Positions 1 to 64,000 of a DNA stretch of 64,000 bases are shown one piece after another. The notes under the pieces are model-generated. The model made no database searches. It was not told where the DNA came from and saw nothing but the letters and a program-made list of their open reading frames with translations. Positions within the stretch are counted from its first letter, which is position 1. Every line of letters starts with the position of its first letter. Made by a program: the position numbers and the translations under genes. Source of the DNA: Lingula anatina (taxonomy: Eukaryota > Animalia > Brachiopoda); NCBI GenBank assembly GCA_051362555.1, contig CM120641.1, positions 10,416,001-10,480,000 on the forward strand. The letters run 5' to 3'.

Positions 1-271
1 GGAAACGAAAGGGGGGTTGGACTGGTTGCAGGTTTGCAAAGTATAGATAACCTCTATACACGACTTGCCTTTAAACGCCCTTAAAGGACGAGTTGTGTAA
101 TTGATTGTCACCACGTGACCTGAATAAAGAAAGATTAAGATAAATTAAAATTGAGACTCTAAATGTAAAAGGCCTTAAAGGCGTTATACGAACGTCTCCC
201 TTGCCAGAAGTCTTAGTTGTGAGATATCGTTGTGACCAATACAAGACCAGTACAGGTGGTTGACTGGGAGG

Positions 272-1278
272 CCACAGCCTGCATTGTGGTAGTTGCGACG
301 GTTGTGCTCCACAAACTAATAGATGATCTTATCAGTTTTTAAATCAATTATTTAACTGCTTTAAACATATTTTTATTTGGAATTGGTGCCTTTAAATAAC
401 AAGGCTTAACGCCATTTCACCAATAAATCACATTTTATAGCCTTGCGGGTATGTTAATCATGAAAACTAGCAAAAACCCAGATATGAACTGAAATGGCAC
501 TTATTTGCATGATTGTGTTTGCCGGCTTTCCGACTTGGCTATATTTGATCCAAATTTTCATCAACTATGCACCCGATCAAGCAATAAACGGTTTATATTA
601 AGAAACAAATAATCAAAACTCATACAGAATCAATACTGATGGATTTATCTTGTGATATGCACTCTAAGTAATAAAAAACTGCACAGAAATCAAATTACAA
701 TTTATAAAATACTACCACAAATACCAAATTGAAAACTGGGAGGAGCGAAGCACATTGCATATGTTGTAAAAGATCTTTGGCTAGAAAGGCGTAACATGCG
801 TCACTTTAAATAGCATGTCTTTCGGTACTTATAATAGTTTTTATAAATAGGAATTCGCCTTCTTAGCATATATTTTGTTATTAAAAAAATATCAGATAAG
901 ATATATGCAATGGTCTTGCTTTATTATAACCCCTGACGATATTCTACTGAACAAAAGCTGTAAATTGTCTTACTGGATGCGTAGTTAATGAAAATTTTGA
1001 TCAAATATATCCAAGTCAGACAGGCGGCAAACACAATCATGCAAATAAGAGCCATCTCAGCTCATATCTGTAGTTTTGCTAGTTTGCGTAATTAAAATAT
1101 CTGTAAGACTATAAAATGTGATTCATTTGTGAAATTGTGTTAAGCTTTGACAATTAAAGGTGTCAATTTTAAGTAAAAAGATGTTAAGATCAACGAAATA
1201 ATTTATTGAAAAACTGATATGATCTCCACCAGGTTATGAGGATCACAACCGTCGCAACTAGCACAATGCAGGCTGTGG
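272..1278. mobile_element. Non-autonomous foldback/MITE with imperfect terminal inverted repeats of about 300 bp
   Basis: 272-~575 is the reverse complement of ~970-1278 (CCACAGCCTGCATTGTG...CACAATGCAGGCTGTGG; TTATTTGCATGATTGTGTTTGCCG versus CGGCAAACACAATCATGCAAATAA); no ORF; TSD not clear. Confidence 0.8.
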
Positions 1279-1311
1279 TGTAAATGCACAGGCATCATGA
1301 TCTGATAGACT

Positions 1312-1346
<35 letters not shown>
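1312..1346 (+). repeat. Poly-G homopolymer (35 nt)
   Basis: Direct count. Confidence 0.9.
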
Positions 1347-1347
<1 letters not shown>

Positions 1348-2344
1348 GCACGAATGCAGAGAATGATGGACCAGTCCTTATTTATTGAATATTTGCGTCA
1401 TTAAATATTGCACTGTTACTTAATAGCAGAGATGCCAATTATATGTCATAGACCAACGTGTCAGACAAAACGCCCGTCATCCTGTCTCTAAATACAAAAT
1501 GCAAGATTTCCAGAAAAGACGTTTCATGCTTGGGAAAAAAAAAAGGCTCCTTCAGAAATATTTTCGTTATCTACTGCTGCAAATAAACTACAGTGACCCA
1601 TATTGTTTAATATGCAAGATCAGCATGGTTACATTGAAAAGTATGCTAACCGATCTATTGAGGCTATTTTAAATTGTAGAGAGCGCAACACAGCTTTTCT
1701 GTATTCTACTCAACACAAGGAGGCGAGTTAATCTGTCAATCTGATTTCATTCAGAGAGAGTTCCCGCAGAGTTTAATCTACCTTAGAAGAATAGTTTCAT
1801 TGGGAATGGAGCCCTTAGTCTGAACTAAATGTACATACCAAGTATGGAGGCCCCTACTAATACATATATTGGTTTTGTTTTGATGTTTTTACTGTATCTT
1901 ACTGTGAAGAGCAAACATTAAGTTGTGATTAATGTGTAAGGGTCCAGTTAATAAATAACTAAGGGTGAAAAAAGTCAAATTAATGCCCTTTTCTCAACTG
2001 AACCTGGTCTGTTGGAGACCCAGCAAAGGCCAGATAATTTCCCAGCGGAATCCATTTATGAAAGTTTCTTTTTGGGCCAAATTCCAAAAAGGCTGACAAT
2101 GCTTTTCAATATTTTGGCATACCATCGGAACACGATGAAGGGAGAGTGGGAATGAATAAGAAAGGCTATAAACAGATGCTTGAAACAAAAAGACATCATT
2201 CCGTGGACACCATCACTCTCTTTCTATCCACTTTTACCATTCTTCTTCATACAAATCTTGCATCCAACACTGTAACAATTTTACATGTCATTTTTTAAAT
2301 AAACAACTCTTACAAAACATGCATAATCAAGATATAATAACAAA

Positions 2345-2350
2345 TTTATT
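2345..2350 (-). terminator. Probable polyadenylation signal of SIPA1L (3' UTR of about 1.9 kb)
   Basis: AATAAA on the minus strand followed by a T/GT-rich downstream tract; other AATAAA copies exist in the UTR. Confidence 0.45.
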
Positions 2351-4281
2351 CAATGATATGAAGCTTCAGGAGATTGATGTCATATTTACAACGTCCATGA
2401 CCAATGAGTGTTGCCTAAATAATACAAATGACTGTACACAAATACAAATACAAACAAACCCTCCTGGTCTAATGTACTATGGAGGAGGATAACACAAATC
2501 CTGACCCAGTCTGACACAATTAATTAATTTACAAATGATATGATACACTGTGACTGATGTCCATTCATAAGATAAAACATATTCTAAGAACCGAAGACAA
2601 ATATCTAAAAGGCATAGGAGTGAAATATTAGCATGAAATACTCAATAAAAATGGATTTTGCTAGAGTTTTCTATATTTAATAACTTATCTTAACTTTAAT
2701 AAATGTATGATATCAAATTTCAAACCTTTTTCTAGAAATAAGAAAAAACTGGTTCAAACATGGCATATGCAAACCATTTTATGCTTATCAGTCAAACAAC
2801 TTCCTTATTTGATACAAAAAAGGAACTCCATCCTAATGCCATTAAGATACATGCATTCACATACAACTGTTATTTCTGCCTCTGCCTTACATTAAATGAC
2901 TCTACTGCCATTAGAGGTATCTAGCGTCACATATCAGTTTTAATTTCAATTTTTTTACTTGTTAAATATGCAATCCAAACTCCTATCATATTTACCCTGA
3001 AAGTTGGGATATGACAGTATAATACAAAGGTGGTAAACACACCAACTATCACATCTGAAATCAGTCAGTCATGCAGCACAGGTCTCATGGCCCTCTAGGT
3101 ACACATGTTAAGAAAATCAATTCTAAACCACTGAAACAAGAGAGTTTCTTAAACAATTTGGTACAGATTTGGTGGCAAATGAGGATGGTGAAGATTCATT
3201 TGAATGCTTGTTGAATGCAATATTTCACAAATATATAATGCACCCCTATACGAAATACATGTAGCACTTTCAGAATCTACATGGATGAATAAATATAATA
3301 TTCTTCATGTTTCAAAGTTTTCAAAAAAGTTGCAGTGTCAGTTTTTTGAATGAATAGACCATGTTATATAACGCTTTGAAATATGAAATGCCATCAACTG
3401 TAATTTATTTTGGTACACAGTATATATTCAAGTAAGATGCTTAAACCACTGACTGACATTAAAAAAGAAAAAATCTGTTTATACCCCATTCCCTATGTCA
3501 AAAAAAATTAAAAATAAAAACACAACATTACCCTTTGATATCTACCAAGATTCCACTGACTTCCTAAAGATTTCAGATTTCTTAAATATTGTGAATAAAG
3601 ATTGACAGAATACCTCACAGACAATGACTGATATGAAAAAAATATATATACACAATGAAAAAGATGATATGATGCTGAGTACCACTTGAGATTCTGGGTG
3701 TACTATACGTGATTCTTCAATAAATCTACAACATGATATCCTCAGTTCTAGCAAGTGTACAGTGTCTAAAAATTATGTACTGATGTCTTAAAATGAGACA
3801 TTTTAAAATGATAACAATAAGCTTGCACAAAACCAATGAAACTCAAAACATTTATCAAACATTTAATTAATAAGCAATAAACTCCTGTAATGAAACTCAT
3901 CATTTCACACAAAAATAGTCATAATCTTGATGTCTCAACAAAAATGCACAAATTGAGTTCATTGTCATGTATGTTGCAATGACAATGTCTGGCACCTTCT
4001 TGTATACTGGCAACTACCATTTTAATTGATGGCTAAGCAAAGTTAGTCAAATCAGTCATAGTTTTTTTTTTTTTTTTTTTTGGATAAAAGTTCATTTTGA
4101 TTGTTTTTTGAGTCAGAAATATGCTGTCCTCTAAACTACTCCATCACTTGCGGCTTTGCTGGATTCTTTATAAATATTCATACCATCTATATCTATTTAA
4201 TTAAAAAAAAAAAATTGAAGTCACACATGTTGTCATAATAGGTAGTGGTAGAAAACTGTGATATGGCGCTCTCTCTCTCCG

Positions 4282-4425
4282 TTACTGTCTGTCAATGGTA
4301 TTAAAGAACCATTCTGTGAATTTCCGTAGCTGTGCAGCTGCAGTTTGAGATTCTTCCTGAAGGCGTAAATTGTCTTGCCGTAGCTGCTGGACCTCCATCT
4401 GCAGAGCGTCTTTATCTTGTCTCTC
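4282..4425 (-). CDS. SIPA1L: SIPA1L canonical terminal coding exon
   Basis: [47 protein letters not shown] then TAA; family-typical C-terminus. Confidence 0.94.
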
Positions 4426-7400
4426 CTGCGTAAGAGATGAGAAAAGTCAAATATACAGAGTAAAAGATAACCCAGGGGGGAAGAGAAGAATACTTGTAGT
4501 AACCCCCCCTGAGTTTCCTACTGAAGAAATGTTAGTGAGTGTCAGTGAGCTGTCTCTCAAAAGTGGTGGTTTGAACCTCTGAGTCCAAAGCGACAGAGTT
4601 GCATTTGGCCACGCCTGTCGTTGTTATACAGGGCTCTCAGGAGGAGTAGATTTTCTTGTTTCAGGTGTTCAATTTCACTTTCCAACCCCCGTTTTGCTCT
4701 TCTTTCCTGTTATAAGCAAGAAATGGTATAATCAAGGTCAGCTCATACTGGTGAAGCAATTTGTACATTCTTGTCTTGTTTTTTTTTTTTTAATTCCTCT
4801 TTTCATATTACCTAGGCGTCACTCAAGATGTTTTGTAGAAAAAAAATGACCCTCTAACTATATAAAGGATCATCAAAGTTTCCAAAAGAACTTAAATCTC
4901 ATGCATTTTAATTTCTGTTACTGAGTAAACTTTAAAAAAATGCAAAATGGATGAAGAACAGAAAGCAACACAAAATGATGATGCCAAATGTCTAAGAATC
5001 TACAATTGTCACAAAATGCACCCAATGATAGAGCATAGACCTTGATTGCACACAGTTTGCTCAAGTTGCTGACAAAAGAGAAGACAGTTTCACACTTAAA
5101 GAAAGCAGGACATACCAGCTCATCTTAGGGCTGAAACAGAAGTTAGGACATCACAGTACATACTCTGTATAGATTAGACTAAATGAGCAAGAGTAAGAGA
5201 AGTGGGGGGTGGGGTACTGGGGGTGGTAGATGGAAGGGGGACAGAGAGGAGGGAGGCATTGCAGGCTAGTTGGATCACTCCAGAAACACAATACAGTAAA
5301 TGCTAACTACTATGCCAGTATGCTTTATATGTTCCATCAACCACATTTGAGGATGATTGCATTTTCATTTCTATTAACACTAATCAAATAATCAAAACAA
5401 AATTAACCATAAATGAATACTGCAATGAATAAACAAACACTTATTAGAGTGGCTAGGTAGTTACTTTACAATAGCATACTGGGTTTATACAAGTAGCCTT
5501 TTACTTTCTATATTAATTCTATTTTCAAAGTTAATGCCAACTTTACACTCTATATGTTAAAAATGTTTTCAAATTAACAAAGCTGCCTGAAACCCATGCT
5601 TTATATATTGTAAACTTGGGAGAGATACTAGTTAGAACAGCCACACAGTAGCTTTACAGGGGTCACACATTTATCAAAACTGAAACATGCTCTTTATGTA
5701 ATAAAAGAAAAATAAGTTTGTAAGCTGGGAAGAGGTATTTCATTTTATTTTCAAAGGATTGGATTCAGGCATGCTCTTCTAGTTTTTTTTAGCCCATTTC
5801 TAAATATTAACAAATTTTCAGTATCTTGGACAAAAGATTTTGTTGTCGAAGATCATAACCTTTCTTTGCAGCAGTTCTTTTACATATAAATATTATACAG
5901 TTTCCCTAAGAGGCAGTGCTGAAAGTAGAAAATTTCAGGCAGTTTTAACAAACATGCTTCTTACTTTCATTTCATATTGCTTACCTTGTCTAACTCTTGC
6001 TGCAACTGCACACATCTGGCCTCCAGCTCCTGTACCCTCTGTGCCGAGGCAGGTGGGACTGGGCGCCAAGGAGTGCTGTAATAACAATCAGAAATACCTG
6101 TCACAAATATATGTGTTCTCCTTGATAATGAAGCCATTTAGTTATCTGTAGTTCCCTTAAAGGTAAGCTTTTGGTCAAATGAAAATATTTTATATTTTTA
6201 GTGGCAAAGAGAGCCTTTGAAGTGTGTGTGTGTGTGTGTGCATGTGTGCATGCATGCATATATCTTATCTCTATCATTCTGTGCTCATAACTTCAACAAT
6301 TTCAAACCATATTTCATTGATCTTAAATCATTTTAGATAAGTCAATAAATTCAATAAGTGTTTTTCTTATGGCAGTCCAAAGTATTGGTCATACTACAAG
6401 TAAATTTTTTTAAACTCCAAAGAGTCTTTAATAAATGTATGACTAACGTTCTATCAAAAGCATAGCTTTATGTACCACAATTATAATATTCTGCTGCAAA
6501 AGGCAAAATGACATATTGATCAGGTAGAAATTTAGAAACCAGAGCTCTAATCTCCACATAATCATTCCCTCCTTGTTACCTTGGGTTAGCTTGTCTTGGC
6601 AGGTGCCGGTCATGAGATGTATAGCGCCCTCTGTCTCCCAATCTCCCTGCATCTCCTCCTCCTCCATGGTCATCAGGCATCTCTGCTGAATCACTGAGTG
6701 CTACACCACTGTCTGACTTGTCATTATTGACATCCAGTGCTGCAAATAAAAAATAGAAATCAAATTTAGGAGTAATTAACCCAGACTTGGACTGTACATA
6801 TGATATATCATTGTAATTATAATGCCCCAAAACTTATACCTATGTTCAAATACATATTGCCAATGTTCAGCTTCAGGTAAACAAAACAAATTACTTTTCT
6901 CACTGCTTCAGTTCAACTGAAGTAGATTGACATTTACATGAAGACAAAAAAAATAAGGATGTCCAATTAAAATCCAACAGCAACTTCAATGAGACAACAT
7001 TCCCTATTTGTTAACTGGTCAACAATGAAAATGGCTGCTGGAGCACCATATGTTCTGAGCTCAACTCATCTGCTGGAAGCTAGCTGGCACAAGCAGGAAG
7101 ACATCCAAGGACAACATATTCTATATCAACACTCCATGTACAAATATACAGTTCTCAAATGATTGCCCAGGAAACTGTTTCAACCAAATGTAGAATAACA
7201 TTTCATACCTGAGAGAACAGCTAGTCTTTTTCTACATGCCAGTTCAGCTGAGCATGTGACAGCTGCTGGTCCCAAGGTATTCAACACACACACACATCAA
7301 AGCAATGGAAATCTATAACTGGATGTCGAATACCTCAGTATATTACTGAGGGTTTTAAATGCCGAAGTGGTGAACGCTTACAAATGCTGAATATATTTTA

Positions 7401-8867
7401 CACGTATGGGAATATGTTGGCTGTGTCTTAATGTGCCACTGTTTTTAGTCACTTTCCTTGAGAAAAGGTTGCACTTTGTAAACAGCAAAGTATAGCAGCA
7501 TTCAAATAAAATAATTAATTAAATGAATTAATGATACCAGAAAGAATTAATCTAAAAGTGTGGTGATGTTGCTCGCTTGCCTCCACTTGAATGCATATTT
7601 TGATCAATACAGGTTTATAATCTAAATTTGTCACAAAGACAATGAAAGAGACATCCTTTTCATGCTTTTAAAGGTACCTTCTTGCATCCAATTTTATACC
7701 AAATATCCATTCACATACACAAGAATGTTTTCTCAAAACTTCTACATAAAAACATCTACTCACTTAATGTGACAAAATCAAATGTCTGCACTACGTAAGT
7801 ATGCTGAAATTCTTGCTGCTATTCCTTTTTCTGTCTTTAAGTAACTACAGACATAACGTCGAGTGCTGTTTCATTAATGTGATTTATATCTTTACATGCT
7901 TCACAGCATGGCACACAGATACAGTAATGCCACCTTGAGGGTAGAACAACACAAAGTACACTAATGGCAGCTAGGGTTATCCGTAATTGCCCAATAACGA
8001 AGCCTGCATTGTCATACATGTTCTAACTAATAAGATGCCACATGCATCATTTTTGTCCTAGAACAACACCTTGAACAATATTTATTCCCCACAGACATCT
8101 AGGAAAAAAGTCCCTAAGAACAGAGAAACTACATGTCTATAAATGGTGCCCACAGCTGGCAATGAACACCATCATTTGTATTGGCAGCTTGAGCTATTAT
8201 TAGATCAATGTCTCATCTGACACAGAATGTCGCCTTGACCTTAGCGCATGTTATGCAAATAAATCATACGCAATTATGATGAGAAAAAATGAACAGCTGC
8301 AACTTAATAAGTGTGTGGTAAAGGAAACGGAGATGAAATACTAATAAAAATATAATGAAGTATATATGTATTGGAAAAATCGATTTAAAAATAACTGTCA
8401 GTGAGAAATGGAGCCCCATTTGTTCTTTCCCTTTACCTCTAATTGAAAGGACATCAATACATTCTGTAATGATGAACTACCCGTAAACTGCATGTCTAGG
8501 CAACTTCTTACTATGTAACTTAACACACACACACACATACACACACACACACACACACACTCATGCCCTTTGTTTGGCAAGTACTCATGCTACTATTTAA
8601 GTGCATAGCTACTTGAGAGCCTCGTCTTTAAACTTGTTCCACCCACACAGACTTAACAGAACAGGAGCTGTGTATATAGTCTACCAGGTAAACCACCTGT
8701 TTTTCACCTGTTCATTGTTACATATGATGACCTTATCTGCTCCATTCTGTGGACCTGGATTGTGCTACATGAACAACTTTCACATTTTCCATGGTGCATG
8801 TCATGTATGTGCATGTGGATACGCCTGCATGCTTGTATCTGTGTTAACATATGAACGGGTGCATGCC

Positions 8868-8957
<90 letters not shown>

Positions 8958-10498
8958 TCAGTCCATAGGCAAGTCCCTGTGTGTATAAATAATGTAACCC
9001 ATGTAATTTACCTTCACTCTTAAAATTCAGACCTCATATATGGAGTTGTCCTGTTAACTGTCAACGTGAAGATTGCCATTTCAATATTTATATCCTAAAA
9101 TACTACCTGTTTTAAGTCCTCGCTACTTTGCCCTACATAATAAACGCCTAGTTACACAAGGTCCACAAATCAACTTCTGAGTTTAAGTAAATAATTTGGT
9201 TTCAAAATCTTTACCTGAACTAAATGTAAGAAGCTTACAGTAAATGCTTATAGCTTGCTGCTGAGGCTTTGACAAGTCTCTAAGCCTACTCCAGCCCACC
9301 TGAACAAGCAGGTCTTCTAACCAGCCTACCCTCTTAATGATGGCGGCCTTGGTGACATAAAAGCTGTGTTGGATTTGTACAAGGCCATTCCTGGGGCAGC
9401 TTATACTTCTTGTCAATTCAACTTCAAAGCAGCCTATTAAGCTATCTTATTACAGGTGTCTGGTCGGAAGGGAAATTTAAAGCAACCATGCTTATTAAAA
9501 CATGACTTGTGTCCCTGTGCTATATTTTTTTTCTTGATTTTTTAATTTCTTTAATGTGGGTCATGAAGTATGACAAAGGTGGACAGACTTTGAGCCAAAT
9601 TTGCTTAATTTTATGGTACTTTTAAATGAATATGTTTCCATATGTCAAAAAACCCACTGATTTTCTCTTTAATATGAATAGTCATTTATATGTCAAAGCA
9701 AAAAGCAAGAAAGTTGAAAGGGACAAACCATACTGCAGATACTTCACTCTAAAAGTTCTTATTTTAATTGTAAAAATTCCTGCAACTGAATCATACATCT
9801 ACCACAACTTATTATCAATGACATGTATATTATGATATTCTTAACCAAACACTTTCATGACTTGCTTAAAAGGGTAGGATACAATATGCATGGCCATGCC
9901 AGCAATTGCAGCAACAATAGTCTAACTCAAAAACTGAAGGACACTCTAGTGCAACCTTGAGATTTCAAATTCATTGTTTAGCAAATAATAATCTACTTCA
10001 GGATACAAGTCTGATTGTTTCAAGTCAATATAAGACCCGATGGTGACATGGCTTGAAGACAATGACAGTAATGAAATATGTGAAAGCTGCCTCCGCATGT
10101 TTCTTTAAAAAATTTGTGGTATGCCATGCCTGCATAGTTGGCAGCATTTATGAACTGCTGCATCATAAAGCCCTCCTTTACTTGATGTCCCATCATGCAT
10201 GTATGTCTTTTCTAGGAATCAATCAAATAGTGGTTTGGGAGTTGGACACAAAAGCAGCATCTTAGGAGCATGGTTGCATAAAATGACTGTTAACTATATT
10301 GTCACCAAGATCATTTTATTCTTAATCCTATGTGGGTTTAAAAACAATGACTGATCCTTTAAACATACACACACTTGGATAGACACAAATACCATATGAC
10401 CTACTCATATTTTAAAGAATTTCATGGAATTTTATAGGTCTAAAATCGTACTGATAGAAAAAATGAGAATATTTTCTAAATATTACAACAACAACAAC

Positions 10499-10557
<59 letters not shown>

Positions 10558-10613
10558 TCGTACTGATAGAAAAAATGAGAACATTTTCTAACTATTACAA
10601 CAACAACAACAAC

Positions 10614-10653
<40 letters not shown>

Positions 10654-13600
10654 TGATCATGAGAGGCATGCTTCTTCACTTGTACATAATGTAATACTAT
10701 GTAATACTACTATTCTTGCTCAAAAATTGACACAAAATACTCAAGGAATGTAACTATTCATTTGCCATAAGCAATGTGAAGAAAAATTTGCAATAAACAC
10801 TTATATGGTAATTCTGACTTGAAATTTGATAAATATAATGAAGTGCTCACCAGTAATTGACAGAACATTGCAAATTATCACAGGCCAATTTTGTGAACTT
10901 ATTTTTTTATTTCACCCAAAAACTCTCCTATGGCCCCCTTAATTTGGAGTTGTCACACCTCTAAACATTTGGTGACTGACATTTCAACTTATAAAGTTGT
11001 GTATCTTTAGTAAATATACATGCAACTGGCAACACTTACTTTCAAATGCCTTATTGGCTGCATCTACTAGGTTGTTCCAGTCCAATCCTGACGCAGCATC
11101 TGGCAGAGGGAGGATGGGGCTGTTACTGGAATGGCCATCTCGTTTGTGAAAGCTGGTGGTCGCACGTGGAGACAACCTACAATGTTACACAAATTACTAT
11201 AAATACTGAACTTTTTGCTTTAAATAACCTACAAAGGTTTGCACATTAATAAAGGCATTGGAACTTTCATTTTTCAGTGGGAACCTTCGTATCATGTCAG
11301 TTCAGAAGTCATTTCATTCATTAAGAATTTATTTTTCCTGCTTCTATAACAATCAATCAAGACAGTATGTGATTGTGTGCAGGAACATTGTTCTTTCCAT
11401 CAATCTAAGTTAGTTCCCATCCTTATTATTATTATTATTTTCCATTACCTTCTATTTTTCTACCTTTCTTCTGATTTGAGTGTCTCTCTCTAGTGATACG
11501 TCTGTCTGAATCAACATCCCCATATAACCTAATATAACACCTGGAGTCTCACCTTTGTTCCTTGGAGAGTTCCTCCCTCCTGGTGGATATCACCTGAGCT
11601 GGTACAGCAGTGGTGAAGATCACATCACTGCCGAGCTGCATGTCCATTGGAAGTAGAGACTTGCCACGCACTGGAGGTCCCCCACCTGCCAAACTCTCAT
11701 CCGACAGTGTGCGCTGTAACCTGGCTCCGCGCTTGGCTGAAAACTGAGCCTGAGGATTTGTGCCCTTGAATGTGAGTAAATAATAGTTGGTGTGGGTTTT
11801 TAGTCTCTCCATTCATTATAGCAGAAAAGCAACAGGAATGTCATGCTTTATTTTTGCATCTAGTGACAGATGGATTCTCAAGGCTCTTTGTTGAACATAA
11901 GGTCACATATAAGAGACAAACCAAAAGCAATCATATGTACACCACAATGTTATTCAGAAACTTTGTCTAACAATGTAGGAAAGAAATCAAGAAAAAGATC
12001 CTATCTTCCTTCTTCTATTTATTAATATGAATCCCCCATAACACAGTTCAAGAGAGATGATTAAAGATATCATATATCTTGTTATAATTTTTATGCCAAA
12101 TTGGTCACATTATCAATTTTTTTATAACCCACCTTATTTTGACGAATCTCTGCATCTGATACATCAGGGTCTATGAGCCTCATAAGTTCCTCTTGGAATG
12201 ACATTGTTGATTGGCTGGTTGGCTTTGGAGGCAGTCCCTTAGGTGGCAGTGCAGACACTCCTGGTCTTAAACGTGCTGAGAAGGAATCATCTGGCACTTG
12301 AGCATTTCTAGAAAAACAAAACAAAACAAACAAACACACAAAGATTATCATTTGTTAAGAGAATAATAGATACAAAATCCCCTTTCAGGAAAAAAAAAAA
12401 AAAAATACACCTGAGACTATATCTATAGGCTTTTTTTTATCTAGCTTCTTGCCTTGGTGAGGTGTGTGTCAAGAAATAATGTAGAGCAAGGAAAGAAAAA
12501 ACATACACCCCCCTAATGAATTTCTATTTATATAACTACATTTATATAACTGCACTTGTAAACAAAACAACCTTGGATCTGGTTGTCTAGACACTTAAGA
12601 CAGCATTTCTCTTTGAAATAGTAAATATCCACATAAAAACAAGACATACAATGTGCATGTTAATGACAAATTTCTATTTGCACACAAGTCAATGCATACT
12701 AAAATTCTAAATAAATAAATAAATAAAAAATAAAAAAATTAATAAAGTAATAATAATAATCTGATTTATATAGAATGACCTGACATCTCTTTTATTAGAT
12801 CTCCACCCCTTAAAGAAGAGAAGAATTTCATCAGCTGTGTTAAGTTACAAGAATGATGTGATTTTTTCTTCATTGGAAATATTGGAACCTATCTCAATAT
12901 TAGCTGTTGACTGAAGAAAAAATAACATCATTCCACCCCTTAAAGCTTTTATAATCTAACAGAAATTGTGCGAGCTTCATGGGAAGTATTTTAATGATTA
13001 TGTGCTGCCTGGTTCTTGAATGTTTCAATGATGCTAAAAAAATAAATGAATAAATACCAAATTACAACTGCTACTAACACCAGAAACAAATTTCCATATT
13101 CACCTGCATCACTGGCCTAGCTATGCACACACAATAAATAACTAGGAAAATAAATTATAAAAATAGTGGAATATTTATGTCAGCATGTACAAAGGGAGGG
13201 GCTGGGAGTGGGAATGGCAAGTAGAATTTTATCCCTTCTCTGATGCCATATTACCCACTCACTGTTTCGTATGATAAATCTTTTTTAATCAGACAGAAAA
13301 ATCATCTTTATCAGTAAAAGTTGATTTGCTGTCAACAACCCAGTACATTTATTCATTAGATCTATAAAACCAATAGACAGCTCCACTGTCCATTACTACA
13401 TATATCCTAAAGACTTCATTGGCATCATGCCAACCCCTATACACGTGAAACATTATCAGGCAATTAATAGATGACAATTACTATAATGCTTTAGTCTCTT
13501 GCCATTTTTATCTCTCTTCCCCGTGAAATTCTCACATCTAAAACGCAGTTTAACAACCAATTTCATATTGAACAACCTATCAACAATTATGTGAACTAAC

Positions 13601-16600
13601 AATATGTATGTCAATATTTGTCTATTTTTAGAATGGTTGGTTTCAAGTCATAGTTTGAAATGGGATAAAATTGTTCCTTGTGACAATGTACAAAACTAGA
13701 TAAAGAGACACATGTTAAATAATGTATCAGAAATCTGAGGTCATGTTGTGTATGAATCACCAGGGGAAATTTACAAAGTGTCCACAAAATAGGCTTCATT
13801 AAAACAACTAATGAGGTCCCCTCAAACTCTTACTTTTAAATGATTTATGTAATGAAAATAATACTATATAAATTAGGGAAATTTTTAGCACTGTCAATTG
13901 TTCACTTATTATGAAGCAAGAGTAGTTCTCTTAATATACTACACTAGTTGTCATTAAGGCACTTTCTGTGTTCACATTTTCAAAGGATTGTTTAAATATT
14001 TCTTTGCTGGGTTGGACATTTTTACCTAGCTGAACTCTTGGATCAATCTTTTTAATGTATTCCTTCTATTACATGTACATGGCAACCTTTGCCATCCAGG
14101 CACCCATGCTTTTAGAATAAATTTAAAACTGTCAACTGCACAAGACCCCTGGGAACTAGTGATACCTAATAAACCTGTCTAGGTACAGATGAGATGAGAT
14201 CAATAATCTACAGTTGAATTATATACTTGCTATTTGACTAGACCTTCTTGTGATTAATCAGAGAAAAAAAACTGGTTTAAGCAATAACCAACAAATTATA
14301 TATATTTTTTTTAAATTTCTGACATCCAATATCCTGTGGCAGCAGTTCAGCTATATATATGGCAAATGACAACCACTAATTCCTAAAAATTTTTTTTTTT
14401 TTAGTCAATCGCTTTTTTTAAATGATGCCTGGGCCATGCAAAATTATATATTTGTCTGAACCCACATATTTTTTGTGAATACAATGGATACTTGAAATTG
14501 GCAACATTTGGAAACCAGACTAGTGCTAATACAATAGTTTCAATCAATAGTTTCATTTCACTCCGACAAAAAAAGAAAAAAAAAATTTTTTTCGCATCGC
14601 TCTTGAGGCAATGTCCTCTTCCAATTTAACAGATCCAAACAGTGAAGGTAAAAGGTAAAGGTTAAATCTTATAGACTGATATCCTTGATGACTGAGTTTA
14701 CTGAAGGTCATTATCATGGCTGACTGAAAACTATTTCTGGATCTGCTTTAAATCAGTCTACCTGGAGACACCTTCACATCTAACTTCAAAATACTCTGAA
14801 GTCTGTCATAAGGTTGATCTAGGCTGTGTGTCAGCAAGACTCATGATCAGCTCAGCTTTTCCAGTCCAATGCTCTTTATATTGGACATAAAATACAGTTC
14901 CAGCTGATTGTTAAAATATTTTGATTTTTCTTTCTTTCCCTTTTCCAGGACACAATGATTTTCACTCAACTGGCTCTCTTGATTTTAGATGCAAACTGAA
15001 TATATTTTTCCTTCTCTGAAAACAATAAATAGCATGTCTATGCAAATTTGACATCTATTAGCTAATTGCATCCCCATTTAAATGCATTAAATTTTGGTAT
15101 ATTAGGCATACCTGTTAGACTTGGGACTACTGCTGTTGCTGCTCATGGGAGACATGTCTAGATATGGGCGACGGAATGCTGACTTAGCGCCACCTATCAC
15201 TGGGGTAGTTTGACGACGATCATCTGAAAATAAGAAAACAAACATATACAAGGCAGCAAAGCTGTCAAATGTACAGACAAAAAGCAGGAAATAACAAAAT
15301 AGGCTACTGTCAATTCTGATGCAAAAGTACATTATGTTAAACTGCAAATTCAACATCAAATTTTAATTATGCTCAACAGGTAATACCAATGTAAGTAAAA
15401 TGTGCAACAAGCATAAGGCTTTCAGAAAAAGAAGTCAATTAGACTGCTTTTCCAAATCAGGATGCATTTTAGTCCTGTATTTCTTTTTTGAAAGTTTGGC
15501 AACCATAAGTAACATGGTTTTCCCATAATGGTCATCATGGCAGCAGCACCCAAAGTTGTGTTTTCTTCTATTCTGATGCAATATTACATAATGGTTAACA
15601 GCATAATGACAATCAATTTTTAATAATAAAATATACATATCATGGATTTTCAGAAAATGTGACTAGCATGAGTCTTCAAGCCTGTAGAACTTCAAAGTCA
15701 CACCTTGAAAATGCCAATATGTGAAAAACTAAATTTTCACAAAAAAAAAAAAAAAAACAAGGCAGCAAAGCTGTCAAATGTACAGACAAAAAGCAGGAAA
15801 TAACAAAATAGGCTACTGTCAATTCTGATGCAAAAGTACATTATGTTAAACTGCAAATTCAACATCAAATTTTAATTATGCTCAACAGGTAATACCAATG
15901 TAAGTAAAATGTGAAACAAGCATAAAGCTTCAGGCCCATGGGAGTTCAAGTTCACACTTTGAAAATGTAAAACTTCCAGAAAAAGAAGTCAATTAGACTG
16001 CTTTTCCAACTCAGGCTGCATTTCAGTCCTGTATTTCTTTTTTGAAAGTTTGGCAATCATAAGTAACATGGTTTTCCCATAATGGTCATCATGGCAGCAG
16101 CACCCAAAATTGTGTTTTCTTCTATTCTGATGCAATATTACATAATGGTTAACAGCATAATGACAATCAATTTTTAATAACAAAATATATGTATCATGGA
16201 TTTTCAGAAAATGTGACTAGCCTGGGTCTTCAAGCCTGTGGAACTTCAAAGTCACACCTTGAAAATGCCAATATGTGAAAAATTAAATTTTCACAAAAAA
16301 AAACTGTTTATCTGGCAGATTACATTGCCTACTGAAGCTGTATTTTAGTCCCATGTTTCTTTCCTGTAAGTTTGAGAACAGTAAGTGACATGGTTTTTCT
16401 TAAAAGGTAATCATGGGAGCAGTGCCCAAAATAGGTTTTTTTCAAATTTTGATGCAATGTTACATAATGTTTAACAGCATAATGACCATCAATTTTTACT
16501 AATAAAATATTAGTATCATGGATATTCAGAAAATGTGACTAGCAAAGGTCTTCAGGCCCATGGAACTTCAAAGTCACAACTTGAAAATGCCAAAATGTAA

Positions 16601-19600
16601 ACAAGACAGCACTGTTCTGAAATGTTTTTTTCCCCATTTTTAACAATTTTTAACATAAAACAAAATTAACAGTTTACTGCCATTTTTATATGATCAACTA
16701 AGAAAATTGATGACATGAGAAAAGTATCAATAGAGCAGTGTTAAATGTCCAATTTCTTCCATTCTGAGATTCTGAACATAGTGAATGATTGAATCTGACA
16801 AATTGCAATGATATGAGTTTATTTCCATTTTTGAAACTCTATTATACAATACATGATAACAAGTTTACCATCATTTTTACATAATCAACTAACAATGTTG
16901 TAAAGGTGCAGGAAATGTCAAACAAACACTTTCACGTATCTTATTAGTTTAATAATGAGACTGTTAACATGCCTAAAGAAATGTGAAAAAACAGCATACC
17001 TTCTAAAATAATGGCACGATTATGCTGATTTACGAACTCAACCTGCATTTTAGTAAAATTGACCACTCCTGTGACTTTCATGACAATTGGCCCATCTGTT
17101 TTTCTTATATTGTGTTTACAGTGTTGCATATAGGCTGAAAAGTGTAAAAAACAGCATAACTAGTAAAATAGTGGCCCGATCATGCCGATTTTCGAACTTG
17201 ACCTGCGTTTTAGTAAGATTGATTACTCCTGTGAGTTTCATGACAACAGGTCTATCGGTTTTCCTTGAAATGTGTTAACAGTGTTGCATATATGCTGAAA
17301 AGTGAAAAAACAGCATAACTACTAAAATAGTGGCCCGATCATGCCGATTTTCGAACTTGATCTGCGTTTTAGTAAGACTGATTACTCCTGTGAGTTTCAT
17401 GACAACAGGCCAATCGGTTTTCTTTGAAATGTGTTAACAGTGTTGCATATATGCTAAAAAGTGAAAAAAACAGCATAAATTCTACAATAATGGCCCGATC
17501 ATGCTGATTTTCGAACTTGACCTGCGTTTTATGAATATTAGTCAGCTCTGTAAATATAAAGCCAAAAAGTAAAACTGTCTTCCACTTATGGTGTTAACGC
17601 TGAAAGTGCACGGCGACGGCGACAGCGACGGCGACATGATCGGCGACGGCGACGGCGACGACAGACGCAGGTGATGGCAATATGTACAGACACATCTGTG
17701 TCTGTACATAATAAAATACACAGATACTTTTTTCATTGGAAAATGAATAATTATAACAATCTAAAAATACAATGATTTACAAATAAGCCAACATCAAAAC
17801 ACAAGCAACAAATAACATCTACCTTTCCCATGATCCCTCGGGGCTAGTTCCATAGTTGAGCCGTGCTGTGGGCGTGACCGACTGCCTGCGTGGGATGAGT
17901 TGCTGGACAAAGAAGACACATCACTGATCTGACTGAGATTAGAACTGCTGATGGAGGGATTAGAGCCACTGATCGCTGCCAGCATGCGGCGGTGGTCACT
18001 CCCAGATTGGCCTGGGGAGCGGTTTTGGTTAGAGCCAGTGCCAGGACTGGGCTTGCCACTGCTGCTGCCACCATGGCCATCTTGTGAGGGAACAGGAGTG
18101 GTGGTGGAGCTACTCTGATGCATGTGGTCGGAGGTAAACCTGGCAATACAAACAATGGAATATATAATAAAGATTCTAGGGCCTGAGGTATCCCTGATAA
18201 AATATTTCATTATCTCTAAAGATAATCTGTTATAAAAATATAATAATGATTATTAGAGCAGAGGTATATGTAAAACAAAAATATCATAATAAGGATTATA
18301 TCTTCCATTATCAGCATTGCAGTAGCTCTAGTCAATTAATTACCTAGACTATAGATTTTCAATCAAATGAAACTTTGAAGTTGTACCTATAACTAAATGA
18401 TGGCATGTGATTTAAAAGTTGCTTTCCTATAAACAATGCCTATATATATATATATAATAAAATTTAAAATAAATCAAACATTCTAACATGACCTGAGAAA
18501 AACCAATAGTGTCAGTGACATACCCAGTCCCTGGGGTTGAGGCAGTCAGGACCTTGTAGCCCTGCTCAGCTGAACTCAGGTAATTATTATTGTGATGGCC
18601 CTGTAGACCTGTGGAACCAGTCTCCCTATACCAGTCTTCATGGTCTCCTGTCTTCTGTGATAAACCCTGGAATAATAAGATATAACATAGTGGTTCCGAT
18701 TACGTAAATGCCACAGAATAGCACACAAACATGAAATGAGATCAATGACCTGTGTAGTTTCACTTCTTAGCATCTAACAATCCAAGCTTAGTGTTAGTCT
18801 AAGAAGCAAACACGTGTATCATGCACATATAAACACCCACACGTATTCGCACCAACACACACACAAATGCACACCCTTACACAAATTCTAGTTGAAGTTA
18901 CACATTAAGGATTTAACTTTACTTTGACACTATTTCAAACCAAAATAACCCCTAAAAATAAAAATAGCAAAAAACAAAAAAAAATTCTAATGACAAAGCT
19001 GCTCTGTTCATGTGGTCTGGATGCTAAGGTTGGAACTAACCCTCATCTCTCCAAGCACTTGCTTCAATTTGTACTAATAAAACTCTTCACACTCTTTAAA
19101 TGGTTTCTGCCTATTTCAGACTTCATCCATGAGATGACTATTTGTCCAAGGTATAATTTAGCCTGTCAGAAAAGATTACCCTCGAACATAGAAATTGCAT
19201 CAAAACCTTACTAATGACGTCCAAGCTTGAGGTTTCTCATCACTCGGATTTCTCTTTCCTTTTATAAGTGACGCAAGCAGGAAAGTAGCCTACGTGCCAC
19301 AATCTAGGTAGGCTCTTAGTGATAGATTGGTCAAGGTCATTTCTAGCTGTGTAGCCCCTGGTGTGCTATGTAATCCCTGACCTTTACATGCACAAATATA
19401 ATAGATGGTTTACCCAATAGCTGTCCTCCATATGCAGCTGTCATTAAAAGCAAGGACAGATCTGAAGTGACTGAACACTATAATACCCAGTGGGCTGGCT
19501 TAAATGGAAATGCATTATGATGAGGTTTTTGGTATTAGAGATTAACTGGTACTAATTTGTTTCATGTTTTTTTTTCTTTGTTTTACTTCTTTGCAAATTT

Positions 19601-22600
19601 TTACATTGATCTATTTATTTTTCACATGGTTAACTTATGTTATTTACCTGATTTTGACACTTAAGTCCTCCCTCCCAACATCTAAATTGAACATTGTACT
19701 TAGTATCTTTATAGTGAGATGTTATAAATTCAGTAAGCTTTATATTATCCCCAAATCAAAAGAATTTCATCACTGGCCACAAAGCTTTAACTTGTGCCAG
19801 AGGCAACAAATCTCACAGTCTAAATATTGTTAGCAAGTTCCAGTTTTCATCTCCCTTTACATGACACTAGTTTTACAGCCATTTTAACTGGGTTGTCAGT
19901 TGGCACTTCACACAGTAGATTACTTATTATTTATTTTTAATTCTGACCTCTCCCCCCCCCCCCCCTCTCCCTCTCTGACATACACACACCTACACACACA
20001 CAAAGACACACACACACTTAATAACCAAATAAATTCCACACAGATCACATAGTCCATGTTTATCAATGCACCTACTAAGATCAGATAGTTTAGGCCAGGT
20101 TCCCAGTGAAATTAAAATGGCTTTACCAAGTTCTATCTAAATGGGCCGGGGAGGCAAACACAAGGCTAACTTTAATTACAATGGCTGTGTAAAAGACACC
20201 AGAGCAATTTGATTGGACTCAAGTCAACATGTCATATCTTAAATGGAAATTCAATTTTACTCACATCACTAGACAACTAGATTGTTTAACAATGAATTCA
20301 AAGATTCTCAGTTTTTTTTTTTGCTCACAACATAGATTATCTCCTATATATGATCTAAGTTAATCCATTTGTGAACACAATACCTCAGCTATGTTAGCAG
20401 TAACTATTATGAGTGTGATTTACTTCCCACATGAATTCCCAGTGAATATCAAGAGTAATCAGTATGCCTAGTCCACCGCTTACCTAATGGCTATGACAAA
20501 GCTATGCAACATCCATTGTAAGTACTCAATGTCTGTTATGTTTATGCCCACACAAAACACTTGTTTAATATAACTGTTATTGTAGTTGACTTTAAAAATA
20601 TGTGACCTAGATGAGTTGACAATACTGAGTACAGTTTTATTTCCCCCAATTTTTGTTTATTGCACTAAGCTTTTATAATAAATCAGCTTAAAAAATGATA
20701 ATAATAATAACAATAATAAATAAAAAAAAACAGAGCTTGGAAATGTTTTGACTTGGAGTTCACACAAAAATTCTTACTTGGTCTCTCCCAGAGTGCTGAG
20801 ATGAGCTCTTGCTGGACCAATTCTTCACTAAAATTAAAGAAAAAAGTCCTTTAACTACTTTATATTTAGCAAAATAGCACTATTAAGATGAGGAAACTTT
20901 CAACTACCTTTTTTACTATATAATGTGATTTTCTTACATTTTGACAAAAAGAACCATACTTGAAAAGAAAAAGAAGCAACACAAACATAATATCCAAGAT
21001 GGACACACTTCAAATTGTCTATGCTATAAAATTTTGACATCAAGCATTTATAACTTAGTAATACAATATTTTGTTCAATATTATACTGTAAAATTTAAAG
21101 GAGCTCTCCTCACCCTGTGGTTCAGGCATCTGGTGAAGGGTAGTGTCCACACTAGATCCTCTGCCTTTAGATCCGTAACTAGCTGTGGAAGACAGGGTGT
21201 TTGTGTTGCTCCCACTGTGGCTGGTAGAGTTGGAAAGTTTGGATTCAGACCTAGAGAGATAATATGAATTCCGGAAATCAACTCATTATTGACTACTAGT
21301 TAATTAGTTTCTTTATTTTCAGGTGTGTTAATATGCTTAATAATTCATAGTTTCAATTCTCTTTTCTTATAACAGAACTTTGCACCTAAAAGGGCTTAAA
21401 GTCAAATACTTTGGAACTTCATTTCCCATCAAACACATTCTTCACACAATCTTCACTGCAGACTCTATGCAATCACAAACCTCACCCAACTTCCTCCACA
21501 TTTCCAAAGTATATTTCTCTGTACACGCCACACATTTTAATACTCCCTTATAACCAGCTACAACTCTTAACATGTTGTCCAATTTCCAAAATGCACAGAA
21601 CTGTACACAAAGAAAGAGTCATCCATAAAACACAATGCTCATAGCACTATTGCAGATTAAAAAAAAAAAAAAAACTTCGACCACAACGCTCTGAGCATCA
21701 AGGTGTCCCCTCTCACCTTGGATTGTAAACCCCGCTGCCAGGCAGACTACGCATAGAGCTGCGCACAGAAGGCGGCAGGGAGTCATCTACATAAGCATGC
21801 TCAACAGAGTAGACAGTGTGCTGGGAGCTCAGAGAGGACTGACTGGAGTAAGGGTCCTCAGGTATTCTAGAAACAGCAGAAGAATCAGGGTGCAAAGAAA
21901 GGGTTACATAGATAACTGCTAGGTCAATATGCACATGTAAATTTGGCTTTTTTTATTTCAGTTTCCAAAGTTTAAACTTGGTTAACAGGCTTTTTTTTTT
22001 TTTTTTTTTTTGTGGCACAAGCACAAATTACGTAAGACAGAACTGTATGGTAGAATCATAGGTAATCAAATGATAGATTTTTTTTTACTTCATAGGATAG
22101 AAAATTTTATATGAGAAATATACTAGCTTTGAATATTTTTTCAGTTGAACAGTTAATGTAAATCCAGGTTTAACCAGAATAAGTTCAAAACCCAAGTTAT
22201 TTAGTGCACGTGGACCCAGAAGTAACATGGAAGCATTACAGGAATATATTAATGCTGTTTTCCTCTTGAAAATGTTAAATTATATGTACATAAGTATTTC
22301 TATGAGCAATTTAAAGATTACCAGTGAACTTTGAAATATATAAAAGAAAAGTAGATCATGACTTCAGCAGACAGCCAAAGTCTTATTGCGACAGTGGTCA
22401 ACACTAATAAATGAGTTAAAAGAAACATTAGTTTTACAAATTAAGAAGTGCTACAGAAATTGTATGACAATTGTTAATCTTGTATAATTCAGTTACATAT
22501 AATCTAAATTGCATTATAATGAGTGCTAATTCACTTGACATTTATTTCTCATGCATTACCAGTCAGTACATAAAGCATTAATTTGTGCTAAACATAACAT

Positions 22601-25600
22601 CTATTAACTATGTTCATAAAGCACTTGTTGAGAAGTATAATCCAGAAAGATGTTCCAGAAATTACACTGTGTGGATAAAAGAAGCACCCAAAAAAAATTT
22701 TGTTTTAAAAATACTGATTCTAATTCAACAAATTTTACTATATACACTGAGGTATAATGATGCTATATCCTCAGAAGCTCTAGGTGTAAGAGGCAATGTT
22801 GTGAAGCAGCATGAAGGGCAATTTCACTTTATTATAATCATGAATGATTGAAAGTTACTAAAATCTTAAGGGTGGTATGCCTTTTTTTTCCTTTCCTTAC
22901 CCACATTTTAAAAGCTAGAGGGATGAAGAAAGCAAAGCTTCTGATAAATCAACCTTCTTTGAGTAAATTGACCCATACCTTCTTGGAGTTCCATCCTCAA
23001 ATGGTGGGATAACAACCACTTTGACAGTCACCGAGGTACGTAACAGGTCTACCATATGTTCATGCGATAGTGTTGCTGTGGCAACTTTGCAGATCTCAAC
23101 CAATCGGCTGCCTTGTCTCAAACCAGCTTGCCAGGCAAATCCGTATGGTTCTACATCAGATACTATCCCTTCATAATGGACATGAAAGCCTAGCTGGCCC
23201 AAGCCATTACGCCGTAATGTCATTTCCACTGTCTGAAGTCATAAAAAGATTTTCATTTAAATTCTGTTTAAAAAAATCTAATGAGATATTCTTCTCTAAA
23301 ATAGACAGAAAAATTCAACAAATAAAGAATTAAACATTAAGATAGTATATTCATAACAATTTGATTAATAATAATAAATTGATTTAATATTTAGGCTTTT
23401 GCAGAGTGAAATTTAAATTAAAATTCTTTCAAGTTGCACATTCCACTAAGCTATTAACTGTGCACTTATTTCAAATGATCACTCACCAATGCTTTTTCAG
23501 GTATAATATCCTATCTTATTATTTTCTTTTTTTTTTTGAAAACTGCATTTTTGAGGCCTTGATATGAGTCCCAAGATGGCCATTTAAGATATGCACACAA
23601 ATGCGAAATGCCAAGCTCTAATGTGGATTGCTTTTATAAATGAACTCTTTGATGTGTGCCCCACAGTGTTACAAAATGCACAATTTGATAATGTAATATA
23701 ACACAGTGTAAATTCAGTATGGCACAACCTAAGGGGGCTGTTCATCATGCAATATAAAATCCAAGAGCAACCATAACCCATGAATGCCAAAAAGCAATCA
23801 AATTAATTTTATATTAAATTTTGTACCTTCCGACCACTTCAGCTCTAAAGTACCCAATCTTATCAATGATTAGGTAATTTGATGCACAATCACCTTGTGA
23901 ATTTGTGGAAGATAATTCTTTGAGCTGCCTTTAAGGGCACTGTAAAACAACACTCATCTGATAGGTGATAAATCTTTTCTATATCAGGCTAGTGCCGTTT
24001 TGGTTACTTCATTATTCTTTTAAGATGCTTCTTTGTCGTGATACAATATAAATCAAAAGACAGGGTCTATATCATCAAATTACCTTCTTATATCCTGACT
24101 TCCAAGAAACCGTGAAACTGTCTTTGCTTTAAAATAATTGTTTTTTTTTCTCTTCACATTATAAGAAACCAGGGCTCATCAATCCAGTCATGGCCACAAG
24201 ATTGATATGCTGATAGCCAATAAAGATCACAGTCCAAAGAACCCATTATAAAGAAAGTGTCTAATGAGGCCCAGCAAGTATGTCTTATTGTCTGGCTTAT
24301 CTCTAATTACATTTAGGGCAATAAAATCCATCCATATTGGACTTCTGTTTAAGTATAGTATGTGTCAAATTTAATTTCTTTCAAAGTTTAAGTCATATAC
24401 ATTTGCCGTTTTAATTTGATTGAATCACATGTGGATCATATAAGTAATGGTTTTCTGTATGAATGTTCTACTGTTGAAAGGTATTTTTGTTTTAGGGCAT
24501 CAGTTTCCACATGAGACAATCAATGTTAATCTAAATATCCAATTTCTTGGTTCTTTTCATGATGGATGATGCATCAATTTGTTGTTCATGTGACTAATCT
24601 TAGAGATTAGGACAGATTAGGAGGTAACTGAAAACTTTTTCATCCTTATATCTTTTGTCTATTTGTTAATCAATTAAAATTTATATTCCTAAGTCAAGCA
24701 AGCTACCAATTAATGCAGTGGTGCAGGCTTCAAAACATTTTGTTTAGAAATCAGATACATATTTATCATTCATGAATTATTATTAATTTCTTTTGTAAAA
24801 AGTAAAAAATTAGAAGAAAAAGAAAAAGTTTATTCCATATGCTATGGTACCTCAATTCCCTGAGTGACCACTTGCAGTCTGCTGATGATTTCCTGGAGTT
24901 CCTCTGTGATGTCACAGCCAGCGTGGGGCTTGACAAGGACACATTCCCCATGGTCATAGTAGATTCTTATACTGAAACGGGTTTATTACATAAATAATGG
25001 AATGCTATGGAAAACACTCTATGAGCATAGTAAATTATTAAACCACTGTTAAATCATGTACAGAAAGACATTGGTACATTAAGTATATTAAGTGATATAA
25101 GTAGTTTCTTACTGAAACAATGGACTGTTTATACATAGATTACAATCCTAGTTTCAAAATCCACTGTTCAATTATTTTTTCAATAGTTAATCACTTTCTA
25201 AAAAAAAACCCTTGTTAAAAAAAAAATTCTTACCTGTCAGTCCCTGTGGTCCAGCCAATGACTGACTTACTAGGGATGGTGAACACGACATCCTTGCTCT
25301 CTTCCTCTATAACCACCACACTATCTGGAGCTATGGCCAGGAAACAGTTGATGTTGGAGTTCTGGCTGAAGTCTTCAACCTGGAATTGAAGATCAGAAGC
25401 ACTGTAATTACACCATTTCTGCTGGTGCTTGAAGATACTACTTGTTTTTATGAGCAAAATTAAAAAAAGAAATTATTAACAATTATTAATTTTTTTTTCA
25501 TTTTTTCTTCTTTCTAGTGAAACTGCATGATATACTCATGCAGGATAGCAAATTTTTTATCATCACCAGATGTCTATAATTCCACTGACAGTTACAAACT

Positions 25601-28600
25601 GAAAACAGATGTAGATGACTTCTTTATTTCTCTACCTGTACGCTCCATACCACTCCTCCCTTAGCATAAATATCTGGCACCACTTTCTGCTTGGCACGTT
25701 CTTTCTTCCTTCCACTGCCCAAACCAAACTTGCCTAACAAGAGAAATAGTTTTTTTAATGAATATGACAAACTACATTTAATGATGACATTTAAAGTGTA
25801 TCCCTTATGAGTTTACAACATATAAGCAATGCTTCTTTTATATATCCCTGATAAAAACTAAGGTAAGTTTGAAGTCACTCTTTTTTGTCAAATAAGACAA
25901 ATTATTATTTTTGAGATCTAGAGCCCTATAAATACCAACCAAATAAATGATAAATTCTCATTGCTTTTCATGTGTCACAAGTATGCGTAATTATTCCCAA
26001 TAACTTACTTAGCTTAGAACTGGACTCTAAGGCTGTTGTACTGATGTAATTGGTTGCTAAGTCTTTTAGATACTCTTGTCGTGTCCGAGTTGCCATGGCA
26101 ACAAATTTTTCTGATTTGTGTGCAGCATTTTCTGCATTTATTACTGGAAAGAAAATGTGAATTGTATTAAAAAATACGTCCAATAAAAAGCAAAAAATAC
26201 CTCAGATAAAGATGGAGACCCATCCTTGTCAATAACAAAACCCATCTATTTTTTAATAAAGAATTGTCCACAGGGGGCTTTGATTCCCATTTCCGTATTA
26301 AGGAAATAGATAATTGCATTACCATGTCAGCACGTTCCAATCAACATTTTTATTATCATTAACTTGACTCATGAACCGTATTCGTAATGAAGTGCAAACT
26401 GTCCCTCTTAGACATCACCAGCATGAAACAAGATTAGGGGCAAAAAAGTATAGCAAAATGAATTCCATGCTCTGCATCACATCCTAGTGAACTTCACGTT
26501 ATGGATGTTTAATTCATTACTACAGACTTAATCACTATGGGGCAATTTCCTTTGTGCCTTTTTCCTGCACTTATCCATTGGTATAATTGAAAAGACAATT
26601 ATTGCCTTAAAGATAATTGCTATATTCATGTTTTCTCAAGTAAGCACAGAGATGGGGAAAACTGCAAAAAGTTGGCCATTCCACAAAAGATGATGTTTTA
26701 TGCATAAAAATAGCATTTTACTATAAATGTGCTTATGTAGAGAGATAATAAGGTTCAGTTTATTCTGTGCTGCGAATATTTGTTTGTTTGTTTTATGGAA
26801 TGAATAGATGCCTATTTGCAAACATCATATTAGCATCGTCACCATGGCTAGAGATATGAAATGTCAACCTGAGATTGGTTTCACAAACGATCATAGTTAA
26901 CACTTTCTGTAAATAGCTCCTTGTTAAATGTGCAGTTCTTTTGAAATAAAAATCCATCAAACACATCCATACAACATGAGGCTTTTGTTAAACCTTTTAT
27001 TTAGATGGTGAAACTAATAAAATTCTCACCTTTGGCAAGCAGGAAGTCAGCAAACTCCTGTGATTTAGAAAAGATAGCACCCTCTGGAATGGCTGGCCCA
27101 AATGGAGGCACATCTTTGGACCTTGACACAGCCACACTGGAAAAACCAACAATAGCTATACTTACATATCATTATACAGAAAGAAATGATGTCTCTGAAA
27201 TGAAATATCCTGATGTACCTGGCTCAAATGAATGCAGTAAAATATTCAGGCACATTCTGATATAATTCTGTACTGGGCTGGGTCTAAATCACACCAACAT
27301 GCAGACAGCCCATTAAACTATAACCAGTAATGCAATGTAACTGTTGCAGGTGCAATGGGACATTACTGTAGTTGGCGATCTGCATAAAATTCCCAAGATA
27401 AAATCTATGTAATATTACACGTGGAATGCCACTTCTACATTTCAGGAAAGTTGGCATAAAAATATGTCTCGCAGGCCCATAATTATTATAATAATTGCCT
27501 CTTTACATTGACTTTGTTGGCTTAAGATTTCTTGGCTTAGCTTATACTTCTTTACCTTATACTTCTTAAGCTTATACAACCATAGCCAACTGAGCTGTGG
27601 ACTAAATCTCAATTTTTTCAACTTAACATACCAGAAAAAGTCTTGACACCACTTATAATAATTGACACTAACATATGACACCTATGAAGCCATCCCCCAG
27701 TATTCTCCTACCTGTATCTGACATGATCAGTGTTAGGATTGTACACCTGCACCAGTATGAAGACGTGTTGGAAGTGGGAGCGGACTGTCTTGGGAGTAAA
27801 GGGGAGGGCACCTGGTTCCTGAAACACTATGGTGACTATGTCGTTGCCAATGTGGCGCTTCCTCAGCAACTGAAATAATGATAATAAATAAAAGATAATT
27901 ATTGTTAATGGTATAAAGTGCCATTTACATAAATGTTTATCAGCATCATTATTTTTATCATTACAACAAGAAAGATTGTTATTTTTTTAAGAGGAATTGC
28001 TATCTAAGAGACAACATCAGTCAGCTTAGCTATATGGTTCACCTTCCTACCATTTCTATGGAACAGATAGAAAAAATAGGTTTTCGGGCATTGAATAATA
28101 AATAAATAAATAAACAATCATGGACAGCAGCTGAAAAAACTGTTATACTCTTCCTTATTGATAATAACTGATCTTGTATGTCTCATTCTACTGACTAACA
28201 ATTTTTCCATTGGAAACATTTATTCGAACAAAATCAAACAAGCACCACAAATAATATCTGACTTCTCTTTGTTCAACTAAAGGACAAAAATGAAATCCAC
28301 ATGCATCATGGGTATATCTGCACCAAAGTAAGTGTGTATATAAAGCAGATCCCCCATGTTGTGTCTACTTGCAAAGGTTTAAATGACAGCATTTCCTTTC
28401 AGAGAGTGTGGAATGTCTAGGTATATATACATCATTATAAACATCCCCAGTCAAGAATATGATAACCAACAAGCATCTGTGCACAAAGTTCAAGTAGTTA
28501 AGGCATTCCAAAAGCTCATAACTTAAGAGCCTGGATTTGCTTACATCTCGAACTTCAGTGAAAATAATGAATGTAATGAGGGCTTTGCAAACTGTGCTGC

Positions 28601-31600
28601 CACATGGCACCATGTGCAGCCTGGGAAATCAATACAACCCTTCATCTCAAGGACTGTAAAAACTTGCTCTTTAAAGCTAGAATCATCTCATAAAATGACT
28701 GAAGCAATTACTTAAATGATCTTTTCTGACAATCATTATTACCCTATGGGATTGGAAGATACAGTAAATATCAACTTTTTTCACATTTTGTTTTTTTTCT
28801 GTCAATTTTTCATGAGGTTGCAGGTATAGTTTAGTTGTTTTATACTTGTATTATTTTTACATTTTAAGCCATAATGAAAACATACAGGTGTACATTATCA
28901 TAGTGTTTTCCAGAGTCATGTCATTATTTTTGTTACTTTCTGAAACAACCATGTTTGCCATTGTTTCATCTGCCATTTAATGTGTCTCTATTACTAAAAA
29001 AACGTTTACACCTTTTTTTCAGAGCTATATTAGACTTCTCATTCCAACATGTCATGGACCTCACAGTTTAAAGTGGTTGACAAACAGAGAAGAAACCAAT
29101 ATCATAAATGTGCACTACATGAACCCAAAATCAATATGATAAGCCACTTAATCTCTCTCAGTCTCCTCTCTCTCTCTATGTGTGCGTGTGTGTGTGTGTG
29201 GCTGTGTATGTGTGTGTGTATGAAAATCAATTATTCTTATGTGAAATAATGAAAATCTCTTTGTTTAACATTTTGTCAGGGATTCTGATTCACGGAAATG
29301 TTTCCACTGAAAAAATTGTCTTTTTTAAGTCTGTATACCAATCAAGCTAAACCAACTGATGGATTGAAATATAGGAAAACTTTCTACAAAACAAGCCAGA
29401 GAGAAATTAAACTCAAGTAAAATTCATCAAGCAGTATTGTAAGAAACAAACCTCTAATTGATAAATTCAATTAAAAGCACAAGTCATACAACATAAAGAA
29501 ACATCTTTACCTTGTCAATGAATCGCTTAAGCCCCCATGCATTGTTCTTACAAGCCACTAAAAGTTATACAAACTTCTTTATGCTCAACATTCATCATTA
29601 ATATCCTCTACAGTCATTAATGCCCTTCACTGATTCATATATACCCTACCAAGACTCCGCATATATACTAACCTGCTGTCTGTTATTTGGTGTGTATGGC
29701 AGAAAGGTGGACACATGAAACATCACTTCATTGTTGGCATAGGTGGCATACAAAGAATGGGTGCCAGTGGAATCAGCTAGAATAAACAACAGAGAATACT
29801 AAATATACACACAAATCATCACGAATGCTTAAAACATAATTTGATGGGACTTCTGTTAAATATGTCGCTGCTTGCTTCCAAAATCCATATTCAGAATAAA
29901 AAGATGCTAAACTGATAAGAGAAATCAATGAGAATGCTCATTTTATGTACATCTCTGACTGTCATCAGGGTATTTATTATAAGAAACCTTACACATATGA
30001 GACCAACAAAAAAGATGATTACGTAAATTCCTTGTAAGTGATCTTTTCTGGCAACAACAGTGACTTAATTAACATTTGAAACTTCTAAACCACTAGGAAA
30101 GCTAGGATAATTTACACTTGGATCTGTGAACACCGTCCTCTAAGAATATCACATCAATCTGTGGCTAGGCAAATTTTATGGTGGTGTGTTATAAGACAGG
30201 TTCTCAATAAGATGTTCATAATGACATGCATATAATGACTACTCTGGACTTCAAAGTAATGATGTAGCCTTAATGATACCTGCCAACTGTAATGTTAACT
30301 GAAAAACATCCAAAATCAATATCCAACAGGATTATTTTTAAATGGAACATCTCTTCCATCAGTAATTATCTATAAATTCAGCGTCCTGTTATGTGAAAGG
30401 GAATGAGATGTCTAGCAATGACGGTAATGCAATTACTTTAGGTCCATTGATAGAGTTCAGTGCCAGAGAATACCTCCTTGGGGGAAAAAGAAAAATGCTA
30501 ACGGCCCTCATTTGCCTGAAAACAACATTATAAATCAATCTACAGTTAGGATAGAGAGTGGAGAGAAAGAGAGAAAGAAATGACTTTGACTCTTCAACAA
30601 TATATGCAAACATGTCGATATACCTGCTCATAATCAGAGAAGGATTGAGGATAGATGTATGTTTTTAGACCTGGCACTCCATACTTTTGTTCACCATAAC
30701 TTTAGAACTGGTACTTACTTTTGTTATCCAAACCAGCCCTGTATTTCTCAAATCCTTTTAAGCGCACTCTCTGTCCAATGCAGTCTAAGAATTCATCAAA
30801 AGCTGGTCCTGCGTATTCTGTAAAACATGTTACAAATGGTAAATCAAAAATTGCTGTAAGCACATATAGCTTTTTGAGTAAATAGTTAGAACTATAGAAG
30901 TCTTAATTTTGATCCTACTGTTGTTAAGTAGTAAATTCTTTTCAACTATGGGGTTATAATAACAATTATTTTTTTTTTTATGCATATGACAAAGCAAGTG
31001 ATGCTTTCATGAGATGCATAAATGTGTAACTCAACAGATTAGAAACTTTTTTCCTTTCTTTTATCCAGAACAGCATACATAACTAGGATGTTCTAGGAGC
31101 ACACAGCACTATTGCTGACCTTGCCTAATTACTTACCATTATTGTAGAGCTCTTCTTCTGTAGACTGACCTGCTTTGCAATACATAACACCAATTTTGTA
31201 CGTTTTTGTGATCTGAAATATAGCAAATACATGATTATTCCTTTTGAGGAATGCATATTCAAAGAATACACTTATTTTCATTATTATTTCCATGGACTTT
31301 AAAAGATGGTTTTTCAAATTTAATTAAAAGAAATGCCCCCCAAAACAGCATTTTACTATCTTTAGCTACACATATCATAGTTAAATAACTAACAGTATAA
31401 CTGTTTCTCTCTCTCTCTTACAAATACAGCATAAAATATTGTCTAATGAAAATACATCAGCAGCTTAAGTACATACAAAGTTTCCCCACAGTGTAGTATT
31501 CATTATCAGATTGATTGTGGGTTTGAAGTCTTCTCACAGCCAGTCTTTATAAAACCCAACCCACCCCTACCCCCACCCCTGACCACAGGCCTGAACAGAA

Positions 31601-34600
31601 TCCTATACTAATGGTTGAAAACTAAGTTTTTGGATGCTCTAGAAACCAGGGACAAGTGGGCAGTCCCCTTTATAATTTCAGTAATATATCACTCACCCCC
31701 TGTTCATCCAGCTTCATGAGCTGCTCAGCAGCCTTGTTCCCTGGCACAGCCTGGCGTAGACAAGACAGCTGAATCTCGGGGCACACATATTCCAGCACCT
31801 CCTTGATGGGCAGACCACGAGAACTGCTAAGACGTGAGGATGACGGAATGGCATCCTCCAAGATTGTTATCCTTAGTGTAGTTAACTGAATAAGTAACAA
31901 AAGATGCGAGGATGAAGAGTTTTGTCCTTAGAGTAGTTAACTAAAAATGTAACAAAATAAGAAAGGACATTGTGACAATTTTCTATTTGCATCCTTAATA
32001 TTTACTCAGAATATCAAAACACTCAGTATTCTAAAGTATTCAGTTTTGTAAGTTTCATAGCTATGAATTGTAATTCTTAGTGTAGTTGACTGAAAAAAAA
32101 ATGAGAAGGGATTTTTGTGTTTTCTATTTGCATCTTAAAACATTTACTCTGAACACAAAAATACTCAGTTTTGCACTAGGAAGTTTCATAGCTATTTATC
32201 CATTAAGGGTTTCTTCTTGATTTCAAATTAATGAGCATTTTTTCATGGTCTCCCATATAAGCAGAACTGCTGTGCTGCCAAGAAAAATAGTTGGGAGTTG
32301 CCAGGGAGGCATTTCAGATTCCACACTATAATGACTAAATTAGTTGATGTTCTCCTAAATAAACCTACCTCACAGAGTCAAGATAATAAACATAAGCTAA
32401 CTTTAAGCCAGGGAATTCCATGCTGGGTCTATATTAAGAAAAATTCTTTCAACCTGGATTTAATTTTCTAATTTAGATAAAGACAGCCAATCCTTGTTAA
32501 AGGAACAGCAAGGCTGGGGTCAAAAAAGGATGTTTAAGAAACTCAACACATATGTTGTAAACACACAAAGGTTCTAGTTTATATAAACAGAGCTGTACCT
32601 TATTAACTTACCTTTTGTACAGCAACACCTTGCTGGTCCCATTTTCAGAAAAAGTTTTGGTAAAATTTTCAATGTTTTATACATCAATACCCTATTTTTT
32701 ATTACAAGAAGGGTTGTCAAACCTACATGTTTTGCCCTGGATGTAGCAGTCTCCTTCAGTTTCAGGATTGGTAAAGTTTAATTTAATCATGGCACCAAGG
32801 ACTAATAAACATAGGTAACTCACCTCACTAGTTCTTGCTATAACCCTGTACTGGTAGGGCTGTCCTCCCTCACCCTTGCTCTCTCTATGATCAGCTCGCT
32901 CACGTTTAATACTGAGGGCCACAGGACCTAGATTCTCATCCACCCCAAAGTAGTTCTGATGTTCTGAAAAACAGAACAATACAATTTGACAACTGGAAGT
33001 TGATAAATTTTGTATAATATCTATTTGACATCAATGTGTATTCCATGAATGCTGATATTTGTGTATTTTGTTTTATAAATGTGAAAAGTATAATACAGTG
33101 TTTCTGACCCAAAAATGTCCCCCCTCTTTTTATAATTCTATTGAACATGATGAGATATACTATTGATTTACACATCTTAAGAGTTGTAATTAAGTATTTA
33201 AGCAACAAGTTGTTGAACAATGACTCAATCTCCACTTTATAAATAAGTAATTGAGGGAATGATGCCATCTATGCACTGATGCAATTCATTTCTACTTACA
33301 AGCTTTTTTTCAACTAACCTGTGTACTTTGCAGGCTAATGACATATTTAATGCATGGTGCAGGTTTATGCAATATCTGGCATATGATATCAGAACTTATG
33401 ATACTTTATGGGCTGTGTGGCAATTCAAACCTTTGTTCAGCAAATATGTGAAAAGTCCAGCACACAAGGGCATACAGGCTACATGGTGCATGAATTCAGT
33501 TATACATATCTAGGTAAACCCAATACATGGCCTAGCTGGCACCAAAGGATGTAAAGAGTGCGTGGTAGATACATTGTTTGTATATTACTGAGATGTACAG
33601 CAAATATGTGAAATATCTGGTGTATGATTTTGCACAGTATATAAAATGCATGTGGAGTAAATGTATAAAGTATCAAGCACATAAGAGCTAATAAAGGAGA
33701 CATGGTATCAGATGTAGATGAAAAAAACATCACACTGGTCCTATAGGAGGTGGGGCTGTCAATAGCAAACTGGCAAAATATCAGTTACCATGTATGGGAC
33801 AGAAACAGACATCATTAAATGTCCATAAATGCCTGACCTTTGACATGAAACAAACCACTACACACTTAAACACCTTATTATAAAACTAACCTGTCTCTCT
33901 CCCTGTACACTTTTGTTATCTTCATCTCTTATGTAGGTGCCTTTAGTTTCAGGTGCCTTTTTTTTTTAAGGCAAACATACATATATTAATTAATAAAAGT
34001 ATAATTATTTTCAGATTTAGGGTATTAACAGTTTTATTCCTCTATCCATAAAACTGGGAATAGCATAAGATTCTGTACTCCGAAACTAAGGTGACCCATA
34101 GCCTTGATCATTTGTCTGTATACTGAATGAGTACATTGTCAGATCTAAGTTTCTACATACTAGGTCAGAGATATGTAGGAGATTACAAAGCCTTTTTCTA
34201 CTTCTATGGATACATACATATACAGAGCTCTGAAACATATAAGTAAATTCTATAAAGCATGTAAGCTACCCTCTTTTTAACTAGATATACAGGGTTAAAT
34301 ACTTGGCAGACTATGAACAAGGAGCTTCCTCTTTAAGCATTTTTTTAAATACAGGGCCAGATGGCTGATATCTGTATAGAAGCAAACAATGCCTCGTGTC
34401 ATACTCCACCCACAGTTCCTGGGTTAACCTACAACAACTATCTTTCTGCCACAAGGAACAATGCAATTATTGTTGTACAGAGTATTTACATTGACGTGTT
34501 TCCCCTCCCAGCCCTGGTTTTACAGCAGGAGACGAAGCATATCATTGCAACCCTGACAGCCCATAATTTCAAGGCATGACTTTGAAAAAAGGGAGAGAAT

Positions 34601-37600
34601 AAAATCTGACATTTTTAGCTATAAAAACTCAAAAAGGGTAAAAAAATTGAGTTATCAATGTGATGTTATATTACAAGAAAATCAAATGCAATATTGCACT
34701 GTAGTTGAGCAAATACACACTTATCTTCACAATGCTAATGCTGACTCAATCACTATTAAATAAATAAACCATTTTAAAACTGAAAAATGCAGACCCGCAG
34801 TCTGATTCCTAAGGTCTTTGTCCTGAAAATTGCTTTTGACTTGCAAATGAAATTGGTTTTCATGTTGGCCCCTTGCTTCAGCCTCAAAATGAGCTCACTT
34901 CTAGGGTAATGCTGTGCAGCATGGCATGGGGATATCATGTTGTTTTCATATATCAGTTTCAGACAAAAATCAATAAAGTGGTCACCCAGCCATGATATAA
35001 CACATAATCAGATCAAAAGTGGCAAATGGCAGCCATTTGTCCCCAATTATCTTATCTCGGCAGAATTGGATCTGGGCGGACAAAAATACTGGACTGATTG
35101 ACAGCTGGCTGGAGATAATTATCGCTAATGCAATTAACTGCAATTATAATCTTATTGCAAATGGTTGATGGATAGAACAAATCTTGTACAGGTTGTGATT
35201 AATTACATCAGTGCCATGAATAATTAATTGATTACTGCATAGAGACCAGAATGGCATTCTTCAGCCACTAAGTTGAGGAGATGGCTACTATGGATATTGA
35301 TATAAATTTAGAAATAATGTAAAAAAAAAAAAGAAAAAATTAGGTAGAATGCACAGCAAAGCTGAATGCTAAGTGATGCCTTGGTAGGCAAAAGAGGTTA
35401 CGACCAAAAGGCTAAATATAAAAACAGATATAAATACAAAGTTCTCTGTAATACTGCAGTTTAATGTAAACTTGAGTTTAAGTGCTGTACATAAGTGCTG
35501 TAAAACCTAAAACCCGGTTTCACAGTAAACAAACAACTCCTACTTCTTAATGAATATCTTTTACATATTTCTAAGTTGTTCTTATACAGCAGGTAACTCT
35601 TTATTATGAAAACTGATGCTGTAATACATGTGGGAAAGCTTGACTTTTATGTGGCCACTTATCCTGCACTAACATTGATACATGTTCTGCAGTTGTTCAA
35701 ACATTGATATTACAGGTAGCTAGCCCACCAGAAAAAATAACTCATGTAGAGAGAGATTACAGGAATGTTTCCCTTCTGAGTGGCATCTCTTTAAATAATA
35801 ATAATAATTAGAAGAAGGCACTTATCCTATTTCTAATGTAAGCTGGACAGAGTAAAATGTTTGAAAGGAGAAAACAGAAGACAATGAATGTTACTTCTTT
35901 ACTGAAATTTTAGTTTTCAGTGGATGGGTCATTTAGCCAAATAGGTAAATCCAACCATCCAAAATATCTATATGTTTAACACAGTCCCAATGCCAGATTT
36001 AACTAAAAACTCTAAACATTCAGATTCTAAATTCATTCACACATGTTATCAGTATAACAGGATAAGGATCCTATAATTATTACACTTGTATTACAGTATT
36101 TACAAAACAAAATACACTGCCTAGCATGTGTAAATTGTAGACAAGGAATTTAACGATTTCTCTAAGTCATTAAGCCCAGACCCTTCACATGCAAAGCCCC
36201 AATCCATCACCTTACCTTGATTGACATATTATCACCTAACAGGTAACTTCCCAACATTCTGACAAAAATGACAGTTCCAGTACAATGCACCCTGCATATC
36301 TGAGTCCTTATATGAGACCATATGCATATACTGTGACTGAGGGCAGTATCTATTTGGACTAAGGAGTCTCAGGGTAGCTGAACAGGGGCGTGTGTTCAGT
36401 TTGACCTTGTTTTTAGTAGCATTCATTCCTCTGGGAGTATAGGGCACCTTCATGTGGGCAATCAGTGGAAAGTGAATAAGGAAAACATTACTGTTTTAAG
36501 AACTGTTTATAAAAAATTGGTGTGTTTAGATTTCATTTTTATTAAGAGTATGATTTTTAACACAAAGACAAAGGAAAAGGCTGTGTTTTCACTTCACTCT
36601 CCCAATTTTAACCAGATCATGTATGTATCCCACCATGTGTCAGAAAAAGAATGGTAAGTTTATGGACAATTTGGCCCCTCTAAATAAACTTGATATGCCA
36701 TATATACATTAAGAGCTGAACACATCTAACATTAAATCAATCTAAAGGATGGTGTATGGTGTAGACTATGCTCTAGAGACCTCTGATAGTAATTTTACCA
36801 GTGAGTGCAATTTCAAGGTGTAATCAGGCAGGTGGGTCAGTGAATACTTCACCACAAAGGTGTGAAATCTGTTTTTTATTATTTCAATACTATCATAACA
36901 ATCTCATCCATGAATCTCTCACAACAAAAGAAATGCTGACAACGTGCAATCTTTACGCCATCACATCCAAATAACTCATAGAATTCTGAACAAGTATATC
37001 TATAACCCTTGCATGTAGGAAGAAATAGACTCCCCAGTTGTCAGTCATTAAAGAGAGCTTGAGAACTTTCTCTATCTCAAGCACTTGTGGTTTTACTGGA
37101 CTTAATATCTCACCTGTACAATGGCCAGGCACAATAAGTGGTTAGGGGTGAATGAGTGTGTGTGTGTGTGGATGTTTACCATGTCAGATAGGTGTTCCAT
37201 ACTGATTGCCCACTGTTCTCGTACTTTCCAAGACACACAAATCACCACCCACTGAGGCAGTTTAAAACAGCAAACCCCAGGTAAACCAGCCCTGCAGTGC
37301 ACAAGGGCATGACATAACTTAGCAAAGGTATGCCTTTGTGGGGATCAATGTTATGGCACTGCTCATGGCATCTTCTTCTAATACAGGTTAATCAATAACA
37401 CCTGACCAGCGGAAGAAATTTATTTACCTAAGTTTTGATTGCCCTTCCTAAAATGCAATGCATATGTTAGTATTCAAAACCAACAAGTCTTAGTGCAGGT
37501 CATACCAGAATGACTTTCGTACAGTCTTTATAATAAGAGTTTTTTATCACTAGCTAAGACTTTATATTCATATAACAAATTTTTGTTCATTTTATGATCT

Positions 37601-40600
37601 AAGGTTTGATTATGGATAAGGTAATGGGGCAACAGAGTCACTTCCCACGTAATGGATCGCAGTTCGTGAGCTGCCAATTACTATATACTATCTGCCTCTT
37701 CTTTTCATTTTTTTCATTTATCCTTCCTCTTTGGCATTATCAAATTATTATTGTGAGTATAGGAACTGTACTTGGTTACCTAGCATGTAAATATATCCTT
37801 TGCAATATTTCACTGTACCTGGTTGTGGCCTTACATTAACTGAGAGTTACCTGACATAATTTGCCCGCATTTTAATATGTAGCACAGAAATAATACCAAA
37901 TAAGTCATCAGTATTTTTTTAATATCCCAAAAGATGAAGACTCATTTCAGTTGATTTAGATCTATACTAATAATGAAATCATTTTGTTTTCTCATTAAGA
38001 TCTCATTTGTATCAAAGCAGACTTACTGCTTTAGAATTTAACATGCTCTGTCAGTGTGTATACCACCTGTGTAAGGTTTTTTAGATCCTTTGTCAGGCTC
38101 AGTAATCTCCAATAGGTTCTTTTTTATATCCCATCACATTAAAAAAAGATCATGTCTATTGGGTTAGCTTCCCAGCTTGTAAACAGGCTCAGTTATGCCT
38201 TAATACAAGTTACTTCCCAGGATCTTTAATTCAAGTCTTATCTTTACCACCTGAACACTGGGTCGACATCTTGACATATGACTGCAAATGTATTCTTTTC
38301 TGTCTGACACTAAAGGACATTTACTAGTTAAGATGGTCATTTCATATAAACAACTGATATATACTGTATTGCTCTGGGTATAACATTACAATATCTGTTT
38401 TTGTTATTGACAATGCATTGGGGGGAGGGGGGGGGGGCTTATGTTGAATGTCAGGCAGTTAAAACTTATCTTTTTGCCTATCTTTCCTGCAGCTTCAGAC
38501 ATACATTCTGTACGTACATGTATTTCTCATTTAGTTTCCATATATCCTAAGCACCTCTATAATGTCTTATATCACTTAATATACTTCCATTTATGGACTT
38601 TCATGTAAGGAAAAAAAATCTTGGAAAACCTAAAACCAGCATGATATTTATCAATGAAGCAACAGTGTATTCATATCATAACTCTTGGAAATGCTTCAAA
38701 ATTGAAATACTTGAGAGAACATTTCACACTGTGCGGTGCCTCTTAAATTTTCTTCCTGTTAAGAGAGATCTTGATGAAATGCTAAGCAGCAAACCCTTGT
38801 GCATCATTAAGTCTGATAAAAATACTGACATGAAACCTTGACTGTAAGCACAGATCATATTTGGCATCAGCATATTAAAAGCTTGCAGGAATAAACATGT
38901 CAGGAAGGGATCTTTGATGTACTCACTTTAGAATAATTTTGCTGAAGCAAAATCAATTTTTGACTAACCATCTAGAATTCAAGGAAGAAACATTAAATGT
39001 CTTTTATTTTTAGTCCCTACTAAGATTTGGCAAGCTAGTTAATGTGAAATCTCCAAGGTGTCTGGATGCAAATTATCAGACACATGTTAGAAAATTCTAT
39101 AGCCAGAAAAGCATCCAAAGTGCACACCTCCACCTATTCTCATTTTTATTAATTAATTAAATGATCCCCACCAAAATCTAACCAATTATATGTTAGCTTA
39201 TTTCTGACCTCTACTGAAAATTTTATCAAAATCCATCCATAATTTTTTAAACCTAGGTTGTTTGCCAACAAGGGCAAAAACGTAACCACCTTTGTTGAGG
39301 TTATATGGCAAGATGGTCATATTTTGTGAATAGCATTATCATGAATTACTAGAACTTAGCATCACTCAGTCTTGTGACAGTATAGAATCAAGCAGATGCA
39401 AAGGATTGCTCAAACCCATGCTATAAGTATATATGTACAAAAGTTTCTCAATGTACATCTCTACACAGTTTAGTCTAACTTAATGCAATGTCATGGCATC
39501 TTATCTACGCGGATGTAAAAACAACAACAACAACAAAACAATAAAAGCAAGGAAGAAAAAATGACACAAAGACCACATTAAGGAACTGAGAGGTTTAGTT
39601 TCTAATAATACACTTACCTTGGTTATAGAAGAAGTTTCTATAATAGAAAGCACCATGGTCTAAATGTTCGATTATATATCCTCGGTGTGCCATGATTGAT
39701 GGTTCAGTTTCACCATCAGGTAACTTAGAAACATCCAAAATGGCCATCCCACTACAGGCTGGGGGACGCATCATCATATGGGAGTTAACATTGCGATTGC
39801 CTAGCAGCTGCTGGACGCGTCTTTGTGCCGTGCTCTGCGTCAAGCTTATCATGCGCTCTTCCTCCCCACCTAATTCATTGCGAAAGAAGGAGCAGCTAAG
39901 CACCAGTTCATTGCTCCGTCCATCCCCATCATCAGAATCATCATTGTCTGATTCTTCAGATTTATCGCCACCATTTTCTTTCTCCTTGTTCTGGCGCTGA
40001 GCAGAGGCAGCAGATGCCCCAGTTGTCGTATTGCGTCTTTTGCGTATTGAATTCCTCCTCCTTACCACTTCAACGAAATTAACTCCAACGCTCTGACAGT
40101 CATAATGCGTCAAGGCTTTGCGTCGTAAGTATTCCTCTGTACTATACTCAAGCTCTGATGAAGAGTCTGAAGTCTTGCTTACAGTTTCGGCGACATCAGT
40201 TTTTGTACCTCTTAACTTTCTAAATAGTCCCGCTCCGTCTCCTGACACAGACTTTGCCCTTGGCTTTCTCTCTTTGGTGACACTTCTGGCTGCAGGGAGT
40301 TTCCCTGTAGGACTCTGTGCCCTCTCTGGGGATTTCTGATCCACTGGGACTGAACCATTAGCCACCTTAGAGGAAGATGCTCCCCCAGGGTGCTGTTGCT
40401 GTTGTTGCTGTTGAGACAATTGTTTAGTGGGAGTAGTCAAATCCAACTTACCCCTTAGCACCTCATGAATCTGTGGAGGTGCAGGTGCCCTCTGATCAAA
40501 ATTTTCAGGCCTAAAAGAACTCAACATTTCAAAGAAGCTCTCATTCCCTGCATCAACAATGTCTAGAGAATTTGCACTCCCATAATTCCTTCTCAGTGCA

Positions 40601-41211
40601 CTCTGATGGTGCCCTCCTGTGCGATGGTGGTCTGAATAATCTACCTGGTCTATATCCAGGCTGCTGTTACTTCTATATAAAGTACCACTGAGAGAGGAAT
40701 TCCCAGACCCACTATGATAGCTAATACGGTGAGGACTGCTGTGTTCCTGGTGATGCTGCTGAAGGAGAGGCTTCTGCCTGGTTATCCCTACATTCACCTG
40801 GCCAGGAAACGACAATCCTTGGCCATGATAACTAGCCAGGATTTTTTCATTGTATGAATTTCTATGGTCCAACACCCCAGGTCTTATTGCCTTAGCTCTC
40901 TGGAATGTGTCTGGGCCAGTGTTATAAGAGTCTTGGATGTGATGCCTATCATCGTGAGCTGTACCATTCATCCTGTTATATGAATGTATGGGGTTCTCAC
41001 CTGTGGAGCTGGCACTGCTTTCGCCAGAGGTGTTGTGGGATCCCACTGAGCGAGGGTAGAAGTCTACCCCTCCCACAATACCACCCCCTCCCCCCTGGTA
41101 AGCTCTCTGTCTTATCGAATCCAACACTGGGTCTGGGCGTTTGTTAGAGCCCAGGATATGCTGACTACTTCGTTCAGAAGTATTTCGTGAAAATTGGCTT
41201 TCAGTGGCCAT
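4282..41211 (-). CDS. SIPA1L: Signal-induced proliferation-associated 1-like protein (SPAR/SIPA1L family RapGAP), spliced CDS of 25 exons, 5049 nt, about 1682 aa
   Basis: RapGAP motifs ([47 protein letters not shown] with the catalytic Asn), PDZ ([13 protein letters not shown]), SPAR_C motifs ([19 protein letters not shown]) and the family C-terminus ([24 protein letters not shown]). All 24 introns are GT-AG and phase-compatible. Not assignable to one vertebrate paralog. Confidence 0.95.
4557..4706 (-). CDS. Candidate alternative terminal coding exon of SIPA1L (duplicated coiled-coil)
   Basis: CATTTCTTGCTTATAACAG acceptor, then phase-0 [52 protein letters not shown]-stop; first 22 aa align in register with the canonical last exon. 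Confidence 0.65.
   Translation of the reverse strand, partial: ERRAKRGLESEIEHLKQENLLLLRALYNNDRRGQMQLCRFGLRGSNHHF
5985..6075 (-). CDS. SIPA1L: SIPA1L coding exon 24 (coiled-coil start)
   Basis: [31 protein letters not shown] |GTAAGC. Confidence 0.9.
6580..6739 (-). CDS. SIPA1L: SIPA1L coding exon 23
   Basis: [20 protein letters not shown]...RQANP; TTGCAG / GTAACA. Confidence 0.82.
8872..8953. repeat. (TG)n(AG)n compound microsatellite
   Basis: Seen directly; a related (CA)n tract lies at 8523-8560. Confidence 0.95.
10442..10652. repeat. Tandem duplication of about 112 bp containing (CAA)n(TAA)n microsatellites
   Basis: AAAATCGTACTGATAGAAAAAATGAGAA.ATTTTCTAA.TATTACAAC starts both copies (10442 and 10554). 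Confidence 0.92.
11040..11176 (-). CDS. SIPA1L: SIPA1L coding exon 22 (SPAR_C)
   Basis: [26 protein letters not shown]. Confidence 0.92.
11553..11764 (-). CDS. SIPA1L: SIPA1L coding exon 21 ([14 protein letters not shown])
   Basis: Conserved LQRTLSDES motif; donor GTGAG is clear, but the acceptor is a weak AAG and an in-frame CAG lies 15 nt downstream. Confidence 0.85.
12133..12307 (-). CDS. SIPA1L: SIPA1L coding exon 20
   Basis: [16 protein letters not shown]...[13 protein letters not shown]...QNK. Confidence 0.88.
15112..15223 (-). CDS. SIPA1L: SIPA1L coding exon 19
   Basis: [37 protein letters not shown]. Confidence 0.85.
15248..16600. repeat. Recent tandem duplication of about 510-545 bp plus an older, diverged third sub-unit
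   Basis: ACAAGGCAGCAAAGCTGTCAAATG begins copies at about 15248 and 15757; two near-identical spurious ORFs (15435, 15989); the motif GAACTTCAAAGTCACA recurs about every 300 bp up to 16580. Confidence 0.92.
16599..17716 (+). mobile_element. HINE/pearl(CvA)-like non-autonomous Helentron-associated element with internal ~178-bp tandem array
   Basis: AAACAAG start, 3-4 tandem cores (GGCCCGATCATGCCGATTTTCGAACTTGA), (GGCGAC)n microsatellite at 17611-17660, GTGATGGCAATA, a perfect 14-bp hairpin at 17681-17710 and an A-run. Confidence 0.75.
17823..18139 (-). CDS. SIPA1L: SIPA1L coding exon 18 (Ser-rich)
   Basis: [13 protein letters not shown]...APRDHGK; GC-rich open frame bounded by CAG / GTAG. Confidence 0.85.
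18524..18666 (-). CDS. SIPA1L: SIPA1L coding exon 17
   Basis: [17 protein letters not shown]...ASTPGT; TTCCAG / GTATGT. Confidence 0.8.
19180..19340 (-). promoter_or_regulatory. Candidate internal promoter with a 7-codon alternative first exon (MQFLCSR) of SIPA1L
   Basis: TATAAAAG at 19266-19259, CCAAT at 19330-19326, TTGCGTCAC, TACGTG and TCAAGGTCA motifs; ATG at 19200 and donor AGG|GTAATC in phase 0 with exon 17. Confidence 0.4.
20778..20827 (-). CDS. SIPA1L: SIPA1L coding exon 16 (50 nt)
   Basis: TTTTAG| [17 protein letters not shown] |GTAAG; needed to restore phase between exons 15 and 17. Confidence 0.75.
21114..21250 (-). CDS. SIPA1L: SIPA1L coding exon 15
   Basis: [16 protein letters not shown]...QMPEPQ; canonical sites, open in the required phase. 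Confidence 0.8.
21717..21866 (-). CDS. SIPA1L: SIPA1L coding exon 14
   Basis: TTTCTAG| [11 protein letters not shown]...GVYNP |GTGAGA; phase 2 to phase 2. Confidence 0.82.
22979..23232 (-). CDS. SIPA1L: SIPA1L coding exon 13 (PDZ domain)
   Basis: [51 protein letters not shown]...PPFEDGTPR. Confidence 0.95.
24851..24971 (-). CDS. SIPA1L: SIPA1L coding exon 12
   Basis: [14 protein letters not shown]...[14 protein letters not shown]; different frame from the ORF track entry. Confidence 0.9.
25234..25379 (-). CDS. SIPA1L: SIPA1L coding exon 11
   Basis: [44 protein letters not shown]. Confidence 0.92.
25636..25733 (-). CDS. SIPA1L: SIPA1L coding exon 10
   Basis: [33 protein letters not shown]; phase fits both neighbours. 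Confidence 0.9.
26009..26143 (-). CDS. SIPA1L: SIPA1L coding exon 9 (RapGAP end)
   Basis: [30 protein letters not shown]. Confidence 0.94.
27030..27136 (-). CDS. SIPA1L: SIPA1L coding exon 8 (RapGAP)
   Basis: [35 protein letters not shown]. Confidence 0.94.
27712..27869 (-). CDS. SIPA1L: SIPA1L coding exon 7 (RapGAP catalytic Asn-thumb)
   Basis: [37 protein letters not shown]. Confidence 0.95.
29673..29776 (-). CDS. SIPA1L: SIPA1L coding exon 6 (RapGAP)
   Basis: [35 protein letters not shown]. Confidence 0.94.
30719..30817 (-). CDS. SIPA1L: SIPA1L coding exon 5 (RapGAP)
   Basis: [33 protein letters not shown]; TTTACAG / GTAAGT. Confidence 0.94.
31137..31212 (-). CDS. SIPA1L: SIPA1L coding exon 4 (RapGAP start)
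   Basis: [25 protein letters not shown]; canonical splice sites. Confidence 0.94.
31697..31885 (-). CDS. SIPA1L: SIPA1L coding exon 3
   Basis: TTCAG| [15 protein letters not shown]...[10 protein letters not shown] |GTGAGT. Confidence 0.93.
31871..32195. repeat. Degenerate tandem duplication that copies the exon-3 splice acceptor region
   Basis: CTTAG(T/A)GTAGTT(A/G)ACT occurs at about 31872, 31927 and 32076; blocks 31926-32065 and 32075-32195 are similar. Confidence 0.7.
32824..32963 (-). CDS. SIPA1L: SIPA1L coding exon 2
   Basis: TTTTTCAG| [22 protein letters not shown]...RTSE |GTGAGT. Confidence 0.93.
39101..39304 (+). mobile_element. Degenerate copy of the short HINE-like element at 57039
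   Basis: AGAAAAGCA start, GATCCCCACCAAAAT, AAATTTTATCAAAATCCATCCATAA and AAAACGTAACCACCTTTGTTGAGGT end are collinear with 57039-57280. Confidence 0.65.
39618..41211 (-). CDS. SIPA1L: SIPA1L coding exon 1 (large N-terminal exon)
   Basis: ATG at 41211 in strong Kozak context ACCATGG; motifs [45 protein letters not shown]; donor CAAG|GTAAGT. Confidence 0.93.
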
Positions 41212-44200
41212 GGTTAAAATCAAGTAACACGATTGTACAAGAGTTGTTTTTTTTTTTTCCTTTTTTAATATTCACTAAAAGGGCTTCTCAGCTGTTGCTA
41301 CCTTCTTGAATTAAAATCTGTATAACAACAAATGGCAGAATAAAAATCCATCCTTTCCAACCTTCACTTTTTCTACATTTTTCCCTTTTTTCTGTCTGAA
41401 CCAGAGGTATCCTTCTAAACTCATGTACTAGTAGTCCATGTATGTAGCATGTTCTCCAATTAGAGCATAACCAAGAAAGCAGGCAAGCCAATCCTCTTCT
41501 TCATTTTAGGAAACAGTCTGAAAATATAGAAAGTTACATAATATAGAACAAGACACATGCAGAAGATCTCAGGTATATTACTAAGATTAGTATTTACAAT
41601 TCTTTAAGCTCTTTTCTCTCATTAGTGGAATTTTGAATACAGATACTTGTAAGATCACAGTCACATGTGCAATATCCCAGATTATAGAACCAGATTTATA
41701 GCAGGCAGACTCCACCTATCTGTTCTACTGTAGAGAAACTGGAACGAGAATAGAAGCAACTAAACTACAAAATGCATCATCTGTTCACATAGAATCTTGG
41801 TATTACAACTGGGAAAATAACGAACAAAGCCCATAATTAACCTTCCGTGCAAATATCATAGGAAGTATGACAGCCAACCAACAGAAGCTATTGAATATTA
41901 ACTACATTAATAGTATCATTTATGGATGAATTATGAATACACAGCTGCTGAAGATCAAGTTCAAAGATAAAGGCAAGTAAATGATATTGAGGAAAAAAAG
42001 GCCAGACTGCTGTATTTTTTAAAATTAGCATTAGACAAAAGCCGCATGCATTGGCAAGAGGGCTTTCCAGCAATGAAAATGAGACTATCAAACCTTAAAG
42101 GATCAGTGATGCATTTTCCCCTAAGGATGCATAAAAACAGACTAAGCAATCTCAGTGAACATGCAATGCTGTTTTATGAATATTCCCGACTTTTAAGTGT
42201 AATATGAGCCTAAGGTTACAGATGGAGGTCAAAGATGAAACTGGGATGTGCAGACACATAAATGTAATCTTAGCACACAAATGTCTGTTCTTTTTTACAC
42301 TTCCTTTTTTTTGGGGGGGGGCAAAAAAAGTAATATCTATTTAAAGGAAATGGAAGTGAAAATAAATGGAGGTGATGATTAAAGCACCAAAGAAAATGAG
42401 ACAAGACATTAGTTTGGGATTTTGAGAACTTTTCTCTCCAAAGGGCAACAACAAACAGGGGCAACAACAAACAAAGACATGCACATATTTGAATAATAAA
42501 AAGCCTGCACATACACATGCGTGCAATGGCATGTTTACACACTTGCACGTGCACACACACACAATCCAATTTCTTTCAGAAGGTAAAGTAGCCACATTGA
42601 AGTAAATTCAAGTAATAATAAAAATTTTACATAAACATTTGTTTACAAGTCCAATCAATTTTATCATATATGTATTTATATATAACGTCTCTTATCCTCA
42701 TAATTTATCCAATCATAACCAGGCCATCTGGCATTTGAAAGTAGAAGGTAAACAAGATAAGCGTGGAGCTCCCCCACCCTTAGTAACATCCCCATCCCAT
42801 GGCCACCTGGGGTAAGAGACTAGGCTGTATGTCAGACAGATACTTATTATAAGACAGTATAAGCTAACACACTGAAGTCTTGGCAGTTTGTATACAAACA
42901 CACATAGGGAACAGATGCTCCTGATTATACTCCTGACATTTGGGGAACACCTTGTTCCTTTAATCTAGTTATATTAAGTATGGTTTAGACACCATACTAA
43001 AGACTGCTTGTGATCCAGGTTGTTTCTCTAACAAGACTCTTAACAGGTAACGCTTTGCACATGCCTCATCTATTTACCTTTTGATATCATATCATTTTTG
43101 AATAACCACATGACATTTCATGATAATCATAAAGAGCAATAACTATGCAGTCTTTTTTTATGCTGCTTAACAGTATTTCATTTTGATATATTCCAATCAC
43201 TGTGAGTAAATGGACCTCCAGTCTGTCTGCTCAGCATGCCCATCTCAGTCAGCATGTACTTACTGCCAGGAAACTAATACTTTCAGTGGACATACCTGAA
43301 CTTTCAGAATGTTTCCTTTTCAGACCAATAAAACATTTTAAGATCTTTTTTACACAGAAGTATGAGAGTGTTCAGGATCTCTCTCTCTCTCTCAAGGTCT
43401 ACATTTGAGAATCATAGTTTAGATACACCACTGCATAAAATGCACCTTATTTTAAATCAATCTCAAATCCACAAATGTTTCAACTCTCCATGGTATTTTC
43501 TTTTAACAACCTCCAATACCATCAAGACTCTTCCATTCCCAGAACATCAAAGCAATTCATTTTTCTCCTTCACTCATTTGCAACACTGCACTTGGTTATT
43601 TATATCATCAGAAACTTGCTGACTTTTTAAACTCTTTGTATCATTATTTCCCGTCAAACAATCCTGGAAGCAATCTTTTAAACCACTTAATAGCACTGAT
43701 ACAGACATTATAGTTTTATACTGACAGAAGAATGCAGCATTCATGATAAATGGGAGTTTGAGGTAAACCACTGGAAATACATATAACTGTATTGTCAACT
43801 GCCTCTTTTTCACTCTGTTTATCTCAAGGGTTTAGAGTAATCTAAAGATACAATTAATTCATACAACCCTTCAGACAGGTCTTGCCGTACTTGAAAATGA
43901 TTAAGAAGAAAAAGGATAAAAACGCCACGCACCTTTTTTTATACAATCTCATCAGAATTCTTTTAAATGGCTTATATACTGTATTGCTTCACACTGATCT
44001 ACTTCTCTGTTGCATGTTTTAAAGCTGACCATCTGGTACTGGTGTTAAAAACATGGGTGTGTTCCTCTCTTCACATCACTCTTGTGGCAACACAACAGAC
44101 TCCTTATACTAAATCCCCTTGCAAGCAGCCTGGATCATCCAATATGTGCCTACTGTATTGCACATCACGACCAGCCACAGATGTGAGTAACACTGACAGC

Positions 44201-46543
44201 TTTCATTTTTTAACTTGATTTCCCACAATTGATTATCTTTTAGTATATCTACAATGTATGCGTCTCCTGAGAGGAAGCATTTTCTCCGTGGGAAGGCAGT
44301 GGCACACTGCAACAACACACATATTCCGAGCTATATATCATAAATAATGTGACAGCAAAGAAAAAAAAATAATAATAATCCAGGACAAGCAAGGAGGAAA
44401 AGACAAAAGAAAATGTAATAAGTTAGCTTCTTATTATGGTTGTTCATTCAGATTTAAAGTTTGTTTGTTGTTCAAATCCATTCAACAACTAAGTGGATTT
44501 TTTATAGTATGTCTACAATTCAAACACAAGTAAGAAGAAAACAAAAATATATTTTTGATCTTAGCATGCCTGGCTGTCAATTTGCCCACAAAAAAAAAAA
44601 AAAAATGCAAACCTCATAATTCAATCCTGCCTCAGATTTGTAGCCTAATTCAACTAGAGATGGCCGACCTCTCCGAACTACACCACCTTCCACCTTATCA
44701 AATTGTCAGGTTCAATATCCCTGGCAGAAAAGATGATCCTTCTGAAAAGTATAGGACACATCTCATATTTCTTCTACCACCTATTCCCTGGAATTTCTTC
44801 TGACACAGACAAACAACAATAACATGCAGCTGAGTTACCAGAGCTGGTTCGTTTCAGCAACTCTTCTCTGGTTCCTAAGCAAATTATCAGAAAAGGTAAA
44901 ATCAATGTTATTCTAAATAGGCATCAACCTGGTCTTAAGTGGCCATGCCCCATTAAAGACACATCATGGACTGAGTCACTTATCTTCTCTAGCTGGGAAA
45001 GCTCCATTTCTCAATGGCTCACACTTATATTTATGGACATACATTCACAAATGCTTTAGCTTGCTTATTCAATGACCAATGATGTCCGAAACAGTTTAAA
45101 ATATCTGCATATGTGCATGCACTTTTATCTACACTTGTGCAACCATTTTTATTAATTACTATGTTTCTTACCTGGCACCACCTTGTATATACCAGGTAAG
45201 AAACATGGCCTAGCCATGGAAATGGATAGAAAAACCACATGTTTAATAAATTGACAATAATATAATGCTTATTACACAGCTGGGTATTATACAAAGATTG
45301 ATCTCTTTTTACTTGTATAAATGTGGAGAAGACTCCACATAGAAAATTACCTGCTCTATCATCATAATGATGTTCACCTATGAAATGTCCACCTGGACCA
45401 CAGATTTTAAATTGTACAGAGGCTAGGCCATGTTACCAACTTAATACCCAAGTTAAAAGCTCAAAATACATTCCAAGCTCTGTAGTCACCTTTAATCAAT
45501 GTCTTTGTTTCATTCAAATGTGATTAATTAAAATCCACCCATCCACATTGTCCCTGAATCGGTGAACACTTCATCTTTGATAGGGGAAACTCTTCTTCTG
45601 AGCTGTCTCTAGATTTTATCTAACACAGTGGAAATGAAAAACTTCCAGTCAGGAGGAAATCTTTCCTCTCACACATAATACTACAGCAATGTAAGAATAT
45701 GGAGGTCCATAATTTATAGAGTTCATATGCTGACATACACAGGTTAGCTATTGAACTGGAGAACGGTCTATTATGTATAGATCTAGGCTGAACATTTTTC
45801 TTTGTAAAACCTAAATTACTGTTCTGATCATTAAATATATATTGCTTTCCAATCTAAAAACTACAGCAGATGTCATGATTAATGCAGATGAAATGACAAT
45901 TTAGAAGGTTGTAACAAATGATGTCTTAAAAACAGTCAATATTGACCAGTAAACACTACAGCCACAGGTGGACATAGTGGTCTAGCCATAAAACAAGTCA
46001 AGTGGGAATGTAATCATATAGTTTTCTCAATTTTTCGCACCGTTTTTCCCCCAGTATTTAGTGCATATATATGCCCAGGTGTAAATTATTCTTCTTTAAC
46101 ACTGGCACCTAGCCTGGGCTTGTCTAGCTCTGGGAGCTAATGGGAAAACTTTCACACACTGCGCTATGCTATCTCACACTGTGCACCAACAAGAGCTCAG
46201 CTGATCTATAGTGTGGGTTGACAATACAACACTATATCATGCAATTTTACAACAATAGATACTCCTACCACACATCTAGATGTAATGCGGTAAAAGTCAA
46301 TTGACCTAAATAGTAAGCCACATTTATATATCAATCCCCCCTCACCTAACAATCTTGCAGGTAACCTACCTCGGTGACTTTAACCCCTCTCTATCCCTTC
46401 ACAATCACAAGCCATCTTTAACCATCAGAGTTTTACCCATATGGTCAAATTATAGGTTGTGAATTTCTGCATGAGGGAAGCTGAAGGGATCTGGATAATA
46501 ATGCACCCATGAACTTCCAACCAGCAAGCCTAGTCTAACCTAC

Positions 46544-46990
46544 CTGGTGCAGTATTTGCATTGGTGTCACCTCTGCTCTGTGCCGTGTGACTGAGGAGAC
46601 AGTGATCCTCCAGACGCACACAAGTTAACAGTCCCGCATTTGAATGGAACGTCTTTGTTGTGTTATTGTACTGGAGGGGGGAGAGCACACAGGACTGTTG
46701 CTGGCCTAGCTCCCCTTTTGCTCCTCTGCTGTGTACTCAACTCTCACCTTATTGAAGCCTTGCCCAGTCTACTGAGGAGCTCTCGCCACAGAAATCGAGC
46801 ACGCACAAAAGGCGAATATAACGTTGAGTCCAAATCAGCCTCCGTGCAATGCAGACCGTTCACAGCAGGCACAAAAGCCACACAAAACACCAGCGCTGTT
46901 GTTTTGAAATACAACACAGACTCTATGAGTGAACTGCTTTGTGTTCCAGTGTTGTTATTTGGAGTGAGAGTGAAAAGAAGCTAATGTTAT
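46544..46990 (-). other. Candidate alternative non-coding 5' exon of SIPA1L
   Basis: GC/CpG-enriched island in an AT-rich intron, ending at CAG|GTAGGT (46544), with a second donor AAG|GTGAGA near 46747 and CCAAT boxes upstream (about 47005 and 47168). Confidence 0.4.
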
Positions 46991-49900
46991 TGCCTGCCAT
47001 ATAGATTGGACTTCCTTCCCTATAAACACAGGGGCTGCTGAAAGACTTGTAAACTGCCATTCTAAAACATTATAATGTGTAAAATGAATCCCTCCTATTG
47101 CCTTATACAGCAAAAGTTAAAAAACCACAACATATATCAACAGTCAACAAGCCTTTAAATGCACTGATTGGCCAAATGACTTATTTTCTTATGAAAATAA
47201 TGAACCAAATGAAAAAATATACATAAAAAAAATTACTGCTGTGCTTGCTAAAATGTCTCCCTCAATATTTGTTCCCTTGATACAATTGCAATATTTTTCT
47301 GTTCTACTGATAAACTAATTGCATGTCTTCAAGATAATTATGATCTTATATGGTATCTTGGTCTGGACTCTGGGCTAATTAAAAAAAAAAAACATTATCA
47401 TTCTTGGTTGCCAATCCTACATGTCAGCTATAAATTTTCAAAAAAGGTTCCCCTTCTTAGAAATAATCTATTCACACAAAGCTCTCAAAGTCATTTCCAC
47501 AATTATTCCATGATACAAAAGCTTTAGCTTAACAATATCAGAAATAAAAGAAAAAAATGAAAAAATTCTTGATCAAAGACCATTAGTCTACTAATGCTGT
47601 ATATTCCCATGCTGCTATTTTAAACCACAATACCCCAGGGCCATGCAGTGGAACAAACACATGCACCAATTACAGCCTTCCATCAATAACTTCAAACTAT
47701 CTCCAGGCAAAAACAGGCCAGTCGAAGATTTTGATCAATGACACTGCTGCAGAAACGTGCTTCTAGCTGTGAAGAAAATACAGACACAGGAGAAGGAAAG
47801 AGACGCCAGTGATTGATTTGGAATTATTTTGCAAGTGCCTGGTGGGAAGTAATAGGTCTTCCATGACATCGGTTACAAAGTTAATATTCTTCATAAGGTT
47901 GGGCTGCCCTTAACTAATATCATCTTTGTTGACAACTCGTCTCAAATTTTAAAGTAGGATGATTTGTATAATTTCTAAGTAAAAATCACCTTCCTCAGTA
48001 CCTGCAGAGATGCTGAGCATTTAATTCAAAAGGATTTGGTCTCAGTCAATACAAAAAAAAAAAACATTTCCAACTGCACTGGATTCTGGAACATCAATGA
48101 AAACTTACCTTTAAAAACCAAGTGTAATTCAAAATTAACTTCTGTTCTTGAGAAATGCCGGATAGGATATGTCATGGTAAAAACACAACACCTATGATTA
48201 AGACTCAGGAAGTGAAAAGACCTATTAACCATTATAACCCACAGTGTCCATCCTCCTATCACATATGGTCAGCAAACTGACCATATCTAATGGACCTGGT
48301 ATGTAGATTATGGATAACTCAGGTAGATGATAACCCCCTGTGAACATTCTGACCTCAACACAAGTCCTTTAGTCACAAGGTCACAACAAAATGGCTTATG
48401 TCACCTCTCCTGGCTTATGGCCCAGCAGTTCAAATACAAGATCCGTTACCAATATCAATGGTTTGCTAAGTTTAAAGCCAAATACCAACTATTGACAAAT
48501 AAATCAAGGATATTTGAAAACCAAATCAATACATACCACAGGTGCTAAGAAAACTATGGACCTTAATTTGGCTGTTGTCAATATGCTACATAAATATATC
48601 ACTTTAATATGGAGTATCTGTCTTTTTCAGTTAAGGGTTCTTACCCTTAAAGACACAAACATTTTTGTCTGGCAAATATTTACCATGTACGAAACACCAG
48701 GCTTAAACAGTGAATTGGGGTTAGCCAAAAAAGGTCATCCAATATATATTGATTGGTCATCACAATAGTTACAGTCTGGTCTCTAGTTTGTGGTCTGGTA
48801 ATTTGCCAGATTTTTAATCATCAGGCTGCTCATTTTATAGGACAATGAACCTATACCTAACCATAAACTGATAATACTCTTAATACAGTCTATTGCACTA
48901 ATAGAAGCTGTGACCAAGGTAAAGGATGGCATATCCAAAAAGGGTTTAACCTTTCTAGCTATGTGTACAAAAATAGTTTAAACAAATAAGTTTGATGTTA
49001 TTGTTTTTTAATAACATGGGTGTTAAATTTCAAGAGTAACACAAAGAATAAAGGATAAAGTATGAGTCATGCGAACAACCAGCAAAGGTGGCTAATAATA
49101 CCTTATACAGTATTTAACAGATCACTGAGCACTGAAAACTTCTGATTCTTTTCATGTATGCTTTTCCTTTTTTTTCCTTTTTTTTTTTTGAGGTTTTAAA
49201 CCTGGATTCAAAAAATGTTGTAGTTTTAGCTCCCTCAGCAATATTATCCAAAGGAGATAAAATCAAATTGTATCATTTAGTGATAAAAAATGATATGAGA
49301 ACTTGGATCATTGCCTCTAATTCTTGTTAGACTGAGGAACATGGAATGCTAAAGGAATATGAACCTACTTGAAAACAAACTTATAGATACACTTCACAAG
49401 ACTGTATGAGATGAAGTGTGTAGCATCTGACTTATTTTCTACAGTTACACCACAGAAATATACAAGTACGTACAAAGACTTCAGAATCATTACATATATA
49501 AACACAAATCAAATAAGAACCGTGCCGTTTTTGGTATAATTCTTAACTCAAGATGACACACATAAATGCGGGTTATCTAGAATACTATTCAACAGTATAC
49601 AGGCTAGTGCATAAATCACAATGCAAAAAAACACTGATAAAACATACATGTACCTGCTGCAAGCCTGTCCTATCAACCTTATAATTAACTCTTATTCTTG
49701 TCTTGATGAACTGACCAGCCTACAGGAAACTCCACCCATTATGAACGACTTGGCTTGGTCACCAAGATAAAACCAATGGATATATATACAAGAAATGGAT
49801 ATACAAGAAACTCAAATATCACAGTTATCCATAGGACTTTAAGAAAGTGGTCCCAACACTCTAAAACTCTCAGGGTCAGGGTCAGACAGAAATTGAAAGG

Positions 49901-50416
49901 GTATTAAGATCAAAACCAATTCACTGTGACTTAAATATTTAGTGTCACACAAATGCTCTAATATCAAGTTATGAAATTCAGGGTGAAACACATACATTTT
50001 CACCTGGATAATGCTGCACAACACCTCTGTACTACATGTGGAATATTCAGTACAAAAGTATATGACTGTGGATGTGCAATTGTAAATCTACGTATTTAAC
50101 TTGAAGGACATCAAAATATAGCCATGCTTTCAGGTTGTATATAAGTGAACAATCAATTAATATGATTCCGGTTGTATTTCCTTCGACTGCTGGCTTTTAT
50201 TTCCTTTTAGTGACATATTACAGGATCAGTCCCTTTTTATATCAGCACTAAATGCTGTAGCAATGTTCTGACCTAAACCCTTTGACAATTTACTCTATTT
50301 TGAAGGGCTTTATCTTCAAATGGTCATAAATATCCTTCTTAGTATTTGACCTACACTGAGATGTTACTACAAAACTGAACCCAACAGACATTAACTTCCC
50401 ATGGCCAAGCTCAGCA

Positions 50417-50419
<3 letters not shown>

Positions 50420-50454
<35 letters not shown>
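50420..50454. repeat. (CT)n microsatellite
   Basis: Seen directly. Confidence 0.95.
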
Positions 50455-50456
<2 letters not shown>

Positions 50457-53322
50457 GCTTCAAGTATATCCAAGGAACATGTATCTTCTCTATCTTTTGC
50501 ACTCTCTAAATACATACACCAAAGTCCAGTTTTGCACAATGTCTCCATATCTATATGTCCTGTCAGTAATGGTCTAAGTAATATGTGTGAAGTGGCAGAA
50601 AAGTGGAGGATACAAATGGTATGGGACTGAGGTGCTTTGAATGTTGTTGCTCCAAATAATGACCCCCCCCCCCCACTAGAAATTTCAACCAATACATAAT
50701 GCTTTTGTACTTACCCATCTAGGTTATGCAACAGCTAAGGAACCAAGATATAATGCACCTTAAGGACTGACAAACATACCTATTTACCTCTTCACGTGTC
50801 TTTTTTTGTGATGGAATTCCCCTCTATTCTTAAGATACAAATGTACATCTGTTTTCTTTCTCATCAGCCAGAACACAGCAAGATTACACTGAAACGACAT
50901 GAGAGAAACACGACATGAGAGAAACACGTGTGCAAAGAGGGTATGGTATCAAGAATTCCACCAGGAATCGTACAAATACCTCAAGGATATAATCTTTGGG
51001 CATCTCATTCTTAATAAATTAATAAATATCAACTGCAAAATAGTACACAATGACTGATCATGTTTTTACCTGAAATTTCCTGAACAAATTACTCAGATAA
51101 ATAAGGGACAGTCAACTTATTGTCAGTTTAAAATATCACCAATTTCAAAACTCAAACTGCCAAACTTCTTGTGGTGGTATAAGTTTCACAAAGAAAATTG
51201 AAGATTACGGTGTTTGCTAAATATGTGTGCTGCAGTAAGCGATAAACAGGAATTCTAAAATTACAAATCTGCTAACTGTGCAATTCACCAAGATATCTCA
51301 AACAAAAAAGTCAAACCATACAATAATATTATTTTTCATTCAACTTAAAAAAGTGTAATGGAGGTAGTATTTATAATCATTGGAGATTTCATTCTAAAAG
51401 CTTCTTTGGTTGGTTACTCCTATGTTAGACATTTTCCCACTGAAATTCTAAATAGATAAATAAATCCCATTAAACTCTCAAGATTTTCATCAGAAAATAT
51501 CCATCTTGTTTAAATCCAAAATAAGTTGTGACATCAAGGTTAGAGGGTCAGGGAAAAAAACTATCTGGTCTGATAAAGTCAGAGACGTCTTAATATATGT
51601 CCCTAGCTTTAGGGGAGACAAAGAAGAGCCAGAATTATCCAGGGGCAATCACAAAGATACATATCAAAATAACCACATACCACACCAGTTCCCATGTATA
51701 AGCATTCATCATACTGTCCTTTGGGAGTAAATTTCTATTTTATCATTTTTAAGCTGCACATGCGAAGACAGTAAAAATCATACAAGATGCATTCATATAA
51801 GCATGTGCATTACAACATCTGAAAACCCATACATCACATTTTCTATTTATAATTCTGTATTTTTTTTTTACCAGAAAGGGATGTTTTTCTTGTGTTATGC
51901 CACTTCTGTACTAAAACTTGATATCAAATAAATTGAATGATGTTAAAACATTAAGAAGAGGTCTATAAAACTTTTCACATCTCTCAACAGTAACTATTCT
52001 AACATGTATGAATGGCTATGCTAAGTACCGTCTTACACAGATGATGAGTTAGCAATGTCCATAAGTAACTGAAACGTCCATATGAATCACACACGTTTGC
52101 AAACTTTATTTGACAAGTTGTACAGCACACCCCTATAGAAAATAAATTCAACACCCCATACAGCACGCTCACTGCTGTACAGAAAATATCTCTTCAAATA
52201 ACATATGAGTGTTGAACAGGCTAAGGCTGACACTTTCCTTCAACAATGTCACATTCTTTTTCTTTTATAGGCCAAGAAGCATATTGGAAGGTTTTTGTTT
52301 CATGAACATTGGAGATCACTTTCAAAATATAAACTCATAAAGCAATAAGTTTTTGGAAGTTTTAAGTTGCAGAGCATTAACAAATCAACAAAAACCTAGC
52401 TTCCAATTTAGTAAAAGGGAAATGAAAGATGTGACAGGACTATAAAACAATCAACAGAATGTATAAGTTTCCAAAAGGGTTCTGATAAAAATGAAGAGAC
52501 TGAAGACTTTATAATCATTTGGTGCTTTTGGGCTCAGCTTGTTGGGCTGAACTAGGCATTATCACATACATCACCAACAACCACAAAATATATCTGCAAT
52601 CCCTAAAAGTGACACTTCTTAATTTCCTGTTTTTAATATGTGCACTTCCTATTATGTAGAAATCTTGTTATTAAGTAACATCCCAATATCAATAAAACAG
52701 GAAAGGATATTGAAATTTGGTACTAAAATAACAATTACACATCCCACTGTCACAGAATCTTCTTATTTAAAACTTTCAATATTCTGACAGTGTATGAGTC
52801 GGACATTAAAATATGATTATAAATTAATTCAAATAGCACTGACACTTAACAGACTTGAAGACAGTTCCAAGTTAAACTGATATTACACTCACTAGCTTTG
52901 GATATGGCGATATGTTTAAATACTTCAAACTTGAAAACAATTTTTTTCTGGATCTCCACTATCGAAAACTAACTAAACACACATCTGAACTTGCAGTTGC
53001 ACTTGCAACAGTACAGTAAAAAAACAAATGTAATTTGTCATTTTATTTTACAATGTCCTTATTCAATGACTTAAAAAAATGAGTATAAGACAAGAAATCG
53101 TCCCCATGGTATAATGCAGTTTTAATATACTAACTAACACACAGTAGTCAGCTGTCATTGCTAAATTGTCATTTGGTTTGGGAACTCGAGATATGATTAG
53201 ATTTGAAGCAACAACGGCAAGTATTAAAGCAGTTGACGTTTGGAACAAACCAAGTTGTTTAAAGTCGAATTCAAATTAAGGACCTTTCCCATGATAAAAC
53301 TGAGTTATAATTATCTACTTAC

Positions 53323-53460
53323 CTTTCCTGATTTCTTGTTTGATGACCAGTAAACACGCTTTAGAATGTCGGGTACCGCTTCCAGTTACTCCACAACAAG
53401 TTGAAGACAGTCGAAAATAAGTACTGTATGGTCACGTGATATTGTACGTCATACACTTGG
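53323..53460 (-). promoter_or_regulatory. Candidate main promoter and non-coding first exon of SIPA1L
   Basis: Locally CpG-rich; E-box GTCACGTGAT (53432-53440), CRE-like TACGTCA (53445-53451), perfect donor AAG|GTAAGT at 53323/53322; lies just 3' of the KLHDC2-like gene. Confidence 0.5.
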
Positions 53461-54858
53461 AATGTTTATCGTGATTGTGCTAGCGGAGACAAAGAGCAGC
53501 TGTGGCATTCCATTCCATCTTTAAAAGTTGGTAAATTATACGCATATCTCGTTCTTAGCTTTAGGAATTAAATCACACCGCAAGAAGGTGGATTTTTTCA
53601 AGTATATGATAAATACATTGAGTAAGTATCAAAAGATTTATATTTTTGAAAGACGTTTATCGGGGCAAATGAGCAACCCAGCTCAACTACCAGTATTTGA
53701 CAACACCCCAAGAATTTATTTCAAATACCTAAAGTAAAATTAGATTATTCAAACTCACCAAGTTTTTCATAGGGTCCGGGAGCACCCCTATCTCATGTTT
53801 TAGAAATAAACTATTGTAAGTTTTAAATTGCGTACTATGTCTTCTTGGGTCAGATAGTAATTAAATTTCCTTCCCTTATAGTCAGAACTGATGGAGACAT
53901 TTATTGCAGTTTTGAAATGTATTCCACCCCAAAAAGTAGGTTTGGATGTTGGAAATAAAACTCCCTTTTGTTATACAAGTAGTTACAAAGAATCAAAAGA
54001 CATTTACTTCAAAATTTGTAGAGAACAGCGTTTTTATCATGTGACCAAAAAAAAAAAAAAAAAAAAAAAAAAACAGGGCTTCATAACTTTTTTCTATCAT
54101 CAATCCAAACAATATGCTAAACTCATAAGTAGGACTTGAAACAAATAACAAAAGAATGTAAACCCATTTATTGATTTACATGACTACATGTACAGTAGAA
54201 AGTAGATGACTAAAACATTGTTCTTGACTTTGACTAGTTTAGACTGACATCTTAATGTGAATCCACAAATATGGTTGACTTTTCAGCAGTTATTGTGATT
54301 ACTCAGTACGTCTTTCATAGTTTCTTACCAACTATTTAGTTCACAATTTTGTTCTGATAATTACATTTTATTTAATACCAGTGTTGTACAGATATTTCAA
54401 CACTAGTGTATATTATACAAGATTTACATGTACATCATGCCAAGCATTTAACAAATGTAAATGTTTCATTTTTTACATAGTATTACGTATTGTTCATGTA
54501 CATTATATGTTGTATGAAGTTACAACAGCGACTCTAAAAGGGTGCTTTTCTATTTCACTGGTTACATATTCCCACAAACAAGTCTCTCACTACTGAAGTA
54601 TACTGCACTTCTATTTTTTCTTCTTGCTTTAATCACAGTCTTAAATAATGGTTAGTAATAATAGTATTAACAAACAAACATGTATGCAAATTGTTTCAAT
54701 CCATCATCTTAATACACAATAAATCTTATTTTTGTGATCCAGATAGAAAACTCTCTCATCAAAATGGTTTAACTCAAATATCAACAACTTTCACACACTT
54801 TCAGAAGGACTTTCAAAGATTTATTTCTCCAGTAGAGGCTGCTGCAAGTACCAGGTGG

Positions 54859-55024
54859 TCAAGATAAGACACAGACACCATGTCCCTGCTGTCTGTCATA
54901 TTTTTGTGTAGAGTCATCTTTGGCACTTGCTTTAGCCTCAAGCAGTTCAAATATTGGTTTTGGCAAAGAGGTCCATTCACAATACAACTGTGCCCTGTAT
55001 TTGAATGTGGCATCAAGTGAAAGT
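54859..55024 (-). CDS. KLHDC2: KLHDC2-like exon 10 (BC/Cul2 box, C-terminal CVLS)
   Basis: RLSLDATFKYRAQLYCEWTSLPKPIFELLEAK...QGHGVCVLS then TGA; AATAAA at 54825-54820. Confidence 0.88.
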
Positions 55025-58000
55025 CTGAATAAAACAAATAATATGCCAAATTAATGGTAACTGTTACACGTTATGTAAACTGAAGTTTTAAGATTAATAC
55101 TTGCTATGCAATATGTGACGGCAAGATTTTTTATTTGAAAACGGGGAGTGTACATACATCCTTATTGCAAGTGAACCTAAGAAATTCTTACCTAAAAAGG
55201 GACTTAGGTGTGAGCCTGAATACCAGCAAGCTATTTGTTAACAACTGAAAAATGTGTATCTTCAATTAAAAATGTAATGTACATATGTTGTAGAGAAATG
55301 TAAGAACAAAATACACACATTAACAATACAGTAGACTCAGTAGAGGCTATTCTTTAAATAATTTTGTAAAAGTGGTATATTTCCTTGAGAATTTGCAAGG
55401 GAATGGTTATGATGCAGATTTTCTTTACTGTCTCAATATCTCTCTCTCTGTGACAAACTATTTGCAAATGTTTTCACGTTTCCAGTTATCAACTGTCTAT
55501 GCATTTCTTTAATTAACAATTTAAAAGAAAATAAGACAAAATCACTAGCAATGCCCTACTTCTAAATTATCTGACTTGTGAACATATAAAAAATCCAAGC
55601 ATACTTACACTAGGTTCATCATCACTCAGAATATTGTTACAGCATCCTCCAAAAATCAGGACATCGTTCTGATTTGTAACACATGTTGAATGCCATAAAC
55701 GTCTTTCTTTTTTTGTAAAATTTAGCTGCTGCCACATTAGTTTGTCCACATTTAGTACCCATCCATCACCTAGAAATAATGATTTTGAGAGAGAAAATCA
55801 TAGTTTAGTTTTGCTATATTTGGTTTATAAATATGTTTCTATAATTGTTTCAAAGAGGGAAATTTTGCTTTAGGAAGCACCAAGTCTGGAAATTTTTCCT
55901 GCATTACAGAGATGGATAGAGAATGGTATGTTTCCAAATGCCCCCCCCCCACCCCCACCCCCCAAAAAAAAAAAAAAAATGGAGACAAAATACAATCAAA
56001 TTTCAAGGTTTCCCGGTGGTCATTCTGAGGATGCATAGGAATGATTTTGGTTAAAACAATAAAATACTTCATTTCCACTATCAAATTCCTCTAGGATCAT
56101 TTGGTTTTGCATCTTAACAAATAACTTAGCCAATTAACATTTTTGATAAAGTGAACTAAATCTGCATTATCAAGTAAGGTAAGTCACTGTGGCCACACCC
56201 ATATTAAATGGAAAATAAAAATAAAACAATACTTACATAAGGTATCATTATCCTGGGTGAATCCACCATACAGGAATATTTCAGTACTGGAAACAGCACT
56301 AAAAGTGTGCCAGGATCTCCCAACTGGAATACTACCACCAGTATGGAGGCTGAAATTAGAGAGGATACAAACTTATAAGTCTATCAAAAGATGCTGATCA
56401 TGTCTTAATTGAAATCCACGAATCAGATGCTAGACAGAAATTCATTGACTTTTTAATGTTATGAAAAAGTACAGTGACGGGTGACAAATAGTAATTAAAC
56501 TTGTATATATAAGATATTGTTTCAATAAATTGTTCAAGTTAGGCAAAGTAGCTATTGATTTAAGTATGTTTTTTTATAATAGTACTACTTTATTCTAATT
56601 AAGCATGGCCTTCCCATAAAAAAGCTAGGCAAAAACACAGTTTGAGATCACAACTCTGTACCTTCCTGACCAAGTCATTGTGTCTAAATTAAGGCAATGC
56701 AAATCATTCAGTCTCTGACTACAGTGCCTTCCTCCAAACAAATACACTTTGTTCCCCACTCTTGTAGCAGCGTGAGCTGCTCTTGGTGATGGCACTGGAC
56801 CCTGTGTTAATAAGAAAACATCTGATACAAAATTATCTCTGAATCAAAAATAAGAAATAAGAGAGACTTTCAAGCCATACCAAATGTGATGTTTAATACA
56901 AAGTGGCACACACTATTCACAAAACACAAAAACATCACAATATCTCTTAATTACCTGATGTTTATTTTAAATTAGCATTAGTCAGACAAGAAAGTATAAG
57001 CCTGAACAAAGAAGGCGAGGTATAAGTAGTCATGTTCTAACTAGAAAAGCACTCCGAGAGCGCAGACCTCTGCCAAGGCAGCGATTCGTGATTATTATTG
57101 ATTATTGATCAATTATTGAACCGGATCACCACCAAAAATTAATCATCTCTTCCTTGGCCCACTTCTGACAGTTCATGAAAATTTCATCAAAATCGGTCCA
57201 TAACTTTTTGAGTTATGCTGATGACAAACAAACAGACAGGCAAACAGGGGTGAAAACATAACCTCCTTGGTGGAGGTAATAATAAGACCATTTTTAAGTT
57301 ATGGTTTGAAATGTATATATTTTTTAATGTTAGATATTATATGTAATATTGTATATAACATTTGTAAAAAAAAAAAAAAAAAAAAAAACAGAGATATGAA
57401 TGGAATTTTGATCTAATAAGTACTTTCCTACCATGAAAACAAAGTGGCTTGATACTTACACTACATTTAGGATTTGACCACATTCGTATTTTCAGGTCAA
57501 AAACCAGTAGTTGGTTGTTCCAACCTCTGTAGGAAGACTGAAAGGGTTAAGTTTCTGTTATTGACTTGAATCATAACATAACATAAGAAAGTCATATCCA
57601 AACAATAAAATTAGATGTTAGAAATTTTTATCAATCTATTTGATTTCCTCACTTTGACATCTTGAAGGAAAACACCCAACCAGAGGACACTAAATGAATG
57701 AAATAAGAATGCTGATGGAGATGTGGCAAAAATTTGATAAGTCAAAGCTGGTGCTTGATGGAAGTACAGGTACAAAATACTAGGAGGTACACTAACTACA
57801 GTGTATATTCCATAACTTAAGTTGCATATAAATCTACTTGATTTAACTCCCATATTCTATAATTCTATATTCAACTTGCATAAAAAGCTTTTATACGAGT
57901 ATTCCAATGTATTTACTGAGGATTCATCTGGAATCCAGATTCCATGTTCCTTTAGATAACCTTCTAGAGGAGGACCAAAGCCACCAAACACATACAAGCT

Positions 58001-60087
58001 GAAAAGTTGAGGGTAAACAATTTGTTTAACCAACTGTAAAATAGAGGTATTGTCAGGGTTTAAAAATAGTAAAAATATATAATCATATAAAAATGATGAA
58101 CAGCAAAAGGATCATACCGACAATTAAAAGATATTTATAATCAAAAAGTTAAAATTTAGCTTTAAATACCAAATTAATAAAACATACAATAATAAGTGGA
58201 TTACTATGTTGCATGTGTATTCACATTTTTCAAATGTCTGTACAAGACTAAATTCTTATTTTTTCCTAAAAAAATAATTCTATGTCACACATGGCTAAAA
58301 TATTTCAAGATAAACATGGACAAACATCCATTAAAAAAATTAATAATAATAATAATAGTCTATCAAAATCCTGCTGTCAACATTATTTGTTGTCAGTGAC
58401 CCAATGGCAATGAATGATGATGGTGGTGATGATGAATAAAAATACCTGTTTCCATACTCCCACATAGATAATTTATCTCTTGGGCTTGGCTTTAAACTGT
58501 TTGAATGGACATACTCCCAGCAAAATTCCTGAAGATTAAGTCTATACAGTTCATTTGTGTTTCCAGCATAACAGTGGCCACCAAACAAGTATACTGCATC
58601 TCCTTTTAACACAGCTGATGCTCCAGATGTACCTGGCGGGCAGTTGATTGAAGTGTCTTCTTCTGGTTCTAGGATTCTCAATTGCCTAAATGAAATAAAT
58701 CTTTTAAATCGAGTTTCTATTTCCATAAGATAAATACAGTATAAATTAAACTATGGAGAAAGCATCACCAAATGCTACATGTAATTGACTTGCAGGACTG
58801 AGTCGTCAACTCTGATGGGTACTTCTTACCCTTTGGCAGGGCCACAGATTGATTTTTCACTAGATATTCACAAATAATGTCTCTGTCTAAATACCGTCAA
58901 TCTTCTAACTGTGACCCTGTGCTGAAATCTCTAGGTTGATAACATGGCTGGTATTTTTTTTGCATAACTACTCAGGAATTGCTTCCATCTGCCCAAAAGT
59001 TACAGTGTGGAAAATGTGCCTGTAATATCTGCCAACCCGGTAGAGGGTAGGTACTTCTAAACTGTGATAATTTTGTCACATCATTTACAATTTCAAGGCC
59101 ATATTACATCATGTTAAGGGTCTACATTCATATAAAACATGTTGTCATACACTGGGAACAATATACATGAAAATTCATGCGTTAGCACAGCAAGTACATA
59201 TCACAATCGTCAATAGGAGTGCTAATGCATGAATTTTCATGCTAGGAACTATATTACACAGTCACACATGTCGTTTTGGTTTTAGCCAAGTTCTTTTCAA
59301 ATTAACATTACTGTAACATATGTATCTATTGGTGAAAAACAATTCTTTTCAAGACAAAAAAAAATATCTTAACAGCATGTAAAGAAAATTACCATAAGCC
59401 TAGCAATCAACAAATAAAATACTGGCTATAAGGAATAAGCATAAAATTCTTTTTATTTATAACCTCAATCACCACTCTGACTCACCAGCTATCCAAGTAA
59501 GAATCATATATCCACAGTTCATCTGGTGATAAGTATCTTTCTGTGAGTTCATTCTGAAATAAGACATGAGACAAGGAAAACATGTGACATGAGAAGAGGT
59601 TATGGGTTTGCATATGTGGGATGTTATGCTCAAAATAGTGGACATTTTACTGGTAGGTTTATCACTTCACTAAATTTGTGTCTAATTTTAAACCAATGAA
59701 TTGAATATCATATATTATATGAACTGAAAGTCTACTTCAGGGCAAGTCGTAAATAATAATTTCTTATTTACTTAAATAAGACCAAAATTTGATATATTTG
59801 GGGATAAACAAAGAAGGTTTTGAGAACGTTTTAAAAGTTTTATAAACTCTTCAATTTCAAGTCAAGGTGACAGTGACAGCAGCACTGGCATGTGTTAAAG
59901 TAAAGTTAACAGTGTGTTCAAATTTAATGTGTTTGCACTATTCTTGTATCGTCTAGTTCATATAATAAATATATATGATATAACCTACTTGGTAGCCACC
60001 CCAAACGAACATGTAGTGATCATATGCAATTGCTACATGGCCTGTTCTTGGCGTTGGTGCTCTTGACGAAACGATTCCTCCGGACAT
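54859..60087 (-). CDS. KLHDC2: Kelch domain-containing protein 2-like (KLHDC1/2 family CRL2 substrate receptor), 10 exons, 1200 nt, 399 aa
   Basis: Kelch blades (RTGHVA..FVWGGY, LFGGH, PSPRDK, YVFGGFG, GWNNQL, PSPRAAHAA..LFGGR, GRSWHTF..LYGGF, RLWHST..IFGGC), BC-box PKSLFRLSL and Cul2-box LPKPIFELL; all junctions GT-AG and in phase. KLHDC1 versus KLHDC2 orthology is not resolvable here. Confidence 0.9.
55192..55244 (-). CDS. KLHDC2: KLHDC2-like exon 9 (BC-box start)
   Basis: LLTNSLLVFRLTPKSLF; TTTTTCAG / GTAAGA. Confidence 0.88.
55609..55769 (-). CDS. KLHDC2: KLHDC2-like exon 8
   Basis: CDGWVLNVDKLMWQQL...RLWHSTC...IFGGCCNNIL. Confidence 0.92.
56237..56349 (-). CDS. KLHDC2: KLHDC2-like exon 7
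   Basis: SIPVGRSWHTFSAVSSTEIFLYGGFTQDNDTL. Confidence 0.93.
56662..56801 (-). CDS. KLHDC2: KLHDC2-like exon 6
   Basis: GPVPSPRAAHAATRVGNKVYLFGGRHCSQRLNDLHCLNLDTMTWSG. Confidence 0.93.
57039..57280 (+). mobile_element. Short HINE-like (Helentron-associated) non-autonomous element in KLHDC2 intron 5
   Basis: Subterminal inverted repeats ACCTCTGCCAAGG (57066-57078) and CCTTGGTGGAGGT (57265-57277), terminal hairpin ACCTCC..GGAGGT, and an (ACAA/ACAG)n microsatellite. Confidence 0.78.
57460..57537 (-). CDS. KLHDC2: KLHDC2-like exon 5
   Basis: SSYRGWNNQLLVFDLKIRMWSNPKCS. Confidence 0.88.
57917..57998 (-). CDS. KLHDC2: KLHDC2-like exon 4
   Basis: SLYVFGGFGPPLEGYLKEHGIWIPDESS; donor GTAAAT. Confidence 0.85.
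58446..58685 (-). CDS. KLHDC2: KLHDC2-like exon 3
   Basis: CPPGTSGASAVLKGDAVYLFGGH...KPSPRDKLSMWEYGN. Confidence 0.92.
59166..59241. repeat. 23-bp inverted repeat with 30-nt spacer (76-nt hairpin)
   Basis: CATGAAAATTCATGCGTTAGCAC ... GTGCTAATGCATGAATTTTCATG, one mismatch. Confidence 0.85.
59486..59553 (-). CDS. KLHDC2: KLHDC2-like exon 2
   Basis: NELTERYLSPDELWIYDSYLDSW; TTTCAG / GTGAGT. Confidence 0.9.
59989..60087 (-). CDS. KLHDC2: KLHDC2-like exon 1
   Basis: MSGGIVSSRAPTPRTGHVAIAYDHYMFVWGGYQ |GTAGGT. Confidence 0.88.
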
Positions 60088-60838
60088 CTTGCTAAACCAC
60101 GTAGTTCTGCCCCCTAGCGTGCAAAATCATGAGCCAACGACCTTGACATCGTTGAAAGGAAAACAGGTGCGCTTGTACTGCCTTAAGAAACAGTCTCGAA
60201 AGTAACTGTAATACTCCTTCATTTTTGTTTGTATTGATGAGATCAGGTAAGTAGATCGAACTCAGGTGTACAAGGAAAGTTTTGAAGTTGATGATTGCGT
60301 GAACCTTATACTCAAATGATTGAGAAATTTTGAGCAGCCTGATGCAGGATCCCGTCTTTCTCGACTCAGTCACGGATCTGAACAAGTTTTGGCCATATTG
60401 ATTAGTTGTAGCTTATATTATATGAAACTTTGTTAGATTAAAAATCTGCATGTTTATGAAGGCTATTAGACATCTAGAAGAGATTGTTTATGTACAATTT
60501 TTAAAATCCATTTCTGAAAATTTGGAATAACAATTACAAAACATTTGGGGACAATGTTTGCTAATTTATGACAAACATCTCAAAAACATCGGCTAGCTGT
60601 TCACAGATACTTGGGTGAACCATCAATGTTTGGGCATACGGAACCCGCTGAAATCTTCATGGGCTTGGCACAGTAGTCGTAGCACAATGTCTTTTGGCTG
60701 ACATTGTAAGTCTAAGGCATATTGGTAGTGTTTCAGCATAAATGAATGATGAGGTGTTTAGGGCTGTAAAATTTGTCCTGTGTTGACTATCCTTACTTTT
60801 ATCATTAAGGCAGAATATCCTGCAGGTGTAAGACCTTT

Positions 60839-61006
60839 CAGGGGCGGATCCAGAGATATTTTCTGACAGTCTTCCAAATTATCTTTGTTGATCCATCCTC
60901 CATTTTTGACCGTCTTCCGAAAGAAAAAAATAGATACCCGTCAATGTAAACTTGAAAATCTGACCGTCTTCCGGAAGACCCAGAAGACGGCCTAAATCCG
61001 CCCCTG
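60839..61006. mobile_element. 168-bp MITE with CAGGGGCGGAT terminal inverted repeats and a 5-bp TSD (CCTTT); hAT-like
   Basis: CCTTT|CAGGGGCGGAT...ATCCGCCCCTG|CCTTT; internal TGAC(C/A)GTCTTCC motif occurs three times. Confidence 0.85.
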
Positions 61007-62281
61007 CCTTTCCATATGTATAATAACACATTTTGGTATTGGTGAGATGAGCAGAATTATGATTAAGATTTTATTCTTTTAACAGCAACATGTATGGAAG
61101 ACTAGTTAAGCAATGAAAATTGGGTCAATTAGTTACCCTTGAGGCATGATATTGATGCCAAAAGTTACTGATAAAGCATCTTCAGTTACCATTTTAATGA
61201 CAAATGAAACTTTGTTCAATATATTATTGAAAGAGACATCAAATTATTATTTGAAGTTTAATACAAATTTTAAGAAAATGCAATGGGTTTATATTGGTGA
61301 ACCCTTTTGTTGTCAACTGTTTGCTTAATTTCTACATTGAAATGTTGGTGATTATGAGCAAAGTATAGAATACAAAATATTTACAAAGGAAAATACCCAT
61401 CTTTGTTTGAAATTTATATATCTGCTTTGAAGACAATTAACTCTAAATTTTGCACTTTGATATTTTGTTTTTGATAGATTTTGATTAAAAAAATCTTCAA
61501 TAATATGTTAGATTTACTGGATTGGATATTATTAACATTGTGTTTTAGGAGAAAGTAATTGTTAAAAAGGTATTTAATGACATTGTTTAAGCAGGCAGTT
61601 GGGTGTTTAAAATTAATTACTGTAACAGTCATTGAGTAGCACTTCTTTTATTTGTGTTTATAACTTTTTCAATCAGATGTGCAAGTGGCTATTTACTGAA
61701 GTTTAAACAGGAAAGGTGATTATTAGTTTAACGCATACACGTATGTATGATGATGCAACGTAGTGTAACGTTTTGAAGTGGTGGCGTAAAAGTAGGTAAA
61801 TACAATAATAAATACAATACACCACCTAGGAAAATGATAAATTAATACTATATCAAAATATACCTGTGTAAATAACTAATAAACTTACTTTAAGTTAAAG
61901 TTTAAGATACAATAATCTGCATTGCACATACAGAATTTCTTTATGACTATGTAAATACTCACACAATATTAGCCCAACCCATGCTTTCTGGCTAGTGCTG
62001 AACTGACAGACACTGCTGTAAACTAAAATAATGAGGCAATACATAATAAGTAAAAAAATACAAAGAGTGGCTTCTAAAGTGATAAATTCTAATTTAAAGG
62101 GTAATAACTCAAACTTACAAATTCTTTTATTGCACAATAATGAAATTATAACTAATTGCCTCTTGCCCCCATCCTTGAGATACCAGCTGTCTCTGACGTC
62201 TACAGTGGACTTACGAAACTTGCAACATATATGGGAAATTATCATGAATAGTGTTCAAAACATTGGCCAACGTGAAGCTTA

Positions 62282-62536
62282 GACCCCTTTCCCATACCTA
62301 GATCAATCTAGCAGGAACGACCCATCTCCGAAGGGTTTCTCGCTAAATTACATTCAGCTTAAGCGTCTTGGATGTCTGTCATTCCTACTGAAGCTGTTAG
62401 GGGTAATTAACTATCGTTTAGCAGATTCAGTAGGCATGCCAGACATTTAAGCTGCTGAATCTGAATGCAATTTAGCGAGAATCCCCTTGGAGATGGGTTG
62501 ATCCTGCTAGATTGATCTAGGTATGGGAATGGGGTC
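62282..62536. mobile_element. Palindromic PIF/Harbinger (Tourist-like) MITE, 255 bp, TTA TSD
   Basis: TTA|GACCCC..CCCATACCTAGATCAATCTAGCAGGA ... TCCTGCTAGATTGATCTAGGTATGGG..GGGGTC|TTA; the arms pair over almost the whole length. Confidence 0.85.
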
Positions 62537-62598
62537 TTAGCTTGCTTCATACTCATCACATGAAATAAGAAACTAATCATGTAGAGATACAAGAATGA

Positions 62599-62693
62599 CA
62601 TCACGTGCAATACACAAAATGAAAATTAATCATAAATGCAATTATAAATGCATCACGTGCAATACACAAAATGAAAATTAATCATAAATGCAT
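62599..62693. repeat. Tandem duplication with 52-bp period
   Basis: CATCACGTGCAATACACAAAATGAAAATTAATCATAAATGCA at 62599 and 62651. Confidence 0.92.
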
Positions 62694-63270
62694 TGCCCTT
62701 AAGGCAATAAAAATTTACAAAGAAATGTAATTTTACTTAAAGTGATATTTTCTCATTTCTTATCTGAAATCAAACTGTAAAAGAAAAAAAAAATGCACCC
62801 TAGATTATTTGCCTTTTAATCTTGTCTTAACTTCCATTTTAGAGTAATTTTTGTTGCTATACTATTTCTTATTTTTATGATAAACAAAGAAACGTGTTTA
62901 ACTGCTTTTACTGCATCTTTTCAGAAAACAAAACTAGCGTGAATGAGCTTTGCTGATTGGTAGATCTTTTCCACTAGGTGAAACAAAAGTAAGTATGGCA
63001 AGGAATAATAATGTGAAGTCAGTATAAGGTAAATTAATGGTGCAATAAAGTGGCATCATTGTATGAAATATTTTGAAATACATATTGTCCTTCCTAGACA
63101 GCGTGAATATCATAGTAGTAAATGCTTTGCCCTGTGGGAATGTTTGTTTGCTTTGTTTTTCCATTCGGTGTTTAACAGTGAATACATGTGACTATTGATC
63201 AAGGAAGTTGAATGTCATCTTTGTGAAAAAAAGGGTTATGAAAACAAGGAAATTCAAGAAAATCTATTTC

Positions 63271-63688
63271 TTTTTGAGAAAGGAAATTAGTCAGCATCAT
63301 GAGATTTTTTTTTTATTGCTATACCACAGGGTACATACTAGCTGGATTTTTCCAATTCTGCAGGGGATTCCTGCTAAAGTGCAATCGGTGGAATCAGTTT
63401 AATCAGCACACATTATTTAATTACCCCCTAGCCGCTGGAGGAGCTTTTTGAGAAAAGAAATTAGTCAGAATCATGAGACCCTTTCTTTTTTTTTGCTATA
63501 TCATGGGCACATTCATATTCACACATCTTACAAGCTGGATTGGTCCAACTCTGCAGGGGATTCTTGCTAAAGTGCAGTCAAATATAAATCAGCACACAAT
63601 ATTTAATTACCTCCAAGCTGCTGGAGGAGGCAATGCATGTTAGACAATTAAGCTGATTCCACTGATTGCACTTTGATGAGAATCCCAG
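63271..63688. repeat. Tandem duplication of about 175 bp followed by an inverted partial copy
   Basis: TTTTTGAGAAA.GAAATTAGTCAG at about 63271 and 63445; 63647-63687 is the reverse complement of 63363-63402. Confidence 0.8.
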
Positions 63689-64000
63689 GCCAATTTGGGC
63701 AGACACTGCACTAAAATGTGTGAATCTGAATGTGGTCAAAGATACAAGAGATGTTAGTCATGCTAAAATCACTGACATTTTGCCAGGATGTGTTAATATT
63801 GAAGGTTGCTGTCTGTGTCACTTTGTAAATAATTAATAGAATATCTAACTGTTGAACCAAGTTAGGGGTACTTAATGTACAAATAGTTTATTGTTATTAT
63901 TAACTGCATTTTACATATTTTGATTATATCGATTTCTTTGGTTTCTCTGTAAAAAAAGTATTCTTCTCAGTTATCTTAGATTCTGTGGATTCACTGCACA

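Follow-up and report, generated by a model that had tools for sequence, protein, structure and literature searches.

The SIPA1L gene of the brachiopod Lingula anatina, which encodes a RapGAP regulator of the Rap switch and lies on the minus strand of the 64,000-nucleotide stretch of DNA analyzed here (the window), has a real, expressed, and annotated alternative C-terminus that is so far known from one genus. The penultimate coding exon is spliced to either of two last exons, and we think it fairly probable that the upstream one is an old tandem duplicate kept by selection and that its use yields an isoform predicted to have the zipper of the C-terminal coiled coil and to be without the distal docking end.

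The gene assignment is based on the RefSeq protein models and on domain content. Of the 1684 residues of RefSeq isoform X1, 1682 could be placed on the window; they fall into 25 blocks and include 2 mismatches. This low number of mismatches over the mapped residues indicates that the window is a closely related allele. A Pfam search with the same isoform returned PF21022, PF02145, PF00595, and PF11881, all passing the cut-off, and the Lingula gene has the domain set of the SIPA1L/SPAR RapGAPs, that is, Rap-GAP dimerisation, Rap_GAP, PDZ, and SPAR_C. The features of the gene that are needed below, all on the minus strand, are the following.

4282..41211 (minus strand): SIPA1L coding span, with RapGAP dimerisation, RapGAP, PDZ, and SPAR_C domains and the coiled coil
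5985..6075 (minus strand): penultimate coding exon, in which the C-terminal coiled coil begins with 2.5 heptads
4707..4741 (minus strand): upstream (alternative) acceptor, with a branch-like CTGAC, a short pyrimidine tract, and CAG; weak score; joint 4705/5984 in reads
4557..4706 (minus strand): alternative last coding exon, 49 codons and TGA (4559-4557), phase 0; tail of RefSeq isoforms X1 and X3
4426..4556 (minus strand): spacer of 131 nt; in isoform X2 the end of the intron with the canonical acceptor, in the alternative isoform the start of the 3' UTR
4282..4425 (minus strand): canonical last coding exon, 47 codons and TAA; tail of RefSeq isoform X2 and likely 3' UTR in the alternative isoform
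3800..4281 (minus strand): 3' UTR common to both isoforms, with read coverage extending at least to 3800

Both last exons use the phase-0 donor of the penultimate exon (GT at 5984), and they begin 281 nt apart (4706 versus 4425). An original prediction, made from the DNA alone, had placed a phase-0 open reading frame of 49 amino acids at 4706-4557, upstream by this same offset of a canonical exon of 47 amino acids at 4425-4282, and we confirmed all of these coordinates. It had also called the upstream acceptor a good one. The AG (4708-4707) and the sequence quoted upstream of it are indeed present, including the branch-like CTGAC at 4741-4737, but the site is weak, scoring 0.5 bits versus 4.5 bits for the canonical acceptor and 0.4-15 bits for the 21 other acceptors of the gene on a small matrix trained on the gene. 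We rejected the interpretation of the upstream exon as a cassette with a donor inside 4706-4426, because a motif scan found none of the 11 GT sites in this interval to be consensus-like and no such joint is listed in the reads. A motif scan for AATAAA and ATTAAA found neither from 4706 to 4202.

Four of nine RNA-seq runs from the same species were placed on window positions 3800-6200; their labels (runs X1, X4, X7, and X9) are distinct from those of the RefSeq isoforms (X1-X3). As had been predicted, both 3' splice sites are seen in use. The canonical joint (5985 to 4425) is found in 1, 4, 11, and 4 reads of runs X1, X4, X7, and X9, respectively, and the upstream joint (5985 to 4706) in 7 reads of run X7, with 4 different starts, and in 1 read of run X9; runs X1 (0/1) and X4 (0/4) have zero junction reads into the upstream acceptor. 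The upstream acceptor is therefore used in 8 of the 28 junction reads listed for the four runs, all 8 of which come from two runs (X7 and X9) of one study, and five additional short loose ends in run X9 look canonical and would reduce the upstream share of that run. Run X4 shows ~3x depth over 4529-4690 that is unaccompanied by a junction read; under the usual library convention, these reads belong to the strand of the gene.

In run X7, depth is 0 in the intron bins 4772-5905, 5-7x over 4448-4690, and ~15x over the shared canonical exon, from which we estimate by hand an alternative share of ~39%, in agreement with 7 of 18 junctions. Given the zero depth across 4772-5905, we rejected pre-mRNA or intron retention as the source of the reads in this run. 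Depth across the 131-nt spacer is continuous in runs X7 and X9 and dips in run X4. Given the continuous spacer depth in runs X7 and X9 and the lack of both a poly(A) signal and a donor, the alternative transcript seems to read on through the canonical exon, which it keeps as 3' UTR, and it seems that the choice of 3' splice site rather than a separate poly(A) site decides which last exon is used. The four RNA runs list no joint between the new stop and position 3800, and the earlier claim that no junction follows this stop holds as far as that position. Read counts are small, and direct support for the upstream splice comes from one study and the RefSeq models.

The exon had been described as hidden, and this proved incorrect: RefSeq isoforms X1 (XP_013415004-7, 1684 aa) and X3 (XP_013415009, 1634 aa) end in exactly the 49-residue alternative peptide, preceded by the same upstream exon as seen here, and the C-terminus of isoform X2 (XP_013415008) is 100% identical to the canonical last-exon peptide. 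Isoforms X1 and X3 are automated models whose record does not mention a duplicate origin of the tail, and a literature search for an alternative last exon of Lingula SIPA1 or SIPA1L found no description.

Aligned in register, the two last exons are identical at 10 of the first 23 residues and at 1 of the next 24. Of the 23 codons compared at the DNA level, 15 agree at position 1, 15 at position 2, and 9 at position 3 (30/46 at positions 1 and 2). On a position-specific scoring matrix (PSSM) built from 38 non-Lingula last exons, codons 1-22 of the alternative exon, a cut picked after inspection, score 33.3 bits; orthologs score 38-59 bits, and of the 1,896 other stop-free peptides that follow an AG in the window, none scores above -1.7 bits. 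Two null models that preserve the heptads give p=5e-4 and 4e-4 for this matrix, and real segments of the same proteins moved by whole heptads reach at most 12.2 bits. Run against 2,965 six-frame segments, a 47-column HMM from 41 non-Lingula orthologs retrieves the open reading frame with E=0.0007, and its alignment spans profile positions 1-22 with no cut preset. Over codons 1-22, synonymous sites are saturated (pS 0.94, 13.8 sites), with dN of 0.39 and pN of 0.31; over codons 23-47, pN is 0.72, as for unrelated sequence. In the homologous part, the alternative exon is identical to the Lingula canonical exon at 10 of 22 positions and to the canonical exons of other animals at 7-12 of 22, and since it is no closer to the former than to the latter, the duplication is either old or fast-evolving. 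A search for repeats turned up neither a DNA repeat shared by the two exons nor any convincing RNA pairing. Judging from these sequence comparisons, the alternative exon very likely arose by an old tandem exon duplication that has left partial homology, with codons 1-22 homologous to the canonical exon and codons 23-49 unrelated or nearly so. The in-register similarity and old exon duplication put forward in the original prediction thus hold beyond chance (profile E=0.0007, nulls of ~5e-4) for the first 22 codons, at saturated synonymous sites, and find no such support in codons 23-49, which look random against the family.

The a/d core of the coiled coil runs through V L C L L E in the shared exon and then through the last exon, as K5 L8 V12 L15 N19 L22 S26 A29 L33 F36 F40 in isoform X2 and as K5 L8 I12 L15 N19 L22 L26 N29 G33 Q36 F40 in isoform X1. 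Leucine at d, and asparagine and lysine at a, are typical of parallel dimeric zippers. Between the two exons, the zipper core of codons 1-22 (K5, L8, I12, L15, N19, and L22) is identical or conservative, which bears out for these codons the claim that heptad positions have been kept. The copy retains E1, E11, L15, N19, and L22, each of which is present in 37-41 of 41 orthologs, has K in place of R16, and has lost R21, which lies within the homologous half and is invariant (41/41 orthologs). The canonical exon is near-invariant over the 41 orthologs from codon 23 onward, and this degree of conservation points to a binding surface. Its QEESQ...FTEWFF end is present in isoform X2 and absent from the tail of isoforms X1 and X3, where it is replaced from codon 23.

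Single-chain AlphaFold models give one confident helix over residues 2-46 of the canonical exon (pLDDT 96) and a helix over residues 2-39 of the alternative exon, in which confidence drops past residue 30 (block means of pLDDT of 94, 97, 89, 72, and 59). The helix of the new tail is confident for ~30 residues. The alternative isoform is predicted to keep the coiled coil and to drop a tail that is conserved from worms to mammals. Because no match was found for codons 23-49, the evidence fits a loss of the conserved distal motif better than the acquisition of a new one.

Searches of two large protein collections with the 49-residue tail found no homolog (15 candidates in the first, none with E<=10, and 0 matches in the second); both blanks are weak, and the first search also missed Lingula's own isoform X1, a non-representative cluster member. 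We also compared 340 SIPA1L proteins, the first 120 of which were chosen by their canonical tail. A loose canonical-tail pattern fits 294 of these; the other 46 are 2 Lingula isoforms, 5 spider proteins whose canonical tail has diverged, 5 snail isoforms, and, for the rest, fragmentary, truncated, or mis-ended sequences. Among these 46, a second in-frame coiled-coil last exon was found in none apart from Lingula's. The comparison covers multi-isoform sets for many molluscs and amphioxus and one model each for annelids and nemerteans, with Lingula as its sole representative of brachiopods and phoronids.

Sequence variation in the RNA reads bears on whether the alternative exon is maintained. 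Relative to the window, reads of runs X7 and X9 carry 11 fixed differences in 365 flanking nt (canonical exon, 3; spacer, 4; penultimate exon, 4) and 0 in the 150-nt alternative exon, a count from which the partly polymorphic rows 4407 and 6045 were excluded. All 7 coding differences among those in the flanks are synonymous. The difference between 0/150 and 11/365, at similar depth, gives p=0.039 in a Fisher test that was post hoc. Synonymous changes are also absent from the alternative exon (32 sites, with ~4.6 changes expected by hand estimate); their absence could reflect splicing enhancers serving the weak acceptor, or low depth and chance. These data weakly suggest that the alternative exon is under constraint within the species, and we consider that it is probably under some selection. 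As a separate observation, runs X7 and X9 carry 7 synonymous differences from the window in ~48 synonymous sites of two exons, which suggests that their source is a distinct population or a cryptic species, despite the same species label.

The exon could also be a decaying duplicate that is spliced since its acceptor survives and that is tolerated, the isoform doing nothing useful. Decay would be in keeping with the weakness of the acceptor, with codons 23-49 that look random relative to the family, with the lack of homologs elsewhere in the proteins searched, and with the two of four runs that have no upstream junction reads; however, it leaves unexplained why the a/d core together with E1, E11, and N19 has been kept despite saturated synonymous sites, why the frame has stayed open for 49 codons, why the isoform accounts for ~39% of the junction reads of run X7, and why 0 of 150 nt differ in a diverged read set. 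We regard decay as a rather unlikely explanation.

A second alternative is a true partner switch, as the original prediction had suggested: residues 23-49 would provide a novel site to which a different partner is recruited. In an alignment made with MAFFT, the segment QLCRF of the alternative tail lines up with the family motif QL[RK][RK]F after a gap of 4 residues; this match scores only 2.3 bits and is the best of 15 offsets. Codons 23-49 are unchanged among the window, RefSeq, and the reads of runs X7 and X9, and the modelled helix runs to residue 39, but model confidence falls past residue 30, and the alternative tail has no match of note in Pfam (0 families), in the PDB (only weak coiled-coil matches to PAR-4 and CtIP, E 1.8 and 2.9), or in the ESM Atlas (top score 0.86, a lead only). 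We consider a switch of this kind quite unlikely.

Returning to the interpretation that we favor, a selected duplicate whose use trades the distal docking end for a shorter zipper, we posit that the upstream acceptor, being weak, is in competition with a stronger one downstream; such weakness (0.5 versus 4.5 bits) is what a regulated or leaky site would show. The alternative message would then continue through the canonical exon as 3' UTR, and since no junction follows the stop in the stretch examined, the isoform would escape junction-dependent decay. The alternative protein would keep its RapGAP, PDZ, and SPAR_C domains and could still form a shorter coiled coil, and by analogy with vertebrates its tail would bind the partners of the conserved end (of Fezzin/LZTS type in that group) weakly or not at all. 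Such a change in partner binding would shift where Rap is switched off.

Upstream splicing might instead serve mainly to lower gene output, through a longer 3' UTR and an unstable mRNA or protein, the peptide being incidental. The 3' UTR is 275 nt longer in the alternative message, and our intron check of the UTR reached only to 3800; nevertheless, the isoform is abundant in the steady-state poly(A) RNA of run X7, and a heptad-perfect in-frame start is unnecessary for decay, which makes this explanation very improbable. Chance exonisation, without duplication, of an intron that resembles a generic coiled coil is hardly credible, for although short coiled-coil motifs recur in unrelated proteins (as in the weak PAR-4 and CtIP matches) and no DNA repeat was detected, the match begins exactly at the splice junction and in register, heptad-shifted real segments stay at or below 12.2 bits versus 33.3, and 30 of 46 nucleotides are identical at codon positions 1 and 2.

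The Lingula locus is a newly recognized instance of C-terminal tandem-exon substitution, which is an already known class and an ordinary form of alternative splicing. In the main texts of PMC9741552 and PMC8373072, substitutions between tandem duplicated exons are described as enriched at C-termini and often located in coiled coils, as in the 3' exons of tropomyosin; 77 of 236 human events are C-terminal, and the class takes in partly decayed homology. SIPA1 is absent from both main texts. Like the members of this class, the Lingula gene has adjacent homologous 3' coding exons (codons 1-22 only) in the same phase that encode alternative C-termini, with one shared donor and only one exon translated per transcript. 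It seems to differ in two respects: human C-terminal events are described in these main texts as arising via alternative poly(A) sites, the usual but not an obligatory route, whereas acceptor choice alone seems decisive in Lingula, and most human events are described there as ancient and conserved, whereas the Lingula exon has so far been seen only in Lingula.

The vertebrate SIPA1L1-3 (SPAR1-3) proteins share the domain order and the near-invariant canonical tail of the Lingula protein; no second coiled-coil last exon was seen among the vertebrate SIPA1L proteins compared, a set biased to the canonical tail. LZTS proteins of vertebrates are described as binding SIPA1L1 by a reciprocal coiled-coil interaction (bioRxiv 10.1101/2021.02.12.430872), Fezzins have been proposed to set synaptic SPAR levels (PMC4877498), and invertebrate bilaterians are described as having a single Lzts gene (PMC13622200). 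In brachiopods, LZTS binding is a candidate interaction by analogy.

The canonical tail is lost at the same junction in RefSeq isoforms X1, X2, and X4 of Biomphalaria glabrata (P0242, P0244, and P0245) and in isoforms X1 and X3 of Physella acuta (P0308 and P0309). In one isoform pair per snail, the tail is compatible at 48 of 48 codons with the canonical exon frameshifted by a 7-nt insertion. Tail loss in these freshwater snails has a different mechanism, and it may represent splice noise or convergent regulation. A bolder proposal would be that brachiopods have long had a selected splice switch that releases the single SIPA1L of invertebrates from its Fezzin/LZTS anchor, and that the 7-nt shift in Biomphalaria and Physella is a convergent counterpart. 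We regard this proposal as doubtful; if it is true, tail-less SIPA1L would be a recurrent regulatory form in invertebrates with only one SIPA1L gene. The locus also offers a natural domain dissection of the SIPA1L tail: the alternative exon preserves the zipper half and exchanges the other half, which is near-invariant between brachiopods and mammals. A comparison of the two tails would reveal to which half Fezzin/LZTS partners bind. The gene also provides a lophotrochozoan case in which C-terminal tandem-exon substitution is seemingly driven by the choice of acceptor; the significance is modest, as RefSeq already includes the isoform and mechanisms of this class have been well described.

We made several further observations on this gene, its orthologs, and its surroundings. 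Within the last intron, a stranded cluster of reads at 5177-5419 (minus strand) reaches 7.9x in RNA run X1 and is found in none of runs X4, X7, and X9. The intron's top-scoring AG (7.1 bits) opens at 5419 and is followed by 11 codons and a phase-0 stop, with no joint listed; the cluster may represent either a handful of fragments or a short last exon, which would be the third. Farther upstream, a 50-codon cassette exon that follows the PDZ domain (21866-21716, minus strand) is present in RefSeq isoforms X1 and X2 and missing from X3. Several SIPA1L isoform pairs of molluscs likewise show a length difference of ~50 residues (in Haliotis, for example, 1653/1603), and we consider their orthology to the Lingula cassette a candidate relationship. 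The conserved tail is ~25 residues longer in Octopus, Argonauta, and two relatives (P0144, P0145, P0146, and P0161), and the FTEWFF end is degenerate in spider orthologs (P0200 and P0316-P0320). Blocks of tandem repeats are apparent by eye in an intron at ~17600-17000 and 16650-15300 (minus strand), with units of ~160 nt and a longer unit of several hundred nt. Finally, a kelch-repeat gene lies upstream of SIPA1L on the same strand (window ~61000-54800, minus strand); the three exons tested match best to PF24681 (KLHDC2/KLHL20/DRC7 kelch), each scoring under the whole-protein cut-off.
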